This document shows positions 1 through 64,000 of a DNA stretch of 64,000 nt, in pieces. The position numbers were made by a program, and so were the translations under genes. A model generated the notes under the pieces. That model was given only the letters and a program-made list of their open reading frames with translations, made no database searches and was not told the origin of the DNA. The stretch comes from Bacilli bacterium (GTDB lineage: Bacteria > Bacillota_I > Bacilli_A > RFN20 > CAG-826). How positions within the stretch are numbered: the stretch's first letter is position 1; the number at the start of each line of letters is the position of its first letter. The DNA lies in NCBI GenBank assembly GCA_024687185.1, contig JAILEX010000048.1:1266-65265 (forward strand), in the 5' to 3' direction.

Positions 1-657
1 CCCATAGGAAAGGATCTTCTCGAAGGCGCTTTGCTGCTCCGGATTCAATACATGGGGTTGCTCTTTTTCGTATTCCGGGATCAAAAGGCGGTTCCTTTCC
101 TTTTTGGTCAAGACTAGGTAATTGCCTTCCACCAAAGTCTTTACGATCGAAGGATGGCCCGCTTCCTTTTTGCGGATTTCCCCGTTTCTAAGGACAAGCA
201 GCAATAGTTCCCTTTGCTTATCGGTGACGTGAAGGGAATCGATATCGATATCCTCGGGCAGGGAAAGCCAATCCTCATAGGCGATCTTAGGCCCTTTGGT
301 GGCTGAAATCGCGGGTTTTAAGGAAGAGGGGAGCATCGCCTGAAGCACGCTGACCTTAGGGGAAAGGTAATAGGAAGATACCTCATCCACAAGGGTTAGC
401 AGTTCGTTATTCAGCAAGGGTTCCTTGTCATATAGGGATTCGATATAGGCGACATGGAACCCAAAGGCTTTATCGATTTCCTCTACGCTGGCGTTAGTCT
501 CCCTCACCTTGCTAACAAAGCCCATGATCCTTTGGTGGTTGAAGGAGATGATGACGCGAAATCCCACTTCCGCCTTCTCCTTGCCATCATAAAGATAGGA
601 AAAGGTCCTATCCAGATGATAGGTGGGATGCTGGATTAGGACGTCTAGGATCTGCAT
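1..657 (-). CDS. priA: Primosomal protein N' (PriA), N-terminal part; the gene continues beyond the left window edge
   Basis: Not in the ORF track because it runs off the window. Hand translation of the minus strand from the ATG at 657-655 gives MQILDVLIQHPTYHLDRTFSYLYDGKEKAEVGFRVIISFNHQRIMGFVSKV...HVLNPEQQSAFEKILSYG. This is a PriA-like N-terminal DNA-binding region followed by the LNxEQ lead-in to helicase motif I. It lies just downstream of gmk, as in many Bacillota. Confidence 0.7.
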   Translation of the reverse strand, partial: MQILDVLIQHPTYHLDRTFSYLYDGKEKAEVGFRVIISFNHQRIMGFVSKVRETNASVEEIDKAFGFHVAYIESLYDKEPLLNNELLTLVDEVSSYYLSPKVSVLQAMLPSSLKPAISATKGPKIAYEDWLSLPEDIDIDSLHVTDKQRELLLLVLRNGEIRKKEAGHPSIVKTLVEGNYLVLTKKERNRLLIPEYEKEQPHVLNPEQQSAFEKILSYG

Positions 658-700
658 ATGCTAATTTTAGCATAAGAAAATAGGTGTGGTTCCCCCTTAG

Positions 701-741
701 AAAAAAGCGCAACCAAGGAGGAATAGTCTCGGTGATTGCGC
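701..741 (-). terminator. Possible intrinsic terminator after gmk
   Basis: The minus strand reads GCGCAATC-(19 nt loop)-GGTTGCGC followed by TTTTTT. The 8-bp stem has one G-U pair and the loop is large, so confidence is low. Confidence 0.35.
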
Positions 742-751
742 TATATTCTTG

Positions 752-1309
752 CTATTTTAGGATGATCGAGGCGATCTCGTCGGCGGCCCGTTCCACGTCA
801 TCGTTATAGACGCGGTATTGGTATCGCCATGCCTTCTTTAGTTCGGCGTTGGCCTTATCCAGCCTTTCCCTAATCACTTCTTCCGATTCGGTCCTTCTGC
901 CGCGAATCCTCGCCTCTAGGGATTCCAAATTGGGCGGGAGAAGGAAGATCGTGACGGCGTCAGGGCACTTCCTTACGACATTGGATTGTCCGTTGACATC
1001 GATTTCGAGCAAGACGTTTTTGCCATCGTCGCGCATCTTTTCCACGGCCGGAAGCGGGGTGCCGTATAGGTTTCCGACGAATTCGTTCCATTCGAGAAGG
1101 TTGCCCTTTTTGATCTCCTCCTCGAATTTTTCGCGAGTCACGAAGATGTAGTCCCGGCCATCGACTTCGCCGGCCCTAATGGGCCTGGTAGTCATCGACA
1201 CGGAATAAAAAAGGTTGAGTTCGGGGCGGCGGATCAAAGCAAGTCGAACAGTACCCTTGCCGACACCGGAGGGACCCGATAATATTATGAGTTTGCCTCT
1301 TTTTTCCAT
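752..1309 (-). CDS. gmk: Guanylate kinase
   Basis: 185 aa. P-loop GPSGVGKGT and TTRPxRxGExDGxDYxF motifs; typical length. Confidence 0.95.
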   Translation of the reverse strand: MEKRGKLIILSGPSGVGKGTVRLALIRRPELNLFYSVSMTTRPIRAGEVDGRDYIFVTREKFEEEIKKGNLLEWNEFVGNLYGTPLPAVEKMRDDGKNVLLEIDVNGQSNVVRKCPDAVTIFLLPPNLESLEARIRGRRTESEEVIRERLDKANAELKKAWRYQYRVYNDDVERAADEIASIILK

Positions 1310-1455
1310 GTATGAATTTTATAGATAGTAAGGCTCTCGTTCAATATCTTTTTACTTATTATTTTCGAATAGACTGACAAATAGGCCGAACATTTTCGTC
1401 CCCATTGTCCTGCAAGGGTGTTTTTTCTATTTAGAAAAAGAGGATAATTAGGGTT

Positions 1456-2853
1456 ATGAGGATATCGTCGCTAGAATGGAAGGATTATGCGGATGAGCTT
1501 TCTCTTCTCCTTATGGGGAATAGGGTCAGCAAGGTCTGCCACTATGATAACGCCGTCTTTTCCTTTTCCCTAACTAACGGCAAGTCCTTGTTATGTTGCC
1601 TAGGCGGCGAACAGCCTAGGATCTACGTCTCACCGAACCTCTTTTCTAGCGCGAGCTTGAATTCCACTTTGGGCGCGGCCATGAGGAAACACCTTTCCGG
1701 GGCCAAGATAGAACGGGTCGAAATCCTTAACGAGGATTCTGTCCTTTCCCTTCTTTTTACGGGCACAAACGACATCTTCCAGCCCGTTTCCTTCTATCTT
1801 ATCGCCGAACTTATCCCCTTTAAGGGCAACTTGATTTTGCTTGATGGGGATAAGAGGATCCTCGCAAGCCTATATTCCTCTAGCCTAGATTCGCCTAGGC
1901 CTTTGTTCCATGGGCTTCGCTACTTTTGTCCCGAAAACAAAGGCGCCCCTTCGTTAACTAGGGAAAAGATACCCTATAGGGAAATGGCGGAAAGATGGAT
2001 CAAGGAAGAGGATTCCATCAAGGAGAAAAGGAAGCTAGGCATCTATGCAAGCGTATTCGCCAAGGCGAAGAAGAACATAAAGACCCTGCAAAACCGCCTT
2101 AAGGCCATCGATAGCGACATCGAAAACGCCAAAAAGCATCTTGGCGATGCCGAAATCGGCAACTACATCTACACGGTCATTGACGAAATCGACCCACGTC
2201 TTGGCTATTTTGATTATTATGGCGAGAAAATCGCCCTTAACGAGGCCTTCTCGGCCAGTAAAAACGCCGAGATCTTCTTTAAACGTTACAAAAAGGCGAA
2301 ATCCACCATCGCCTTGGCGGAAGAAAGAAAGAAGAAAACCCTCCTTGAATTAGAGGAAGCCACTTCCTTCCTTCATATCCTTTACCTATCTAGCGAAGAG
2401 GATTTGGCGAGGTATTCCAAGGAAATCGGGGCCCTTGAGTCTAAAGGCAGCCAGGCCAATTACGCCCACTCCACCTCCTTCTTACCCTATGAATGCTTTG
2501 TGGGCGAAGTGCGCTACGTATTCGGGAAAAACGCCCGGCAAAACGACTTTTTGGGAACGATGTTCTCCAAGCAGGGCGAATATATCTGGCTCCACGTCAA
2601 ATATGGCCATGGGTCGCACCTTATCATCGATAAACCCTCCCCTAGCGACAAGGAGATAGAAAAAGGCTGCGAGATCGCCCTTCTTGCCTCTAACCTAACC
2701 GCCGGGGAAGTCATGATGGCGAAGAAGAAAGACGTTAGGAAGGGGAATGCCATCGGCTTGGCGGTATTAAAAACCTATACCTCCGCCACGATCAAGGATA
2801 TCTCCAAACAGTCCAAGCAGGCCTACGAAATGGCAAGGAAGGTCAAGATATGA
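1456..2853 (+). CDS. rqcH: NFACT-family RNA-binding protein (RqcH / fibronectin-binding protein A-like, DUF814)
   Basis: 465 aa. NFACT-N-like N-terminus, a central Lys/Glu coiled-coil region, and a C-terminal DUF814-like block (GEYIWLHVKYGHGSHLII ... LAASNL..AGEV). Shorter than B. subtilis RqcH. Confidence 0.7.
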   Translation: MRISSLEWKDYADELSLLLMGNRVSKVCHYDNAVFSFSLTNGKSLLCCLGGEQPRIYVSPNLFSSASLNSTLGAAMRKHLSGAKIERVEILNEDSVLSLLFTGTNDIFQPVSFYLIAELIPFKGNLILLDGDKRILASLYSSSLDSPRPLFHGLRYFCPENKGAPSLTREKIPYREMAERWIKEEDSIKEKRKLGIYASVFAKAKKNIKTLQNRLKAIDSDIENAKKHLGDAEIGNYIYTVIDEIDPRLGYFDYYGEKIALNEAFSASKNAEIFFKRYKKAKSTIALAEERKKKTLLELEEATSFLHILYLSSEEDLARYSKEIGALESKGSQANYAHSTSFLPYECFVGEVRYVFGKNARQNDFLGTMFSKQGEYIWLHVKYGHGSHLIIDKPSPSDKEIEKGCEIALLASNLTAGEVMMAKKKDVRKGNAIGLAVLKTYTSATIKDISKQSKQAYEMARKVKI

Positions 2854-3731
2854 ACCAAGCCAACATGGACCTTGCGATAACCCTTTTCGAGCAAATCACC
2901 CACAGTAAGGTGTATTCGATCCGCCCAATCCAGGCCGATCTATGCAACGAAAACTACCTGATCAACCTCCAATTCGTGATCAGGCTAAAGCATTCCTATG
3001 CTATCGATAGGGACTTCTTCTCCGCCAAGGAGGAATACCAGATCCTCCGCGACCTCTCCGCCTCACCGCTTCACGATATCCTCCCCCAGATCATGGGATA
3101 TGACCCACAAAGCGGGAACATGCTTAGGAAATACGTCATCTTGACGGAGGAAATCCAAGAGAAAAACGGCGAATTCCTCCGTTATCTTTCCTTGATTGAG
3201 ACGATAAAGAAACTCCATTCCTTCCAAGGCGAATATAGGTTCGTCAACCCCATTTTGCTCTATAACGAATTCAAGGATAGGCTAGGCGAGGAATTCCATA
3301 AGGAATACGAAAACGACGTCCTCTCTAGATGCAAGCAAGCCTTCTCCTCCTCTCCCATTAGGCCATGCGCCTGCCATATCGACCCCTACTCCTTCATCTA
3401 TGACCAAAAGAGGAAGAACACCAAGCTGACCTCCCTCGAATATGGTGGCTCTAGCTTTGAGATCGTCGATATCGCTAGCATCCTATGCGAAAACGAAATC
3501 TCACCCTCGATGAAAGAAAGGCTCATCAACGCCTATTATGGCATCAAAAACGTGACGCAAAGCAAAATCGATGACGTCTACGCGGTCATGGAACTGCTTG
3601 ATATGATCGGCTACCTCCACGCCACCTTGCGCTACAAGGAGGATATGGAGGAGACCCAGCTTTCCCTAGCCCACAAGAAAATGGGCAGCATCAGAAAGCA
3701 TATCCGCCTATTTTTGGGTAAGCCAAAATAA
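2850..3731 (+). CDS. Phosphotransferase-fold protein (choline/ethanolamine kinase / APH-like), substrate unknown
   Basis: 293 aa. Its start overlaps the rqcH stop (ATGA). It has an LCNENYLIN block resembling the TNxNY nucleotide-lid motif and CHIDPYSFIYD resembling the HxDxxxxN catalytic loop, but both are degenerate. Confidence 0.4.
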   Translation: MNQANMDLAITLFEQITHSKVYSIRPIQADLCNENYLINLQFVIRLKHSYAIDRDFFSAKEEYQILRDLSASPLHDILPQIMGYDPQSGNMLRKYVILTEEIQEKNGEFLRYLSLIETIKKLHSFQGEYRFVNPILLYNEFKDRLGEEFHKEYENDVLSRCKQAFSSSPIRPCACHIDPYSFIYDQKRKNTKLTSLEYGGSSFEIVDIASILCENEISPSMKERLINAYYGIKNVTQSKIDDVYAVMELLDMIGYLHATLRYKEDMEETQLSLAHKKMGSIRKHIRLFLGKPK

Positions 3732-3765
3732 GAGATAGGGGAAATATCGATAAGAGAGAAGGGGC

Positions 3766-5649
3766 TTATTCCCCTTCCTTTTCCTTTTTGTCCTTTATTA
3801 TCCTGATGATGAAGAATATGACGAACACCAAAACCGCGGCCACCGAATAACCTAGGAAATCGATGCCGACGTCGGTGATGCTCGCGCCACGGCTAAGCAT
3901 GGGAAGAGCCTGTATCAATTCGCTTATGCCCGCCAAGGCAAAGCCAAAGAAAAGGAACGCGGCGAACAAGATGAGCATTTCCTTTTTGTTTTTATAGCTA
4001 TCGGAAAGGAATAGCCCTATCGCCCCAAATGTCGCGGTAAAGGCGAATAACGCCAGATGCCCCGCCGCTTTCCTAATGAAACTAGAGAAATCGCCCATTT
4101 CACTCTCTGGGATCGCGGGCTTAGGCGCCACTTTGATGGCGATGCTTTTCTTCGTGGCCTCCCCTAGGGAATTGGAATAGACCGAAATCGTTAGGTCGCC
4201 TTGCGAAAGCAAATTGACCTGCGGGGTATTGGTATCGTTATTCAATACCTTGCCGATTTTGCCATCCGATAGATCCACGTGGACCGATTTATCGCCGCAA
4301 TTGGCGGGAAGGAAATCGGCCAACACCTCAATCGAATTGCCCGCCACCACCTCGCTAGCGTCCTCTACCGCCTTCTTATTGCTTTGGAAGGAGAAAGAGA
4401 CCGAGGAGGGTGGGACTTCCTTGGAGGTGATTTCCATTTTGGCGGAAACGCTTGGGTTTTCCTCCAAATAGCAGCGGATATTGGTCTTGCCCTTATTGCG
4501 GTACCCGGCCACGAACCCGCCTTCCTTATAGGTATAGACTTCCTTTTCGTCCACCTTTTCCATCTCGTAGCGGTCATTTTCGACCATCGCGATGAGATGG
4601 TCTTCGCTTTCATAACGAAGTGCGGGCGTTTTAGTGGGCGTGAACTCATTGCCTAGGGAATTATAGAAATGCGGGGTAAGCTTCACCCCATAGGAGAGTT
4701 TGGAATAATCGTAATCCAAAGGGGAGACGAAACCGGAATCCGCGGAAAGCGAAATCGAGGCGATGTCCTCTTTTTCATATGTCCCCTCCACTTTGATGGT
4801 GGATACCTTTTCCCCGTTAAAAAGCAAATCGGCCTCGCCGCTAGAGACGCCCTTGATTAGGCCTCCGTTAGAGACGGTGAAGATGCTTTCGTTACTGGAA
4901 GAGAATTCCGCCAAGGTCGGGTTGACGAAGCGGCAAAGGTAATGGTGGACGGATTCATCGCTTCTTTCGTAGTCCCCAAAGGAAAGCGCATAGGGGAAGT
5001 TTTTGCTTTCGCCAATAGAGACAGTATAGCTTTCTAGTGGGGAGGAGATCTCCTTTGGAGAGAGGCGATTGACGCATTCGAATTCGATTTTCTCCTCATG
5101 TCCTCCCGCGTCTTTTAGCAGAAAGGAATATTGTCCCTCCACAAGCGGGATGATCCTAATGGCACCACCGTTAGTGGACGTGTTCACGGTTTTCGAATAG
5201 GAATCCTTGCCAGGGCAAGCCACCTCGACCAAGTCGACTTGCGAGGTGAATAGGCTTGCTTCCTCAGGATAGGAAAGAGTATAGGTAAACATCCTCGTGG
5301 TACCTACGACCGCCTTATCTTCGTCATATAGCAATACCTTTTTCCCGTCTTCGTCCTTATAGGAAAGGATATTGGAGGATACCTTTAATTCGCTTGGGGC
5401 ATATGGTTTTGCGGGTTCCCCGGGAAAAAGGATATTGATAATGCTCGCGGCCCAGGCAGAAAAGGCGCTACTTTGTTCCCCACTTGCCCCAGTTGGAGTC
5501 GCGCTTTCGGCCAAAACCAGTAGGGACAAAGCAAAAAAGACCCCCAAAAACGCGGCGGATACGATGTTCTTTCGTTTTGGTTTAACAGAATTTTCTTTCA
5601 TAGCGGATCTTGGCTTGGCGGATGATGTCCTTGGCTTTGCTTGCGCCAT
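3766..5649 (-). CDS. Membrane protein with a large extracellular Ig-like (Big_2-like) region and a C-terminal VanZ-like domain
   Basis: 627 aa. N-terminal TM helix (IVSAAFLGVFFALSLLVLA). Middle segments resemble FTVSNGGLIKGVSSGEADLLF (Big_2-like). The C-terminus GHLALFAF...SELIQALPMLSRGASITDVGIDFLGYS matches the VanZ pattern. The start is uncertain (alternative ATG at 5601); either start overlaps the ppa 3' end. Confidence 0.55.
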   Translation of the reverse strand: MAQAKPRTSSAKPRSAMKENSVKPKRKNIVSAAFLGVFFALSLLVLAESATPTGASGEQSSAFSAWAASIINILFPGEPAKPYAPSELKVSSNILSYKDEDGKKVLLYDEDKAVVGTTRMFTYTLSYPEEASLFTSQVDLVEVACPGKDSYSKTVNTSTNGGAIRIIPLVEGQYSFLLKDAGGHEEKIEFECVNRLSPKEISSPLESYTVSIGESKNFPYALSFGDYERSDESVHHYLCRFVNPTLAEFSSSNESIFTVSNGGLIKGVSSGEADLLFNGEKVSTIKVEGTYEKEDIASISLSADSGFVSPLDYDYSKLSYGVKLTPHFYNSLGNEFTPTKTPALRYESEDHLIAMVENDRYEMEKVDEKEVYTYKEGGFVAGYRNKGKTNIRCYLEENPSVSAKMEITSKEVPPSSVSFSFQSNKKAVEDASEVVAGNSIEVLADFLPANCGDKSVHVDLSDGKIGKVLNNDTNTPQVNLLSQGDLTISVYSNSLGEATKKSIAIKVAPKPAIPESEMGDFSSFIRKAAGHLALFAFTATFGAIGLFLSDSYKNKKEMLILFAAFLFFGFALAGISELIQALPMLSRGASITDVGIDFLGYSVAAVLVFVIFFIIRIIKDKKEKEGE

Positions 5650-6133
5650 GGATATCCCCGATCTCGGTGCATTTGCCGGTTTCTAGTTGCTTATAGACGG
5701 TAAAGAAATGCCTGATTTCCTCCAATATATGCTGAGGAAGTTCCTTGATGTCCCTAAAGAAGTTATAGACGGGGTCGTTCTCGCAGATCGCGATGATCTT
5801 CTCATCGACCTTGCCCGAATCGGTCATGGAAAGCACGCCGATTGGATAGGCGTGGACCAAGGCGAGGGGGACGACGGGGATCGAGGTGATGACCAAAACG
5901 TCAAGTGGGTCTTCGTCTAGTCCCCAGGTGCGGGGGATGAAGCCATAGTTTTGGGGGTAATGGGTCGCCGTGAACAGGACCCTATCCAGGACCAAGGCGC
6001 CCGTTTCCTCATCCATTTCGTATTTCGCCGAGGTCCCCATCGGGATTTCGATGCACGCGAGGAAATGCTCAGGCGTGATTTTCTTTTCGTCGACGGAATG
6101 TAGGATATTCATGGAAGGCTCCTTCTTTATCAA
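5582..6133 (-). CDS. ppa: Inorganic pyrophosphatase, family I
   Basis: 183 aa. Motifs IEIPxGxxxKYExD, YPxNYGFIPxT and DPLDVLV. Alternative start at the ATG at 6112. Confidence 0.9.
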   Translation of the reverse strand: MIKKEPSMNILHSVDEKKITPEHFLACIEIPMGTSAKYEMDEETGALVLDRVLFTATHYPQNYGFIPRTWGLDEDPLDVLVITSIPVVPLALVHAYPIGVLSMTDSGKVDEKIIAICENDPVYNFFRDIKELPQHILEEIRHFFTVYKQLETGKCTEIGDIHGASKAKDIIRQAKIRYERKFC

Positions 6134-6187
6134 GACTAATTATCCCAAATTTTTCTCCCATAGGAAGGGGGTAATCCTTTTTCATAT

Positions 6188-6973
6188 ATGGTTTATAATT
6201 ATCCCGTGCTGAAAAAACGCCCCATTGTCCTATCCTTCATTCCCCTGCTCCTTCTTTCTTCCTGCAACAAGAAAGTCGGCGAGGAGCTTAACGCCCAAAA
6301 GAATGGTTTGGGGCTATTTCAATATGGCGAGGTAGTGGGCAAAGCCTATTCGTCCACCGATACCTTCTCCTCCTATTGCATAAGTGACGACGGAAGCAAA
6401 ATCATCGAGGCAATAGAAAATAGGGAAAACGTGTTCGTTCTCCAAACCGCCAAGGACTGCAGCCACTGCCAAAAGCTCATGCCAAGGCTATGCGAATTCC
6501 TTTCCCTCTACCCCGTTAAGACCTTCCTAATCGAAGCCCCATCGCTAAAGGATTGTGGTAACGTCAAAAGCGCATTCGAGAAGATTGGCACCGCCTATCC
6601 TAGCCTTACCTTCAAACTCGAATTCCCCCGCGCCACGACGATCTCCTCAACCCTGACCGAGACCTCCTTCCTTTTTAGCGGCTATACCGCTTCCGTCGGG
6701 GATATGTGCAACCTCCTTCTTAACCAGTTCCACACCGAGAACATCCTCTATTTCGAAAAGGAGGCGTCCTTTGCTAACTATTTAAAGGAAAATGGCACAT
6801 CGGGGTATGCCTATTCCTCTCTTTCTTCCTTTATGGAAAACGACAAAAAGGACATATTGGGGAAATCGAAAAACCTGGCGATATGCCCTTCTTCCACCCT
6901 TAACGAAGGCTATTATGCCTATAACGAAGGATTAGTTAGCATCGATAAGGAAGAGGCCTTGAAGCTACTTTGA
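6188..6973 (+). CDS. Lipoprotein with a thioredoxin-like CxxC motif
   Basis: 261 aa. Lipobox LLLSSC after a KKR-h-region signal; CSHC motif (AKDCSHCQKLMP). A GTG at 6206 would give a more canonical signal peptide (see the leaderless-start finding). Confidence 0.5.
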   Translation: MVYNYPVLKKRPIVLSFIPLLLLSSCNKKVGEELNAQKNGLGLFQYGEVVGKAYSSTDTFSSYCISDDGSKIIEAIENRENVFVLQTAKDCSHCQKLMPRLCEFLSLYPVKTFLIEAPSLKDCGNVKSAFEKIGTAYPSLTFKLEFPRATTISSTLTETSFLFSGYTASVGDMCNLLLNQFHTENILYFEKEASFANYLKENGTSGYAYSSLSSFMENDKKDILGKSKNLAICPSSTLNEGYYAYNEGLVSIDKEEALKLL

Positions 6974-6995
6974 TAAGACGAAAAAACGCCCGCAT
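6971..6995 (-). terminator. Intrinsic terminator after the ATP-grasp gene / atp operon (possibly bidirectional)
   Basis: The minus strand reads ACGCCTGCGGATGCGGGCGT followed by TTTTTT. On the plus strand a T-run follows after a 5-nt gap. Confidence 0.5.
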
Positions 6996-7024
6996 CCGCA
7001 GGCGTCAAAGCTTTTTATCGATCT

Positions 7025-8244
7025 TTATTTCACGCGCTCGGTGACAAAGGAAGCGAATTCCTTGCCTTCCTCAAGCGTTTTGAATTTGGCGTAATAATAG
7101 AAGTCCCCCATCTCGTGGGCGATATGGGCGGGGTAGCGGCCATGCATATTGAGGCAATTATGGTACTTCGTAAGTATCTCCTCCTCGCTATGGACATAGG
7201 TCGCGGCTTTCCTTCTAGAAACGGCGAAGGCATAGAACTTCTCTAGGTCGAGCCTTTGGCGGTTTTCGTTATAGCAGATGATATCGGCGTACATCTGGTA
7301 GATCGAGATGGAATTGCCGAAGTTCATAAGGTCGGGGGTATAGCCGCCTGGGGAACGCATATTGCATTCTAGTCCAAGGACCTCGCCTTTTTTGCCTAGT
7401 CCCGGCTTATCCTTTTCGAGGACGAAGAATTCGACGTGGAAGGGCCTTTTCTTGATGCCGAAGGCCTTGATGACGTTGCGGCCAAGCTTCTCAAAGGCTT
7501 CCCCATCCATATCCTCGAAGGGCAAGGAGAAGGGATTGTCGTAATAGATGACGTCGGCCTGTTCGGCGACTAGTTTGTCAATAGGCGTTGGGAAATGGTC
7601 GGCGGTGGAGAAGACGACGTCGCCTTCTTCGTTGACCAAACCGTCATAGGAGACGATATAGCCTTCGATTAGCTCCTCCATGATGTAGGTCTCGACGAGT
7701 TTGCGGTCGAGGAATGTCTCTAGTTCGGCTTCGTTATGGATCGCATAGGAATCGCTTGCGCCGACACCGACATTGGGTTTGACGAAGACGGGATAGCCGA
7801 CCTCGGAGACGAATTTCTTCACCTTCTCCTCGTCTTGCCTGCCATCCACTAAGGTATAGCGCATGGTCTTCGCGCCGCCTTTTTTGAAGAATTCCTTCAT
7901 CGCGGATTTGGCCTTGATGCCATCCATCTGCTCGGGGAGGAAGCCGCTGGTGACGCCAAAGTCCTTACGTAGCCTCGCATCCATCGTAAGCCACCATTCG
8001 TTGTTGCTTTCGATGAAATCGATATGACCGTATTTGGACTGGAAATAGGCGACCGCACGGCGCATGTTGTCGTAATTGGACATGTCGCCGACGAAATAAT
8101 ATTCGCGCAAAGCCGCCTTCAGACGGTCATGGATCTCGTAATAGGGGGAATCGCCGATGCCAAGGACATTGACGCCATGGTCGCGCAAGGCCTCTACCCA
8201 TTTGAAATAACGGACCGGGAAATTTGGGGATATAAAGATAAAAT

Positions 8245-8248
<4 letters not shown>
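7025..8248 (-). CDS. ATP-grasp domain protein of unknown specificity
   Basis: 407 aa. ATP-grasp-like blocks (GYPVFVKPNVGVGASDSYAI, IMEELIEGYIVSYDGL, FHVEFFV...LECNMRSPGG). Its ATG overlaps the atpC stop (ATGA at 8245-8248). Confidence 0.7.
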
Positions 8249-10978
<2,730 letters not shown>

Positions 10979-10998
10979 TTGTCCTTACTTCTTCCTTA

Positions 10999-12513
10999 TT
11001 ATTTGGCCCTACTTGACAGATATTCCCCGATGACCCTATCGAAGGTGGCGGAGATATCTTCGCTTAAGACGCCGCTAGATTGGAGGGCGTCGAGTTCTTT
11101 CTTGCACTTACTTTCCGCGTAGGCGTCAAGTTCGACTAGGCTAGTTCCTACTTCCGCTAAGGGAAGGGAATCGAAATAGCCCTTGCCGACGGTATATAGC
11201 TCAAAGACCTGTTTCCATAATGGATAGGGCCTATATTGCTTTTGCTTCAAGGTCTCCATCAATACGCCGCCATGGGTGAGGATCTTCTTCGTGGCGGGGT
11301 CGAGGTCGCTGCCGAATTGCGAGAAGGAAAGCATCTCGCGGTAGGAGGCGAGTTCGATCTTTAGGCTCTTCGCGACCGATTTCATGGCCTTGGTTTGGGC
11401 CGCGCCGCCGACACGGCTCACGGAGAAGCCGCTATCGATGGCCGGGCGTTGGCCTTCGTTGAAGTAATCGACGACTAGGAAGATCTGGCCATCGGTGATG
11501 GAGATGACGTTAGTTGGGATATAGGCGGAAATGTCGCCCGCCTGGGTTTCGATGATCGGAAGCGCGGTGATGGAGCCTCCGCCAAAGTCCTTCGAGAGGC
11601 GGCAAGCGCGCTCAAGGAGGCGGGAATGGAGGTAGAAGATGTCGCCGGGGAAGGCTTCGCGGCCCGGGGCGCGCTTAAGAAGCAACGCCAAGGTACGGTA
11701 GGCGACGGCGTGTTTGGAAAGGTCGTCAAAGACGATTAGGACGTCCTCGCCCTTTTCCATCCACTCCTCGGCAATGGCCATGCCGGCGAAGGGGGCGATA
11801 TATTGCAAAGGCGCGCTTTCGCTAGCGGAGGCGCTGACCACGGTCACATAGTCCATGCAACCCATGCTCTTTAGCCTATCGACTAAGCTGGCGACGCTGC
11901 TATTCTTCTGTCCGATTGCGACGTAGACGCATTTCACGCCTTTGCCCTTTTGGTTGATGATCGTATCTAGGGCAATCGCGGTTTTGCCGGTTTGCCTATC
12001 GCCGATGATGAGTTCGCGCTGTCCCCTGCCGATTGGGATCATGGCGTCGATCGCCTTGATGCCGGTTTCAAGTGGGGTATCCACGCTTTTCCTTGTCATG
12101 ACGCCTGGGGCGATGCGCTCGATGGGGCGCGTTTTCTCGCTAACGATGGGGGTGGGGTTATCAATGGGCTGGCCTAAGGCGTTTACCACGCGGCCAAGAA
12201 GGCCATCCCCGACCGGGACCTCCACCACGCGGTGGGTCCTTTTGACGGTATCGCCCTCCATGATTTCCCTGTCGTTGCCAAGAAGCACGGCGCCGACGTC
12301 CTCGTTATCGAGGTTCATGACCATGCCATAGACGTCATGGGGGAACACCAATAGTTCGCCTAGCATCGCCTTATCTAGGCCATAGCAAAGGGCGATCCCA
12401 TCGCCGACGGAGATGACGGTTCCCACGTCATCGGTCTCGAGTTTGGATTCATATCCCTTTATCTGGGCCTTTAGAAGCGTTGTGATTTCGCTTGAATCTA
12501 TCTTCATGGTCAA
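10999..12513 (-). CDS. atpA: F1 ATP synthase alpha subunit
   Basis: 504 aa. Motifs [32 protein letters not shown] and ITDGQIFL. Confidence 0.97.
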
Positions 12514-12522
12514 TTTGCCTCC

Positions 12523-13050
12523 TTATTTCTTAAGGGTCTTCTGCAGTTCTAGGAGCTTGTTCCTCAAACTGCCGTCATAGACTTTGCCGTCCAAGGCGAC
12601 CTTCACGCCGCCAAGGAGAGTCTCGTCCACTCTATTCTTCAATCGCACGTCCGCACCAAGTTTTTTGGTGAAGGCGGCTTCGAGCTCTTTGATTTGCTTG
12701 CCGCTAAGCGAGGAAGAGGAATAGACGATTCCCTGCTTCCTGCCCACCGCCACGTCGACTAAGGTTTGGTAGGCCTCCACGATGCCATCGATATGGCTCA
12801 TCCTATGATGGGCGATAATTAGCATCAAAAAGGCCTTCATATGGGGAAGGGGGTCCTTCCCGATGATGATATCGACGATTCTTTCTTTCTCAACCGTTGT
12901 CAGATTGGGCGAAGAAAGGGCCGTCTTGGCTTCGGGGTTATCCTCCAAAACGCCGCAGAAAGACTGCAGGGCATGGAGATATTCCTCACTTCTTTTCCTT
13001 TCGACGAGTCCGTATAAGGCGTCGGCGTAATTCGCGTAGAGCTCTTCCAT
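12523..13050 (-). CDS. atpH: F1 ATP synthase delta (OSCP) subunit
   Basis: 175 aa. Position between atpF and atpA; C-terminal LLGGVKVALDGKVYDGSLRNKL. Confidence 0.8.
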   Translation of the reverse strand: MEELYANYADALYGLVERKRSEEYLHALQSFCGVLEDNPEAKTALSSPNLTTVEKERIVDIIIGKDPLPHMKAFLMLIIAHHRMSHIDGIVEAYQTLVDVAVGRKQGIVYSSSSLSGKQIKELEAAFTKKLGADVRLKNRVDETLLGGVKVALDGKVYDGSLRNKLLELQKTLKK

Positions 13051-13056
13051 ATGGGC

Positions 13057-13644
13057 TTACTCCTGCTCGCCATCCCCGTTGATATCGGAAACGAAATCGC
13101 GGATGAGGCGTTCGTTGTCCTCTTTGGAAACCTCGCGCTCAAGCACTTGGCTGGAGGCGGCGATTGCGACGTCGACGATGGATTCCTTGACTTCGGTTAG
13201 CGAAGCGGCCTTGGCCTCTTCGATTTCCCTATCGGCTTCCACCCTGCGTCTGCTCGCCTCTTCCTTGGCGTTAGAGACTATGGCGCTCGCCTCGAGGTTG
13301 GCTTGGGCCCTGGCATCCTCAACGATGCGGCTCGCCTCGGCCCTACCCTGCTCGACGATATCGTCTTTCCTCTCCATGGCTTCCCTAGCGATGCGACTAG
13401 ACTCCTCCGCGTCGTGGATTTGGCTTTCGACGTAGGCCTTCCTTGCGGCAAGGCGCTTTTTCACGGGCTTATAGGCCACGAAGAAAACGATCAAAATCAA
13501 AATCACGAACGCCGAGAGCTGAATCACGACGTCCCAGGGGTTCTCTGGGAAGATTTTGGATACGAGGTCCTCTTTGTCGATTGGTCCAGAATTCTCTTCC
13601 GAAGTGAATACCACCAGATTATTCAGTAATCCAAGTAGGTTCAT
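13057..13644 (-). CDS. atpF: Fo ATP synthase b subunit
   Basis: 195 aa. Single N-terminal TM helix followed by a long Ala/Glu/Arg-rich helix; operon position. Confidence 0.8.
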   Translation of the reverse strand: MNLLGLLNNLVVFTSEENSGPIDKEDLVSKIFPENPWDVVIQLSAFVILILIVFFVAYKPVKKRLAARKAYVESQIHDAEESSRIAREAMERKDDIVEQGRAEASRIVEDARAQANLEASAIVSNAKEEASRRRVEADREIEEAKAASLTEVKESIVDVAIAASSQVLEREVSKEDNERLIRDFVSDINGDGEQE

Positions 13645-13656
13645 TCCGTAAGTTCC

Positions 13657-13932
13657 TTATAGGACGAAGAGTATCAAAATCGCGATGACGAACGAATAGA
13701 TGGCGGTGGATTCGTCCAAGGCGACCGCCAAGATCATCGTGGAACGAAGGTCTTTGGCCATTTCGGGGTTGCGGACCATGCCGTCGATGCTGTGGCAGGC
13801 GATCAAACCTTCGCCGATGGCGGAGAAGCCACCCATGCACACGGCTAGTCCGGCGCCGATGGCCACTAGGCCGATTTCCTTGGTCTCAGTCGCGAAGATC
13901 ATGAGGTTTTGCAAGAAAGTTAGTAGTCCCAT
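13657..13932 (-). CDS. atpE: Fo ATP synthase c subunit (Na+-type two-carboxylate signature)
   Basis: 91 aa helical hairpin with loop RNPE. Helix 1 carries GEG (E41); helix 2 carries LDESTAIY (E74, S75, T76, Y79). Confidence 0.9.
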   Translation of the reverse strand: MGLLTFLQNLMIFATETKEIGLVAIGAGLAVCMGGFSAIGEGLIACHSIDGMVRNPEMAKDLRSTMILAVALDESTAIYSFVIAILILFVL

Positions 13933-13956
13933 AACGTTACCTCCTAATACTGGTAT

Positions 13957-14772
13957 TTATTGGGCTAGTGCCTTATTTTCGGGTTCTCTCAAAAGCTGGC
14001 TGCTTGTGCCCATCTCCTCGTCGCGGGGGATTTCCTGTCCGATCCATGCGGCGTTAAGGGAGCAGAAGACAAGGGTCTGCACAAAACCCGAGAATAAGCT
14101 GAAATAAAGGTTTAGTACCGCGATGGGTATGGGCGAGAGGAATATCCTGCCCCAATCCCCCATGGCGGAGAATATGGCCATGCTGACGCCCTGAAGCGCC
14201 CAGTCGACGATGGATATGATGATGCTTCCGGCGATGCAATTGCCGAACATACGCAAGGAAGTCGAGATGATCGGGCTCCACATCGTGATGGGGTTGATGG
14301 GAAGCCAGAAGACGAATGGCTCGATATAGCGATGGAAATAGCGTACCTTCTGATACCTTAGGGCGGTCGCTTGGATAAGGATGAACATCACTACCGCCAA
14401 AGATAGCGGGATAAGGAGCACGTCTATGACCGAATGCATGCCGGTGATGCCCCAGATGAAGGACATGAACAAATAGGTGAACAGGGCCATGAAATAGCCA
14501 CCCCAATTGCTATCGTGCTTTAGCCCCATGTTGTCTTTGACCCATTGCTCCAGCCATTCGACGAACATCTCGGCGGCCATTAGGGGTCCTTTGGCGGGCT
14601 TAAGCGGATCGCAAACCTTGGCTTGAATCCCGATGACAATGGCCAAAATGGCCACGATCGACATGATGATAAGGGAGCATAAGACCCCGCCGCTAAGGCT
14701 GAATTCGCTCCAGCCCGTGGTGAAGGTCTCGGCGAGCTTTTCCAAGGCGGAGGAAAACACAAGACTAGGCAT
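13957..14772 (-). CDS. atpB: Fo ATP synthase a subunit
   Basis: 271 aa, polytopic. Conserved LRMFGNCIAGS (essential Arg). Strong SD (AAGGGGAGGA) upstream of the ATG at 14772. Confidence 0.9.
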   Translation of the reverse strand: MPSLVFSSALEKLAETFTTGWSEFSLSGGVLCSLIIMSIVAILAIVIGIQAKVCDPLKPAKGPLMAAEMFVEWLEQWVKDNMGLKHDSNWGGYFMALFTYLFMSFIWGITGMHSVIDVLLIPLSLAVVMFILIQATALRYQKVRYFHRYIEPFVFWLPINPITMWSPIISTSLRMFGNCIAGSIIISIVDWALQGVSMAIFSAMGDWGRIFLSPIPIAVLNLYFSLFSGFVQTLVFCSLNAAWIGQEIPRDEEMGTSSQLLREPENKALAQ

Positions 14773-15247
14773 CCAGAGGTTCCTCCCCTTCTTCTAGTTC
14801 TTCTTTGATGACGGGCTTCTCGTCCTTCTTCCTCTTATGGAGGAGATTGAAGACGATGGCCACGATCATTAAGGGCAGATATCCGGCCGCGCAGGCGAAG
14901 AAATTTAGGTAGTTGCCTTCCATTTTGAAGGTGAAGACGGCGCTTAGCACAAGTCCCCCGACCATCAAGACGAAGCGGAGGAAGGCGAAGACCAAGGCCC
15001 AGGCCCTACCCCTGTTGCGCCCGTTTTTCTCATTCGCGATATCAAGGATGAAGCCGCTTCCCTTGATCATGGTCAGAAAGCAGACGATCTCGATGGCCGA
15101 GCCAAGCAGCCACCCTAGGGGCAAGCCGATAAAGGAAAGGAAGAAAAAGGGGACCATGCCCAAAAAGACGACTAGGTCGACTAGGATCAGCCAAAAGAGG
15201 GTTTTTCCCTCGTCGCTAAGGCCGATGTAACGCTTCTTAAGTCCCAT
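14765..15247 (-). CDS. Small 4-TM membrane protein at the head of the atp operon (AtpI/AtpZ-like)
   Basis: Position immediately upstream of and overlapping atpB. Hydrophobic with a C-terminal acidic tail. I prefer the ATG at 15247 (AGGA 5 nt upstream) over the TTG at 15274 used by the track. The assignment rests on position only. Confidence 0.4.
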   Translation of the reverse strand: MGLKKRYIGLSDEGKTLFWLILVDLVVFLGMVPFFFLSFIGLPLGWLLGSAIEIVCFLTMIKGSGFILDIANEKNGRNRGRAWALVFAFLRFVLMVGGLVLSAVFTFKMEGNYLNFFACAAGYLPLMIVAIVFNLLHKRKKDEKPVIKEELEEGEEPLDA

Positions 15248-15313
15248 TTTCCTGTCCAAGTACTTCTTTTTCAAAAAGCAGCCGAAACGACGTAATCGAC
15301 TACCATGGCAGGA

Positions 15314-15342
15314 ATTATAATTTCCTTTCGCCCCTTTTTAAA
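15314..15342 (-). promoter_or_regulatory. Candidate sigma-70-type promoter of the atp operon
   Basis: Minus strand: TTTAAA (15342-15337), 17-nt spacer, TATAAT (15319-14), about 67 nt upstream of the atpI-like ATG. Confidence 0.4.
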
Positions 15343-15570
15343 GGGGAGGGGGATTTTTGGGAAAAGGGAAAGGCCCAAAAAAAGATTTTCATTCCCCTTG
15401 GCCATTCGGGCCTTTAAAGCCGATATTTCGGTGCTTTTGGGCGGACCCCCTTCTCAAACGTGCGTTTTTTTGAAAAAATAATGCTTGCAATGTAAGCGGT
15501 TACAACGTATCGTTACCCGCTGGCTTGGAAATTGAAACCGCAAACCCGATAGAAAAGGAGTCTACCCATT

Positions 15571-17223
15571 ATGTCATACAAAGTTAACATCGCAGGACAG
15601 GGTACCATCGAACTCGACCACGAAGCCACCCTGTTAGAAATCATAGGCGACAGAAACCCCGATAGGTCGATCGTCGCCGCAAGCGTCAATAACCGCATCC
15701 GCGATTTGATCTACAAAGTGCGCGAGGACTGCGACGTCACCTTCCTCCGCATCGATAACATCGAGGCCATGAAGCTTTATGAGGCTTCCCTCCGCTACGT
15801 CGTCGCCATGGCCTTTGCCAGGGCCTATCCGGACCTAAAGATCCGCTTTGCCTATAACGTCTCTCGCTGCGTCTCGATCCATATCCTCTCCCATAACGTG
15901 AGCGCCAACACCAACATGCTCATCCGCATCAACCACGAGATCGAGGATATCATTAACGCCGATTATCCCCTCCACCGCTTCGTCGTGCCTAACGAAGAAG
16001 CCAAGAAGCTATTTGAGGAAAAGGGATTCGAGGATAAGGTCGATTTGCTTGAATACCGCCCCGAAAAGACGGTCCACCTCTATGAATGCCAGGGCTATTA
16101 CAACTATATGTACCACCATATGGTGCCCTCTACCGGCTATATCACCAAATTCAAATTGCGCCTATATGCGCCAGGCCTCTTGCTCCAATATCCCCGCGCG
16201 GAACTTGGCGGGGTGGTCCCGGAATTCAAAGACGCACCCACCTTTAACCGCTCTTTAAAGGAAAGCCATGACTGGGCTAAGATCGTCGGAAGCGACCAGG
16301 TCGCCAAAATCAATAAGACGATTGAGGAAAAAGGCGAGATCGAATTCATTAACCTCTGCGAAGCCCGCCATAACAGGATGCTATGCGAACTCGGCCAACT
16401 CATCGAAGACGATATCGACGACATCTCCCTCATCTGCATCGCCGGTCCTTCGTCCAGTGGCAAAACCACCTTCGCAAACCGCCTCCGCATCGAACTTCTC
16501 TCCCGTGGCATCCGCCCGATCCGCATCTCGCTAGATGACTACTACTTGCCTAAACACATGTATCCGCTTGGACCAGATGGCAAGCCCGACTATGAATCTA
16601 TCGATGCCTTAGACATCGAGCAATTCAACCGCAACATGGTCGATTTGATCAATGGCGAGGAAGTCGAACTTCCCAGATATGACTTCCAGCAGGGCAAACA
16701 GTTCCCTGGCAGGACCGTCAAACTCGGCAAGAACGAGCCGATCATCGTCGAAGGCATCCATGCCCTCAACGAGAGGATGACCAGCGATATCCCCAAGAAC
16801 AAGAAATTCCGCATCTTCATCTCCCCGCAGGCCCAGATCAACCTCGATGACCATAACCCCCTATCCCTCACCGACTTACGCCTAATAAGGCGCATCGTCC
16901 GCGACTACCAATTCCGCGGTTCCTCCGCCGAGGAGACCCTAGGCATGTGGCCTAGCGTCAGGGCGGGCGAGTTCAAGTGGATCTATGACCACCAGGAAGG
17001 AAGCGACTACGTCTTCAATTCGCTCCTCTCCTACGAACTCCCGGTCATGAAGAAATACGCGATGCCCTTGCTGAATAAAATCGATAAGGAATCGCCTTTC
17101 TTCCCCGCGGCCGCAAGGCTAATGGCGATGTTAAAGTACTTCATCTCCATGGACGATAAATGGGTACCGAGCAATTCGCTTATGAGAGAGTTTATCGGTG
17201 GAAGCTGCTACGCCGATGTATAA
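15571..17223 (+). CDS. TGS-domain / uridine-kinase-family (PRK/udk-like) fusion protein
   Basis: 550 aa. N-terminal TGS-like beta-grasp (VNIAGQGTIELDHEATLLEI), then P-loop IAGPSSSGKTTFANRL and uridine-kinase-like IVEGIHALN. Confidence 0.75.
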   Translation: MSYKVNIAGQGTIELDHEATLLEIIGDRNPDRSIVAASVNNRIRDLIYKVREDCDVTFLRIDNIEAMKLYEASLRYVVAMAFARAYPDLKIRFAYNVSRCVSIHILSHNVSANTNMLIRINHEIEDIINADYPLHRFVVPNEEAKKLFEEKGFEDKVDLLEYRPEKTVHLYECQGYYNYMYHHMVPSTGYITKFKLRLYAPGLLLQYPRAELGGVVPEFKDAPTFNRSLKESHDWAKIVGSDQVAKINKTIEEKGEIEFINLCEARHNRMLCELGQLIEDDIDDISLICIAGPSSSGKTTFANRLRIELLSRGIRPIRISLDDYYLPKHMYPLGPDGKPDYESIDALDIEQFNRNMVDLINGEEVELPRYDFQQGKQFPGRTVKLGKNEPIIVEGIHALNERMTSDIPKNKKFRIFISPQAQINLDDHNPLSLTDLRLIRRIVRDYQFRGSSAEETLGMWPSVRAGEFKWIYDHQEGSDYVFNSLLSYELPVMKKYAMPLLNKIDKESPFFPAAARLMAMLKYFISMDDKWVPSNSLMREFIGGSCYADV

Positions 17224-17253
17224 AGGGTAGCCAGCCTCCATTTCAAAGAAAAA

Positions 17254-17288
17254 GACCCCATCCAACTGTCGGATGGGGTCGATTTTTT
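17254..17288. terminator. Bidirectional intrinsic terminator between convergent genes
   Basis: Perfect 10-bp stem GACCCCATCC / GGATGGGGTC with a 7-nt loop, an A-run upstream and GATTTTTT downstream. Confidence 0.8.
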
Positions 17289-17331
17289 CCAATAACCGAT
17301 GTATGTCTGCCCTTATTTTGTTTTTGCAATG

Positions 17332-18492
17332 CTATTCTGCCTTCTTTTTCTTGCCTAAGGCCGCGAAGCGTTTGCGCTCGATTTCGTAACAGGTTTGGAG
17401 GTCGCCTAGATATAGGGTCCTCATCCTGATGTAGCGTTGCCTTTCCTCCTCGGAGACCGTGGACATATATAGGGTCGTGAAGATCTTCTCAAGGCGGAAG
17501 AAGGATTCGAATAGGCTAAGCAGGGTAAGGGAGAAGAAATAGTTCTTCCGCGAATAGATAAGTAGAGGCGAGCTATGGGCGACTTCGCTAGACATCTCAT
17601 ACACCTTGCTATAGGCGCTAAGCCCGGCGACGCGCTGGACGCCATCGCGGAAATTGAGTTTGACCTCAGGGATCTGATCGACGTTAGGGACGGCAAGGAG
17701 CCAGCCATATTCGATATAGCGCTTCATATCCTTGCTCTTTAGTCCCGCCGCGCGCATGTTCTCCTTGATCTCGACGAAGGTCTCGTCGATCTCTTCCTTG
17801 CTGGGCAAGCCACCGCGGAAGGCGGCCCCATATTTCATGTGGCGGAGATAGCTTTCGATGACGGGTTGGCCGTATTTGACGATGATGGAGAGGATACATT
17901 CGTTCTCGTGCAGGGTCCTCCAGGTGGAGAAGGCCTCGGTCTCATACCCTCCTTCAAGAAGAGAGGAGACGCATTTGGCGATCTGGAAGCCCTTGTTCAT
18001 GATGTCGACGATCAAGGTATTGGTCGGCTCATTCCTCTTATATCTGGACAACATGCCCAAAATGAAGTTCAGGTAGAGGTCAAGCGTGGACATGGTCGGC
18101 GAGAACCTAGAGGTAAGCGAACCCATCTGATAGGCGAGCCTTTCGTTGGTGTAGAACTTATCAAGACTCACAGAGGCGAGGTAATTCTGATAGCCATCCC
18201 TTTCCAAGAAGGCGCCGTCTTTGGCGATGTCTGGATGGGTGGCTAGATAAAAGGAATGCTGATTGACTAGGTACAAGGCGAGCTCAAAGGGGTTGATGGC
18301 CATCCTGGCGATGGTCGGGTTTTCCTGCTGGATCCCCTTTATGCCCTCGGCGATCATGCAGAAGGTCTCGAAAAGGAAATCGTAATTGAGCCCCTGGGGG
18401 ACTTTGATGGAGTAAAGCATCGCCCCGAACTGGTCGCGCGAAATGGAAAAAGGACGCGCGCTATTGATGTCGATTTCCTCTTCTTCGGGCAT
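17332..18492 (-). CDS. Hypothetical protein, last gene of the SWIM-SNF2-addBA operon (possibly DUF5677/AbiV-like helical protein)
   Basis: Long clean ORF. The ATG at 18492 is preceded by GAAGGAG and lies 21 nt after the addA stop. No motif is recognised with certainty; the segment AFSTWRTLHENECILSIIV resembles DUF5677-type helices (from memory, unverified). Confidence 0.6.
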   Translation of the reverse strand: MPEEEEIDINSARPFSISRDQFGAMLYSIKVPQGLNYDFLFETFCMIAEGIKGIQQENPTIARMAINPFELALYLVNQHSFYLATHPDIAKDGAFLERDGYQNYLASVSLDKFYTNERLAYQMGSLTSRFSPTMSTLDLYLNFILGMLSRYKRNEPTNTLIVDIMNKGFQIAKCVSSLLEGGYETEAFSTWRTLHENECILSIIVKYGQPVIESYLRHMKYGAAFRGGLPSKEEIDETFVEIKENMRAAGLKSKDMKRYIEYGWLLAVPNVDQIPEVKLNFRDGVQRVAGLSAYSKVYEMSSEVAHSSPLLIYSRKNYFFSLTLLSLFESFFRLEKIFTTLYMSTVSEEERQRYIRMRTLYLGDLQTCYEIERKRFAALGKKKKAE

Positions 18493-18513
18493 GGTCAAAC
18501 TCCTTCTTCGCCC

Positions 18514-21500
18514 TTAGTCTACTCTATTAACGGCCCCTAGGGTAATGGATAAAAGGTATTTGTCGATCCTTTTGCCCTTAAATACCTTGCTTAGGTATCG
18601 TTCATAGGCCTTAAGTTGGCCTGCGTATAGGCTAGGGTCGATGGTCTTGGTCTTGAAGTCGATTAGGTCGATGTGGTCATCGTAAAGGAGGAACATATCG
18701 ATGATGCCATGTAGGTTTTCCTCCTCGTCGACGAATTCATATTCGTGATATTCCTTTGCCCTAGAAGCATCCTTAAATAAAGGCAAGGAAAGAAGGGACT
18801 CGAACATCCTCTTCTCCTTCTTGTCCTCAATCGGCGGCAAAACCTTCTTGGAGAAGGAAGTGTATTCCATGATCTTATGGAGGCGGTTGCCCCTAACCAA
18901 AATCGCGGGGTCAAGGGGTTCGCTTAGTTCGTGGCTTGCCCTAATAGTGGCTATGGCCTTGCCCTTTTTGCCAACGTTTTCCCTCAATTCCACATAGCCC
19001 TTTCCCTTATGGACGATCTTCGCCGAGGCGTTATCGACCTTCTCCTGGGGAAGGGAGGAGGTATCGAAGCTGGAATCCAAGAACAATCCGCTGCTTAGGA
19101 AGAAGCCCTGGAAGGAATTCGCGTTCTCCACCGAGTATGGGGTGATGTCCTCAAACGTCATCCCCTCCTTTGGCTTACGGTTAAGCAAGACGACCATCTC
19201 CTCGGCGCGGGTGAGGGCGACATAGAATAGCCTCATCCTCTCCGAGACCGATTCGCTGGTCTCATTCGCATAGGAAAGAAGGGAGAGCATACCATCTTCT
19301 TTCGCATTTAGGTCGAGGAAGGCGTTGCCCACTAACCCTAGTTCGCTAGAATAGCAGACGCTTTTGCTTTCCTTGTTGAATTGCCTATATAGCTCAGGGT
19401 AATAGCAAATCGGGAACTGCAAACCCTTCGAGGCATGGTCGCTCATCAAGACGACAGCATCCTTTTCCCTGGCCCCGCCTTCGATCTCTAATTCGATATC
19501 GTTATCCCTAAGCTTATCGAGGTATTCGACGAATTCCCTTAACCCAAAGCCATTGTCCTCTAGGGAAGAGGCGAGATTGGAAAGCTTTTCTATCTTCTGG
19601 AAATTAAGCTCGACGTCCTTTAGTTCCACTAGCCTTTCCATGACTTTGAATTCCTCTATCAAAAGAAGGAAAAGCTCCTCTAGGGTCAAGGAATCTAGCC
19701 TAGAGGCAATATGGGAAAGGGTCTTATGGAAGGGGAAGAAGGAATAGTCGTCATCTTCCTTGACGTGCCCATAGATGTCATAGACCCTATCGTCATCGAT
19801 GGCGAAAAGGAAGCTTCTTGCGATGCCAATATAGGCGCTATCTAGGCTTGCCTTATCCATTTCCCCATACCGCATCCACACCAAAATCCTAAGAAGCGAC
19901 TTAAACACGAGCACCACGTCGTCGTTATCGACCTTATAGCTATCGATGACAGACAAAGGCACCCCTTCTTCCCTAAAGGCGCGGATATATTGGCCAAAGT
20001 CGACTTTTCTCGAAGTCAAAATCGCGAAATCGCCATAGCCGCATTCGTATTTGGTTTCCTTCTTGCCGTCTTTGCTTATCTTCTTCCCTTTTAGCGTAAA
20101 GCCTTCCTTTACCTTCTTCGCGATGTCCCTGGCAATCCATTTGGCCTCGCTAAAGCAGGTCTTTTCGTAGATCACTTCCTCAAAGTTAAGGACGTGGATC
20201 CCGAATTTTTCCCTATTGGAAGTCGCGTCGAAGCCATGGTTGCCAAACCTTAACGCGTGGCCTAGCCGATAATCGACGCCGCCGACATCGCTAGACATTA
20301 TCTTCCCGAAAAGGCGGTTGATATCAGAAAGCACCTCTTCCCTGGAACGGAAATTGTCCGGCAAGGTGATAAGGGTGCCTCCCTTTCCCTTTCCATAATC
20401 CTCCATCTTCTTGGCGAAGACCTTGGGATTGGCCTTACGGAAACGGTAAATCGATTGCTTGATGTCGCCGACCGCGAATACGTTATCGCTACTGACCGCC
20501 TTCAAAAACTCCTCTTGGGCGTTGGAGGTATCCTGGTATTCGTCGACCATGATGTAGCGGTACTTCTTCCTAAACCTTTCCCTGAAGTCAGTGTGGGAAA
20601 GAAGCTCCCTCATTAGCCTTGCCACTCCTTCGAAGTCATAGGAGGAATGCTCCTTCATATAGGCTTCCCTACGCGTATAGACCTCTTTGGCAATCTCCAA
20701 AAAGAAATGCACGTATGGCTTAATTTGGCTTAATTCCGCCTCAATCCCCTCTTTTCCCCTGACCAAAACGGAGAGATAGGGTTTGGCGTCCGCCTTGACT
20801 TTGTTGCGGAGTTTCTTCTCCATCTCGTCTAATCCCTTCGCGGTGATGAACTTCCCTTCGCTTGCGGCTAGTTGCATCGCTTCAAACGTCGGGGCGGAGA
20901 TGATGGAGGAAAGGTAATTCCTGTCGCTACTTTCGGCCTCTGGGTTATTGGGGTATTTGATTAGGGGAAGGAGGCAATTTAGCTTCCTTCTAATCAAAGG
21001 CACATAGGAATTTAGCGCCCTATCGATATAGGCGTCGGAGAAATAGGTTTCCTCATAATTAGAAAAGAAACTATCCTCATCTCCGGATAAAGAGGCGAGG
21101 TTAAGCACGCCTTTGACGATACTGACCAAGGATTCATCGTCTTTGCCGGTGAACCTACGGTAGATATCTAAAAGGAAGGGGTCATGGGTCTTGTTGAATT
21201 CGCTATATCTATAGGCGAGGGACTCGTCGATTAGTTCCCTTGTCTTCACCTCCACAAAGGCGGTATCGAGGATTTTGACTTTGTTTGGAAGGCCTAGTTC
21301 AAAGTGGTTTTCGTTAACCGTCTTCAGGTAGAAGCTATCGAAATTGGTGATGTCGCTTTGCTCGATCTTCTCTAGGTATCCGCTAGTGCAGCTATAGGCG
21401 GCGAGCTTCTCCCTGACCCTGGTCTTCATCTCATAGGCCGCGGCCTTGGTGAAGGTCAGGACAAGGAGTTCGTCAGGGGAACATAGCGGGGAGGCCCCTT

Positions 21501-21747
21501 CTAGGAAGATGGGCTCCCTTAGGGGCTGTCCCTTATCGTCTTTATGGTCGGGGGACCATTCGACGCCATATTCCTTTTTGTAGCTTTCTGCAAAGCCTGG
21601 GTCAAGAGGAGGGACGATCAGCCAATAGACGCGCTCAGTCAAAACCGCGGTCTTGCCACTTCCCGCACCCGCGGAAACCAAACAATTGCCGTCTTTAAAA
21701 TCGATGGCGAGTTGCTGGTTGGGGGTGAATCCGATCGGTTTAGCCAT
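18514..21747 (-). CDS. addA: ATP-dependent helicase/nuclease subunit A (AddA/RexA, UvrD-like plus RecB nuclease)
   Basis: Walker A AGAGSGKTAVL, MVDEYQDTS, and a C-terminal nuclease motif (GIIDMFLLYDDHIDLIDFKT ... QLKAYERYL). The preferred ATG at 21747 (MAKPIGFTPNQQLAIDF) overlaps the addB end by 8 nt. Confidence 0.9.
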   Translation of the reverse strand: MAKPIGFTPNQQLAIDFKDGNCLVSAGAGSGKTAVLTERVYWLIVPPLDPGFAESYKKEYGVEWSPDHKDDKGQPLREPIFLEGASPLCSPDELLVLTFTKAAAYEMKTRVREKLAAYSCTSGYLEKIEQSDITNFDSFYLKTVNENHFELGLPNKVKILDTAFVEVKTRELIDESLAYRYSEFNKTHDPFLLDIYRRFTGKDDESLVSIVKGVLNLASLSGDEDSFFSNYEETYFSDAYIDRALNSYVPLIRRKLNCLLPLIKYPNNPEAESSDRNYLSSIISAPTFEAMQLAASEGKFITAKGLDEMEKKLRNKVKADAKPYLSVLVRGKEGIEAELSQIKPYVHFFLEIAKEVYTRREAYMKEHSSYDFEGVARLMRELLSHTDFRERFRKKYRYIMVDEYQDTSNAQEEFLKAVSSDNVFAVGDIKQSIYRFRKANPKVFAKKMEDYGKGKGGTLITLPDNFRSREEVLSDINRLFGKIMSSDVGGVDYRLGHALRFGNHGFDATSNREKFGIHVLNFEEVIYEKTCFSEAKWIARDIAKKVKEGFTLKGKKISKDGKKETKYECGYGDFAILTSRKVDFGQYIRAFREEGVPLSVIDSYKVDNDDVVLVFKSLLRILVWMRYGEMDKASLDSAYIGIARSFLFAIDDDRVYDIYGHVKEDDDYSFFPFHKTLSHIASRLDSLTLEELFLLLIEEFKVMERLVELKDVELNFQKIEKLSNLASSLEDNGFGLREFVEYLDKLRDNDIELEIEGGAREKDAVVLMSDHASKGLQFPICYYPELYRQFNKESKSVCYSSELGLVGNAFLDLNAKEDGMLSLLSYANETSESVSERMRLFYVALTRAEEMVVLLNRKPKEGMTFEDITPYSVENANSFQGFFLSSGLFLDSSFDTSSLPQEKVDNASAKIVHKGKGYVELRENVGKKGKAIATIRASHELSEPLDPAILVRGNRLHKIMEYTSFSKKVLPPIEDKKEKRMFESLLSLPLFKDASRAKEYHEYEFVDEEENLHGIIDMFLLYDDHIDLIDFKTKTIDPSLYAGQLKAYERYLSKVFKGKRIDKYLLSITLGAVNRVD

Positions 21748-24112
21748 TGTCTTCGCCCCCCATTTCCTCGTCGCTATTCTCAAATTCCTGGCCAAGGTGG
21801 TTTTTAAGCACGTTGAACTGATGGTTCTTCACGAAGCACACCGAGCGATAGGAGCAATATTCGCATCCATCGACCTCGTTCCTTTTCTCATAGCGCTTCA
21901 AAGGATGGACCTTGAAGGCGTTATCGTGGATTAAGGTGTGCGCCTCCATTATCTTGCCTAGGGTCTTCTCCTCGATATCCTTGATTTCCGCAAGGGTGAG
22001 AAGGCCGCGCTTTTTGCCGGTTTCGTCTTCTTTCTTGGAGGGGATCTTGGTATAGGAACCCTTGCCGAGTTCGCCGAATTCGTCGATAGGCTGGATGTCG
22101 TCGAGCATGATGCCGTCTAGACGCAAATCGGTCGCGTATTTGTCGCTTCCTTCCTTCGCCCTCTGCGACTTCGAATAGATGAGTCTGGAGATATAGGCCC
22201 CCGCCAAAACCGATTTGGAATAGGTGGAGTCGCACTTTACCAAAATGGAATAGATGGGGAGCTGGATCTCTAGTCCCACATCGATGTCCTCGGGTTTGAA
22301 TTCCTTGCCATAGGTCTTATAGTCGATGAGGGAAACGAATTCATGTTCCCTACCAAAGAGGATGATCTTATCGGCCTTCCCCTTCACGTAGACCCCCGAG
22401 ATCTCGCTTCCTAGGCTTTTCTCGCAATGGACCTCGATATTCAGGATATGGGACTCCTTCTCCTTGAAGACCCCATACATATTCCTTAAGTCGATGCCAA
22501 TCACGTAAAGCAAGGCCTTTTCTTTCTCGGAGAACGGTTTTTGCTCCTCTTCCTTTTTGACCGCTTCCCCATACGCCTCATCGATATCCAAACCGGGGTT
22601 GGTATAGGCAAGATAAAGCGCGTCGTGGCAGATGTTGCCCACCTTGACGTTGAACCCGCTTTCCTCTATAGGCAAGCGAAGGACGCTACCTAGATAATAG
22701 GCGAAGGGGCATTTGAAATATTCCTCCAATCTAGAGGGGGAATAGGCACGAGGATAAAGGAAGGCCTTCTTCTTATCGCTAAGCGAGAAATCGTTTTCGT
22801 AATGGACGAATGAATCATCGTAATAGGCGTCTAGATAGGGGTTATCCCTTCCATATTGCTCCTTTTTATCCATCATGGCCTGGCCGCGGAGTTTCATATA
22901 TAGGCTGGAATATTCGATTCTAGGTTCCTCGGGGTCGATTAGTTCCATCTTGAATTCCCCTAGTAAGGGAGAGATGTGGCTAACCTCGCCATAATGGGAA
23001 TCATGGAAGCCGATCCATTCGACTTCCCTTTGGGAAAATAGGCCCTTAAGCTCTTCCTTTTCCTCCTTTATGGATTCAACTGGATCCCCTAGGCCGAGTT
23101 CCCTAAGCGAATCCAAGGAGAAATAAGCGGGGTTTCGCGGGGTTTTCGGGGTGGATTCCAAAGAGAAATCCAAATAGAAGACGTGGCTATTCTGCTTCGC
23201 GTAATTCTCTTTTAGTATCCTGACCGCGGGCTTAATGGCCTCTTCGCTTCTAGAGGTGGCCAAAAGCAAATCCCTATATAGGGCAAGCTGGGTTTTCTTG
23301 TCCAAACCGGGGATAAGATAGGTCTTCGCCAAAAGGATGATTTTCCCTAAATCGAGGTCGGCGGCGAAGCCTTCGCTTAGCCTTTCCTTTATCGCCTCTA
23401 GGTCTAGGTTATCCTCGTAAAGGGAAAGGAAGCTTCTTCCTAAGGGGGTGTTATATAGGGGGATCGAGGAAGGGAAGGCGATGGAAAAGCCATACATATT
23501 GGAGAATAGGCTTAGGCAATAATGGTAGGTGGAGGAATAATTGGCGATATAGATGTCCTCCGCGTCTACCCCGTTATATAAAAGCGAGGCGATATGGAGG
23601 CATAGGTCATGGCATTCCGCAATCAGCGAAGGGAAGTGATAAACCTTCTTTTTCTCCTTGCTAGAAGAAAAATAGCAGAGGCATGTATCCAAATTCGCCA
23701 CTCCATCTAGCGCCTTGGCGATGCGGCTAGTGGACTGGTAGCTATCGATAACGATATGCCTATGCTCGAATAGCCTACTGGGCATAAAGTCCTTATAGAG
23801 ATAGCCTAGCCCAATGAGTTCGTTGAAGGTGGGGACCAATTCGGCGAGCTTAGGATCGTTATAGTCCTTGCCCTCTATAAAATAAGAAAAGGCATTTAGG
23901 ATTTCCCTTACCGCCTCTAGCGAATAGCCTTTCTTAAGCAAGTATATCTCCGCCCTATGGTCATAGCGGTAACAGTTCCACTTGAGGAAGTTTTCCTTAT
24001 CGATGAGGGTGAAATCGGTCTCGGGGTATTCCTTTCTATATTCCAAAAGCTCACCCTGACGGGTTCTTGGCGCGATGATCAACGAATTTTCGTAGGTCTT
24101 ACGTCTTTCCAT
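21740..24112 (-). CDS. addB: Helicase/nuclease subunit B (AddB/RexB-type), short form without an obvious Walker A
   Basis: 790 aa from the ATG at 24112 (GGGAGAGG SD). C-terminal RecB-family nuclease (GKADKI...LIDYKT) and Fe-S cysteines (YFKCPFAYY ... CEYCSYRSVC). Located upstream of addA as in Bacillota. Confidence 0.8.
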   Translation of the reverse strand: MERRKTYENSLIIAPRTRQGELLEYRKEYPETDFTLIDKENFLKWNCYRYDHRAEIYLLKKGYSLEAVREILNAFSYFIEGKDYNDPKLAELVPTFNELIGLGYLYKDFMPSRLFEHRHIVIDSYQSTSRIAKALDGVANLDTCLCYFSSSKEKKKVYHFPSLIAECHDLCLHIASLLYNGVDAEDIYIANYSSTYHYCLSLFSNMYGFSIAFPSSIPLYNTPLGRSFLSLYEDNLDLEAIKERLSEGFAADLDLGKIILLAKTYLIPGLDKKTQLALYRDLLLATSRSEEAIKPAVRILKENYAKQNSHVFYLDFSLESTPKTPRNPAYFSLDSLRELGLGDPVESIKEEKEELKGLFSQREVEWIGFHDSHYGEVSHISPLLGEFKMELIDPEEPRIEYSSLYMKLRGQAMMDKKEQYGRDNPYLDAYYDDSFVHYENDFSLSDKKKAFLYPRAYSPSRLEEYFKCPFAYYLGSVLRLPIEESGFNVKVGNICHDALYLAYTNPGLDIDEAYGEAVKKEEEQKPFSEKEKALLYVIGIDLRNMYGVFKEKESHILNIEVHCEKSLGSEISGVYVKGKADKIILFGREHEFVSLIDYKTYGKEFKPEDIDVGLEIQLPIYSILVKCDSTYSKSVLAGAYISRLIYSKSQRAKEGSDKYATDLRLDGIMLDDIQPIDEFGELGKGSYTKIPSKKEDETGKKRGLLTLAEIKDIEEKTLGKIMEAHTLIHDNAFKVHPLKRYEKRNEVDGCEYCSYRSVCFVKNHQFNVLKNHLGQEFENSDEEMGGEDNG

Positions 24113-24128
24113 CGATATGTCCTCTCCC

Positions 24129-27100
24129 TTAGGACAATAAGAAGCGGATATCCTCATCGGAGAGTTTGCGGATCAAGGAATCGCCTTCTTTGATGAGGGA
24201 ATCGCTGAGGTCTTTTTTGGCCTCTTGCAATATTAACACCTTTTCCTCGATCGAGTTATGGCAAACGAGTTTGTAGACGCTGACGGGACGGGTCTGTCCG
24301 ATGCGGTAACTCCTATCGGTGGCCTGCTCTTCCGCGGCGGGGTTCCACCATGGGTCTAGGTGGATGACGATGTCGGCGCCGATAAGGTTTAGCCCCGTGC
24401 CGCCGGCCTTAAGTGAGACTAGCATCACCTTGAAATGGTCGGTGGAATTGAATTCCTCGGCCAAAAGAAGGCGTTCCTGCGCTGGGGTGGAACCGGAAAT
24501 CGTCCTGGAATCGATGTCGCATTCCCTTAACGCGAGCTCCATGTTCTCCAAAACCTTGGTGAAGCTAGAGAAGATAAGCAATTTATGCCCAGAGGCGATC
24601 GCGGTCTCGGCGAGGCTAGTGACGTATTCGAATTTGGTCGAGATCTCGGTGAAGTTATCGAAGAAAGAGCCGGGATCGACCGCGATTTCGCGTAGCTTCG
24701 TAAGGATTGGGAAGATCGATAGGCGATTCTTCTCCTCGCTTTTCTCGTTCTCCTCGATCTCCTTCCTGGCCTCAAGAAGGCTTGCCTCATAGAATTCGCT
24801 TTGGTATTCGTTCATGGCGAGGGTGATGGTCTCCACCGACTTGATGGGCAGATCCTTCAATACCTGCGACTTGCTCCTCCTCAAAATGAAGGGGGTGATC
24901 CTCTTAAGGAGTTTATCCCTGGCGGAAGAAGAATCCGCGTCGATATATTGCTGCTTGAATTCCTCGTAGCTTAAAAGGTAGCCGGGCATTAGGAAATCGA
25001 AGATCGACCATAGGTCTAGAAGCGAGTTCTCGATTGGGGTGCCGGTTAGGGCGAAGCGGATATCGCTTTTTAAGGTCTTCACGGCCTTGGCCTTTTTGGA
25101 AAGGGAATTCTTGATGAACTGGGCCTCGTCGGCGAGGACGACGCCGAAATGGACCTTGGAGAATTCCTCGATGTCGTTGCGAAGGGAATCGTAGCTTACG
25201 ACATAGATGCCCCTTTCCCTCTTCTTTATATTAGAAAGGATGCCAAGCCTAGTTTCCTTGCTGCCCGCGACGACGCAGACGGGCATATCGGGGTTCCATT
25301 TATGGACTTCGCTTTCCCAGTTATAGGTGACCGATTTGGGGCAGATGACCAAAGTCGGGCGGGAATCGCCCCTGCCAGAGAGGAAGGCGATGGCCTCTAG
25401 TGTCTTCCCTAAGCCCATATCGTCAGCGAGGATGCCGCTAAGGCCATAGCCAGACAAGACGCTCATCCACTGGATGGCCTCCTTTTGGTAGGGACGGACC
25501 ACCTCTTGGATGGCTTGGGGCAACAAGATCTTCTTCTTGGTGTAATTGCGGATCGAGTCGATGGCCTCGATGACGTAGTCGGAAAGGTTAAGGCCAACGT
25601 GGGTGATGGAGGCGCTAGCGAGCTTAAAGGCGTTATAGAAGGGCAGCTTATCGGTATAGAGCTCGTCTTTGATGCCAACTTCCCTTTGGATGAGGGCGGC
25701 CTCATGGACATAGGGGTCCTCCAAGACGATGATGTCATCCCCTAGCCTTACGTAGCGGTGCTTCTTCTTATACTGGGAGAGGATGAGCTTTAGGGTATCG
25801 TCATCGTAATGGGCGGAAGAGATCCTAAGCTCGAGCCAGTTCTGCGCGTTTTTGTTGATGACCACGTCTATCGGGCCAACGCGTTTGATGTTAAGCCTGG
25901 AGATCGCCTCGGATAGGTAGACCGAGCAGATGGAACGGAGTTCGCTTAGGTCGCCAGAGAGGAAATGGAGGATATCGCCTTCATCCCTCACCGCGCCTGA
26001 AATAACCCCGCCTAAGTGGCTTAGAATAGAGGCATAACGGTTTAGCTTCTCCCTGTAATAGAGGTTTTCGCGGAGTTTCTCCATCGTCTCCTCGTGCCCG
26101 TTTAGATGGCAGATCGTGGAGAAGAGCAAGATCCCCCTTTCGCTCATGTCGACGTAGAGGGAAATCTGCATCGAATCGGTGATCTCCCCTCCTTCTTCCA
26201 TGGGAAGCGCGTCTTCTGGGGGGACATAGGATTGGACTAGGTCCTTGATGAGGTCGGTCTCGTTGGAGCCATGGTTCCTATAGAAGAGGAAGAGGTCCGC
26301 GGAAAGCGGCTTTTTGAAGGTAAAGAGCTCGCAGACGAAATTGCTCTTATCGAAGCAAGCCAAACTTGAGCCGGATAATAGAAGCGTCGAATTGGAAGGC
26401 GGCGCGGGGAAGAAATGCAGGCTTTCGTCGGGCGAGAACCTAAACCCGGCCGCGCCGACTTTATCTAGAATAAGGTAATCCTTGCCCTCGAAGTTGACGT
26501 TTTCTCCCTTAAGCGCGAAAAGTAAGGACACCACGTCGCTTTTTACTAGTACCGAGGCCTCTTTCCTAAAGTGGATCCTAGAGAGGTAATAGTCCAATGC
26601 GGCCTTGGTGGATTCATCGAAGTTCTTCCTGCTCACATCGATCCTAAGCCCGCCGCGGATGGAATAGATGGAGCCGTTTTCATAGGCGTTTAGGAAGGAA
26701 TTGTTGCTTCTGACTAGGCCTAGCCTTTCCTTGCCATCCATTAGGACGAGCTTAAGCGAATAGGATTCCTCGCCATAGTAGTTATAGCCTTGCTCGAAGG
26801 AGAAGGAGACCTTGAGCTCGTTTTGTACCTCATAGGTGGGGGCGCTGGAGGTGATGGAAGAGTATTTCCAGTCGAATAGCGCGATGAATTCCCTTCTTAC
26901 CGAGGCGCGGCGGTCTAGTTGCCTGGGGGTAAGAGAAAGCAAAGAGACGAGTTTTTCATAGTCTTCCCCATATACTTCCTTCTGGCGGTTTTCCTCCACT
27001 AGGCGCTTTTCCCTATCATAAAGGTATAAACAGGCCCCACCATAATTGAAGGGGGGTTCATGGTAGGCGAGGGAAAGATATTCCTCGGGCACCATGATAT

Positions 27101-27308
27101 CGCCTTTGGCGTTGACCGAGACCGAGATGTAGTTATCCCCTTCCGGGTCGATGAATTCATAGATGAGGCTATCGTCGGCCTCCTCGAAATGGTAGAAGAC
27201 GAAATAGCCGCCTTCTTGGATTTCCCTTGCGAAATTGACGCAGTTGTTCCTGGCGCGGAAGGATTCGATGAGGGCTTCGGTCTTTTGGGATTCCCTGGTG
27301 AAATACAT
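24129..27308 (-). CDS. SNF2-family helicase/translocase with a ~590-aa N-terminal extension (SNF2-associated-type region)
   Basis: Motifs ILADDMGLGKTLEAIAF, LADEAQFIKN, LTGTPIEN and GGTGLNLIGADIVIHLDPWWNPAAEEQATDRSYRIGQ. I prefer the ATG at 27308 (AAGGAAGGAAAGGG upstream); the track start at 27356 lies inside the SWIM gene. Confidence 0.9.
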   Translation of the reverse strand: MYFTRESQKTEALIESFRARNNCVNFAREIQEGGYFVFYHFEEADDSLIYEFIDPEGDNYISVSVNAKGDIMVPEEYLSLAYHEPPFNYGGACLYLYDREKRLVEENRQKEVYGEDYEKLVSLLSLTPRQLDRRASVRREFIALFDWKYSSITSSAPTYEVQNELKVSFSFEQGYNYYGEESYSLKLVLMDGKERLGLVRSNNSFLNAYENGSIYSIRGGLRIDVSRKNFDESTKAALDYYLSRIHFRKEASVLVKSDVVSLLFALKGENVNFEGKDYLILDKVGAAGFRFSPDESLHFFPAPPSNSTLLLSGSSLACFDKSNFVCELFTFKKPLSADLFLFYRNHGSNETDLIKDLVQSYVPPEDALPMEEGGEITDSMQISLYVDMSERGILLFSTICHLNGHEETMEKLRENLYYREKLNRYASILSHLGGVISGAVRDEGDILHFLSGDLSELRSICSVYLSEAISRLNIKRVGPIDVVINKNAQNWLELRISSAHYDDDTLKLILSQYKKKHRYVRLGDDIIVLEDPYVHEAALIQREVGIKDELYTDKLPFYNAFKLASASITHVGLNLSDYVIEAIDSIRNYTKKKILLPQAIQEVVRPYQKEAIQWMSVLSGYGLSGILADDMGLGKTLEAIAFLSGRGDSRPTLVICPKSVTYNWESEVHKWNPDMPVCVVAGSKETRLGILSNIKKRERGIYVVSYDSLRNDIEEFSKVHFGVVLADEAQFIKNSLSKKAKAVKTLKSDIRFALTGTPIENSLLDLWSIFDFLMPGYLLSYEEFKQQYIDADSSSARDKLLKRITPFILRRSKSQVLKDLPIKSVETITLAMNEYQSEFYEASLLEARKEIEENEKSEEKNRLSIFPILTKLREIAVDPGSFFDNFTEISTKFEYVTSLAETAIASGHKLLIFSSFTKVLENMELALRECDIDSRTISGSTPAQERLLLAEEFNSTDHFKVMLVSLKAGGTGLNLIGADIVIHLDPWWNPAAEEQATDRSYRIGQTRPVSVYKLVCHNSIEEKVLILQEAKKDLSDSLIKEGDSLIRKLSDEDIRFLLS

Positions 27309-27330
27309 GTCTATTCCCTTTCCTTCCTTT

Positions 27331-28797
27331 TTATTCGCGATAAAGCTTGCAGCCAAGCTTATCGAGCAGGTTGTTCTTATAGGCTTCCACTAGTATTTTG
27401 CCCCTAAGCACGGGGTCTTCCGCGGCCACTTCCAAGACAAGGGGGTTCACGATGATCTTGCCCAGTTCGTAACGACCGAATTTGCCATAGATCCTCAATA
27501 GCGTCCTAAAGGCCTCCTGCTTCTTCTCAAGGTTACGGAGTATCTCCCTTTCCTCTTCCTTCCCGTAGTCGAGGAATTGCTGAATGATGGCGTCTTCCTC
27601 CACCTTATCCACGGCAAAGCCAAGGAGCTCGAAGGGGACGTTCCTGACGTCAAGGCTATCGTAGATGTCGCCTACTTTCCCCCTACCCTCGCAAGCCATG
27701 ATGAAATCCTTGGTTGGGCTTTCTATCTCCTCGATATGGCCTAAGAACCTCTTCTCGAAGTCATCGTCGACGGCCACGCTTTTCCAAAGGAGGTATTTCT
27801 CGCAGCTAGGCTGCAAGGAGAATTCGTCATAGAAGATCGATTCCAGCTTTTCCCTATGTTCCTCCGAGGCCATCAAGGTCGTCAAAACGGAGGGGTCCAA
27901 TAGGAAGCCATCGTAATATCTGACCGCGGTGCGGAAAAGCTCGATGGTGATGTCTAGGTTCTTCTTGGCTTCCGATGATTTGATTAGGGCCGCCATATCC
28001 TCTTCCTTTAGGTGGAAGGAAGGGCTGTTGAGGAGTTCCTCAAGCAATTCTGGATCCACGCAGGCCCAGGAGGTAAGCGGGGCGAAGCTAGAGAGATGAT
28101 GGGGCTCATGGTAGCCTTCCTTCATCCTCTTCGCGGCCGCGATCTGGAAGGGGAGGCAGCTTTCGCCCTCCTTGGTCATGATGGTCCAAAGGGCGTCGCT
28201 ATTCATATGGTCCTTCAATAGCTCGTAGTAAAGCTCGACCATCTCGTCCCTTTCGAATTCGCCTTTGCGGAGAATCTCCCTGATATAGGGGGTGAGCCTA
28301 TCGTAGTCGATCGGGTACTTGCCCCTAGAAAGGAAGGACTCGAACAACGTCTTCACGCCCTTGGCCCTACCCTCTTTGCAGGCTTTGGGAAGAAGCGAGA
28401 TGAAGACCTCCATCGCCTTGGATAGGCCTTTGTAATTGAAGCGGAAGACGGAATTCTTGATATCCTCTACGGCACTGACAAGGGCATTGCCCTTTTCTCC
28501 TTCCTCTTCCTTGCTTTCCGCATTAGATCCTAGGGCGAATTGATCGCTAATCTCATATAGGGTCGCGACCATGTGTTTGCAAAAGCCGCCCTCCCCGCAG
28601 GTGCAGGTGGCGGAGATGAGGTCATGCTCGGGGTCGAACTGCAGTTTTACCTCATAATGGCTACCGCCATAGACGGTCGCGATGGCCGAGGTTGGGGAGA
28701 GCGAGGAAAAATGGACTCTTTTCTCCTTGTAGTAGGTCCTACCCTTTTGGATGATCTTGGAGTCAAACAGCTCAAGGTTATCGAGATAATTAGACAT
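27331..28797 (-). CDS. SWIM zinc-finger protein
   Basis: N-terminal GRTYYKEKRV...VYGGSHYEVKL...CTCGEGGFCKHMVATLYEI (the CxCxnCxH SWIM motif), followed by a ~400-aa helical region. The ATG is at 28797; the TTG at 28800 in the track is one codon upstream. Confidence 0.8.
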   Translation of the reverse strand: MSNYLDNLELFDSKIIQKGRTYYKEKRVHFSSLSPTSAIATVYGGSHYEVKLQFDPEHDLISATCTCGEGGFCKHMVATLYEISDQFALGSNAESKEEEGEKGNALVSAVEDIKNSVFRFNYKGLSKAMEVFISLLPKACKEGRAKGVKTLFESFLSRGKYPIDYDRLTPYIREILRKGEFERDEMVELYYELLKDHMNSDALWTIMTKEGESCLPFQIAAAKRMKEGYHEPHHLSSFAPLTSWACVDPELLEELLNSPSFHLKEEDMAALIKSSEAKKNLDITIELFRTAVRYYDGFLLDPSVLTTLMASEEHREKLESIFYDEFSLQPSCEKYLLWKSVAVDDDFEKRFLGHIEEIESPTKDFIMACEGRGKVGDIYDSLDVRNVPFELLGFAVDKVEEDAIIQQFLDYGKEEEREILRNLEKKQEAFRTLLRIYGKFGRYELGKIIVNPLVLEVAAEDPVLRGKILVEAYKNNLLDKLGCKLYRE

Positions 28798-28971
28798 CAA
28801 TACAATATTACTTGTTTTCTTGACAAAGTAAAAAGAAAATTTGATTTTCGCGAAATCTTTTTTTGCCCATAAGGAAACACAAAAAGGGAAAAAGATGGAA
28901 AAACGTCTAATTGTTTCGATGAACGCCTAATTATTTTTCTTTTTCTAGGAAACTTGCCTAGCCACCTCCTC

Positions 28972-28993
28972 CTAGGTATCGATACTAGGTATC
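28972..28993. repeat. Direct repeat CTAGGTATC-GATA-CTAGGTATC containing the palindrome GTATCGATAC
   Basis: Read directly from the sequence, about 175 nt upstream of the SWIM gene start in a 292-bp intergenic region. Confidence 0.5.
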
Positions 28994-29044
28994 CTGACTT
29001 TTCATCGACCCTTTAAAGACAAAAAGTACAATGAAAGGGGAAAA

Positions 29045-29074
29045 GAAAAAGCCGAACCGCACAGGCGATTCGGC
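29045..29074 (-). terminator. Intrinsic terminator after glpK
   Basis: The minus strand reads GCCGAATCGCC-TGT-GCGGTTCGGC followed by TTTTTC. Confidence 0.65.
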
Positions 29075-29092
29075 AAAAAGAAGGCGCTATGT

Positions 29093-30577
29093 TTAGGCCT
29101 TGGGCTTAAAGGCCCTAGTGGCCTTGACCGCTTCTAGCCACCCGGCATAGAGGCGATCGACCTCTTCTTTCTCCATCTCGGGCCTATAGACCTTGGAGAG
29201 GCGGTGGCAAGAGGAAATCTCCTCCTTGTTCTTCCAGAAGCCGACCTGAAGCCCCGCGAAATACCCAGCGCCCAGGGCGGTGGTCTCCAGACATGCGGGT
29301 AGATGCACCTCGGCTTGGAGGATATCGGCCTGGAACTGCATCAATAAGCCGTTGTTGCTTGCCCCGCCATCGACGCGAAGGGAAGTAAGCTCAAGTCCCG
29401 CTTCCTCCTTCATCGTCTCGATGACGTCTTTGCTTTGGTAGGCGATCGAATATAGCCCAGCGCGGGTGATGTTATGCCTATCGGCGCCGCGGGTAAGTCC
29501 GAATATCGCCCCACGCGCCTCATCGTCCCACCATGGGGTTCCCAAACCGACGAAGGAGGGCACGAAATAGACGCCGGCGGTGTCTTTTCTTTTCTTTGCG
29601 TAATATTCGCTATCGACGCTATCCTCGAACCAGCGCATCTCTTCCTTTAGCCATTGCACGATCGCGCCGCCGATGAAGACGGAACCTTCCAATGCATAGG
29701 TCGTCTTGCCCTTTTCTCTCCATGCGACCGTGGTGAGGAGGCCGCGTTCGGAAAGGATCGGGGTTTCGCCGATATTCATAAGCATGAAGCAGCCGGTTCC
29801 ATAGGTGTTTTTGCTCTCGCCCTTATGGAAGCAGCATTGCCCGAATAAGGCGGCCTGCTGGTCGCCAGCGACGCCGCAGACGGGGACTTTGGACTTATAG
29901 AAGCTCGCCACGCCATAGTTATCGCTATTGTCCTTGACTTCGGGAAGCATGCACATTGGGATGTTCCAGATGTCGCAAAGCTCTTTGTCGTAATCCATCG
30001 TGAAGATATTGAATAGCATGGTCCTGCTGGCATTGGAGACGTCGGTGGCATGGACTTTGCCTAGGGTCAATTTGTAGATGATCCAGGAATCGATGGTCCC
30101 GAATAGGAGTTCGCCCCTTTCGGCCCTTTCCTGCCCGTTTTCGATCTCATCGAGGATATAGCGGATCTTGGACGCGCTGAAATAGGGGTTCATGCGCAAA
30201 CCGGTTTTGCTTCGGATGAATTCCATCTTGTTCATCCTCTGATCGCACAAAGCCTGGGTTTGCTTGGACTGCCACACTATGGCATTGGCCACGGCCTTAC
30301 CGGTCCTTTTGTCCCAGACGACGGTTGTTTCGCGCTGATTGGTGATGCCGATGGCGGCCACGTCTTCTATCGTGGCCCCGGAAAGGACCAGGACTTCGCC
30401 TATGACGTCCATGACGGAGATCCAGACCCTATCGGCGTCCACTTCCACCCAGCCGGGCTTAGGATAGAGGCAATCGACGGGGCGCTGCGCCTTATAGACG
30501 GCCTCCCCTTCGTGGTTAATCAAAATGGCACGCGTGGATGTGGTGCCCTGGTCAATGGACAGGATATATTTTTTCAT
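29093..30577 (-). CDS. glpK: Glycerol kinase
   Basis: Motifs MKKYILSIDQGTTSTR, ITNQRETTVVWD, GDQQAALFGQ and VDGGASNN. The start is taken at the ATG at 30577 rather than the track's 30613. Confidence 0.95.
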   Translation of the reverse strand: MKKYILSIDQGTTSTRAILINHEGEAVYKAQRPVDCLYPKPGWVEVDADRVWISVMDVIGEVLVLSGATIEDVAAIGITNQRETTVVWDKRTGKAVANAIVWQSKQTQALCDQRMNKMEFIRSKTGLRMNPYFSASKIRYILDEIENGQERAERGELLFGTIDSWIIYKLTLGKVHATDVSNASRTMLFNIFTMDYDKELCDIWNIPMCMLPEVKDNSDNYGVASFYKSKVPVCGVAGDQQAALFGQCCFHKGESKNTYGTGCFMLMNIGETPILSERGLLTTVAWREKGKTTYALEGSVFIGGAIVQWLKEEMRWFEDSVDSEYYAKKRKDTAGVYFVPSFVGLGTPWWDDEARGAIFGLTRGADRHNITRAGLYSIAYQSKDVIETMKEEAGLELTSLRVDGGASNNGLLMQFQADILQAEVHLPACLETTALGAGYFAGLQVGFWKNKEEISSCHRLSKVYRPEMEKEEVDRLYAGWLEAVKATRAFKPKA

Positions 30578-30666
30578 ACTAACTATTAAGGAAGAATCGC
30601 CTCGAAAAATCAAGCCTTATTTAATTAAGTAGTTTAATCAATATAGGTTTTGCTGTGGGTAGGCAT

Positions 30667-30703
30667 AGGAAAAGGGCCAATAGGCTACCAACCCAATGGC
30701 CCT
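30667..30703 (-). terminator. Possible intrinsic terminator after the Xaa-Pro peptidase gene
   Basis: The minus strand reads AGGGCCA-(loop)-TGGCCCT followed by TTTTCC. The T-run is short. Confidence 0.4.
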
Positions 30704-30722
30704 TGCTCGTTAAGTCGCTACC

Positions 30723-31994
30723 TTATTTGCGGTTACGGTAGAAGGCTTCGATGTCCTCGATTTCCTTGATGATGGATTCGCTTAATACGCGGCATCCATC
30801 CTCGGTGATAAGGAGGTCGTCTTCGATGCGGATGCCGATGTTCTTCTCGGCGATATATAGCCCCGGTTCATCGGAGATGATCATGCCAGGTTCGAGGGGG
30901 ATGTCCTTCCTGCCGCCCGCGTCATGGGTATCCAAGCCAATATGGTGGCTAACGCCATGGAAATAATATTTGTTGATGTCTTCCTTTTTCTCGATGATGC
31001 CTTTTTCTAGACATCTGGCGGCCAGATATTCCTTGGTGAATTCCTGAAGCTGGGCGATCGTAAGGCCAGGCTTAGCAAAGCTAGCGACCGCCTTGTTGCA
31101 GCCTAAGACGATGGTGTACAAAGTCCTTTGGTAGTCGTCGAATTTGCCTGCGACGGGGATGGTCCTGGAGATATCGGCGCAGTAATAGCCGTGTTTTGCC
31201 CCTAGATCCATCAGCAATAGGGTGTTGGGCCCGATTTGGCTTAGGGGCTTAGGGTAATGGAGGATCGCCGCGTTCCTACCCGCGGCCATGATGGTATTGA
31301 AGGATAGGCCTTGGTAACCGGAGTCGTCATTGATGACGCGGAGGAAGATATCGGCCAATTCGTATTCATATACGCCCGCCCTTGCGTAGCTCATGACGGA
31401 TTGGATGCCAAGGCGCGTATGTTCGATCGCCTTTTCGAATTCGGCGACCTCGGCCGGAGATTTGACAAGGCGGTGACGGACAATCACAGGATAGATATCC
31501 TTGATGGTGATGTCGGGATAGGCGAGCTCAAGGCTTTTCGCCGCATCCACGGTCATCGTCTCCTCGGCGATCTTGTTCTCCTTGTCTAGATCCATGTAGA
31601 CGGTCTTCATGGCGCCATAGTCGCTACTAGAGCCTGAAAGCAAGGAATCTAGCCTAGACTGGAAGGCGCCTTCATATAAAACGTTACGGATGCCGCTAAT
31701 GGCCTTGGCGTCTTCGGCGATCAGCCTTTTGCCATACCATTTCTCCTTTAATGCGTCAAAAGGTGGGATGAATAGGTATTCTTTCCTTAGTCCATCGGTT
31801 AGCACGAGCATCAGGATAGAGCCTTCTTGCTCGACGCCGGTTAGATAATAGAAGTTGCGATTCACCTCAAAGGGGAAGGTTTCGTCCGCGGATAGCTTTT
31901 TGGCCACCCCCGCGTAAAGGATGAGGACGCTATCTTCGTCCATTTCGTCGAAGACCTTGTTCCTCCTCGCTTGGAATTCGTTGGCTGAGATCAT
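30723..31994 (-). CDS. M24B metallopeptidase (Xaa-Pro aminopeptidase/dipeptidase family)
   Basis: 423 aa. Motifs DLGAKHGYYCADISRT, HGVSHHIGLDTHD, EPGLY and GIRIEDD. The ATG overlaps the stop of the upstream yigZ-like gene (ATGA). Confidence 0.85.
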   Translation of the reverse strand: MISANEFQARRNKVFDEMDEDSVLILYAGVAKKLSADETFPFEVNRNFYYLTGVEQEGSILMLVLTDGLRKEYLFIPPFDALKEKWYGKRLIAEDAKAISGIRNVLYEGAFQSRLDSLLSGSSSDYGAMKTVYMDLDKENKIAEETMTVDAAKSLELAYPDITIKDIYPVIVRHRLVKSPAEVAEFEKAIEHTRLGIQSVMSYARAGVYEYELADIFLRVINDDSGYQGLSFNTIMAAGRNAAILHYPKPLSQIGPNTLLLMDLGAKHGYYCADISRTIPVAGKFDDYQRTLYTIVLGCNKAVASFAKPGLTIAQLQEFTKEYLAARCLEKGIIEKKEDINKYYFHGVSHHIGLDTHDAGGRKDIPLEPGMIISDEPGLYIAEKNIGIRIEDDLLITEDGCRVLSESIIKEIEDIEAFYRNRK

Positions 31995-32608
31995 TCTAAT
32001 TCCTCCAATATGGATGTGATTTCGGGCTCGGGAAGGGGAAGCAATAGGCCCCTTTTCTCCAGCAGCCCATCGATTTTATCACTGCTATTGATTCTAATGT
32101 TCACATTTATTCCGAAATCGGTTACCACGAGCATGAACTCGCCCCGTTCGGATAGGCCCCTAAGCCTTTCGTAGGTGGAATAGTCCACCTCGAGCTCGTA
32201 GGTGAACCTTTCTAGTCTTTCGGCTAGACGCGCGTTGTTTAGGGCCTCGCTAGAAGAGGAGAGGAAGGCCTTCCTAAGCCTAGGGATGCCTAGCTTGCTG
32301 CCCCCGAAATACCTAGCGACCAATATGCCCGCGTCATCGATTCCCTTATCCTCGAGTAAGGAAAGCATGGGTCGACCCGCGCTGCTACCGGGTTCGCCAT
32401 CGTCGCTGCTTCTGCCGCTTCCCTTTATCCTATAGGCATAGGGATAATGGTCGGCTTTCGGGCATTCCTTCATAAAGGCCTCTTGGCGCGATTTGAATTC
32501 CTCGGCGCTAGACAAAGGAAAGGCAATCGCCACGAACTCGCTTCCGAGCTCCTTATAGACGCCCTTTCCTTCCTTTATTATATATAGCGATCTCTTCGTT
32601 TCTCCCAT
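31991..32608 (-). CDS. IMPACT-family protein (YigZ / UPF0029)
   Basis: From the ATG at 32608: MGETKRSLYIIKEG... with SSDDGEPGSSAGRPMLSLL and VARYFGGSKLGIPRL. The track's N-terminal extension to 32941 looks non-genic and overlaps the divergent gene. Confidence 0.8.
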   Translation of the reverse strand: MGETKRSLYIIKEGKGVYKELGSEFVAIAFPLSSAEEFKSRQEAFMKECPKADHYPYAYRIKGSGRSSDDGEPGSSAGRPMLSLLEDKGIDDAGILVARYFGGSKLGIPRLRKAFLSSSSEALNNARLAERLERFTYELEVDYSTYERLRGLSERGEFMLVVTDFGINVNIRINSSDKIDGLLEKRGLLLPLPEPEITSILEELE

Positions 32609-32704
32609 AACGGAGAATAGTATAACTGAATTCGCGACCCTTCTTGAAACCAGTTGAGCCGTTTTTATGGCTTTTATCTTTCCCAAAGATATAATTTGTC
32701 CGCT

Positions 32705-33604
32705 ATGAAAACCTACTTCCACCATATCGCTTGCCCCGAATGCGGCAAAGGAAACGACTCCAAAAGGACCAGCTGCGTCCATTGCAAGGCCGATTTGAAC
32801 AATAGGGATGCCAAAAAGTTCGAGCAACAGCTCATCGTCCCCTTCTGGAAGGAAATCGTCTTCTTCCTTCTCGCGCTTTTCGGCCTTAGCGCCATCGCAA
32901 CCGTGGTCCAGTCGATCCAGCTTTCCATGGTCATGGGGCAAAACCCCGAACTATCGCTACAAGAGGCCGCGAAGGTCGTCTCTAGCGGCGGGTATATACT
33001 ATTTTTGGAATTCTTCGCCTATGGCATGGTGTTTTTGGGCGCGGGAACGCTTCTATGGTCTTCCTGGAAGGACATAGGCAAATCGCTCGCGAATTGGAAG
33101 CCCTACCTCATGGGCATAGCGGGATTAGCCGTCATCATGGCCTTCGAGATGAGTTACAACATGGTGACCTCGATGATCCTAAAGGCCGCGGGAATCGAAC
33201 CCGCAAGCAACAATAACCAAAGCGCGATCGTCACCATCGTCTCCATGGCCCCGTTTCTTAGCGTAATCGTGTTCGGCTTCATCGGGCCCTTTGTGGAGGA
33301 ACTCGCCTACCGCGTAGGGCTATTCGGCTTCCTTTCTAGGATCAATAAGGTCTTCGCCTACGTTGGCGTGCCCCTAGTCTTCGGCTTGATCCATTTCGAT
33401 TTCGGCGCGGGATTTGATTTCGCCAACGTCTCCTCTTGCGTCAACGAGTGGGTGAACCTACCCATCTATATGTTCTCGGGCCTCGTCTTCTCCTTCCTCT
33501 ATGACAAATTCGGCTTTGGGGCATCGCTGGTCGCCCATACCGCCAATAATGTGTTCTCCATCTCCATGATCATCATCCAAAACGCCGTCGGGGGTAATGC
33601 ATGA
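32705..33604 (+). CDS. CPBP-family intramembrane glutamic protease (CAAX/Abi) with an N-terminal zinc ribbon
   Basis: From the ATG at 32705: CPECG...CVHC zinc ribbon, multiple TM helices, FVEELAYRVGLFG (EExxxR) and VAHTANN (HxxxN). Confidence 0.75.
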   Translation: MKTYFHHIACPECGKGNDSKRTSCVHCKADLNNRDAKKFEQQLIVPFWKEIVFFLLALFGLSAIATVVQSIQLSMVMGQNPELSLQEAAKVVSSGGYILFLEFFAYGMVFLGAGTLLWSSWKDIGKSLANWKPYLMGIAGLAVIMAFEMSYNMVTSMILKAAGIEPASNNNQSAIVTIVSMAPFLSVIVFGFIGPFVEELAYRVGLFGFLSRINKVFAYVGVPLVFGLIHFDFGAGFDFANVSSCVNEWVNLPIYMFSGLVFSFLYDKFGFGASLVAHTANNVFSISMIIIQNAVGGNA

Positions 33605-34482
33605 ACGAGGATAAGACGCTTTTCCTATCTTCCTTCTTGATTCGTCTGCTCGCGCTTTTGACGATGACCCTAGACCATATCGGCATCTTTTTATTGCTTA
33701 AAAACGGCGAAGGGACCCTCGCATATGAGGTCGCAAGCGTCTTCCGCGTCATCGGCAGGATCGCCTTCCCCCTATTCGCGTTTTTGCTCGCGGAAGGCAT
33801 GAGGCATACCTCGAACAAAAACAAATACATGCTTCGCCTATCCATCATGATGGCTTTGATCATGGTCGCCCAAACCATCATGGTCTATGGGGCGAATAAC
33901 ACCCTTTTGGCTAACGCCAGTAACCCTTTCATCGACCTGGTCTTCGTTGCCTTAGTCCTATATTGCCTAAGCTTGCCAAAGGCAAAAAAGCTCTTCGCGT
34001 TGTTCCCTGGGGCGATATTGGTATTCGCCTTTACGGTGGGCTGCATCGAGACAAGCCGCGACATCACCATAACCTGGTGGCCCTTTATGTACCGTCCTAA
34101 CGAGTCCTTGCTAGGGCTAGGGGCCGCGATAGGCTTCTTTTACGCCCCTAGCGTCGCCGCTAAATTCGCCCATAAGTTCAACCAACAGGCCGGGATCTCC
34201 GACGAATTGTTTTTGGAGACCAGCTATGGAAGGCGCAGCGCCAACGTGGTCGGCTGCCTGTTCTATTTCATAACCGTCATGGCCCTATGGGGATTCTCCT
34301 ATATCAACTACAGGGCTTTTGACCCGATAAGCATGTCCATAAAAAGCTGGGGACTGCTCGCCATCATCCCGCTTATCTTCTATAACGGACAGAAGGGAAT
34401 AAGCGGACTTCCAGCCAAAATCGCCTCCTACGCCTATTACCCGGTGCATCTTATTATTCTTTACCTGATTTTTGGTTTATAA
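33601..34482 (+). CDS. TraX-family membrane protein
   Basis: 293 aa, polytopic. N-terminal LIRLLALLTMTLDHIGIFL and RIAFPLFAFLLAEG are typical of TraX. Overlaps the upstream gene's stop. Confidence 0.65.
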   Translation: MNEDKTLFLSSFLIRLLALLTMTLDHIGIFLLLKNGEGTLAYEVASVFRVIGRIAFPLFAFLLAEGMRHTSNKNKYMLRLSIMMALIMVAQTIMVYGANNTLLANASNPFIDLVFVALVLYCLSLPKAKKLFALFPGAILVFAFTVGCIETSRDITITWWPFMYRPNESLLGLGAAIGFFYAPSVAAKFAHKFNQQAGISDELFLETSYGRRSANVVGCLFYFITVMALWGFSYINYRAFDPISMSIKSWGLLAIIPLIFYNGQKGISGLPAKIASYAYYPVHLIILYLIFGL

Positions 34483-34549
34483 TCCATCTCGTCTTGAAAG
34501 AATCAAAAATAGATTCGATAGAAAAAACAAAAGAAAGGAAATCACGAAT

Positions 34550-34855
34550 ATGAAAAAAGAAATCAGATCCTATCAGGAATTCGTCGCCGAGAAAGCGGAA
34601 GGCGAAGTCCTAGTCGACTTCTACGCCACCTGGTGTGGCCCCTGCAAGATGATCGCCCCGATCGTCGACCAGATCGCCAAGGAATATCCCGAGATCAAGG
34701 TATTGTCCGTCGACGTCGACGAAGTTGGCGAAGCCGCGGCCGAATATGGCGTCAGCGGCATCCCCACCCTCCTACACCTCCAGGATGGCAAGTTGCTTAA
34801 TACCCAAGTCGGCTACGCACCTAAGCCCACCCTATTAAGGTTCCTAGGAAAGTAA
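34550..34855 (+). CDS. trxA: Thioredoxin
   Basis: From the ATG at 34550: 101 aa with VDFYATWCGPCKM and GIPTL. Confidence 0.92.
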   Translation: MKKEIRSYQEFVAEKAEGEVLVDFYATWCGPCKMIAPIVDQIAKEYPEIKVLSVDVDEVGEAAAEYGVSGIPTLLHLQDGKLLNTQVGYAPKPTLLRFLGK

Positions 34856-34868
34856 GTCGTCCCCCTAT

Positions 34869-34897
34869 CGGGCTGCCGCAAGTTGGCAGCCCTTTTT
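34869..34897 (+). terminator. Intrinsic terminator after trxA
   Basis: GGGCTGCC-(loop)-GGCAGCCC followed by TTTTTT. Confidence 0.8.
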
Positions 34898-34909
34898 TCG
34901 CCAAAAACC

Positions 34910-35632
34910 ATGCAAAACCCCTTCCAAATCAAAAATGAGCCCACTTTTTGCAAGGTATTCACCTACCTCTATTTAGGCGTGGGCGTCTCTTTGGCTATCG
35001 CCTATATCGTTACCGGCTTCTTCGATAGCCTTCATCTAGCCACCAACATCCTGAAATTCGTTTTGGTGGTCGCTAGCTTCTTATATGTCTTCATCTATTT
35101 CTGGGTCAGGTTTTTGAAAGACGACGGCTGCAGGGATAGGCTCTTCCTTTGGATCGCCTTGCTTTTTACTCTCGGCGCGGACGTGTTCTTGCTTTTGGTC
35201 AATGACTTTTACGAAGTCGGTGTATCCTTATTCATCGTTGCCCAAATCGTCCATTTCCTTAGGGGCGCGCGCCATTACTATAAAAAGGATAGGGTCTATT
35301 TGGCCATCACCATCGCCTTAAGGGCGGTCCTTTGCATCGTGGCCCCGCTTCTGACTATCCCACTAGACATGGTTAGCCCCACCAACATCCTTACGATGAT
35401 CTATTTCCCAAACCTCATCATGAATTTCGTCGATGGGGTCTATATCGCCGTTAAGGTCAATAGGAGATTGGGTTTGTTCCTTAGCGTTGGCTTTTTGCTT
35501 TTCATCGGCTGCGATATCTGCGTCGGCTTATCTAACGTAGGCCTCCCATTATGGAATCTCATATGGATATTCTATGGTCCCTCCCAAATCGTTTTGGCGC
35601 TATCCTTATCTAGGAGCGAGGAAAAACAATGA
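34910..35632 (+). CDS. Polytopic membrane protein, YhhN-like (lysoplasmalogenase family)
   Basis: Start taken at the internal Met (MQNPFQIK...) because the track's TTG start lies inside the trxA terminator. About 7 TM helices, with two GxD-containing helices (LGADVFLL, IGCDICVGL) resembling YhhN. Family assignment is tentative. Confidence 0.4.
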   Translation: MQNPFQIKNEPTFCKVFTYLYLGVGVSLAIAYIVTGFFDSLHLATNILKFVLVVASFLYVFIYFWVRFLKDDGCRDRLFLWIALLFTLGADVFLLLVNDFYEVGVSLFIVAQIVHFLRGARHYYKKDRVYLAITIALRAVLCIVAPLLTIPLDMVSPTNILTMIYFPNLIMNFVDGVYIAVKVNRRLGLFLSVGFLLFIGCDICVGLSNVGLPLWNLIWIFYGPSQIVLALSLSRSEEKQ

Positions 35633-36345
35633 GCAAAAGAAGGGAAACGATAGGCAAAATACTCTCCTGGGTATCGATCCCCACCTTGATCCTTTTCGTG
35701 ATCGCCAGTGCCTTCATCGTCCAAATCACCCTAAGGCCCTACTATTTTTGGCACGTATCGATGCTAGGGATAGAGCAAAGCAGCGGCTATAGCTTCTCCG
35801 AGATCGCCCTAGCCTTCAATGACGTCATGGACTTCATTTGGTTTGGCGCCCCGTTTAAGACCGGCAACATGCCCTTTAGCGAATCGGGCAAAGCCCATTT
35901 CGAGGACTGCGTGCCCCTATTTCACCTTGACCTATATGTCTTCCTTATCACCGGGGCGATGCTTCTTATCTATTTGGTCCTAGTGAAGACGAAAGTGCTC
36001 CCTAAGCCTAGGCTATTCGGCTTTCACCCCTTCTTCTTTGCCGCTATCGTCTTGCTTCTTTTCCTAAGCGTCATCCTCATCATCGGCATGGTCGATTTCT
36101 ATACCCTGTTCGAGCTATTCCACAAAGTGCTTTTCCCTGGCAAAACCAATTGGATCTTCGATTACCGTACAGACCCCGTGATCAACATATTGCCCGAGTC
36201 CTTCTTCTTATGCTGCGGCATCTTCGCGGGCATCGTCGCGGGAAGCGAGATAATCGCGATGCTAGTTTCCTCCTTGCTTTTCCATACAAGCGAAAAGGAA
36301 GAGAGGAAGATAAAACTCACGCTAGGAATCGAAAAGGTGCTGTGA
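35629..36345 (+). CDS. TIGR01906/DUF1461-family membrane protein (family of the lipoprotein intramolecular transacylase Lit)
   Basis: 238 aa. Overlaps the previous stop (ATGA). Pattern FHKVLFPGKTNWIFDYRTDPVINILPESFF plus 4-5 TM helices matches my recollection of this family. Confidence 0.5.
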   Translation: MSKRRETIGKILSWVSIPTLILFVIASAFIVQITLRPYYFWHVSMLGIEQSSGYSFSEIALAFNDVMDFIWFGAPFKTGNMPFSESGKAHFEDCVPLFHLDLYVFLITGAMLLIYLVLVKTKVLPKPRLFGFHPFFFAAIVLLLFLSVILIIGMVDFYTLFELFHKVLFPGKTNWIFDYRTDPVINILPESFFLCCGIFAGIVAGSEIIAMLVSSLLFHTSEKEERKIKLTLGIEKVL

Positions 36346-36380
36346 TAACATAATCGGGCTCTGCAAGAAAAAGAGCGTAC

Positions 36381-36454
36381 GCAGGTGTAGTTCAGTGGTA
36401 GAACACCAGCCTTCCAAGCTGGTTATGCGGGTCCGATTCCCGTCACCTGCTCCA
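36381..36454 (+). tRNA. tRNA-Gly (anticodon UCC), CCA encoded
   Basis: Cloverleaf read by hand. Acceptor GCAGGTG/CACCTGC, D-arm GTTC-AGTGGTA-GAAC, anticodon arm CCAGC-CTTCCAA-GCTGG, T-arm GCGGG-TCCGATT-CCCGT, discriminator T, then CCA. Confidence 0.95.
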
Positions 36455-36464
36455 GAGAAAATTA

Positions 36465-36490
36465 CCCCGATAGAATCGGGGTTTTATTTT
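36465..36490 (+). terminator. Intrinsic terminator after tRNA-Gly
   Basis: CCCCGA-TAGAA-TCGGGG followed by TTTTATTTT. Confidence 0.8.
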
Positions 36491-36516
36491 ATACACTGTA
36501 TAGAAATTGTGTATTT

Positions 36517-37155
36517 TTACTTTGCTATGGGGGCGCTTTCCTTGCTCTTTTCCGGCTGCGGATATTTCTTTGGGAAGCGGATCCTATCGATTTGTTCCAA
36601 GACGTAATTGACGCCGTCCACCTTAATGGAGACGATCTCAAACAAGCCCTTCCTCCCCCTCATGAAAAACTTGATTTTGCCATAGGTGGGCTCGACTTCC
36701 TGGCCTTCCTTTTTGGCCACGGGGGTCACGGTTTCGAAACCTTCCACGTTATAGATATCGCAAAGGAACGCGGTTACCCTGCCCTCTTTTGTGGCAACGG
36801 AGAATAGCCTTCTGCCTTCGTTATAGATGATGGCGTCCTGGTCCCCATATAGCGCCTTGTTGCGGTTACTTACCATGATGAGGAAGGAGACGGCCGCGAC
36901 GAATACGCCCATCCCTATCGCAAGCCCCATCTGCCAAACCGGGAAGCTAGGCTCGGTGGGCTTAGGATAATAGGTGCCGGCCTGGAACGCCGCCAAAAGG
37001 TCGGGATATTCCTCTAGGCGGTGCAGATAGTCGATATAGATGCCAATGGAGATGGCAACCCCGGTCAAAACGGGCATAATGGTCGCGATTATGGTCCAAA
37101 AAAGCCATAGGCCTTTCTTCTCGATTCTTTTATGCGCGATATTGATGTGTGCCAT
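36517..37155 (-). CDS. Hypothetical membrane protein (2-3 TM helices plus a soluble C-terminal domain)
   Basis: 212-aa ORF with coding-like composition. No recognisable motif. Confidence 0.5.
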   Translation of the reverse strand: MAHINIAHKRIEKKGLWLFWTIIATIMPVLTGVAISIGIYIDYLHRLEEYPDLLAAFQAGTYYPKPTEPSFPVWQMGLAIGMGVFVAAVSFLIMVSNRNKALYGDQDAIIYNEGRRLFSVATKEGRVTAFLCDIYNVEGFETVTPVAKKEGQEVEPTYGKIKFFMRGRKGLFEIVSIKVDGVNYVLEQIDRIRFPKKYPQPEKSKESAPIAK

Positions 37156-37245
37156 TTATCTTGATTCCATTGCCTTTCCTTATAGGAACGCCGCTAAGAA
37201 GGATAACTTCCAAACCGCTTTTCTTCAAGGAATAACGGGTATCGC

Positions 37246-37962
37246 CTACTTTTTAAGTAGCTCCCTGACTACGTATGAGCCCATAAGAAGCCCTGCCGCG
37301 GAAGGGACGAAGGCCGAGGAGGCCGGGATGTCCTTGCGGAAGCCTCCCCCCTCCTTGCTTTCCTTTATCACGGGGTCAAGGGGCTTTTCTAGGGAATAAA
37401 GGACTTTGACCTTCCTTAACCCTAGGTCCTTGCATTTTTTCCTAATGACCTTGGCAAGGGGATCCATCTCGGTCTTTTCTATGTCATCGATCCTCAATTG
37501 GCTCGGGTCTAACCGGTTGCCGCATCCCATACAGGAAAGGATTGGGACGCCTTTCTCCTTGCAGGAAGCGATCAAATACAGCTTCGCGGAAACCGTATCG
37601 ATGCAATCGAGGACATAATCCATCCTGCCTAAATCGAAGGGGAATTCGGTGGAAGGAAGCAAAAAGAGGGGATACGTGTATACGTTTATCTCCGGGTTGA
37701 TGGATAAAACCCTTTCCTTCGCGACCTCGACCTTGCTTCTTCCCATGGTATTTTCTACCGCTAGGATCTGACGGTTGATATTGGTAATGGAAAAAACGTC
37801 GTTATCGACGAGGTGAAGCTCGCCTATCGCGCTTCGGGCAAGGCTTTCGATCGCATATCCGCCCACGCCTCCGCAGCCGAAAACGGCGACGCGGCTATTC
37901 TTTAACTTAAGAAGGTTCTCTTCCCCTATTAGCCTATTGAGGCGGTCAAAGCGGTTTTCCAT
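37246..37962 (-). CDS. tcdA: tRNA threonylcarbamoyladenosine dehydratase (ThiF/E1-like, TcdA/CsdL)
   Basis: VAVFGCGGVGGYAIESLARSAIGELHLVDNDVFSITNINRQ. The start is taken at MENRFDRLNRLIGEENL (37962) by analogy with homolog N-termini. The track's start at 38034 would leave no room for the divergent promoter. Confidence 0.8.
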   Translation of the reverse strand: MENRFDRLNRLIGEENLLKLKNSRVAVFGCGGVGGYAIESLARSAIGELHLVDNDVFSITNINRQILAVENTMGRSKVEVAKERVLSINPEINVYTYPLFLLPSTEFPFDLGRMDYVLDCIDTVSAKLYLIASCKEKGVPILSCMGCGNRLDPSQLRIDDIEKTEMDPLAKVIRKKCKDLGLRKVKVLYSLEKPLDPVIKESKEGGGFRKDIPASSAFVPSAAGLLMGSYVVRELLKK

Positions 37963-38035
37963 ACCCCTATCTTGTGGATTTTCCCTCTTCAATGCAACAC
38001 TTTCCTTAAGGAATGCTCTCATTTTTCCGGCCATT

Positions 38036-38044
38036 TGCTACAAT
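38036..38044 (+). promoter_or_regulatory. Candidate extended -10 promoter (TGcTACAAT) for the HD-RdgB gene
   Basis: TG-C-TACAAT lies 20 nt upstream of the ATG at 38065, with an AAAGGA SD in between. Confidence 0.4.
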
Positions 38045-38064
38045 GATAGAGGGTAAAAGGAAAA

Positions 38065-39102
38065 ATGATTTACACAGAACTCACTCGCCTTGCCATGGAA
38101 ATCGCGGAAGAGGCACACCATGGCGTCACCGATAAGGGCGGTTTTCCCTATATCAACCACCCCCTCCACCTAGCCGAAGGGATGGCCGACCAATATAGCT
38201 GCGCAACCGCTTTGCTCCACGACGTGGTCGAGGATACGCCCCTTACAATCGAAGACCTTAGGCGAAAGGGAATCGAGGAAACCGTTTTGGAAGCCGTGGA
38301 TCTATTGACCCACAAAGAAGGCGTCCCCTATATGGATTACGTTAAGCTTATCGGAACTAACCGCATCGCAAGGATGGTCAAGTTGGCCGATTTGGCCCAT
38401 AACCTGGATTCCTCTAGGATCCTCAATGGCAAAGGCAACAAAAAGAAGGATACCTACTTAAAGGCAAAGGCCTATCTAGAGTCCCTTGAGACCCCCTATG
38501 ACACCTTTGTCCTTGCGACCACCAACAAAGGGAAGATAAAGGAATACGAGGACCTCCTCGCCCCGCTTAACCCGCGCATCCTCCTTCCTAGCGATATCGG
38601 CTTTAGGGAGGAAATCGAGGAAAACGGAACCACCTATAGCGAAAATGCCATCATCAAGGCCATGGCGATCGCCGAACACACCCCTATCCCCGTCATCGCC
38701 GATGATTCAGGCATCGAAATAGACGCGATGGGCGGAGGCCCTGGGCTACATACGGCCAGATACGCCAAACAGATGGGAGGATATCCCGATGTTTGGTATA
38801 AGGTAATCGAAGAGACCAAAGGCAAATCGAAGGGAGCGAGGTTCGTTTGCCATATCGCCTATAAGGAAAAGGGGAAGGACGTCAAGGTCTTTGAGGGGAT
38901 TTGTCCCGGATATATCCTAGACGCGCCAAGCGGGACCAACGGCTTTGGCTATGACCCCATCTTCCATAGCGAAGAGGGAAACGTCGACTTTGGGCTCTCT
39001 AGCGACGAGGAGAAGGCCAAGTATTCCCACCGCGGCAAAGCCTGCAAAAAGCTGCTGGAATTCATCTTAGAAGAACGCGAAAAGTCCGCAAAAGCCGGAT
39101 AA
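38065..39102 (+). CDS. Fusion of an HD-domain (SpoT/RelA-type hydrolase-like) and a RdgB/HAM1 non-canonical purine NTP pyrophosphatase
   Basis: N-terminal half: HHGVTDKGGFPYINHPLHLA...LLHDVVEDT. C-terminal half: LATTNKGKIKEY...ENGTTYSENA...IADDSGIEID...GFGYDPIF...YSHRGKA. Confidence 0.85.
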   Translation: MIYTELTRLAMEIAEEAHHGVTDKGGFPYINHPLHLAEGMADQYSCATALLHDVVEDTPLTIEDLRRKGIEETVLEAVDLLTHKEGVPYMDYVKLIGTNRIARMVKLADLAHNLDSSRILNGKGNKKKDTYLKAKAYLESLETPYDTFVLATTNKGKIKEYEDLLAPLNPRILLPSDIGFREEIEENGTTYSENAIIKAMAIAEHTPIPVIADDSGIEIDAMGGGPGLHTARYAKQMGGYPDVWYKVIEETKGKSKGARFVCHIAYKEKGKDVKVFEGICPGYILDAPSGTNGFGYDPIFHSEEGNVDFGLSSDEEKAKYSHRGKACKKLLEFILEEREKSAKAG

Positions 39103-39124
39103 AAGACCTGATTTTGCTTAGTTT

Positions 39125-39949
39125 TTACTTTTTAAAGGAGGAGGCTAATCTCTCCTCTTTTTTCATCTTGCGGACTTGCGCTATCTCGGCTTTTTTGGCG
39201 CTAAGTTTCAATGCCAAGACCTCGCTTTCCTCAACAAATCGGGCGGAGGCGGATTTAAACGAATCGGCGTTTCTAGTGGCGAAGGGAAAGGTAAAGGCGA
39301 ACGCTTCCGAGGCCTTCCTTTTCGCTTCCGTCCCCATGGTCTTGAGGGTATCGAAGTTGAGGGCGATCCTACTGGCCATCTTCTTTAATCTCGAGGCGAC
39401 CGAGAAGCTATAGCAGACATCGATCAGCAATATGCCCATGATGATGCCCAAAGCGAACAAGGAACCGATTAGCCCTTCCCCATAGTTAGTGCCATCGTAG
39501 AACAAAAGGATATCCACAAAACTAGAGAAGGCATCGTGGAGGAAGAAGACGTAGATCGCGGCGATGCCGATCCAGATAAGGGAGAAGGCGGGGCAGATGA
39601 TGCCCATGATGTTGCCCCTTCTATGGCTATAGTCCCATAGCCTTAAATGGAATACCTTCACGAAGAATAGGCCCGCGATGAATTCGAGCACGGTCGCCAT
39701 GACCCCGACGATAAGGGTGACGAGTAGCTTTTCGACGTATTCGTCTAGCCCAAGGGAAGATAAGGGCGAATACCTACAAAGGATATAGAAGACGCTTAGC
39801 CCAAAGGCGTATAAGGGGATGAAGGGCCCAACCAAAAACCCAGGTTTGACCCACCTTTTGAAGGAGACGAAGCGCCTAAAGAAGAACTCGAGGACGAAAC
39901 CCCCTAGGCCCCCTAGGAGGAAGATAATGCAAATACGAAAGAAATCCAT
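39125..39949 (-). CDS. Membrane protein, 'ABC-transporter type IV' (DUF1113/CmpB-like) family with a charged C-terminal tail
   Basis: 274 aa. GGLGGFVLEFFFRR and LWDYSHRRGN motifs as I recall for PF06541. About 5 TM helices. Confidence 0.45.
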   Translation of the reverse strand: MDFFRICIIFLLGGLGGFVLEFFFRRFVSFKRWVKPGFLVGPFIPLYAFGLSVFYILCRYSPLSSLGLDEYVEKLLVTLIVGVMATVLEFIAGLFFVKVFHLRLWDYSHRRGNIMGIICPAFSLIWIGIAAIYVFFLHDAFSSFVDILLFYDGTNYGEGLIGSLFALGIIMGILLIDVCYSFSVASRLKKMASRIALNFDTLKTMGTEAKRKASEAFAFTFPFATRNADSFKSASARFVEESEVLALKLSAKKAEIAQVRKMKKEERLASSFKK

Positions 39950-40004
39950 GCGCCTATTTTCCTACTCTTGAGGATAAAAACAACGGCTAGAAAACTATTT
40001 GCAA

Positions 40005-40013
40005 TGCTATAAT
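40005..40013 (+). promoter_or_regulatory. Candidate extended -10 promoter (TGcTATAAT) for the MFS transporter gene
   Basis: TG-C-TATAAT lies 28 nt upstream of the ATG at 40042, with a GGAGGA SD at about 40028. Confidence 0.5.
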
Positions 40014-40041
40014 CGTAAGCGAAATCGGAGGATATTCCCCT

Positions 40042-41412
40042 ATGAAACAAAATATTATGGGAAAAGGACGTTTTTGGGCGCTGATACTGATGATCGGGTT
40101 CGTCGGCCAACTCGCTTGGGCGGTCGAGAACCAATACATCAACCTTTGGGTGTTCTCGCAATCGCAAAACGCGGCCTATATCACCTGGATGACCGCGGCC
40201 TCCTCGGTTGTTGCGACGGTGGCCACCTTTCTAATCGGCGCCTTATCGGACAAACTAGGGAAAAGGAAGCTATTCATCTCCCTTGGCTATACCATCTGGG
40301 GCGTATTCGTCTTCGCCTTCGCCTTAATGAGCCTATCGAATATGAAGGCCCTTGCAGGCGGGGATCTAATGACGGCGCTACTGCTAGTTGGCATAGCTAA
40401 CGTCATCATCGACTGCCTTATGACCTTCTTCGGCAGCTCCGCAAACGATGCCTGCTTCAACGCATGGGTCACGGATAACACCAATGAGCACAATAGGCCT
40501 TTGGTCGAATCCATCCTTTCCGTTTTGCCTCTAATCGCCACCGCGGCCATGGTCGTTTTGGGTGGCGTTTTGGGGTTAGAAAAGGAAACTGATCCAAACG
40601 CCATCGAGGAAACCGCCTCTAGCGTGGCTGGGAATTGGCTGATCTTCTTTTTGATCTTCGGCGCATTGACGACGATCGTTGGCATCCTCTGCTTCTTCTT
40701 GATGCCAAAAGACAACCTTGAGCCAAAGAGGGAAAACTATTTCAAGTCTCTTGCCAAGGGCTTTACCCCTTCCTCCATCAAATCCTATCCGGACTTCTAT
40801 ATCGCCTTGATCGCCTTCTTGTTCTTCAACACGGCCGTCAATTCGTTCATGCCCTATTACCTAGTCTACTTCACCTCGACCTTGAACCTGGATAACTTCT
40901 ACCCCGCCATGGCGATCATCCTCGGCGGCTCGATGGTCATCTGCGTGGTCTTCGGCTTCTTCATGGACAAAATCGGTAAGCTCAAGCTCCTTATCCCAGG
41001 CGTCGTAGCCATGGGGTTAGGCGCCTTATTGCTATTCTTCGCCCAAGACGCCTGGTGGCCCGCCGTATTAAGCGCGACCCTCATGATGACGGGCTATCTT
41101 ATCGGCACGGCCGTTTTGGGTGCGACCATCCGCGATGAGACCAATACCGAGGCTATCGGCGCATTGCAGGGAGTCAGGATGATATTCGCCGTCCTCATCC
41201 CGATGATCGTGGGCAGCAACATCTCCCTCGCGGTCTTCTCCAACCAAACAACAAGCGCCACAGGCAGTGTCCTCTATCCCGATAGGAACATGTTCATCGT
41301 GACCGCGGTCGCCGCGAGTTTGGCCATCATCCCATCCGTTTTCCTAATCGTCAGGAAAGTCAAAAGGAATAATCTAGAGCAGGCGAAGAAAGAGGAAAGC
41401 GAATCCGAATAA
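40042..41412 (+). CDS. MFS-type transporter
   Basis: 456 aa, about 12 TM helices. GALSDKLGKRKLF loop motif between TM2 and TM3. Confidence 0.8.
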   Translation: MKQNIMGKGRFWALILMIGFVGQLAWAVENQYINLWVFSQSQNAAYITWMTAASSVVATVATFLIGALSDKLGKRKLFISLGYTIWGVFVFAFALMSLSNMKALAGGDLMTALLLVGIANVIIDCLMTFFGSSANDACFNAWVTDNTNEHNRPLVESILSVLPLIATAAMVVLGGVLGLEKETDPNAIEETASSVAGNWLIFFLIFGALTTIVGILCFFLMPKDNLEPKRENYFKSLAKGFTPSSIKSYPDFYIALIAFLFFNTAVNSFMPYYLVYFTSTLNLDNFYPAMAIILGGSMVICVVFGFFMDKIGKLKLLIPGVVAMGLGALLLFFAQDAWWPAVLSATLMMTGYLIGTAVLGATIRDETNTEAIGALQGVRMIFAVLIPMIVGSNISLAVFSNQTTSATGSVLYPDRNMFIVTAVAASLAIIPSVFLIVRKVKRNNLEQAKKEESESE

Positions 41413-41482
41413 GCGGGTTTTGCAGGGTTTTCGATCAAAATCATGGGGATTTTCCTTCGGATTTCCCTAAAGATTTCCCTTG

Positions 41483-41511
41483 TTGCCCATTACCCTTTGC
41501 AAGGGTATACT
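41483..41511 (+). promoter_or_regulatory. Candidate promoter for the 41535 gene
   Basis: TTGCCC, 17-nt spacer, TATACT, about 24 nt upstream of the ATG. Confidence 0.45.
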
Positions 41512-41534
41512 TTCCCCCGGAGACTAATTGAATT

Positions 41535-41996
41535 ATGAAAAAGACAAAAACGTTAATTGGCTTAGTCGCGACGATCTGCGCCATCGTAGCGATCTTCACC
41601 TTGTTCGCCGCCGCATTCGCCGGGGTCAACAACTATCCTTCTGGCAGAGGCAGCGTCTACCAAATCATGTTCGGCAACTATCAGGGCTATGACGCCGTTC
41701 CCGGACTCATCGCCGCCTGGGCCGTCCTTCTCGCCGCTTCCCTTACTTTGCTAATCGGTTCCTTCCTTCCTAGCAAACTCGGCGGAATCGTCCTAGGACT
41801 TGGCGCCCTTCTCTCCCTTACCGCCGGCATCCTCTTCTTCTTCGGCCCTCAGTTCTATCTAGCCGTCATCAATAACGGCCAGCCGGTCGCCGAAGAGAAT
41901 CCGACCCTTGGCTATGGGCTTATCATCTCCGCGATCTTCGCGATCCTAGGCGCCATCATGGGTCTATTCGCGGCCCGCACCGCGATGAAGGCCTAA
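41535..41996 (+). CDS. Small 4-TM membrane protein, unknown function
   Basis: 153-aa hydrophobic ORF followed by a terminator. Confidence 0.5.
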   Translation: MKKTKTLIGLVATICAIVAIFTLFAAAFAGVNNYPSGRGSVYQIMFGNYQGYDAVPGLIAAWAVLLAASLTLLIGSFLPSKLGGIVLGLGALLSLTAGILFFFGPQFYLAVINNGQPVAEENPTLGYGLIISAIFAILGAIMGLFAARTAMKA

Positions 41997-42022
41997 GCCC
42001 GATACATTAAATCGATTTATTC

Positions 42023-42050
42023 GCCCAGCCACTTGGTTGGGCTTTTCTTT
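42023..42050 (+). terminator. Intrinsic terminator
   Basis: GCCCAGCC-ACTT-GGTTGGGC followed by TTTTCTTTT. Confidence 0.7.
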
Positions 42051-42176
42051 TCGCTTTCCTTTGCCCCTAGTTTTGCCACTAGGGCACTTCCTAGGCCTTT
42101 TCACCCATTAAGGCATTAATGTGCCTATCTTTTCTCCTAGTGGCCCCTAGGGCTTATTTAAGGGAATGGGGGCAAT

Positions 42177-42205
42177 AAAAAGAAAAGGCGGAGCATAAGT
42201 CCGCC
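42177..42205 (-). terminator. Intrinsic terminator after the CarD-like gene
   Basis: The minus strand reads GGCGGA-CTTATGC-TCCGCC followed by TTTTCTTTTT. Confidence 0.7.
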
Positions 42206-42228
42206 AAAGTTAACCAATAGGTATTTCC

Positions 42229-42717
42229 CTATAATCCGAACCGGCTAAGGATATAGGGCCTGATCTCGCCATATTCGATGTCTAAGGCATAGCTAAGCGA
42301 GCCATAGACCAAGGGTTCGGCCCTAGAGACGAACTGCCCATCCATCGAATTGAGGTGGCCGTCCTTCTTCTTCCTTTGCATCGCCCCTTCCAATAGGGGT
42401 GCGAGGGCGCTAATGGAACCTGAGCCTAGGGTTTCCTCATAGCAGGTCTTCCTCTTCTTGGAATCGACTAGATAATGGTTCTCGTCGGGATCTGGCCAAG
42501 AGGAGACGATATCTTCCGCCTCTTCCTTCGATAGGGGGGCGGAAAGGGAGACGGCATTCATAAGGGGAACGCGGACGAGGTTGCCTTTGTCTTCGCCATA
42601 AAGAGGGGAGAGCACATAGTAAAGATTGCCCGAATTATCGCCTGGAAGGGGGGCGATCTCATTGACAAGGCATACACCGACTCTTTTATGGAAAACGTAA
42701 CTACCTTTTTTAAACAT
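42229..42717 (-). CDS. CarD/CdnL-family RNA-polymerase-binding regulator
   Basis: 162 aa. N-terminal MFKKGSYVFHKRVGVCLVNEI...YYVLSP (Tudor-like CarD_CdnL_TRCF pattern). Typical size. Confidence 0.65.
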   Translation of the reverse strand: MFKKGSYVFHKRVGVCLVNEIAPLPGDNSGNLYYVLSPLYGEDKGNLVRVPLMNAVSLSAPLSKEEAEDIVSSWPDPDENHYLVDSKKRKTCYEETLGSGSISALAPLLEGAMQRKKKDGHLNSMDGQFVSRAEPLVYGSLSYALDIEYGEIRPYILSRFGL

Positions 42718-42781
42718 CGCATTCCTCCTTTCCTAAAACGAAACAGCGACAGTATGATTAGAAGAACCAAACCTTAATTCA

Positions 42782-42810
42782 AGTATACCCTCGAAATCGT
42801 CAAATTTCAA
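42782..42810 (-). promoter_or_regulatory. Candidate promoter of the CarD-like gene
   Basis: Minus strand: TTGAAA, 17-nt spacer, TATACT, about 65 nt upstream of the ATG. Strong SD AGGAAAGGAGGAA. Confidence 0.55.
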
Positions 42811-42932
42811 CCGCTAGGAACCCTTAAAAAAACTAAGAAATATCCGAATGGACTATATAAAATTTATTAGGACGTAGGTTGGCAAGTGTATGAAAAACCT
42901 ATATTAATTTTGTCATTTAATTAATTGCCGAT

Positions 42933-43613
42933 TTACTTGACCAAAGAAAGGATGTAATTCTCTAAATCCCCCATGCCTTCGCCGGTTTTCGCGGAGACGG
43001 GGAAGAAGACGGCGTCCTCATTGAGCCTTTTGATGGCCGTTTCGGCTTTGACGTGATCGAAGTCAAAGAAGGGGGCGGCGTCCATCTTGGTGAAGACGAA
43101 CGCATTTCCCTTGGTGAACATCAAAGGATACTTAAGGGGTTTGTCATCCCCTTCTGGGACGGAGAGCAAGACTAGGTTCATATTGGCCCCGGTATCGAAT
43201 TCGGCGGGGCAGACGAGGTTACCGATATTTTCCAAGATAACTAGGTCAAGATCCTCTAACCCAAAGGCATCGAGGGCCTCATCGACCATCTTGGCATCGA
43301 GGTGGCATTCGCCGGAGGTGTGTAACTGCATCGCCTTGACGCCGGTTTTCTCTTGGATCGTCTCGGCGTCGACGAGCGCATCCATATCGGCCTCGATGAC
43401 GCCGATGCGGACCTTGTCCTTCAAAGAGTTGATTAGGCGGACAAGCAACGTGGTCTTCCCAGAGCCCGGGGAGGACATGAGGTTGATGAGGAAAACGTGT
43501 TTTTCCCTAAGTTTGGCCCTTACAAGCTCAGCCCGAGTGTCGTTATTGGCCAAGACGCTCTGTTTGACCTTGATAACGCGTACACGCTCTTCCTTATTTC
43601 CGTCGAATTTCAT
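42933..43613 (-). CDS. hypB: Nickel-metallochaperone GTPase HypB (G3E family)
   Basis: 226 aa. Motifs SVLANNDTRA, MSSPGSGKTTLL, ENIGNLVCPAEFD and FTKMD. No other hyp or hydrogenase genes are present in the window. Confidence 0.8.
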   Translation of the reverse strand: MKFDGNKEERVRVIKVKQSVLANNDTRAELVRAKLREKHVFLINLMSSPGSGKTTLLVRLINSLKDKVRIGVIEADMDALVDAETIQEKTGVKAMQLHTSGECHLDAKMVDEALDAFGLEDLDLVILENIGNLVCPAEFDTGANMNLVLLSVPEGDDKPLKYPLMFTKGNAFVFTKMDAAPFFDFDHVKAETAIKRLNEDAVFFPVSAKTGEGMGDLENYILSLVK

Positions 43614-43906
43614 AATCTACTCCTACAAATGGGTTTTTTGATCCCAGTGATAATAGTTTACCATCTTTGGGACCACTTTAAACACTCCTTAATGTAATCG
43701 AGTTTCCCTTTCCTCGGTTTTCAACAATCTTGTTTTTGATACTAGATTGCGATTTTACCCTATTTTCCTTCGATAAAATGCCGACTCTACGAAAAAGAGA
43801 ACGGTTGTTCTTCCTTTTGGAAATTGGATTTTTGGATTAATAGAGTGCGCACGCACGATAAATAGGACTTAAATACGTGCGGCGTTAAGCCAGAAAGGAA
43901 GATCGG

Positions 43907-44809
43907 ATGAAGGTTGTGACAATCGCGCTTCTCTCCATCGGCGTCGTCGGCGCCGTGGTGGGCGGCATCGGGGTTGGCAAGGTAGTCGCGGGGACGTTTA
44001 AGCCCGACACCACCGAATACCTCGTCGACGAGGTTCAAGTCGACGTCGAAAGTGCCCTAGCCGCCTATAACGATATCAGCAAGGGCAACAAAGACTACAC
44101 CAAGCTTAGCCCTGACCAAGCGGTCCAAGTGGCCTTCCACCGATTCGGCCAGGAAGAGCAAAACTACTCCATCGGCGTCGGTAGCTCCCTCGCTTCCATC
44201 GTCAAGCAGACCATTCTTGCAAGGTCCGCCAAAAACGGCGAGGAATGCTTCGAGGAATCGATATCGTTAGGACTTGTGAACATCCATGACCGCATGTTCC
44301 AGAAGGGGGACAACATCGATACCTATTGGGGCGAAGGCGAGGATTACGCCGCCCACCCCAAAGTGAGTTACTCCGGCACCGATTACGCCTTAATGATGGG
44401 TAGGCAAGTCAAGGAAAGCCTCGTCTACATCGTCGCCCCGGAGACGCTAAACGCAACCTCGCTCTCAGGCGACCCCCTAAGCGGGATCTCCAAAGAGGAC
44501 GATGGTTACAAAATCGAGATCGAACTGGATCCGGTGAAAGGCGTCGCGAACTACCAAAAGCAGATGCAGACCATCTCCGATTTGGCAGCCAAACCCAGCT
44601 TCACCTATTGCCACCTCACCGTCTATACCGACGCCAACCTCGATCTGAAGAGGTTTGAGACCCATGAATCCTACTTCGCCAAAACCAAAGCGGGCGTAGG
44701 AAGCGTGGCGGAGGGAAGGCTTAACACGCTCTATTACCATAACACCCTTCCAGAGGAGGGCTTCCCCAAGGTGGATAGCCCCTCATACAACTACCCAGAA
44801 AGCCTATAA
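43907..44809 (+). CDS. Membrane-anchored (N-terminal TM helix) extracytoplasmic protein, unknown family; first gene of the giant-protein module
   Basis: 300 aa. MKVVTIALLSIGVVGAVVGGIGVG anchor. SD GAAAGGAAG. It lies 30 nt upstream of the next gene. Confidence 0.55.
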   Translation: MKVVTIALLSIGVVGAVVGGIGVGKVVAGTFKPDTTEYLVDEVQVDVESALAAYNDISKGNKDYTKLSPDQAVQVAFHRFGQEEQNYSIGVGSSLASIVKQTILARSAKNGEECFEESISLGLVNIHDRMFQKGDNIDTYWGEGEDYAAHPKVSYSGTDYALMMGRQVKESLVYIVAPETLNATSLSGDPLSGISKEDDGYKIEIELDPVKGVANYQKQMQTISDLAAKPSFTYCHLTVYTDANLDLKRFETHESYFAKTKAGVGSVAEGRLNTLYYHNTLPEEGFPKVDSPSYNYPESL

Positions 44810-44839
44810 GGCAAAAATAGCAATCAAGGAGGAAAAACC

Positions 44840-47800
44840 ATGAAAGGAAATTCCAAGAAGGCGGCAAAGGCCGCCGCCGCAGGAGTCAAAGCGGCCCACA
44901 AAGTCCGCAACGGCATCATCGTTGGGGCCAGCATGTTCGGTTTGTTCGCCGGCAGCGCCGCCACGACCTTCTTCACCACCGAAGGCAAGGTCACGGTCAT
45001 CGACTTAAGGGACGAAGAAGGTGGGGAACCCACCCTTCTTACCGGTAAGGACCGCTTCATCTCCAATTTGGCAAGCAGCGCAACCACCGGTCTAAATATC
45101 TCCGTCACCGACCTTAAGCTAGACCAATATTACGTCGATAGCGAAGGAAATGAGGACACAAGCAAAGGACATAACACCATCACCAATGGCAAGACGACCT
45201 CGGGCGAATCCGCGCCCATCTCGATCGCCTTGAAGATGGATGAGCTCTCCCTACATGGCATTAACCTTGCCCTAACCGCGCCGATTGCCTATAGCAACAA
45301 TGGAAGCAACGCCAAATACCGTGGCGTGCACGCGTCCCTACTTCCCTATGCCTTCGATGGCGAAAACGATGAGCAAACCCTCTTCGTCAACCTCTTCGAT
45401 AACGGCAATGACGTCTTTAGTGAGGACGAAGACGGCAATACGGTGGTCAGCCAATCTAGCGGAGGCAGTTGGAACTTCAAATACCGCGTTGGCGTCGATA
45501 GCAAGGATTCGACCTACTTCGATAGCGAGGCCAACGTCACCGATGCGACCACCCGCGGCACCGAATACTATGAATATGGCGAACTCGACTGGTTCCTCGC
45601 CGATATCCTCGATATCCTCTCCGAAGGCGCCATCAGCGTCGATTTCGGCGACATGATAAACGACCTTTTCTCCAAGGAAACCACCAATAACGCAAACGCC
45701 AACACCCAAGCGGCCGCCACCGAAACCACGGGCGGGGATTCCTCCAACGAGGAAACTAGCGATAGCACCCCAAGCGGCATCTCCATCGATGACATCATGG
45801 CCTCGATGGGCGAGATGCAGGATGTCGGCACCGAAGAAGCCCCCTACTTCGTCTGGGAACTCCCCCTTGGCGATAAGACCTTGGTGCTGGGGATGGGTGG
45901 CGATAGCGAATATAACCTCTCCTCCGTCGATTTGCCCGCCAAAGCCGTCAAGGGCGAAGATGGGACCTATACCCTATCCACCTCCAGCGTGGACCCCTGG
46001 AAGATCCAAGACGGATTGACCTTGTCCGCCCACGCCGATATCAATGGCAACCTCCCCTCCTCTTGGGCGAGTCAGGTCTATGGTAACGTAAGCGACTATA
46101 AAAAGCTCACCGATAGCGCCGCCATGTTCAAGCGCATCGCCAAGGCCGTCGCCTCCCCCGAACTCGGCGTGGACGCCTCCTTCACGATCGGCCATAACGA
46201 GGACGCCGTCGAAGGAAGCCGCACCGTCTTAAGGAAAGACGCCGTCTCCGAGGCATTGAAAATCGACCTTAGCGCCGGACTTGACCTATATGATGACGCC
46301 AATAAGGCCTACGCCCTAGAAGGCATCGACGTCGACTTGAAGATCGACCAGGTCCGCGAATCGACCGACTTCAAAGGACATGAGATCCAGGTCGCCTATT
46401 TAAAAGAGGACGCGGACGCGGAGGTAAGCGCATATAACGCCTACGTCAACGTCAACGACGTGCTTCTTGCCAAAACCAGCAAAACCTACCTCGATGAGCT
46501 CATCACCGACGTCAAGGAATCCACCTTCTTCTCCTCTTCTAGCGAAGACAATCAAAGCGATGGCGTTAGCCTCGATTCCTTCCTTGACCTATTGGGCGAC
46601 GATATCAACGCCATCTTGGATAGCGATTTGGTTAACGGCATCAAATCCGGTTCCTATACCGCAATCGCCGATCTCATCTCCTCTATTGAGGCCAACGACA
46701 ATAACATCACGGTCACCCTCTCTTTGGCGCCACTAGGATTAAATGGCGGCACCATCTCGCTAGTCATCGATGGCGCAACCGACGATAACGGCAACTACAC
46801 CAATAGCCTAGTCGAACTTAGCATCGCTAACGTCAATTTCGGCAATTTCTCCCTTAATGGCACCCTCGAAGTCGATGGCCTTAGCCGCGAAGTCAAGGCA
46901 TTAACCGCCCCGGAAGGCAAAGCGTTTGAAAGCCTAAGCCACGTCAGGGGCATCTTCGGCACCGTCGAGAAGATCGCCGATAGCAAATCCTTCTCCGCCT
47001 CGATTTCTGGCGCCGCCTATAAGGAAGATGGCACCACCAAGAGCATGGAGATCGTCGATAGCGGCCTAGCCTTCAACTTCAACGAAGGCAAGACCTCTGG
47101 CAAAGTCAACGTCGAACTAGACACCTATGGAGACGTCAACCAGCAGCATAACATCAAACTGGGCCTAGACAACATGGACGTCGTTAGCCTAGACGAGAAC
47201 AATAACGAAGTGACCACCAACGACAAGGTCATCGGATTCTCCTATGATTCCAAGTCCACCAAGGAGAACTTCGTCAGCCAGTCTAGCGACAAAGCGGTTT
47301 CCGGCAGGGTTGGGCTCAATTCCGCCAAAACCGCATTGGACAACATCGATTTGGGCAACCTCCTCTCCTTCTTCTCCGATGACGATAGGTTCTCTCGCCT
47401 ATCAAGCGCCCTATTGAAGGAAGAATCCGGTTCGCTTTTAAGCGATTTGATGTCTGGCAAATATTTCGGACTATTCGAAAAACAGGGCCTTATCTCGAGC
47501 CTTTCCTTAGGAAGCACCACCGACTTGACCATCGATGCCAGCAAACTTGGCATGGAAGGCACCACGATCGACCTCTCCCTCTCCTATCTTGCCAACACCG
47601 AATCCGTCGATGAGGACAATAACGCCTCGATCGTCGAAGGCGGATTAGACGCCTTAAACCTCGTCATCAAGAAAGACGGCGTCAAATCCTTTGAGGTGAA
47701 GGTAGATGAAATCGATACCCTAGAGGACACCTCCACCAAGGTCGCTTCCTTCGCCGACATCACTTCCCTCGATGACTTCACCCCGATCGTCGACCTAGCC

Positions 47801-48898
47801 GGCGAATTGCTTAACACGCTCACCCTAGGCTATTCTAGCGATGAAAATGACACCGCCACGCAATCCCAAAGCGAAACCCTAACGGGCGTCTCCTACTATG
47901 GAGTGGAAGGCTCGGTCGGACTAGAACTCGTCGGCGACGAGGTCGAGATCTATGACTTCGATGCGCAGGCCTCGGTCGAAGGCGCGGAAACCAAACTCGC
48001 CGTCAACTTCGATGACCTCCCCGTAGTCCGTGGCCTAAACGGTCCCAATTCCGATACCTACTATCGCCGCAACGAACTCCTTGGGCAGAGGGATAGCAAC
48101 ATCTATTTCTACGCCAACGGCATTAATCCCGAGGGCGAATTCCTACTTACCCGCGATTCCTCCTATGGCAAGGTAAGGAACGTCAAAGACGCCGTCAGGG
48201 TCTCTGGCAAGGATTACACGAGCGACTTCCTTAACTGGGTCCTTGAATACACCATCGGCGTAGACGAATCCCTGCTTGAAGAAGATAGCGAAAACACCTC
48301 TACCTCCACCGAAACCACGGCGGAAACTACCAGCGAAGCCGCCTGGAACCCCTTCGCCAACGGCATCCATATCGCCGATTGCTGGAACGGTTTCTCCGTC
48401 GATACCGCCGCAGCCAACAAAACCACCTATACCCTAGGGCTAGACCTAGGCGAACTCCTAGGCATCGGCATCTTAGGCGATGCTAACGTCAAACTCGTCT
48501 CCAACGACCTAAAATGCGGCAACGTCTCCGCCAGATGCCTAAGCGAAGTCCATGTTTCCGCCGGCGTCGACGTGACCTCCACCAGCGACACCACCATGCA
48601 CATCGCAAGCGTCTCCGTCGACTTGGCCCTCACCAACCTTGGCGACGTCGACGATAACGGCTATAGCCTAGTCGACCCGGTCCTTGGCGAAGGAAGCAAT
48701 TATTATTCTCTTTTTGTCGGCACGGTCGACGATAATGGCAAAATGGATAGCCAGAATACCGTCTTAGGCGAACTATATTCGCTAAAGGACGGCTTCCAAT
48801 CCGACGACGTGAACAATGCCTACTATAACCTCTATGGCTATAACCTCATCGGCAAGGAAAACGTAGTCGCGGGCAACTACTATTTAGGCATCGACTAA
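44840..48898 (+). CDS. Giant (1352 aa) acidic membrane-anchored surface protein, unknown family (paralog A)
   Basis: Uninterrupted 4-kb ORF with a strong SD (AAGGAGGAAAAACC-ATG). Lys/Ala-rich cytoplasmic tail, then a TM helix (IIVGASMFGLFAGSAATTFF), then a D/E/S/T/N/G-rich ectodomain. Collinear with the next gene. Confidence 0.7.
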   Translation: MKGNSKKAAKAAAAGVKAAHKVRNGIIVGASMFGLFAGSAATTFFTTEGKVTVIDLRDEEGGEPTLLTGKDRFISNLASSATTGLNISVTDLKLDQYYVDSEGNEDTSKGHNTITNGKTTSGESAPISIALKMDELSLHGINLALTAPIAYSNNGSNAKYRGVHASLLPYAFDGENDEQTLFVNLFDNGNDVFSEDEDGNTVVSQSSGGSWNFKYRVGVDSKDSTYFDSEANVTDATTRGTEYYEYGELDWFLADILDILSEGAISVDFGDMINDLFSKETTNNANANTQAAATETTGGDSSNEETSDSTPSGISIDDIMASMGEMQDVGTEEAPYFVWELPLGDKTLVLGMGGDSEYNLSSVDLPAKAVKGEDGTYTLSTSSVDPWKIQDGLTLSAHADINGNLPSSWASQVYGNVSDYKKLTDSAAMFKRIAKAVASPELGVDASFTIGHNEDAVEGSRTVLRKDAVSEALKIDLSAGLDLYDDANKAYALEGIDVDLKIDQVRESTDFKGHEIQVAYLKEDADAEVSAYNAYVNVNDVLLAKTSKTYLDELITDVKESTFFSSSSEDNQSDGVSLDSFLDLLGDDINAILDSDLVNGIKSGSYTAIADLISSIEANDNNITVTLSLAPLGLNGGTISLVIDGATDDNGNYTNSLVELSIANVNFGNFSLNGTLEVDGLSREVKALTAPEGKAFESLSHVRGIFGTVEKIADSKSFSASISGAAYKEDGTTKSMEIVDSGLAFNFNEGKTSGKVNVELDTYGDVNQQHNIKLGLDNMDVVSLDENNNEVTTNDKVIGFSYDSKSTKENFVSQSSDKAVSGRVGLNSAKTALDNIDLGNLLSFFSDDDRFSRLSSALLKEESGSLLSDLMSGKYFGLFEKQGLISSLSLGSTTDLTIDASKLGMEGTTIDLSLSYLANTESVDEDNNASIVEGGLDALNLVIKKDGVKSFEVKVDEIDTLEDTSTKVASFADITSLDDFTPIVDLAGELLNTLTLGYSSDENDTATQSQSETLTGVSYYGVEGSVGLELVGDEVEIYDFDAQASVEGAETKLAVNFDDLPVVRGLNGPNSDTYYRRNELLGQRDSNIYFYANGINPEGEFLLTRDSSYGKVRNVKDAVRVSGKDYTSDFLNWVLEYTIGVDESLLEEDSENTSTSTETTAETTSEAAWNPFANGIHIADCWNGFSVDTAAANKTTYTLGLDLGELLGIGILGDANVKLVSNDLKCGNVSARCLSEVHVSAGVDVTSTSDTTMHIASVSVDLALTNLGDVDDNGYSLVDPVLGEGSNYYSLFVGTVDDNGKMDSQNTVLGELYSLKDGFQSDDVNNAYYNLYGYNLIGKENVVAGNYYLGID

Positions 48899-48990
48899 GC
48901 CAAAATTCCCGCAAAACCCAACTATTTATCTCCCCATTTCCCCCTTTTCGCTAAGGGGGGTGGGGGAAAGTAAAAAGGAAAAAGAAGAAC

Positions 48991-51900
48991 ATGTTCCAAT
49001 CTCTCGCCAAAATGTCTCTTCCCCTAATCTTAGGGTCCTTTTTACTTTCCTGCGCGTACCTACACGCGCCTACGCAAGAAGAAAACGTAGAGCCCGTATC
49101 GGAGACCTTGTCCAAGGAAACGATATCGAAGCAGCTTTCCTCTATCGTGAAATCCGGTCTAAGGCTAGATATGTCTTCCCTTAAGGTCGCCATCCCCTCC
49201 AAGATCGAGACCGTCGATAACGTCCTCGATTTCTCTGGGGCCCACGCCAAATTGAGGGTAGACGAACTATCGTTGCACGGCATAGAAGCCGAGATCGCCG
49301 CCGATCTAGACTATAACGGCGTCAATAAAGACGTCGATTTCCTGCTTTCCGATGAGGAACTCTATTTTTCTCTGGTCGACCACGCCAATCTCGATGGCTT
49401 CCGCTTCAAAAGCTCCATAAAGTCCTATGATGAATCAGATGGCGGCTACGATGAGACCACCCGCGGCGTGCTCTATTACGAATATGGCTCCCTCGACTAT
49501 TTCCTCTATAGCGTGTTCGAATCCTTCGATCTGCCCTCGATCAGTTTGGATTTGTCTAGTAACGGGGAAAGCGCCTCGATCGATTTCTCTTCGATCGCCG
49601 ACGCCACCAATTCCATCGAGCAAATCGATGCCCATACCTTTAAGCTATCTCTTCCCGTCGGGGAAGAAACCCTGCCCATCGGCCTATATTCGGATTCGGA
49701 GGGGACATTAAGCAAAATCGGCTTCCCCTATGGCCAAGACGAATATGAATTCTCCAACGGGGTGAAGGTTTCCTTTCTAGGCGAAGTCTCCACCTTCTCC
49801 GAGGCGTTTACCCTTCCCTATGAAGAAAGCCAATACCTCAACCTAAGCGATTCGCTTGAGCTCATCAAGGATATCGGAAGCAAGATCACCAACAAGAAAT
49901 TCGGCGTCGAGGCAAATCTTAACGTCTACCACAAAGAAGACGCGGTAGAAGGAAGCGAGGAGCTTTTCTCTCGCGACGCCCTAGAGGAAAGCGCGACCCT
50001 AACGGCGAATGTGGACGTCGACCTAAGCGAATCCTACCATGACCTCACCGCCGCGGTCGCCCTTTCTAGTTCCTCATCCTCGGAAACCATCGACCTCCAT
50101 ATCGATGACGATAGCGGGACCGCCAATTGCTATTTCGATTTCAATTCCGGCGTTTTAAAAGGCTTTTCGAGCGTCTCCGCCTTCTCTTCCCTTTGGAACG
50201 CCTTATCCACCTTGATGTCCAACGAAGACATCCAAAACAATGAGATCATGGCCCTTCTTTCCGGGCTACTCGCCACTAGCGATTCCATTAGCGCGGCAAT
50301 AGACGGGGTAAAGACCTCGGCCGTAGGCACCGCCATCAGCGAAGGCCACTATGAAGGCATCCTTAACGCCATCGACCATATCGCCCACGAAGACAACAAA
50401 ATCGTCATCGATTTGGATTTGTCCCATGCGGGCGGATCTGGAAGCGCGAGGATCGTCCTTGATTCTAACGCCACTAACCTACTAGAGGTCACCTTAGATA
50501 ACGCGGGCATCGTAACCACGACCTCCCCCGCCCTTTCCTTACTTGTAAGCGGCAGCGTCATCCTGAGGGATTATGAGCTCCATTCCTTCGATGCCTCTAG
50601 TTACGAAGGGAAGGAATACCGCCACCTCCCCTCACTTGCCTCCTCTTTGGAAAAATTCGCAGGTAGCGACCAACTTTCGGCCGATATAAGCGGCTATATG
50701 ATCCAAAAGGGCACCACCGCGGTCACAAGCTATACCCTTCCTAGCTGGGACGGCAACTCCACCTTCGCCTCCACCGGCTTCTCCTTCTCTGGAAGCCTTG
50801 GCTTTGATTTGGAGGAAAAAACGGGTGCCGGCAAAATGACCTTCGTCGATAGGAAGGAAGGCTATTTCAATGACCATAACATCTATGTCGACGTCACCGG
50901 CGGAGAAGGGGAAAACGACACTAACGAAAAGGATTTTAGCGGCAACGAAGGCGATATAGGCGAAACGGGCTATATGCTCGCGCAATACGATTCCAAAAAC
51001 GCCGATACCTCGAATTCCAGCGAAAAGCGCACCAACCCCAATGACGATAGTTCCCCCATCAAGGGCAGATTCAGCATCCATTCCCTCGATAACGTCCTCG
51101 ATTCCGTGGCGGAGCTTCTTTCCTCCACCGATCCCCGTTTCAAGCGTCTTACCAACCTCTTTAACGGGGTAATGAACGAATCGATCATCTCCTCGATCAT
51201 CGATGGCTATTACCTAAAGGCCCTTTCCGAAGGCTTCTTCGAAAGCAGCTATATCAGCGACAATGGCATCACCATAGTCGCCAGGGAAGGCTTCATCTAT
51301 TCCGGATACGAGCTTAGCATCCGCGTTAGTTTCGGCGAGGATTACCTAGACGAAGAAGGCGTCACCCAGCCTGGGAAGATCAAAACGCTTGAGATACTTT
51401 CCCAAAACAAGGACGCGAGCGATGGCACCGACATCTACGCCAAGATCGAACTCCATAGCGCCTCCTTCCCAAACGACGATATCGGTTTTAACTTCATCAA
51501 TAAGGACGCTAATGGCTCCTATTCCTGGAAAAGCGGCCACTCTTTAAGCGAATTCACCTCCTTCTCCTCCATCGGTAACCTCGTAAACTTCCTCCTAGAC
51601 ACGATCACCTTAGGCACCACGGACTCTAGCACCGTCACGACCTATCACCTTCACCTCTATGTCGATTTAGACGTCCCCCTCATTTCTTCTTTGGACACCA
51701 CGATCGAGGCCGACTTCTATATCTATCTAGATGGCACCAACGTCAAAATCCTTGGCAATCTGCACTATGAGAAGTCCAAATTCCTCGCCTGGGGCATCAT
51801 CGACAAGGAAGCCTACGTCAATATCTTCTACGAGACTAGCGGCGAGGATAGCGATGGCGACCTCTATATCACTAGAAGCGTCCCAGACGATTCCGAGATG

Positions 51901-52551
51901 ACGACCACCAGAAGGGTCGATGGCAGCGACTTCTCCGCGAATATGCTCGATTGGCTGTCCTATATCTTCTATTTCGGCGACACCATCACCGAACATCTGG
52001 ATAACGATTCCTCCTCCTCTAGCAGCGAAGCGCTCCATGGCGAAGACCTGATCAAGGGCTTCTCCACCACCGGAAGCTACGCCAACCCCTATTGGAACCT
52101 CACCGTCGACATCGGTTCCGTTTTGCCTTCCTCCTTGGAAAGATGGCTAAGCTTTGAACAGACCACCGTCACTATCGGCGGCTCCACCGTCAGCTATAGC
52201 AATGCCGGCAAATCATACGAGAAACAAACCCTTTCTAGTTTGGACACCACGCTTAAGATCAAGTTGCTTGGCGCAAGCTGGCTTTCGATTGAAGCCAAGG
52301 TCGACATCGACATGAAAAACGCCGCCAATAACGTCTATACCGACGCCTGGAACAGCGGCTCCACCTGCGCCTATTACATGACCTCCACCGCCCATAAGAT
52401 ACTCGGCGCCACCATCTGGACCGACTATGACCTACATACCGACCACACGGGCACCCCTTCCGCCATCTTCTCTGGGCAATATGGCAAGTCCACTTCCAAC
52501 TCGACCTATAACTCCACGCCCTACTACGTGACCCCCGACACCTTGGCCTAA
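48991..52551 (+). CDS. Giant (1186 aa) acidic lipoprotein, unknown family (paralog B)
   Basis: Lipoprotein signal MSLPLILGSFLLSC. It shares ordered sequence blocks with 44840-48898: DELSLHGI, TTRGxxYYEYGxLD[WY]F, H[NK]EDAVEGS, D[DP]RF[SK]RL. Confidence 0.7.
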   Translation: MFQSLAKMSLPLILGSFLLSCAYLHAPTQEENVEPVSETLSKETISKQLSSIVKSGLRLDMSSLKVAIPSKIETVDNVLDFSGAHAKLRVDELSLHGIEAEIAADLDYNGVNKDVDFLLSDEELYFSLVDHANLDGFRFKSSIKSYDESDGGYDETTRGVLYYEYGSLDYFLYSVFESFDLPSISLDLSSNGESASIDFSSIADATNSIEQIDAHTFKLSLPVGEETLPIGLYSDSEGTLSKIGFPYGQDEYEFSNGVKVSFLGEVSTFSEAFTLPYEESQYLNLSDSLELIKDIGSKITNKKFGVEANLNVYHKEDAVEGSEELFSRDALEESATLTANVDVDLSESYHDLTAAVALSSSSSSETIDLHIDDDSGTANCYFDFNSGVLKGFSSVSAFSSLWNALSTLMSNEDIQNNEIMALLSGLLATSDSISAAIDGVKTSAVGTAISEGHYEGILNAIDHIAHEDNKIVIDLDLSHAGGSGSARIVLDSNATNLLEVTLDNAGIVTTTSPALSLLVSGSVILRDYELHSFDASSYEGKEYRHLPSLASSLEKFAGSDQLSADISGYMIQKGTTAVTSYTLPSWDGNSTFASTGFSFSGSLGFDLEEKTGAGKMTFVDRKEGYFNDHNIYVDVTGGEGENDTNEKDFSGNEGDIGETGYMLAQYDSKNADTSNSSEKRTNPNDDSSPIKGRFSIHSLDNVLDSVAELLSSTDPRFKRLTNLFNGVMNESIISSIIDGYYLKALSEGFFESSYISDNGITIVAREGFIYSGYELSIRVSFGEDYLDEEGVTQPGKIKTLEILSQNKDASDGTDIYAKIELHSASFPNDDIGFNFINKDANGSYSWKSGHSLSEFTSFSSIGNLVNFLLDTITLGTTDSSTVTTYHLHLYVDLDVPLISSLDTTIEADFYIYLDGTNVKILGNLHYEKSKFLAWGIIDKEAYVNIFYETSGEDSDGDLYITRSVPDDSEMTTTRRVDGSDFSANMLDWLSYIFYFGDTITEHLDNDSSSSSSEALHGEDLIKGFSTTGSYANPYWNLTVDIGSVLPSSLERWLSFEQTTVTIGGSTVSYSNAGKSYEKQTLSSLDTTLKIKLLGASWLSIEAKVDIDMKNAANNVYTDAWNSGSTCAYYMTSTAHKILGATIWTDYDLHTDHTGTPSAIFSGQYGKSTSNSTYNSTPYYVTPDTLA

Positions 52552-52582
52552 CATTCGCCCCTCCATGGGCTATAATTAGCGT

Positions 52583-54004
52583 ATGGGCTTCCTCTTTTTC
52601 AAAAACCATAAACCCAAAACCGTCTCCTTCCGTTTGCCTTTTGACTTCGATATGGAAGTGGAGGAGAAGGTCGTTTTCGATGAGCGTCTTTTTAATGACA
52701 ACAAAACCTACTCAAAGGATTTGGCCAGGCTTTCCTTCGCCTTCGCCGTCTCTAGTTTCTCCTCCAACCGCGCTAGAAGCGACCTATCCAAAAGCGCCGA
52801 TAACGGAATCGAGTTCCTGTCCCAATGCGGCTTTAGAAAGATAAGGCCCACAATCGACTATTCTCTTCCCCCAACCCCCTATTCCCTAGGGGCGATATTC
52901 GGGAAGAGGAAAATCAAAATCGGCAAAAGGAAGCTGACCCTAATCGCAATCGGCGTAAGGGGTGGCAACTATGGGGCCGAATGGGCCAGTAACGTCACCT
53001 TGGGCAAGAAAGGACCCCATGAAGGCTTTGCCTTATCAAAGGAAAAGCTCTACCAGGATTTCATCTCCTATCTATTGGATTATAGGATAAAAGGCAAAAT
53101 CGCCATCTGGGTGACCGGCTTTTCTAGGGCCGGAGGCGTCGCCAATCTTTTCGCCGGGGATATCCTCGACGAATCCAAAGAGGAAAGGCTGACGATCCAT
53201 AAGGCAAGCATCGATAGGGATTCGGTCTATGCCTATTGCTTCGCCTCCCCTTCTACGGGAGAAAAGGAAAACCAAGGGTATCAAGGCATCTTCCATACCC
53301 TTAATCCCAATGATGCGGTTCCCCTTATCCCTCCTAAGGAATTCGGCTTTTCCCATTATGGGGAAGTCATCTACCTCCCCGATTTCTATGATGAGGATAT
53401 CAACATAAAGGCCAGGGAAATATTGGACCGTCTAGGCGTAGGGGTTCCCAAAAAGGAATTCTACATGATGAAATTCGACCTTCTCCATATGAAGGATAAG
53501 GAAAGAAGATGCGTAGTGGACGCCAAGGCAATCCTAGTCAAACAAAGCGAATTCCTGACCCGCGTCCGCCTGGCTTTGACTAGCGGGATGGATAGGGAAG
53601 GCTATTACGAAAACGTGCAGGATGGCCTAGCCTCTTTGCTTGGACTGGTCGATTCCTCCCTCGAAAACCCCTATATCCATATCAAAAACGTCCTCTCCAG
53701 CCTTTTCTCTTCCATGTTCGAGGAACATAATGGCATATCGCTACTTAGCAAATTGCTATCCAAAAAATTCGACATGGCCTCCTTCCTCGCCCCCTATGCC
53801 GAAAAGGCGCTTGAAGAAGAGAAGCTAGACAATATAGATAAGGATAAGATAGCCCTCTCGCTCACTTACCTAGCGAAGGCCTCTTTGCCGTATCTACAGA
53901 AAAACACGGACCTAGTGGCGACGATGATCGGAGGCGATAATTCCTCCCTTATCCTGCTTGCCCATACACCCGCCCTTTATTGGGCGCTTTTAAACCAAAT
54001 CTAG
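52583..54004 (+). CDS. Alpha/beta-hydrolase, lipase class 3-like protein (no signal peptide seen)
   Basis: 473 aa. IWVTGFSRAGGVANLFAG resembles the lipase_3 nucleophile elbow, and NPNDAVPLIP resembles the Asp-containing DxVPxLP strand. It starts 31 nt after the giant lipoprotein gene. Confidence 0.5.
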   Translation: MGFLFFKNHKPKTVSFRLPFDFDMEVEEKVVFDERLFNDNKTYSKDLARLSFAFAVSSFSSNRARSDLSKSADNGIEFLSQCGFRKIRPTIDYSLPPTPYSLGAIFGKRKIKIGKRKLTLIAIGVRGGNYGAEWASNVTLGKKGPHEGFALSKEKLYQDFISYLLDYRIKGKIAIWVTGFSRAGGVANLFAGDILDESKEERLTIHKASIDRDSVYAYCFASPSTGEKENQGYQGIFHTLNPNDAVPLIPPKEFGFSHYGEVIYLPDFYDEDINIKAREILDRLGVGVPKKEFYMMKFDLLHMKDKERRCVVDAKAILVKQSEFLTRVRLALTSGMDREGYYENVQDGLASLLGLVDSSLENPYIHIKNVLSSLFSSMFEEHNGISLLSKLLSKKFDMASFLAPYAEKALEEEKLDNIDKDKIALSLTYLAKASLPYLQKNTDLVATMIGGDNSSLILLAHTPALYWALLNQI

Positions 54005-54112
54005 CTCGCTGAATTCCCGTTTTATTTGAACATCCGATATAAGCGAAAATCTATTGGCGATGGTACTTTTTAGGTTTGATTTTGCTTCCGCTCGTGTCAA
54101 AATATAGGCGAA

Positions 54113-54751
54113 ATGAACAACTTAGCCGCCACGATTGGCAAAAACATCGCTTCTTTACGCAAAGCCAAGGGAATGACCCAGCAGGATTTGGCCGAAGAAA
54201 TCCACTATAGCGACAAATCGATCTCCAAATGGGAGCTCGGTTATAGCGCCCCAAGCATCGATATCCTAATGGACATCGCCCATTTTTTCGGCGTCAGCGT
54301 AGACTATCTTCTAAGGGAGCAAACCGATGCCTCAATCCTAGAGGTAGCCGAGAACGAGGAAGCCAAAAAGGAAGAAAACAATAGGGCCATCTCCCAAGCC
54401 ATCATGCTTGCCATGTCGATGACTTTCTGCGTGCTGGTCGCCGTTTGCATCTTCTTCTCGCCCTTCTTCTTCGATCCAGCCAATGGGAAGCTTGTGTGGC
54501 AGGCCTTCATCTGGATGATCCCCGCCTCGCTTCTTGTGGCCATTATCGAGGTCCAATACTTCTACCATAACCGCCTCGCTAGGACGGTGCTTGCCTCCGT
54601 CTTCATATGGGCCCTTCTTATCGCCTTCGCGGTCCAATTCGCCTATGGTAACCCGCAGGGGCAGCAAGAAAGCGTCTGGTTCATATTGGCCGTAGGGGCG
54701 CCGCTACAGGTCATCGTCATCCTCTACCATAACTATAGAAGGTTCCATTAA
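54113..54751 (+). CDS. XRE-family HTH regulator with a C-terminal 4-TM domain
   Basis: N-terminal LRKAKGMTQQDLAEEIHYSDKSISKWELGYSAPSIDILMDIAHFFGVSVDYLL, followed by hydrophobic helices. Confidence 0.8.
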   Translation: MNNLAATIGKNIASLRKAKGMTQQDLAEEIHYSDKSISKWELGYSAPSIDILMDIAHFFGVSVDYLLREQTDASILEVAENEEAKKEENNRAISQAIMLAMSMTFCVLVAVCIFFSPFFFDPANGKLVWQAFIWMIPASLLVAIIEVQYFYHNRLARTVLASVFIWALLIAFAVQFAYGNPQGQQESVWFILAVGAPLQVIVILYHNYRRFH

Positions 54752-54786
54752 GGTCGCCTTAAAAACGAAAGAAAAGGAGAAAAGTC

Positions 54787-55251
54787 ATGCCGAAAATCAT
54801 TGCCGATCCCACCACCAAGATCATAAACGCCAGCTTCGACGTCTTGAAGAAGTATGGCGAAGAAAGGTTTTCAATGCGCCTAGTCGCCAAAAAGGCCAAT
54901 ATCTCCGTCGGAACGATCTATAACTACTATCCCGATAAGGAATCCTTGCTTAAGGCGATAGGCGAAAAGCAAAGCGAAAACCTCATCAAGGAAATCTCCT
55001 CCTATCGCAATAAGGGCAAGGAAACCAAAGACGCCATCTTAGAGCTGTATGAGAAAACGGTCAAAGCCGTCGAATTAAAGCAAGGCAAGGATACCATCCT
55101 CCCCGCCTTGGCCAAGGCGCTATCTAGAATTGGCAAAGAAGGCCTTGAACCCGACTATGTATCCCTAGTCGCCACGGCGATCATCGTGGGCATTGAGGAT
55201 GGACGAGAGAAAAATAGCGTCCTCCTTTTGGCCGCCAAAACCCTTAAATAA
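54787..55251 (+). CDS. TetR-family transcriptional regulator (short)
   Basis: 154 aa. FSMRLVAKKANISVGTIYNYYPDKESLL HTH. Confidence 0.8.
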   Translation: MPKIIADPTTKIINASFDVLKKYGEERFSMRLVAKKANISVGTIYNYYPDKESLLKAIGEKQSENLIKEISSYRNKGKETKDAILELYEKTVKAVELKQGKDTILPALAKALSRIGKEGLEPDYVSLVATAIIVGIEDGREKNSVLLLAAKTLK

Positions 55252-55355
55252 GCACTTTCATCACCGTTTTTTCGCTATAGGTCCCTTAAAAAGGGAGACT
55301 ATTTCGCGTATGCGTGTAAAATGGCCCTCGGAAAAGAAAGGAAAAGCCAATCGAT

Positions 55356-57137
55356 ATGGAAAACAAATACGTATGGGATCTCTCTTACTTCTATGAAAGC
55401 GAAGAGGATTTCCTAAAGGAACTTGAGGAATTCAAAGCCCTGCCCCCAAAGCTAGGGGAACTAAAAGGAAAGCTAAGCGAAGAAGAAAGCCTAAGGAAGG
55501 CATTCGCCATCCAAAAGGAAATCGAGGTCAAACTCTCCAAACTCTACTTCTTCGCCTCGATGAGAAGCGATAGGAACAAAAAAGACGTCGCTAACGCAAG
55601 CGACCTCATGAAGGTGCGTTCTCTTTTCGTCCCCCTCTCCGAGAATTCCGCTTACTTTGAGCCGGAGATACTCTCCTTAGGGGAAAAGAAGATGGAGGAA
55701 TTCTTCGCCAATAACCCAGAGTTAGGCGAATTTAAATTCGGGGTCGAAAAGCTCTTCCGCGGCCAAAAGCACGTCCTCACCCCCGATAAGGAACTCCTCC
55801 TTAGCGCCTATTCCCCCATTTCTAGCGAGGCAAGCCAACTTTATAGCGCCTTAACCGTCGCCGACGGAAGCGCGAAGGAAGCCACGTTAGAAGATGGAAG
55901 CAAGGTCACGGTCACCCAGGCCAACTGGACGAGTTTGGTCGCCGATGCGAAATGCGAAGAGGATAGAAGGCATATCTTCGAGGCCCTATATTCGCAATAC
56001 GAAGCCCATAAGAACACCTATGCCGAAATCTACCGCTTGGGACTGGAAAACCAAATCGCGACCATGAAGACGCGTGGCTATAAGGATATCCTCGATACCC
56101 ACCTCTTTCAAAACGCGATCGACCAAGAGGTTTTCCTTAACCTAATCGAGGTCGCTTCTAGCGAAGAGGGAAGCGCCCCTTTGAAAAGATATTTGGAGAT
56201 AAAGCGGAAATACTTGGGATTAGAGAAATTCCGCTCCTATGACCGCTTCGTCCAATTGGCGAAATCGGATAAGAAATATACCTTTGAGGAAGCCCAGCAA
56301 ACCTTCTTCGATTCCATCAAGCATTTCCCCGCGGATTACCAAGACAAGGCCAGGGAAGTCAATAAGCCCGGCTTCATCGACGTCTATCCAGGAGATGGCA
56401 AGCGCACAGGAGCCTATTCCAATGGCGGCGCGGGCTTCCACCCCTATATATTGCTTAACTATAACGGCGAACTAGACGACGTCTTCACCCTCGCCCATGA
56501 ATCGGGCCACTCGATCCATACCCTATATAGCGAGGAGAGCCAGCCCATCATGACCCAGGACTACACGATCTTCGTCGCCGAGATCGCCTCCACCTTCAAT
56601 GAGCATAATCTGCTCGACTACTTCCTCAATTCAGGGACCCTTGATAAGAAAGACCAGATCTTCTTGCTTCAGAAATCGATCGACGAGATCGTCTCCACCT
56701 TCTACCGTCAGACCTTGTTCGGCCACTACGAATACCTCGTCTCCAAGATGGCGGAAAAGCAGGAACCGATCAACTACGAAGTCCTAAATGGCGTCATGGT
56801 CGACCTCTATAAGGCCTATTATGGAATCGATATCGCCGAAGAGGTCTATAAGCCCCTAGTCTGGGCCTATATCCCCCACTTGTTCAATTCCCCCTTCTAC
56901 GTCTACCAATACGCGACTAGCTTCACCTCCTCGATGCTAATCTACCAAAATGTGAAGGAAGGAAAGCCCGGGGCATTCGATAGGCATATCGCCTTATTGC
57001 GTAGCGGCGGTAGCGATTACCCGGTGGAACAGGTTAAGAAAGCCGGCGTCGATCTAACTAGCAAAGAACCCTACCTAGCCGTCGTTAGGAGGATGAACGA
57101 ACTAGTCGATAGGCTGGAAAAGCTTCTTGGCGAATAA
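55356..57137 (+). CDS. pepF: Oligoendopeptidase F (M3B)
   Basis: 593 aa. HESGHSIH zinc motif and typical PepF length and N-terminal WDLSxxY. Confidence 0.9.
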   Translation: MENKYVWDLSYFYESEEDFLKELEEFKALPPKLGELKGKLSEEESLRKAFAIQKEIEVKLSKLYFFASMRSDRNKKDVANASDLMKVRSLFVPLSENSAYFEPEILSLGEKKMEEFFANNPELGEFKFGVEKLFRGQKHVLTPDKELLLSAYSPISSEASQLYSALTVADGSAKEATLEDGSKVTVTQANWTSLVADAKCEEDRRHIFEALYSQYEAHKNTYAEIYRLGLENQIATMKTRGYKDILDTHLFQNAIDQEVFLNLIEVASSEEGSAPLKRYLEIKRKYLGLEKFRSYDRFVQLAKSDKKYTFEEAQQTFFDSIKHFPADYQDKAREVNKPGFIDVYPGDGKRTGAYSNGGAGFHPYILLNYNGELDDVFTLAHESGHSIHTLYSEESQPIMTQDYTIFVAEIASTFNEHNLLDYFLNSGTLDKKDQIFLLQKSIDEIVSTFYRQTLFGHYEYLVSKMAEKQEPINYEVLNGVMVDLYKAYYGIDIAEEVYKPLVWAYIPHLFNSPFYVYQYATSFTSSMLIYQNVKEGKPGAFDRHIALLRSGGSDYPVEQVKKAGVDLTSKEPYLAVVRRMNELVDRLEKLLGE

Positions 57138-57152
57138 GGCTAAACAACCATC

Positions 57153-57192
57153 AAAAAAAAGACGGTAACCGATGCACGGGTCCCGTCTTTTT
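57153..57192. terminator. Bidirectional intrinsic terminator between convergent genes
   Basis: AAAAAAAA-GACGG...(imperfect inner stem)...CCGTC-TTTTT. Confidence 0.6.
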
Positions 57193-57203
57193 AATATATG
57201 GGA

Positions 57204-58229
57204 TCAATAGGCGTGGTGTTTCCTAGCTTCGCGCATCGCTTTGCGGCGGCCCTTTTCGGCTTGCTTTCTGCCATACCTGGTAAGTTCTTCCTCGCCATCG
57301 TCGACTTCGATTGTCCTATAGTGAGGCGCCTCTTCCTTTTCCTCTATCTTCTTGGCTTCCTTTGTTTCCTCGGGCTCATAGGGCCTAGGCTCGCTTCTAT
57401 CTAATTCCATCGAGGCAAGTTCTTTCCTAAGTAAATCATGGTGGCCCGATTCATATAGTTCGTCTAATTGGGCGATCTTCTCGGCCTCGACCTTCCTTAA
57501 GGCGCGGTTACGGAGATAGTGGTAGGATTCCTCGTTCAGCTCTTCTCCGCCTGCGGCATCGATATTATGGCCAAGAAGCAAATATAGGAGCTCATCGTAT
57601 CTTCTTTGCTTCCAAAACTGGCGGAACTGGTAGCGGATTAGCGACCTCTTGGAATTCTTCTTTGCGCATTTCCTCGCCTTCCTATAGGCCGAATAGATGG
57701 GCGAGAACTCGCTTGAATAGATATAGCTATAGAACAAAGCGAATATATCGGCGAACGCGACCCCGCTTGCATAGACCAAGATGGAATAGACATAAGCGTA
57801 ATAAAGGATCTTCAAATTGAATTCGATGGGGAGTCTGGTGAAGAGGAAGGAAAGGAAATAATAGGACACAAAGCCTAGAATCGAGGCGATGAAGCCGATA
57901 CCTGGGATGATATGGAGCGCGCTAAGGAAGGGTTTGCGGTTGGTAATCAAAATAAGATTTACGCTGCCTAAAAGCGCCCCAACCACGGAGATGGGGATGC
58001 AGACCACCATCTTCAAAAACTCGATGCCCGAATAATCGAAAGTCACGTTGACGGCGACGATCACGATCCTAAAGTCATCGACCATCGCCTTGACGTCTGG
58101 GACGCTAAAGGCAAGAAGGTATAGGATCGTGGATAGCAAGATAAGCGACAAAGAAATAAGCCCAACCACCGAAAACCCGGTATTGGGGCGGGAGGGTCGG
58201 CCTTCTTTTAAAAGATGCACATCAAGCAT
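57204..58229 (-). CDS. Hypothetical polytopic membrane protein with a charged cytoplasmic C-terminal region
   Basis: 341 aa. About 5 TM helices, then a Lys/Glu/Arg-rich tail. No recognisable motif. Confidence 0.5.
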   Translation of the reverse strand: MLDVHLLKEGRPSRPNTGFSVVGLISLSLILLSTILYLLAFSVPDVKAMVDDFRIVIVAVNVTFDYSGIEFLKMVVCIPISVVGALLGSVNLILITNRKPFLSALHIIPGIGFIASILGFVSYYFLSFLFTRLPIEFNLKILYYAYVYSILVYASGVAFADIFALFYSYIYSSEFSPIYSAYRKARKCAKKNSKRSLIRYQFRQFWKQRRYDELLYLLLGHNIDAAGGEELNEESYHYLRNRALRKVEAEKIAQLDELYESGHHDLLRKELASMELDRSEPRPYEPEETKEAKKIEEKEEAPHYRTIEVDDGEEELTRYGRKQAEKGRRKAMREARKHHAY

Positions 58230-58334
58230 GACCTAATTTTATGGCAATTTCCCATCCTAAGGAAGGTTTTTAGTAAAAACTTCCTCCCTCTATTTTGGAC
58301 CTAGCAATCGATTAGTTATTCCTTTTGTCTCATT

Positions 58335-58378
58335 AACCCTGCAAAACTCCGATATCCTTATGAAACTGCAGGGTTTTT
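58335..58378 (+). other. Terminator-like hairpin in a divergent intergenic region, upstream of the flavodoxin-like gene
   Basis: AACCCTGCA-(23 nt)-TGCAGGGTT followed by TTT(TT), about 80 nt upstream of the ATG at 58459. Confidence 0.4.
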
Positions 58379-58458
58379 ATACTATTTTTCGTCTACTACT
58401 TCCAATTCCAAAACCAATCCGCTTCCTCTAAAATATGCCGGTAAAGGAAAAGAAGAAC

Positions 58459-59001
58459 ATGAAGAAAATCCTAATCGCCTATTTCTCCCACGAGGGAGAG
58501 AACCTCGTCGACGACCGCATCGTCACCCTTGAAAAGGGAAACACCAGAATCGCCGCCGAGGAATTAGCCAAACAGCTCGAATCCAAAGGCGCCAAGCCGA
58601 TGCTATTCCGCATCGAGGAGATGATCCCCTATCCCCAGGACTATGAAGGCACCCTCGCCCGCAGCCGCCAGGAAAAGGAAAGCGGGGCCAACCCCCTAAT
58701 CAACGACGGCCCGAATAACTTCGAGCTATATGATGTCGTCTTCCTTGGCTTCCCCAACTGGTGGGGCACCATTCCCGCGCCGATCCTCTCCTTCATCAGG
58801 GACCATGATTTCTCTGGCAAGAAGGTCATTCCCTTCATCACCCATGGCGGGCAGGACTTCCTCTATAGCCTAGATACCATCAAGGCAGAGCTTCCTGGCG
58901 TGGAGGTCATCAAGGGCTTTGCCTGCGCGGCCCCCTATATCGCTAGCGCGAAATACGTCATCATCTCCTTCTTGGAGGAGAATCCCGAGCTAGTCAAATA
59001 A
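58459..59001 (+). CDS. Flavodoxin-like fold protein
   Basis: From the ATG at 58459: MKKILIAYFSHEGEN... and GFPNWWGTIP, typical of flavodoxin-like proteins. SD AAGGAAAAG. Confidence 0.6.
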   Translation: MKKILIAYFSHEGENLVDDRIVTLEKGNTRIAAEELAKQLESKGAKPMLFRIEEMIPYPQDYEGTLARSRQEKESGANPLINDGPNNFELYDVVFLGFPNWWGTIPAPILSFIRDHDFSGKKVIPFITHGGQDFLYSLDTIKAELPGVEVIKGFACAAPYIASAKYVIISFLEENPELVK

Positions 59002-59024
59002 CTAGGGATAGAGCAACGAAAACA

Positions 59025-59058
59025 GGGCTTCCTGCCGTTAGTGGCGGGAAGCCCTTTT
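59025..59058 (+). terminator. Intrinsic terminator
   Basis: 12-bp stem GGGCTTCCTGCC / GGCGGGAAGCCC with one G-U pair, loop GTTAGT, then TTTT. Confidence 0.75.
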
Positions 59059-59071
59059 GCCTATGTTGCGC

Positions 59072-61204
59072 TTAGGCGCTTGCGGCGGAGTCCTTTAGGA
59101 CATATTCGCCATTGGAATAATCGAGTTCGTAGCTTTGCTTGGTCGAGATCTCGCCGGAAACGATTTTCTGGGCCAGCATCGTTTCGATGTTGTCCTGGAT
59201 ATATCTCTTCAATGGCCTCGCCCCGAATTCCGGGGTGTAGGCTTCCGCGAGGATCTCTTCCCTGACGCTACTAGAGAAAGACACGTTCACGTATTGTCCC
59301 TTCAGCCTTTCGCCAAGCTCGCGCAGCATCTTGTCGACGATGGAACGTTGGACGTCGTAGCTAAGGGAATTGAAGAGGACGATCTCATCGATCCTATTGA
59401 GGAATTCGGGCTTGAAGGTCTGCCTGACTTGGCGCATCACGGCGTCTTTATCCCCGGTAAGAAGGGCTTCTGAGCCTAGGTTACTGGTAAGGATGATGAC
59501 AGTGTTACGGAAATCGATGAGCCTGCCCTGGGAATCGGTGAGCCTACCTTCGTCTAGGACTTGAAGCAAGAGATTGAAGACCTCTGGATGGGCCTTTTCC
59601 ACTTCGTCGAACAAGACGATCGAATAGGGGTTCCTTCTGACCTTCTCGGTCAATTGGCCGCCTTCTTGGTAGCCGACGTATCCCGGGGGAGCCCCGATTA
59701 GCCTGGAGACCGAGAACTTTTCCATATATTCGCTCATGTCGATGCGGATGATATTGGAATCATTGTCGAACAAGGCTTCGGCGAGGGCTTTGCACACTTC
59801 CGTTTTGCCTACCCCCGTTGGGCCAAGGAAGAGGAAACTTCCGATTGGCCTCGTCGGGTTTTGGATACCCGCCCTTTGGCGGAGGATGGCGCTGGAGACA
59901 AGGTGGATTGCCTCGTCTTGGCCCATGACCCTGCTAGAGAGGATAGAAGGAAGTTCAAGGACCTTCTCCCTATCGCCCTTTTGGATTCTGGAGACGGGGA
60001 TGCCGGTGCGTTTGGCCACGATTTTGGCGATCTCCTCCTCATCGACGATTTCATAGACGAGCCTTTCGCTATCCTTATTGGTTTCGCTTATCTCGCGGAT
60101 CCTTTTCTCTAATTCTGGGATCGTCTGGTATTGGAGTTTGCTGGCTTTGGCGTAGTCGGCCTGGCCAAAATAGGTCTGGAGGTCGAACTTGGCCTTCTCT
60201 AATTCGGTCTTAAGCTGCTTTGCCTCAGATACCGCGGCCTTCTCCTTCTGCCATTCCTCATTGAGGCGGTCGCTTTCCCTGTTGACGTCCTCTAATTCGT
60301 TTTCCAAATCGATCAGCCTACGCCTAGAGGATTCGTCCTTTTCCTTCGAGAGGGCGACCTTTTCGATCTCTAGCTGCTTCTTTTTCCTTGTGATGGCGTC
60401 TAATTCGTTCGGCATCGATTCGATTTCGACCTTGATGCCTGCGCAGGCCTCATCGAGAAGGTCGATGGCCTTATCGGGAAGGAAGCGGTTGGTGATGTAG
60501 CGGTTGCTTAAGACCGCGGCGGCGACAAGGGCGCTATCGTTGATCTGTACGCCATGGTAGGATTCGAACCTTTCCTTTAGTCCACGCAATATGGAAATCG
60601 TGTCCTCGACGGTCGGTTCGTTGACCATGACGGTTTGAAACCTCCTTTCGAGTGCGCGGTCCTTCTCGATATATTCGCGGTATTCGGCAAGAGTGGTCGC
60701 GCCGATGCAATCGATCTCGCCCCTAGCTAGCATTGGCTTAAGCAAGTTCGCGGCATCCATGGCACCCTGGGTCCTACCCGCGCCGATGATAAGATGGATT
60801 TCATCGATGAAGAGGATGATTTTGCCTTCGCTTTCCTTGATCTTGTTCAAGACGGCCTTAAGCCTATCCTCGAATTCGCCTTGGAATTTTGCGCCTGCGA
60901 TCAAAGCGCCCATATCTAGCTCGAAGATCTGCTTCCCCTGCAAGGTCGCGGGGACGTCGTTTTGGACGATGCGCTGGGCTAGGCCCTCCACGATTGCGGT
61001 TTTGCCCACGCCCGGCTCACCGAGCAATATGACGTTATTCTTCGTTTTACGGGCGAGTATGGTTATGACTTTGCGGATCTCGTCGTCTCTGCCGATGACG
61101 GGGTCCATCTTCCCTTCCGAGAAGGAATCGTTGACGATCCTTCCGAATTTCGAAAGCACTTCGGGGTCTTGGGAATAGTCGACCGGTCCAAAGGGATTGT
61201 TCAT
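59072..61204 (-). CDS. clpB: ClpB-type AAA+ disaggregase lacking the N-terminal Clp_N domain
   Basis: 710 aa. Starts about 35 aa before NBD1 ([17 protein letters not shown]...[18 protein letters not shown]). Long coiled-coil M-domain (about residues 255-390). NBD2 [18 protein letters not shown] and GARPLKR. Confidence 0.92.
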
Positions 61205-61282
61205 GATTCGATACCTCCTTTTCGTTCACGCTCCCTAGGGAAGAAGAGCCGCGTTGGCCCTATTTCCCCTAAGGTCAGCAAT

Positions 61283-61311
61283 ACTATATAACAGAAAATT
61301 AGCACTCGCAA
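61283..61311 (-). promoter_or_regulatory. Candidate clpB promoter overlapping the CIRCE element
   Basis: Minus strand: TTGCGA (61311-06, inside CIRCE), 17-nt spacer, TATAGT (61288-83), about 75 nt upstream of the ATG. Confidence 0.45.
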
Positions 61312-61325
61312 GAGTTGAGTGCTAG
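61299..61325 (-). promoter_or_regulatory. CIRCE operator (HrcA binding site)
   Basis: TTAGCACTC-GCAAGAGTT-GAGTGCTAG compared with the consensus TTAGCACTC-N9-GAGTGCTAA (17/18 match), located 95-120 nt upstream of clpB. Confidence 0.85.
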
Positions 61326-61377
61326 AAAGTGTGATATGGAAAGGTTATCGGAAATTTAAGTGGGGTTTTGCGCGGTT

Positions 61378-61959
61378 TTATATGCGCGAGGCGTAATAAT
61401 CCCTTAGGTCGTGGATTTGGTTTTTGACTCCGTTTAATGCGGAATAGAGGTCTTCAGGAAGCCTATGGTTAAGGTCTTCCTGGACTTCTGCTTCTATTGG
61501 TTTGGCAAGCGGGGAGAGGGCATAGCCTTCCTTTACGTATGGACGGATGTTATCGATCGAGGAAAATAGATAACTAAGATGCTGGAGCGAATCCTCTTTT
61601 CTAGATAGGCCAAATTCCAAGGCGATGTAGAGCAAGGCCATGTTTAGCCTGGCGTCTTCTTCCGTTAGCATCCCTTCTGGGAATTTATAGAGGATATCGT
61701 CTTCCGAGGTCACGGAATGTTTGTCGTAGCATTCTATCGCCCATTTTGGCACGTTGTCGAGGAAATCGGGGTTGGTATGGATATTGGGGAGGAGAGCGAA
61801 AAGCAAGGGGAAGATCATCTTGAAGCCAGGTTCGTCCTCCATGGGGAAATAGATCTTTTCGGCCGCTAGTTCGATGAGTTTGCAATATACGCCGAAACGG
61901 CCCCCTTCGGAGCAAACGTCCTCGAGTTGCATCGGCGTATGGTGGCTTTCTTCTACCAT
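61378..61959 (-). CDS. Hypothetical cytoplasmic protein
   Basis: 193 aa from the ATG at 61959 (the track begins at a TTG two codons upstream). Coding-like composition; no recognisable motif. Confidence 0.5.
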   Translation of the reverse strand: MVEESHHTPMQLEDVCSEGGRFGVYCKLIELAAEKIYFPMEDEPGFKMIFPLLFALLPNIHTNPDFLDNVPKWAIECYDKHSVTSEDDILYKFPEGMLTEEDARLNMALLYIALEFGLSRKEDSLQHLSYLFSSIDNIRPYVKEGYALSPLAKPIEAEVQEDLNHRLPEDLYSALNGVKNQIHDLRDYYASRI

Positions 61960-62018
61960 TGACAATATCTTAATAGATTAATGAAGGCTATGAAAAGGCC
62001 TTATTTCTTCTTTTATTA

Positions 62019-62043
62019 AGAAAAAGGCCTCAGGTGAGGCCTT
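62019..62043 (-). terminator. Intrinsic terminator after the 277-aa gene
   Basis: The minus strand reads AAGGCCTCACCTGAGGCCTT followed by TTTTC. Confidence 0.65.
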
Positions 62044-62060
62044 GGCGATCTATATTTTGA

Positions 62061-62894
62061 TTAGGCTGATTTCTTCTTAGGATTGAGATAGCAATCGAGC
62101 ATGATCTCATCGTAATCGGAGATGACATTGGTGATGGTCTTGCCGTTTTTTACATCGACTTTGCGATGGGAGATTTTGATCCTCGCGCCTAGAAGGGCGT
62201 GGCTATTTTCGCCCAAAGAGGCGGAATCGATCTCGTAGAAGAAGGATTTCTTGGTTCTGGGGATGCCGCTAAGCTGGAAGACGATGGGACGGGATTTGGC
62301 TTTGCCATAACCATCGATCAGCTCAAGTTTGCACATGGCCTTGGGGTCATCGTTATTGAGGAATTCGAAGTAGACCTTCGGATAGATATCGCCGTCTTCG
62401 TCGATTTCGCAGTTGCGGAGTACGCACATCTCCACGTCGATGCCGCCGATTTTCAGGGTTTCCCTAAATTCGCTAGGCTCCTTCTCCTTGCTTGGCTTTA
62501 CGCGGATATAGAAGCTTTTCAGGTATTCGCATTCGATGGCTTCGGCAAGGCGCTTGATCAGGATGTTATATTGCCTAATGCCCACATCGATGGAATTGAA
62601 TTTCTCTTCGGCGTAATAGAAGCCCATCTCGCCATAGAAGGAGGCGTCGTCAAGCAAATCGACGCAAAGGTACATCAAGGAGCCATCGATATCGAATTGG
62701 CGTCCCTTTGGCCTAGCAAGGGCTTTGGAGATATTGGAGGCAAGGATGCAGATGAAGGCTTCGAGGTCCCTTTTGAAGGCCGGGCCACGCATGAGTTTCG
62801 CATTCTTTTCCGCGGAGACGAAAGCCTGGAGGTTGACGTGGTCGGAAAGGTTGATACGAAGGGATTTGTTCGTTGTCTCGGTTGCGATGATCAT
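62061..62894 (-). CDS. Hypothetical cytoplasmic protein
   Basis: 277 aa. Lys/Glu-rich, coding-like composition. The overlapping plus-strand ORF (62199-62939) has shadow-frame composition. No recognisable motif. Confidence 0.55.
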   Translation of the reverse strand: MIIATETTNKSLRINLSDHVNLQAFVSAEKNAKLMRGPAFKRDLEAFICILASNISKALARPKGRQFDIDGSLMYLCVDLLDDASFYGEMGFYYAEEKFNSIDVGIRQYNILIKRLAEAIECEYLKSFYIRVKPSKEKEPSEFRETLKIGGIDVEMCVLRNCEIDEDGDIYPKVYFEFLNNDDPKAMCKLELIDGYGKAKSRPIVFQLSGIPRTKKSFFYEIDSASLGENSHALLGARIKISHRKVDVKNGKTITNVISDYDEIMLDCYLNPKKKSA

Positions 62895-62946
62895 CTTGAT
62901 GTTTTCCTTAGAGGAAATTATAAGCGAAAAAAGGCATAATGTGGGT

Positions 62947-63717
62947 ATGAAAGATGAAGATTTTGCCTTTTCTAGAATCCTCGAGCTCGAAAGCCGGAGC
63001 GAATACGGCGAAACAATCGAGGCCTCCTACTTCTTTTCCTATAGCGAGCTAAGGAGATTGCTATCGAAGTTACCTAAGAAAATAAGGGAATCCGCCTTTC
63101 TTTTTGGAGGGTTTGATGAAGCCGAATGCAAATGCTTCTTCTTCCTTCCCTCCTATCTGGATAAGGAAACCTTCCTAAAGGACAAGTTATACGAAGGCTA
63201 TATCGGCTGCTACCTAATCGAAACGACGAATCCCGCTTACGCCAAGCCCCTATCCCATCCTTCCGTTTTGGGGACGCTAATGGGTTTAGGGATAAAAAGA
63301 GAGACCATCGGCGATATCTATGTCGAACCTAACAAAGCCATTTTCTTTGCCTTAAAGTCCATCGAAAAGGAAATACTAAGCGTGGAAAAGGTGGGCAGGG
63401 ATGCCGTTACCGTCTCCAAGATCCTATATGAGGAATCCCCCATCAAGCCAAGATTTGAAACGCTTAGGATCACCTATGAATCCAATCGCCTCGATTCGAT
63501 TGTCTCGGAAGCCTTCCGCATATCTAGGGAGGAAGCGAAAAGGCAAATCGGGGCCGGAAACGTCTATGTGACCAATCTCCTATCCCCTCGTCCCGATTCC
63601 GTTGTCCATCCTGGTGACCATATCTCCGTTAAGGGAAAGGGGAAGGTCATCTTTATGGAGGAAGAAGGCACTTCCAGAAAAGGAAAAACAGTGGCCTCGA
63701 TTAGGAAACCATTGTAG
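62947..63717 (+). CDS. ylmH: S4-domain RNA-binding protein, YlmH-like
   Basis: From the ATG at 62947: about 256 aa. C-terminal S4-like NRLDSIVSEAFRISREEAKRQIGAGNVYVTN... and a central GxxMGLGIKRETIGDI block typical of YlmH. The track's upstream extension overlaps the divergent gene. Confidence 0.6.
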   Translation: MKDEDFAFSRILELESRSEYGETIEASYFFSYSELRRLLSKLPKKIRESAFLFGGFDEAECKCFFFLPSYLDKETFLKDKLYEGYIGCYLIETTNPAYAKPLSHPSVLGTLMGLGIKRETIGDIYVEPNKAIFFALKSIEKEILSVEKVGRDAVTVSKILYEESPIKPRFETLRITYESNRLDSIVSEAFRISREEAKRQIGAGNVYVTNLLSPRPDSVVHPGDHISVKGKGKVIFMEEEGTSRKGKTVASIRKPL

Positions 63718-63743
63718 ATATCGATATTTTAGGAAAGAGTTAG

Positions 63744-64000
63744 CTAGATTAGGCCGTCTTTTTTTAGTTTTTCATAGCATTCAGGATCGGCGAGATCTGG
63801 GCAAGGATAGAAGGAATGCCACAAATCGCAGACCATCGAATCGGTCACCTTTTTAAGTAGGTCCTTTATATCCATTCCCTTCATCAAAAGGAAATAGCGA
63901 AGCACCAATCCCGTGGCGGTCGCATCGTCTAATGCCGTATGGAACTGCAACTTTTCGGCTTCTTGTTTTGGGACGAAGCGGTCGACTAGGTCACCTAGGC
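63744..64000 (-). CDS. DEDDh 3'-5' exonuclease (DnaQ-like), C-terminal part; the gene continues beyond the right window edge
   Basis: The frame stays open to position 64000. It reads ...LGDLVDRFVPKQEAEKLQFHTALDDATATGLVLRYF, which is the ExoIII HxAxxDA motif. Confidence 0.6.
   Translation of the reverse strand, partial: LGDLVDRFVPKQEAEKLQFHTALDDATATGLVLRYFLLMKGMDIKDLLKKVTDSMVCDLWHSFYPCPDLADPECYEKLKKDGLI

Follow-up and report, generated by a model that had tools for sequence, protein, structure and literature searches.

A SWIM-SNF2 gene pair joined to compact addBA genes in one small lineage of uncultured Bacilli: a likely composite of independent modules

We analyzed a 64,000-nt stretch of apparently chromosomal DNA (hereafter the window) from an uncultured gut/rumen bacterium, presumably one of the reduced-genome Bacilli (RFN20/CAG-826-like), and found in it an array of five genes in which a SWIM zinc-finger gene and an SNF2 ATPase gene are followed by a compact addB-addA pair and a DUF5677 gene (Table 1). 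Comparison with about 180 related loci indicates that the join between SWIM-SNF2 and addBA arose once, in one small lineage. The reading that we favor, with moderate confidence, is a composite operon of independent modules, co-transcribed and probably leaderless, the products of which would have no direct mechanistic coupling.

Table 1. Features of the five-gene array and its borders (window coordinates)
Feature	Position	Strand	Description
SWIM gene	27331-28797	minus	488 aa; PF04434
SNF2 gene	24129-27308	minus	1059 aa; Pfam SNF2_assoc, SNF2-rel_dom, Helicase_C
AddB-like gene	21740-24112	minus	790 aa; PDDEXK_1
AddA-like gene	18514-21747	minus	1077 aa; UvrD helicase domains
DUF5677 gene, last in unit	17332-18492	minus	386 aa; PF18928
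AddA clade-specific insertion	21472-21615	minus	residues ~45-92; between Walker A helix and motif Ia
Probable -10 element TAATAT	28805-28810	minus	7 nt 5' of SWIM ATG
Bidirectional intrinsic terminator	17254-17280	both strands	12-bp stem, 7 GC pairs, T-runs on each strand
glpK terminator	29051-29074	minus	10-bp stem, 7 GC pairs, then TTTTTCTTTT

Organization and transcription of the array

The array lies among glpK, pepP, a PRK-domain gene and the ATP synthase operon. Read from the sequence, its successive gaps are 22, 16, -8 and 21 nt. The SWIM/SNF2 spacer carries GGAAGGAAAGGG; the SNF2/addB spacer has a Shine-Dalgarno sequence (GGGAGAGG) as its sole content; addB and addA overlap over positions 21740-21747; and the addA/DUF5677 spacer carries GAAGGAG. 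An earlier note on this DNA had given the same gene calls, spacings, overlap and terminator at 17254, and all of its coordinates agree with our reading. That terminator closes both the five-gene unit and the convergent PRK-domain gene, and the one at 29051-29074 separates the unit from the upstream glpK. In a scan between the two we found no terminator-like match at any junction, as the earlier note had claimed; the minus-strand matches are weak and all within coding sequence (23 terminator-like matches observed in the region, 15.7 +/- 4.0 expected from shuffles). The five genes probably form one co-transcribed operon.

A -10-like hexamer is located exactly 7 nt upstream of the ATG of the SWIM gene (MSNYLDNL) in all five lineages that carry the array: TAATAT in the window, L002 and L092, TATAGT in L001 and TATGAT in L178. 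This ATG has no Shine-Dalgarno sequence. Given the position of the hexamer and the missing Shine-Dalgarno sequence, translation of this first cistron probably starts on a leaderless transcript. SOS control was considered and rejected: no Cheo/LexA box is found upstream of the operon, and the 38 matches across the window are at chance level (29 +/- 5.5 expected).

The array might instead comprise two units: addBA-DUF5677, read from a promoter of its own within the SNF2 3' end, and SWIM-SNF2, on a separate, abutting transcript. We consider this very unlikely. Outgroup addB genes begin about 50-106 nt after glpK, where a promoter of their own is possible, and non-canonical internal promoters escape consensus scans; but our scan revealed no promoter-like minus-strand site near 24113-24400, the SNF2/addB junction has neither a terminator nor anything besides its Shine-Dalgarno sequence, and comparably short spacers are seen in the remaining four lineages.

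The compact AddB-AddA pair

The AddB-like protein exhibits a PDDEXK_1 domain (89 bits), and its residues C468, C750, C753 and C759 as well as the DYKT motif (597-600) are invariant in 11 homologs of 21-54% identity. Searched against the PDB, the profile of this family matched only B. subtilis AddB (3u44_B residues 768-1133, E-value = 1e-27). The best fold matches of its AF2 model are likewise AddB chains (E-value = 1.6e-19), with AdnA and UvrD also matched. Its N-domain keeps an SF1-like fold from which about 330 aa have been trimmed, and the Walker A motif GxxGxGK[ST] is absent from both the window protein and the consensus of the 11-sequence family. At 790 aa it is about 370 aa shorter than B. 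subtilis AddB (1166 aa), in which Walker A is present. It shares with the latter the SF1-like N-domain and, as predicted from these residues, a C-terminal PD-(D/E)XK nuclease with a four-cysteine Fe-S site. The Chi-recognition region of AddB presumably falls within the trimmed part.

The AddA-like protein matches PF00580 with 164 bits, and its best PDB match is AddA (3u44_A, E-value = 1.6e-42). GSGKT, DEYQDT, VGDIKQSIYRFR and the other helicase motifs are invariant in nine sequences, as are D1017, D1030, K1032, Q1044 and Y1048 of a RecB-type nuclease motif (GIIDMF...DLIDFKT...QLKAY); Pfam PDDEXK_1 was not detected in this protein. The combination of a UvrD-type motor with a RecB-type nuclease is that of B. 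subtilis AddA, than which the window protein is about 155 aa shorter. It also exhibits an insertion of about 40 aa after the Walker A helix, with the motif VPPLD..F...Y....G..W.PD...P.F. The insertion is present at 10 of 10 SWIM-SNF2 loci, representing five lineages, whereas all 110 outgroup AddAs lack it. This surface insertion could mark a new protein contact.

Adjacent, overlapping genes with addB before addA are also the arrangement of B. subtilis AddAB (3u44/4ceh), and the addB-addA order is kept in nearly all of 91 loci examined, the exceptions being contig-end truncations. Neither protein reaches its equivalog threshold (AddB-like, TIGR02773, 45.1 bits against a cut-off of 903.7; AddA-like, TIGR02785, 350.9 against 707.65). 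The names addB and addA given in the earlier note are therefore right as to kind, the closest PDB sequences and folds being B. subtilis AddB and AddA, although the proteins are a sub-threshold variant and not canonical AddAB. From these comparisons we take the pair to be a genuine but compact AddAB. It would resect double-strand ends, AddA contributing the motor and one nuclease, and AddB the Fe-S nuclease and a degenerate N-domain without ATP binding.

The SWIM-SNF2 pair

The SNF2 protein exhibits SNF2_assoc (PF08455, 67 bits) at residues 427-594, SNF2-rel_dom (221 bits) at 607-879 and Helicase_C (74 bits) at 893-1004. These positions bear out a non-helicase N-terminal region of about 590 aa, as had been proposed. 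SNF2_assoc is matched in its C-terminal half alone (profile positions 192-370 of 373), and Pfam gave nothing for the first ~425 aa. By sequence, the closest PDB entry is the Rad54-like SNF2 core of Sulfolobus (1z63, E-value = 4e-80). The protein scores below every NCBIfam equivalog cut-off. The highest-scoring model, NF053675 (429.4 bits against a cut-off of 1100, residues 442-1058), represents the pneumococcal pilus-repressing Snf2 of Basset et al. 2017 (PMC5512219, as quoted in PMC8465756); the window protein differs in that the N-terminal 440 aa are uncovered and there is no pilus locus here.

The SWIM domain (PF04434) was recognized at residues 48-82 with 26.2 bits, above its cut-off of 19.6. 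The protein is poorly conserved, with just 23-79% identity among clade members, and its N-terminus is homologous to those of the fused SWIM-SNF2 proteins P0159 (E-value = 1e-11) and P0229 (E-value = 1e-6). That SWIM and SNF2 are a recurring pair holds beyond the clade: outgroups carry it (L181, L183), and such fusions in relatives are single proteins of 1440-1580 aa. From its Pfam architecture, we take the window pair to resemble B. subtilis YwqB-YwqA. In both, the gene directly upstream of the SNF2 ATPase gene encodes a SWIM zinc finger, and the N-terminal region of the ATPase includes SNF2_assoc; unlike that type, the window pair runs straight into addBA. YwqA itself is a poorly characterized SNF2 protein, listed among the RNAP-interacting translocases relevant to replication-transcription conflicts (PMC7385302). 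The module would act as a dsDNA translocase, remodeling proteins bound to DNA or stripping them off.

A word-index search with the SNF2 protein was swamped by generic SNF2 cores; an exhaustive search with the N-terminal 590 aa reached the outgroups. A metagenome scan with the SNF2 N-terminal alignment gave no match, its patterns being probably too clade-specific, and no close relative was found among viral contigs. Recent horizontal transfer of SWIM-SNF2 is unsupported on this ground and because neither GC3 nor codon usage departs from the average of the genome. LAHS01, which may not be one genome, exhibits a locus with addBA only (L116) and a separate SNF2 fragment (P0149).

The DUF5677 gene

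The earlier note called the trailing gene unknown. Its size was given correctly, but the protein matches DUF5677 (42.6 bits against a cut-off of 27.1, residues 164-312) and so is not wholly unknown. About 1986 homologs were found, the best 120 of which are all at least 58% identical. The AF2 model is all-helical (pLDDT 86.8), and neither a sequence nor a fold relative was found in the PDB. In the B. subtilis addB-addA-sbcD-sbcC operon, the metallophosphoesterase SbcD and the SMC-like ATPase SbcC are encoded downstream of addA, where DUF5677 is found here; the protein has no Metallophos or SMC match in Pfam. The earlier note had placed it in the slot of sbcDC; an sbcDC-like accessory role is contradicted by its location: DUF5677 sits between glpK and the PRK gene whether addBA is present or absent, persisting there in 33 loci without addBA. 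Since it is anchored to the glpK/PRK neighborhood, stays where addBA is missing and has no relative in the PDB, we reject the view that DUF5677 assists AddAB or stands in for sbcDC.

A single origin of the join

Five species-level lineages carry the five-gene array (the window, L002, L092, L001/L093-95 and L178-180), so that the adjacency extends beyond this genome. Carriers are monophyletic in a simple NJ tree of two proteins, DUF5677 and PRK, which points to a single insertion event. None of the 69 scorable sister loci contains SWIM-SNF2; all have DUF5677, mostly with glpK and PRK flanks. Between glpK and DUF5677, addBA is present in 36 complete loci (plus eight cut by contig ends), basal branches included, and absent in the 33 loci mentioned above; an AddB remnant is still present in L113. 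SWIM-SNF2 is also absent from 80 of 80 compact-addBA loci of GTDB species genomes, found with an AddB pattern that misfits the window's own CEYCSYRSVC and may miss its nearest GTDB kin. The nearest outgroup SNF2 relatives that we looked up are all three paired with SWIM in other contexts, without addBA. The earlier note had named a comparative outcome that would refute its reading, an adjacency unique to one genome together with a pair normally located elsewhere; the uniqueness is not what we observe, and a location elsewhere is what the nearest outgroups exhibit.

The ancestral order was presumably glpK-addB-addA-DUF5677-<PRK. SWIM-SNF2 would have been inserted between glpK and addB in the common ancestor of the clade, bringing or acquiring the leaderless promoter from which addBA and DUF5677 would have been read since. 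The adjacency has survived divergence down to 50% identity in SNF2, 31% in AddB and 23% in SWIM; SNF2-addB spacers range from 14 to 52 nt across the clade; and the array is intact in L178 despite a changed upstream flank (no glpK). These observations, like the confinement of the AddA insertion to the carrier clade, count against a reading as independent modules. Tight packing, on the other hand, is generic in these genomes. The unrelated glpK overlaps addB by 1 nt in L003, and glpK/DUF5677 spacing is -41 to +33 nt in many loci. The "welded" appearance of the genes, which had been taken as a functional sign, loses its force accordingly.

Do the modules work together?

The step from adjacency to joint function, made in the earlier note, is not supported: the carriers are one clade with one insertion, and the pair is missing from sister loci that share the flanks. 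A join with a single origin in a small lineage is weak evidence for proteins working together. A functional coupling, with the SNF2 motor and its SWIM partner as accessory factors of the compact AddAB, is unlikely. In that case the two might remove RNA polymerase or nucleoid proteins from the path of the resecting enzyme, or direct it to breaks or to foreign DNA, perhaps by docking on the AddA insertion. The insertion is one lead in favor of such coupling, and the array is kept in all five lineages with short SNF2-addB spacers and terminator-free junctions, even where the upstream flank differs; but adjacency and insertion are one event each, a correlation with n = 1, and retention of the array needs no selection, since the background synteny (glpK...DUF5677-PRK-ATP synthase) persists among far more distant relatives. 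The loss of Walker A from the AddB family makes an extra motor conceivable, yet compact AddAB has no neighboring SWIM-SNF2 in at least 110 other loci, the outgroup pairs lie away from addBA, and glpK is packed just as tightly onto addB and DUF5677. The listing of YwqA with RNAP-interacting translocases is a further point in favor of coupling. Our literature search found nothing connecting SWIM-SNF2 with AddAB, and no mention of PF08455. Eukaryotic SNF2 remodelers Fun30/SMARCAD1 promote end resection, in a nucleosomal setting that bacteria lack. SWIM-domain recombination factors are represented by Shu2/SWS1 of the Shu and SWS1 complexes (PMC11876325, PMC8275761). The window genes share these SNF2 ATPase and SWIM zinc-finger families and adjoin a DSB-resection enzyme, a likeness by analogy alone. 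Quite unlikely, in our estimate, is the stricter proposal that in this clade the pair has become an accessory motor dedicated to a minimal AddAB, docking on the AddA insertion and clearing DNA-bound proteins during resection or foreign-DNA degradation.

An anti-phage or anti-plasmid system, in which the SNF2 helicase and the helicase-nuclease sense and degrade foreign DNA in the manner of ZorD, DrmD or DpdE, is most improbable. The SNF2 core does match the PADLOC models of DpdE (E-value = 1e-118) and ZorD (E-value = 1e-110), AddA matches GajB-type UvrD models and SWIM weakly matches PDC-S62, but PADLOC matches are confined to generic helicase cores, and the NCBIfam scores are far below their cut-offs (ZorD 226 against 1500, DrmD 87 against 950, DpdE 34 against 500 bits). 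Partner genes of Zorya, DISARM and Dpd are absent nearby, where the neighbors are housekeeping genes. The array holds the same housekeeping position in every carrier, and one lineage has it unchanged in 23 contigs, unlike a variable island; the viral contigs, as noted, gave no close relative. A study of defense in Enterococcus included DUF5677 in its nine candidate ORFs, but not in the five that it reported active (PMC12632615). We therefore rejected the defense reading on account of its core-only, sub-cut-off matches, the housekeeping context and the fixed position. The composite operon of a SWIM-SNF2 module, a compact AddAB module and, as third module, the conserved DUF5677 protein remains the reading that we prefer.

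Biological implications

Operon packing alone is no sign of shared function in compact genomes, and the present array calls for caution in this respect. DUF5677 stands out as a very conserved protein without known fold relatives, and repeated losses have removed addBA from what is a fixed position on the chromosome. If coupling were true, it would offer the first functional handle on bacterial SWIM-SNF2 pairs of the YwqA/YwqB type, which are widespread but orphan; an accessory motor would be the first case in bacteria of remodeler-assisted resection of the Fun30/SMARCAD1 kind. The compact AddAB family, whose AddB has about 790 aa and lacks Walker A, appears to serve many uncultured reduced-genome Bacilli of the gut and rumen.

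Organization of the five-gene unit

The five ORFs proposed in the earlier note were all recovered at exactly the claimed positions. The gene spacing that it claimed is also borne out by reading the sequence: a 22-nt spacer containing GGAAGGAAAGGG separates SWIM from SNF2, a 16-nt spacer containing GGGAGAGG separates SNF2 from addB, addB and addA overlap by 8 nt, and a 21-nt spacer containing GAAGGAG precedes the DUF5677 gene. The claimed absence of hairpins between the genes was likewise confirmed, a scan of the window having found no terminator-like match at any junction of the unit and only weak minus-strand ones inside its coding sequences; the terminator placed at 17254 is a strong bidirectional hairpin. 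Pfam domains back the assignment of SWIM, addB, addA and an SNF2 protein with a long non-helicase N-terminus (helicase core beginning at residue 607). The trailing gene is in place with its 386 aa, but it is not entirely "unknown", since it belongs to a recognised Pfam family, DUF5677. The flanks are of the housekeeping type: an Impact_N-family gene, pepP, glpK, a convergent PRK-domain gene and the ATP synthase operon. Elsewhere in the window lie two adjacent, very large ORFs of 1352 and 1186 aa without Pfam match at E<=1e-4; near the corresponding region of relatives, one locus (L007) exhibits a 2485-aa ORF also lacking Pfam matches.

Features of the unit and of related loci (positions in the window unless a relative locus, L, is named)
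Feature	Position	Strand	Remarks
SWIM	27331-28797	-	488 aa; Pfam SWIM finger
SNF2	24129-27308	-	1059 aa; Pfam SNF2_assoc, SNF2, Helicase_C
AddB-like	21740-24112	-	790 aa; Pfam PDDEXK_1
AddA-like	18514-21747	-	1077 aa; Pfam UvrD helicase
AddA insertion (~40 aa)	21472-21615		residues ~45-92; VPPLD..F...Y....G..W.PD...P.F
DUF5677 gene	17332-18492	-	386 aa; Pfam DUF5677
Strong bidirectional hairpin	17254-17280	both	closes the five-gene unit
Strong hairpin	29051-29074		terminates glpK, upstream of the unit
-10-like hexamer region	28798-28810		also upstream of SWIM in L001, L002, L092, L178
Short direct repeats	28902-28936 and 28972-28993		5' of SWIM
Large ORF	44840-48898	+	1352 aa
Large ORF	48991-52551	+	1186 aa
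AddB remnant	L113, 9261-9656
Outgroup SWIM-SNF2 and downstream run	L181, 5403-14521
Outgroup SWIM-SNF2 and downstream run	L182, 383-9500

In each of the five lineages that carry the array, a -10-like hexamer (TAATAT in three, TATAGT and TATGAT) lies exactly 7 nt 5' of the SWIM ATG, and no Shine-Dalgarno sequence precedes SWIM. These features suggest that the first cistron is leaderless, as the mRNA itself probably is, and that the promoter belongs to the inserted pair. Since neither a promoter-like site nor a terminator was found by scanning the SNF2/addB junction, we infer that all five genes are likely co-transcribed. No LexA box was found upstream of the unit, and SWIM and SNF2 do not differ from the genome average in codon usage. 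Within the 290 nt 5' of SWIM, AACGYCTAATTRTTT occurs as two copies 20 nt apart and CTAGGTATC as two copies 13 nt apart; these short direct repeats might serve as operators, but are poorly conserved in the upstream regions of relatives.

Single origin of the array

About 180 relative loci were retrieved, seeded with AddB, SNF2 and DUF5677 homologs. Among them, five species-level lineages have the complete SWIM-SNF2-addB-addA-DUF5677 array: that of the window, taken as reference, and those of L002, L092, L001/L093-95 (23 contigs) and L178-180, with SNF2 proteins 90%, 71%, 64% and 50% identical to the reference, respectively. The SNF2-addB spacers range from 14 to 52 nt across these carriers, addB and addA overlap or abut in all of them, and the block is still intact in L178, where the upstream flank is different and lacks glpK. 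In a neighbor-joining tree of concatenated DUF5677 and PRK sequences, the smallest clade uniting the window with L178 consists of carrier loci only, indicating that the array arose once.

All sister loci lack SWIM-SNF2 within 10 kb. The order glpK-addB-addA-DUF5677, followed by the convergent PRK gene, is found in 36 sister loci, basal branches included, with 8 more ending at contig edges. In 33 loci glpK and DUF5677 are not separated by addBA, the gap being -41 to +33 nt within one deep clade and 180-1046 nt in scattered tips; one of the addBA-less loci, L113, retains an AddB fragment. Several independent disappearances of addBA from this interval are apparent (L100, L113, L118, L128, L133, L136, L137, L145-L172). 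The ancestral order was likely glpK-addBA-DUF5677 with convergent PRK; addBA would then likely have been lost or relocated repeatedly, and SWIM-SNF2 would likely have been inserted, once, between glpK and addB. The adjacency to addBA, for which the earlier note had proposed a neighbourhood analysis, does recur, in five lineages, but with one origin and in one small clade. Of what that note regarded as counter-evidence, an adjacency unique to this genome and a pair normally located elsewhere, the first does not hold, and the nearest outgroup pairs are indeed located elsewhere.

SWIM-SNF2 outside the clade

An exhaustive HMMER search with the N-terminal 590 aa of the SNF2 protein retrieved only 154 representative clusters. 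The nearest outgroup SNF2 relatives are 37-39% identical over their full length, and none of the nearest outgroup SWIM-SNF2 pairs (L181, L182, L183) adjoins addBA. Downstream of the pair, L181 and L182 share a conserved run of a lysyl-phosphatidylglycerol-synthase-like gene, a glycosyltransferase, a RecX-like gene and an OB+HD (YhaM-like) exonuclease-like gene; SWIM-SNF2 therefore has a RecA regulator and a gene of exonuclease-like type in its vicinity, though not next to it. In L183 the pair lies within a sugar-metabolism cluster. Some relatives (P0159, P0209, P0229, P0238 and similar proteins, 1440-1580 aa) have the SWIM N-terminus fused to SNF2_assoc and SNF2. By the Rosetta-stone principle these fusions are good evidence that SWIM and SNF2 act together; they say nothing on AddAB. 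Bacillus subtilis YwqA is described as an SNF2 ATPase that interacts with RNAP and is poorly characterised, and no more (PMC7385302). The NCBIfam family nearest to the SNF2 protein is a pneumococcal pilus repressor (PMC8465756), the window protein falling below its cut-off. No link between the SWIM-SNF2 pair and AddAB was found in the literature.

DUF5677 and the compact AddAB

For DUF5677 there are about 1986 homologs, of which the best 120 are at least 58% identical, with the invariant motifs ETEAFS.WRT.HENE and EMSSE.AHSSP (window and L096-L175). The gene is fixed between glpK and the convergent 550-aa PRK-domain gene with or without addBA; its persistence where addBA is gone shows that it is no partner specific to AddAB. 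The AF2 model of the protein is confident (pLDDT 86.8) and all-helical, and no fold or sequence relative was found in the PDB. One homolog, 63% identical, carries the name of 'Candidatus Enteromonas', which is genus UBA733 of GTDB, in family CAG-826 and order RFN20, and has genomes of some 1.2 Mb (PMC8035907). The window thus probably derives from a reduced-genome lineage of this type.

AddA and AddB are genuine, though atypical. AddA retains all SF1 motor motifs and the C-terminal RecB-type nuclease motif, and by sequence its closest match in the PDB is B. subtilis AddA (E-value = 1.6e-42). AddB keeps the nuclease motif and four Fe-S cysteines, invariant in 11 homologs at 21-54% identity; its family profile matches only B. 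subtilis AddB in the whole PDB, at the nuclease domain (E-value = 1e-27). The protein falls about 370 aa short of B. subtilis AddB in length and has no Walker A motif. The top fold matches of its AF2 model (pLDDT 73.7) are AddB chains (E-value = 1.6e-19), then AdnA and UvrD/PcrA, indicating that the N-terminal half is still SF1-like. Against the NCBIfam equivalogs, AddB scores 45 bits (cut-off 904) and AddA 351 bits (cut-off 708).

A scan of the genome collection revealed at least 392 compact AddB relatives among GTDB species genomes. The best 80 of these all come from gut and rumen MAGs of uncultured Bacilli, 'Tenericutes', 'Erysipelotrichaceae' or 'Mollicutes', nearly all with addB followed by addA. 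The family (window and L004-L091; AddB of ~770-810 aa without Walker A and with the Fe-S nuclease intact, AddA partner of ~1010-1100 aa) is widespread in MAGs of uncultured reduced-genome Bacilli. Both genes have a GC3 of 0.63-0.64, below the ~0.70 of their neighbours, and evolve much faster than their flanks: within the clade AddAB is 31-60% identical, versus 69-83% for DUF5677 and 78-95% for GlpK and PRK.

A probable composite operon

The unit is probably a composite operon: independent modules, transcribed together, that a single insertion joined in one small clade. The modules would be the SWIM-SNF2 remodeler pair, the compact AddAB end-resection enzyme and DUF5677. Separate transcription units are quite unlikely in view of the SNF2/addB junction, devoid of promoter-like site and terminator. 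A defence system is very improbable, as the matches are sub-threshold and limited to cores, and the context is fixed and housekeeping.

A true functional coupling of SNF2/SWIM to AddAB, as the earlier note had deduced from adjacency, is rather unlikely. Packing is equally tight where glpK meets addB (1-nt overlap in L003) or overlaps or abuts DUF5677 in relatives. To our knowledge, glycerol kinase has no plausible functional tie to either; tight packing here does not imply shared function. Moreover, the surrounding gene order is kept among loci much more diverged than the SNF2 clade, with DUF5677 identities as low as 45%, so that a neutral adjacency, made once, is expected to persist. The step from adjacency to joint function is therefore not supported, given the single origin, the sister loci without SWIM-SNF2 and such packing between unrelated genes; the outgroup pairs in other contexts also argue against coupling. 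The single observation in its favour is an insertion of 34-46 aa between the Walker A helix and motif Ia of AddA, present in 10/10 carrier loci (5 lineages) and in 0/110 outgroup AddAs, of which 105 have a spacing of 31-32 aa. However, the insertion and the adjacency fall on the same single branch, so that as a correlation they amount to a sample of one.

The gene order is new and its component parts are of known kinds. The AddA insertion could be a new protein-contact surface, gained along with the new neighbours. If it were true that this insertion is the docking site of SNF2/SWIM, the finding would be much weightier.

Follow-up and report, generated by a model that had tools for sequence, protein, structure and literature searches.

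A conserved module of a small anchored protein, giant modular surface proteins and a membrane-spanning regulator in uncultured RFN20-type Bacilli, with a possible role in lipid handling

Three genes on the plus strand, here called S, A and B, follow one another with gaps of 30 and 92 nt in the window (the whole stretch of 64,000 nt that was analysed), and downstream of them lie a lipase-like gene, L, and a gene for a regulator with membrane helices (Table 1). A Shine-Dalgarno-like sequence stands ahead of each of S, A and B, a search for terminator-like sites in the two gaps found none between the genes, and the three genes look co-transcribed. The stop codon of S and the start of the giant gene that follows it are separated by 2-30 nt in the window and in loci L029-L032, and S is probably translationally coupled to the giant. 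The initial annotation had described this module as one small anchored protein together with two giant paralogs that are anchored at the surface and contain no recognisable domain; the gene sizes, the common strand and the gaps agree with the open reading frames, and none of the three products matched a known signature in Pfam, NCBIfam, PHROGs, PADLOC or a sequence search of the PDB. The module is described in no database searched.

Table 1. Positions of the genes and features of the locus in the window
Feature	Position (nt)	Strand	Remarks
S	43907..44809	+	ORF, 300 aa
S ectodomain	44030-44746	+	residues ~42-280; LolA/LolB/LppX/RseB-like fold, predicted
A	44840..48898	+	ORF, 1352 aa, giant
A hydrophobic stretch	44912-44974		residues ~25-45
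A module M1	45056-46153	+
A module M2	46160-46981	+
A module M3	46988-47821	+
Shared motif in A	45541..45598	+	D..TTRG..YYEYG.LDWF; holds 12-mer at 45548; most conserved shared motif
A C-terminal region	47888-48823	+
B	48991..52551	+	ORF, 1186 aa, giant lipoprotein
B signal and lipobox	48991-49053	+	residues 1-21; lipobox L-L-S-C at residues 18-21
B module M1	49123-49890	+
B module M2	49897-50664	+
B module M3	50671-51606	+
Shared motif in B	49449..49506	+	same motif as in A; holds 12-mer at 49456
B C-terminal region	51634-52470	+
Promoter-like site upstream of L	52548-52576
L	52583..54004	+	473 aa, class-3 lipase-like; lineage-specific neighbour
HTH+4TM regulator	54113..54751	+	212 aa, fourth conserved member
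Regulator HTH	54146-54310		residues 12-66, XRE-type
Regulator hydrophobic helices	54383-54730		residues 91-206, four helices

The membrane attachments proposed earlier for the three proteins were all found. Residues 1-29 of S are strongly hydrophobic, A begins with a Lys/Ala-rich cytoplasmic tail followed by a Gly/Ala-rich hydrophobic stretch that is its anchor or signal, and B carries a lipobox whose Cys is kept in B orthologs. An N-terminal hydrophobic anchor or lipobox is present in 154 of 161 full-length family representatives, and most of the other seven have a lipobox Cys near the annotated start and thus look like mis-called starts. The giants are also as acidic, D/E/S/T-rich and poor in Cys as had been stated (pI of 4.1 in A and of 4.3 in B, with D+E 15-16%, S+T 18-22% and three Cys each), and they are indeed collinear paralogs (BLASTP E=6e-28, 25% identity across ~880 residues), the products of an old duplication. 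The motif blocks said to be shared by them all lie where they had been placed, among them the identical 12-mer ACCACCCGCGGC, which occurs exactly twice (0 copies expected by chance); the two copies of the surrounding motif form a 58-nt block of 76% nucleotide identity (repeat family D3). In the A+B alignment the D, T, G, E, G and D columns of this motif are invariant, as are H96, D154, E164, D169, H545, H629, R716 and R962. Within the A subfamily, conservation peaks in the block AxVEGAETK...PVIRGVN...YANG...TR.SSYG of the C-terminal region.

The giants had been described as free of internal repetition, which is true of the DNA and by eye, but profile-profile comparison (hhalign) finds three tandem homologous modules: in B, M1 matches M2 at 94.9% probability and M2 matches M3 at 97.8% (E=6.7e-13), the boundaries in A being carried over through the A/B alignment. 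By this comparison, each giant consists of three homologous modules of ~260-310 residues, which are ancient tandem units, and behind them an unrelated C-terminal region of ~300 residues. Further copies of the unit occur in relatives of 1805 aa and 4042 aa, the longer of which has six or more of ~260 residues each; this pattern suggests a chain that can be lengthened, not a compact enzyme. In the AF2 model of B (pLDDT 74.9, pTM 0.60), long beta-sheets with strands of 12-19 residues alternate with helical inserts of 50-65 residues, and parts of the chain show a run of five strands and then a helix. Foldseek matches of the whole chain are meaningless at TM ~0.07, the top one being the lipid-transport protein LptD; a local match to LprG (3mh8; probability 0.99, TMt 0.42) spans 255 columns, the length of one module, and ApoB100 and lipovitellin, whose sheets also bind lipid, match less well. 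Each module is predicted to be a large antiparallel sheet with long strands and a helical insert, of the size and make-up of a single LolA/LprG domain.

The AF2 model of S is the more confident of the two (pLDDT 84, pTM 0.80) and contains 11 strands and four helices. Its best PDB matches, headed by RseB, are RseB, LppX, LolA and LolB (Foldseek probability 1.0, TM 0.31-0.44), and nearly all of its top matches, likewise at probability 1.0, belong to the LolA/LolB/LppX/RseB/ependymin group. The ectodomain is thus predicted to adopt the LolA/LppX half-barrel fold, at TM-scores that are modest. Elsewhere, this half-barrel carries acyl chains and lipids. LolA-like folds also have non-lipid roles in Firmicutes, where GerS activates an amidase (bioRxiv 10.1101/2021.06.21.449279). 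At the sequence level, S matches no Pfam family at E<=10, LolA-type families included, and shows no detectable similarity to the modules of the giants.

That S-A-B would be syntenic in other genomes, on which the initial annotation had staked its reading, is what a survey of 25 GTDB loci from ~22 uncultured rumen and gut genomes shows: in all sufficiently complete loci the three genes are kept together with the regulator, which that annotation had missed. The conserved set comprises S, the giant or giants and this regulator, whose HTH is joined to four membrane helices. A giant lies directly downstream of S in every locus examined, and the regulator adjoins the giants in every sufficiently long one, its place being between the two giants, behind B or, in divergent orientation, ahead of S. 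More distant relatives keep the regulator, S (profile E 1e-35 to 1e-70) and a single giant. An exhaustive family search returned 285 cluster representatives, none of them named, and the named genomes among the loci belong to order RFN20, family CAG-826. The module is restricted to uncultured RFN20-type Bacilli of gut and rumen, which are relatives of mycoplasmas. Candidatus Enteromonas has been placed in RFN20/CAG-826 (PMC8035907), family CAG-826 is predicted to be peptidoglycan-deficient (PMC10868615) and, judging from these relatives, the host organism would be wall-less.

The regulator consists of the XRE-type HTH (Pfam HTH_3, E=3.3e-17) and the four membrane helices only, with no external domain. 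BcrR itself has a four-helix topology. A plasmid tblastn search for homology between BcrR and the regulator gave only generic HTH regulators; the architecture is nevertheless that of BcrR-type one-component regulators, in which the membrane helices follow directly on an N-terminal XRE-type HTH and a soluble sensor domain is absent (PMC10269533).

The downstream lipase fared differently from the triad. L matches Pfam Lipase_3 (E=1.8e-6; score 28.3 bits, cutoff 22) and has a TATAAT sequence 7 nt upstream of its ATG; a signal peptide and a Shine-Dalgarno sequence were looked for and neither was found. Contrary to the suggestion that it might be co-conserved with the triad, L has no homolog in the 27 close loci (L001-L027), and a homologous lipase, which bears a lipobox, was found in one very distant locus, L028, 14 nt downstream of the 4042-aa family member. 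L is a lineage-specific neighbour outside the conserved set. A Lipase_3 gene is thus the immediate downstream neighbour of the final giant both in the window and in L028, a patatin gene lies within one to three genes of the module in five other genomes, and lipase-type neighbours occur in only about a third of genomes; part of this signal is inherited synteny with pepF.

We tentatively favour the reading that the module is a surface apparatus for the capture or transfer of lipid or another hydrophobic ligand. The giants would stand out from the single membrane, perhaps paired as A and B, and take up hydrophobic molecules (fatty acids, lyso- or phospholipids, sterols or glycolipids, for example), some of them set free by neighbouring lipases. 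These ligands would travel along the modules to S, which lies close to the membrane, to be inserted into the membrane or extracted from it, while the regulator would sense the state of the membrane and set expression. We infer the function and, within it, the ligand, the direction of transfer, complex formation and regulation. The idea of a lipid groove, raised at the outset, gains indirect support from the predicted LolA/LppX fold of S, the likeness of a B module to LprG and the recurrence of lipase neighbours. The conserved synteny, the tight spacing of S and giant, the multiplication of modules and the anchoring across the family also speak for the reading. Against it speak the fast divergence of the giants described below, the non-lipid role of GerS, the polar or charged nature of most invariant residues of S (E116, E117, R129, Q219, E254 and H236), which is unusual for a promiscuous lipid carrier, the lack of sequence similarity of S to LolA-type Pfam families or to the giant modules, the modest TM-scores of S and the whole-chain value for B, the presence of lipase neighbours in only about a third of genomes and the missing signal peptide of the lipase in the window.

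Among known systems, the LppX/LprG lipoproteins of mycobacteria (LppX_LprAFG), membrane-anchored extracytoplasmic half-barrels with a helical lid that carry glycolipids or triacylglycerides, resemble both S (LppX, 2byo, probability 1.0, TMt 0.44) and the module-sized part of B. The proteins described here are not similar to them in sequence, and Pfam gives no match at E<=10; S is held by a transmembrane helix rather than a lipid, three or more units are strung together in proteins of 1200-4000 aa, and the host is a Bacillota relative of mycoplasmas, not an actinobacterium. LolA, LolB and RseB of Gram-negative bacteria, unclosed eleven-stranded beta-barrels that bind acyl chains and have a helical plug, resemble S at the level of the fold only (TM 0.3-0.4), the invariant residues of S being mostly polar, and no outer membrane, Lol pathway or sigma-E system is expected in the host. 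For lipid handling speaks the reliance of a wall-less relative, Mycoplasma pneumoniae, on P116, a surface lipid extractor that scavenges lipids the cell cannot make (PMC10023570). Like the giants, P116 is a large (~1000 aa) membrane-anchored surface protein, with duplicated domains in which a sheet and amphipathic helices surround a hydrophobic cavity (PMC10023570). Unlike the module, it is a homodimer with neither a LolA-like partner nor a dedicated regulator; PDB searches with single sequences or profiles gave no sequence match to it, and it is absent from the 50 best Foldseek PDB matches of B.

A somewhat unlikely alternative is that the giants are an adhesin or a protective coat, that is, abundant, acidic, Ser/Thr-rich exposed proteins that attach the wall-less cell to feed particles, other microbes or host surfaces, or make up a membrane-anchored coat in place of the wall, with S as a membrane-proximal base or chaperone. 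Anchoring at the N-terminus, with more than 1100 residues outside the cell, an acidic pI and S/T-rich linkers, would suit such a role, as would modules that can be multiplied up to 4042 aa like adhesin stalks, the prepilin-type N-terminus of one relative and the weak CBM_5_12 match of the L028 giant. The giants also diverge much faster than flanking genes (44% identity in L003, against 71-78% for neighbouring genes), which would also be expected of an exposed adhesin or coat. However, in 25+7 family members Pfam detects no domain of the adhesin, Ig-like, SLH, LPXTG or lectin kind, the module is single-copy and sits among housekeeping genes at a fixed chromosomal place, where no repeats of the phase-variation type were found, many invariant polar residues of the giants belong to the module nearest the membrane and not to the distal tip, and strict partnership with a protein of predicted LolA fold and a membrane regulator is atypical of adhesins. 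True homology to the Gram-negative AsmA/TamB/YhdP bridge proteins, with a continuous beta-taco groove, is highly improbable and already disfavoured. AsmA-like bridges (TamB-TamA, or YdbH-YnbE-YdbL of E. coli) pair a giant, N-terminally anchored, beta-rich protein with one or more co-encoded small envelope partners and have a proposed role in lipid transfer, and the anchor followed by more than 1000 beta-rich residues, the five strands and helix in parts of the B model and the top whole-chain match to LptD recall them. Yet a Pfam search of 25 members found no AsmA, AsmA_2 or TamB match even with the threshold relaxed to E<=1, neither TamB nor another bridge-like lipid-transfer structure is among the 50 best PDB matches (those to LptD having a TM of 0.07), the giants have discrete repeated modules with 50-65-residue helical inserts instead of a continuous groove, and the lineage has no second membrane and no periplasm to span.

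It is also conceivable, though quite unlikely, that the module is an envelope-sensing complex in which S is the extracytoplasmic co-sensor of the HTH regulator and the giants are its antenna or regulated output. RseB acts with RseA and ToxS with ToxR in an analogous way, RseB is the top structural match of S, transmembrane transcription regulators often act with a co-encoded partner (PMC10269533), the always adjacent regulator consists of an HTH and membrane helices only, and the polar invariant residues of S would fit a specific interface. This view leaves the conservation of 2300-4000 modular residues unexplained, and S stays directly upstream of the giant, to which rather than to the regulator it is probably coupled, while the regulator changes position and orientation between lineages. 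Improbable, too, is an extracellular enzyme or enzyme scaffold acting on envelope or nutrient polymers, no catalytic family having been found in any library searched and multiplication of modules being unusual for enzymes. The LSLHG and YEYG motifs occur in only about a third of family representatives and are thus not family-wide active sites. Invariant His, Asp, Glu and Arg residues (those listed above for the giants; E116, E117, R129, H236 and E254 in S) could nevertheless form active or metal-binding sites in the giants' N-terminal module and in S, and the weak structural matches of S include two enzymes, a steroid lyase and a bilin lyase.

The three genes lie close together on the same strand, as the initial annotation had described, with gaps of 30 nt between S (the small anchored protein) and A (the larger giant) and of 92 nt between A and B (the giant lipoprotein); Shine-Dalgarno-like sequences precede all three alike, and no terminator-like site was found in either intergenic gap. 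The membrane attachments proposed from the sequence also stand: S opens with a strongly hydrophobic segment, in A a tail rich in Lys and Ala precedes a hydrophobic segment rich in Gly and Ala, and B carries a lipobox (LLS-C, residues 18-21). Because the hydrophobic segment of A ends in S-A-A, it could alternatively be a cleavable signal. B combines the signal peptide and the lipobox with invariant Cys that define a bacterial lipoprotein, so that its lipidation is predicted, and its orthologs have equivalent motifs (FSC, SGC or LSC). The paralogy of A and B, put forward on the strength of shared ordered motif blocks, is borne out by BLASTP, in which the two are collinear over about 880 residues at 25% identity (E=6e-28). 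All of the blocks listed were found again, and the 12-mer ACCACCCGCGGC common to A and B has exactly 2 occurrences against 0 expected by chance, each within a stretch of 58 nt over which the two genes share 76% identity. The giants are indeed acidic (pI 4.1 for A and 4.3 for B), abundant in Asp, Glu, Ser and Thr and poor in Cys (three residues in each). Over their genes (44001-54000) GC skew is negative throughout (-0.10 to -0.17) and AT skew positive (+0.06 to +0.22); these are the strongest skews in the window and probably reflect an Asp/Glu/Ser/Thr/Asn-rich coding strand, not replication.

Coordinates of the module genes and of other features in the window
Feature	Position	Strand	Description
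S	43907-44809	+	ORF, 300 aa
A	44840-48898	+	ORF, 1352 aa
B	48991-52551	+	ORF, 1186 aa
Promoter-like sequence before L	52548-52576		CTAACA-17-TATAAT
L (lipase-like protein)	52583-54004	+	Lipase_3 (Pfam), 28.3 bits, cutoff 22
Regulator	54113-54751	+	212 aa
Big_2 protein	3766-5649	-	627 aa, bacterial Ig-like domain
DUF5677 protein	17332-18498
SNF2/SWIM pair	24129-28800	-	1075-aa SNF2-family helicase with SNF2_assoc; 489-aa SWIM zinc-finger protein; overlapping
TraX-family protein	33601-34482	+	membrane protein
YhhN-family protein	34883-35632	+	membrane protein, lysoplasmalogenase-type
Lit	35629-36345	+	lipoprotein intramolecular transacylase, Pfam E=1e-33
153-aa protein	41535-41996	+	multi-pass membrane protein, no Pfam match
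341-aa protein	57204-58229	-	no Pfam match

Searches of Pfam, NCBIfam, PHROGs and PADLOC with S, A and B gave no matches. The view of the giants as proteins with no recognisable domains holds well beyond this pair, Pfam having found nothing in 25 giants (E<=1) and 7 distant giants, and Pfam and NCBIfam agree with it that the usual surface-protein signatures are absent (LPXTG, SLH, Ig-like/FN3/cadherin, RHS/YD and other adhesin domains). The anchors of the giants are N-terminal, and RFN20 has been reported to be without sortases (PMC10868615). For S, Pfam searches with 14 orthologs at E<=10 gave no LolA, LolB, LppX_LprAFG, MucB_RseB or related DUF, no NCBIfam match was obtained and the PDB profile search was likewise empty. 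PDB sequence searches with single sequences and profiles of S, A and B returned nothing but a chance WD40 match (E=1.2), and an S profile, from shallow and from deep alignments, detected no relation to the giants, their modules included. Nor did literature searches on LolA-like proteins in mycoplasmas or Gram-positives turn up a description of a module of S, giant and regulator. The S, giant and regulator-partner families are absent from every curated library searched; by fold and architecture the parts of the module resemble known kinds, with a LolA-type fold, lipoprotein and membrane anchors and a transmembrane regulator. A defence or phage origin is excluded as far as the libraries allow (no PADLOC match for S, A, B or L, and no PHROGs match for S, A or B). 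The window is ordinary chromosome. It holds addAB-like genes as well as an F-type ATP synthase operon, a clpB-like gene and pepF, and the latter three make up part of a stable housekeeping context that also led us to reject a mobile-element or defence origin.

Word-indexed searches found 15 clusters for A, 11 for B and 14 for S, in metagenomes only. An exhaustive profile search collected 285 representatives of the giant family at E<=1e-3 (183 of them at E<=1e-30), with a median length of about 1160 aa and with "hypothetical protein [Bacilli bacterium]" as the sole annotation on any of them. A hydrophobic anchor or lipobox stands at the N-terminus of 154 of the 161 full-length members as called, and most of the other seven look like mis-called starts. 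A scan in which each GTDB species was represented by one genome gave 25 loci, which apart from a few obviously mislabelled bins come from uncultured rumen or gut assemblies labelled as Erysipelotrichaceae, Bacilli, Candidatus Enteromonas or Candidatus Alloenteromonas. Candidatus Enteromonas belongs to family CAG-826 of order RFN20 and has genomes of about 1.2 Mb (PMC8035907), and the family is predicted to be peptidoglycan-deficient (PMC10868615). Between the window and one of the related loci (L003), A and B are 44% identical and S 52%, compared with 71-78% for the products of the MFS, cobW and pepF genes.

Synteny of the triad in other genomes, which the initial annotation had named as a check on the module, was found in every locus long enough to hold it, S being followed by an A-type and then by a B-type giant. 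Homologs of the regulator, 200-220 aa in length, lie between A and B or directly after B. The regulator of the window joins an XRE-type HTH (Pfam HTH_3, E=3.3e-17, residues 12-66) to four hydrophobic helices (residues 91-206), a layout repeated in the regulators of the distant loci L030 and L032. With an HTH fused to membrane helices in one polypeptide it counts among the transmembrane transcription regulators that PMC10269533 reviews; a tblastn search with it against plasmids reached generic HTH regulators only, and not BcrR. The much more distant loci L030-L032 hold a divergently transcribed regulator, an S homolog and one giant (two in L031), and in L029 the order is S, one giant, regulator. 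The S homologs of the distant loci match the S profile at E 1e-35 to 1e-70, and 2-30 nt separate the S stop from the giant start in the window and in L029-L032. From the reduced sets in these four loci we infer that the conserved core consists of the regulator, S and a giant; the A/B pair is an old duplication within one clade. A functional tie to the MFS transporter encoded upstream, on the model of LprG-Rv1410c, was rejected because genes of opposite orientation lie between S and the MFS gene, which the distant loci lack.

Internal repetition had been thought absent from the giants, and this is correct at the DNA level but not by profile-profile comparison, which uncovers tandem homologous modules. 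For this comparison a 175-member family alignment was cut at boundaries suggested by the structure model of B. The first module, M1 (residues 45-300), matched M2 (residues 303-558) with a probability of 94.9% (E=4.2e-8, 178 columns), and M2 matched M3 (residues 561-872) with a probability of 97.8% (E=6.7e-13, 177 columns), a pair that had already reached 85% in a shallower 25-sequence profile test; the C-terminal pieces M4 and M5 gave nothing significant against any other piece (probability <4%). By these comparisons, therefore, the anchor of a giant is followed by three ancient modules in tandem, each about 260-310 residues long, and then by about 300 C-terminal residues unrelated to them, the region in which the most conserved block of the A subfamily is located. 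The repeated unit is present in three additional copies in a 1805-aa relative (L031) and in at least six copies in a 4042-aa lipoprotein relative (L028). The hallmark motifs LSLHG and YEYG are found in only about a third of the family.

An AF2 model of S from 14 sequences (pLDDT 84, pTM 0.80) runs from the anchor through two helices into eleven strands with two further helices inserted. In a Foldseek search of the PDB it was matched best by RseB, LppX, LolA, LolB and an ependymin-related protein, nearly always with a probability of 1.0 but with modest TM-scores (0.3-0.44), and 8 of the 10 best fall into the LolA-type superfamily or the LolA-like ependymin group (probability 0.99-1.0, TM 0.27-0.44). 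S is thus predicted to adopt the LolA/LolB/LppX-LprG/RseB fold, in which about 11 antiparallel strands form an unclosed beta-barrel covered or plugged by helices, the likeness being one of fold only. Half-barrels of the LolA type bind acyl chains and lipids. Most of the residues of S that are invariant across 38 diverse orthologs, however, are polar or charged (E116, E117, R129, Q219, E254, Y216, Y256 and H236), which neither proves nor excludes a hydrophobic cavity; such residues are unexpected in a generic lipid carrier and hint that S has a specific interface, binds a head group or is catalytic. In the AF2 model of B (25 sequences, pLDDT 74.9, pTM 0.60) sheets of long strands (12-19 residues) alternate with helical inserts, the longest of 65 residues. 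Its whole-chain PDB matches (LptD, the FimD usher, porins) have TM-scores of about 0.07 and reflect generic large curved sheets without further meaning, and against viral structures Foldseek found nothing (TM<=0.08). Only one local match is confident, to Mycobacterium tuberculosis LprG (probability 0.99, target TM 0.42), over 255 columns, that is, one module; weaker matches are to ApoB100 and lipovitellin, which are other lipid-binding sheets. Module size, secondary structure and this one local match in a whole-chain search suggest that each module may be a LolA/LprG-like half-barrel.

The reading we favour, plausible though somewhat short of an even chance, is that the module is an apparatus handling hydrophobic ligands at the cell surface. 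The giants would project from the single membrane as strings of half-barrel modules and pick up lipids, possibly freed by nearby lipases, which would then be relayed to the membrane-anchored LolA-fold S and from there into the membrane; transport in the opposite direction, as export, is equally possible. Expression would be adjusted to the state of the membrane by the membrane-embedded regulator. More tentatively, we propose that the module evolved independently in wall-less gut Bacilli as an extensible chain of half-barrels like those of LolA/LprG, three to each giant here and at least six in the 4042-aa relative, and that it scavenges or transfers lipids, with the LolA-fold S as acceptor, adjacent lipases freeing the lipids and the regulator in control. 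Such a chain would be a functional parallel to P116 of mycoplasmas and to the bridge proteins of Gram-negatives, while being unrelated to both. P116 extracts lipids for the wall-less Mycoplasma pneumoniae, to which it is essential, and has a hydrophobic cavity enclosed by duplicated sheet-plus-helix domains (PMC10023570). If the lipid-handling reading is true, the module would be its functional counterpart, likewise with duplicated domains; PDB sequence and profile searches gave nothing relevant to P116, which is not among the 50 best Foldseek PDB matches of B either.

The lipases themselves offer a mixed picture. The initial annotation had wondered whether the downstream lipase-like gene accompanies the triad, and it does not: none of the 27 closer loci has a homolog of L. 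The distant L028 has a Lipase_3 protein with a lipobox, homologous to L (E=7e-23), that begins 14 nt after the 4042-aa giant, and in five other genomes a patatin-type phospholipase lies 1-3 genes away from the module, a proximity that is partly inherited synteny with pepF. Lipase neighbours thus occur in about a third of genomes, and the recurring association is suggestive but not strong. The nucleophile elbow, expected to read GxSxG, is G-F-S-R-A-G in L, which deviates at the fifth position, and G-F-S-R-G-G in the L028 homolog; unlike that lipoprotein, L has no signal peptide. It also has no Shine-Dalgarno sequence, and since the TATAAT of the promoter-like sequence ends 7 nt before its ATG, L is probably transcribed separately, perhaps as a leaderless message.

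Besides this incomplete association, the mostly polar invariants of S, the modest TM-scores and the non-lipid roles of LolA-like folds in Firmicutes all count against a lipid apparatus. So does the much faster divergence of the giants than of their neighbours, since an exposed adhesin or surface coat would look alike. That the giants are such an adhesin or coat is conceivable, if doubtful: their exposure and acidity, the multiplication of their modules, their fast divergence and the prepilin-type N-terminus of one relative would all fit, but no supporting adhesin domain was found, and a single-copy set in a housekeeping context, with a constant LolA-fold partner and a regulator, fits oddly. 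It is rather unlikely that S serves the regulator as an RseB-like co-sensor; RseB is its top structural match and its polar invariant residues would suit a sensor complex, yet S is tightly coupled to the giant and not to the regulator. At least as unlikely, and if anything slightly more so, is an enzymatic role, to which invariant His, Asp and Glu residues point; the hallmark motifs are confined to about a third of the family. The idea raised in the initial annotation that the giants are AsmA/TamB-like fares worst, and true homology to these proteins is very improbable: A, B, 25 members (E<=1) and 7 distant members gave no match to AsmA, AsmA_2 or TamB (DUF490), and the 50 best PDB matches include no TamB or bridge-like lipid-transfer structure, although this whole-chain search with the B model (pTM 0.60) is insensitive.

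Uncultured Bacilli of RFN20 and related groups, common inhabitants of rumen and gut, have genomes of about 1.2-1.8 Mb, and to our knowledge gene catalogues are the sole source of what is known of their biology. A wall-less cell has neither periplasm nor wall to help it maintain its one membrane and acquire lipids, and we know of no dedicated surface lipid extractor other than P116, described in mycoplasmas alone. In so small a genome the module takes up about 8.6 kb; it was found in every related genome examined and goes unseen by the domain libraries searched. Judged by predicted folds and gene neighbourhood, an abundant uncultured lineage has here a core envelope module that is solid and conserved but unexplained. 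Were lipid handling its role, it would represent a second, architecturally different answer to the wall-less lipid problem and the first case of LolA-type units concatenated into giant proteins; were it an adhesin or coat, it would still be the dominant conserved structure on the cell surface in this lineage and could help to enrich, image or cultivate its members. Under either reading the S, giant (285 representatives) and regulator families merit family models.

Some further observations concern the distant loci and the rest of the window. The 4042-aa lipoprotein of L028 (8001-20129) has a weak CBM_5_12 match; immediately after it come the Lipase_3 lipoprotein and a membrane protein of 172 aa, and the gene calls on its upstream side include no separate S. 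In L031 the second giant (1344 aa, 13418-17452) has a type IV prepilin-like methylation motif (GFTVIE) at its N-terminus, MKKRSGFTVIELI, and overlaps the stop codon of the 1805-aa giant by one base; another N_methyl protein lies downstream, and glycosyltransferase and LPG_synthase_TM genes flank the divergent regulator. Some 8 kb upstream of the module in the window, the TraX, YhhN and Lit genes form a small lipid- and lipoprotein-modifying cluster, in which TraX comes before the other two and Lit overlaps the YhhN stop by 4 nt; the YhhN gene is also syntenic in the distant L029. Lit makes lyso-form lipoproteins. Beside the SNF2/SWIM pair lie AddA-like (UvrD-helicase, 1093 aa) and AddB-like (PDDEXK_1, 805 aa) genes and the DUF5677 gene. 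The Big_2 protein is a second, unrelated candidate surface protein. The 153-aa membrane protein is syntenic between an MFS transporter and a CarD-like gene in many loci, and the gene of the 341-aa protein, which follows pepF, has an unannotated gene of similar size at the equivalent position in L001.
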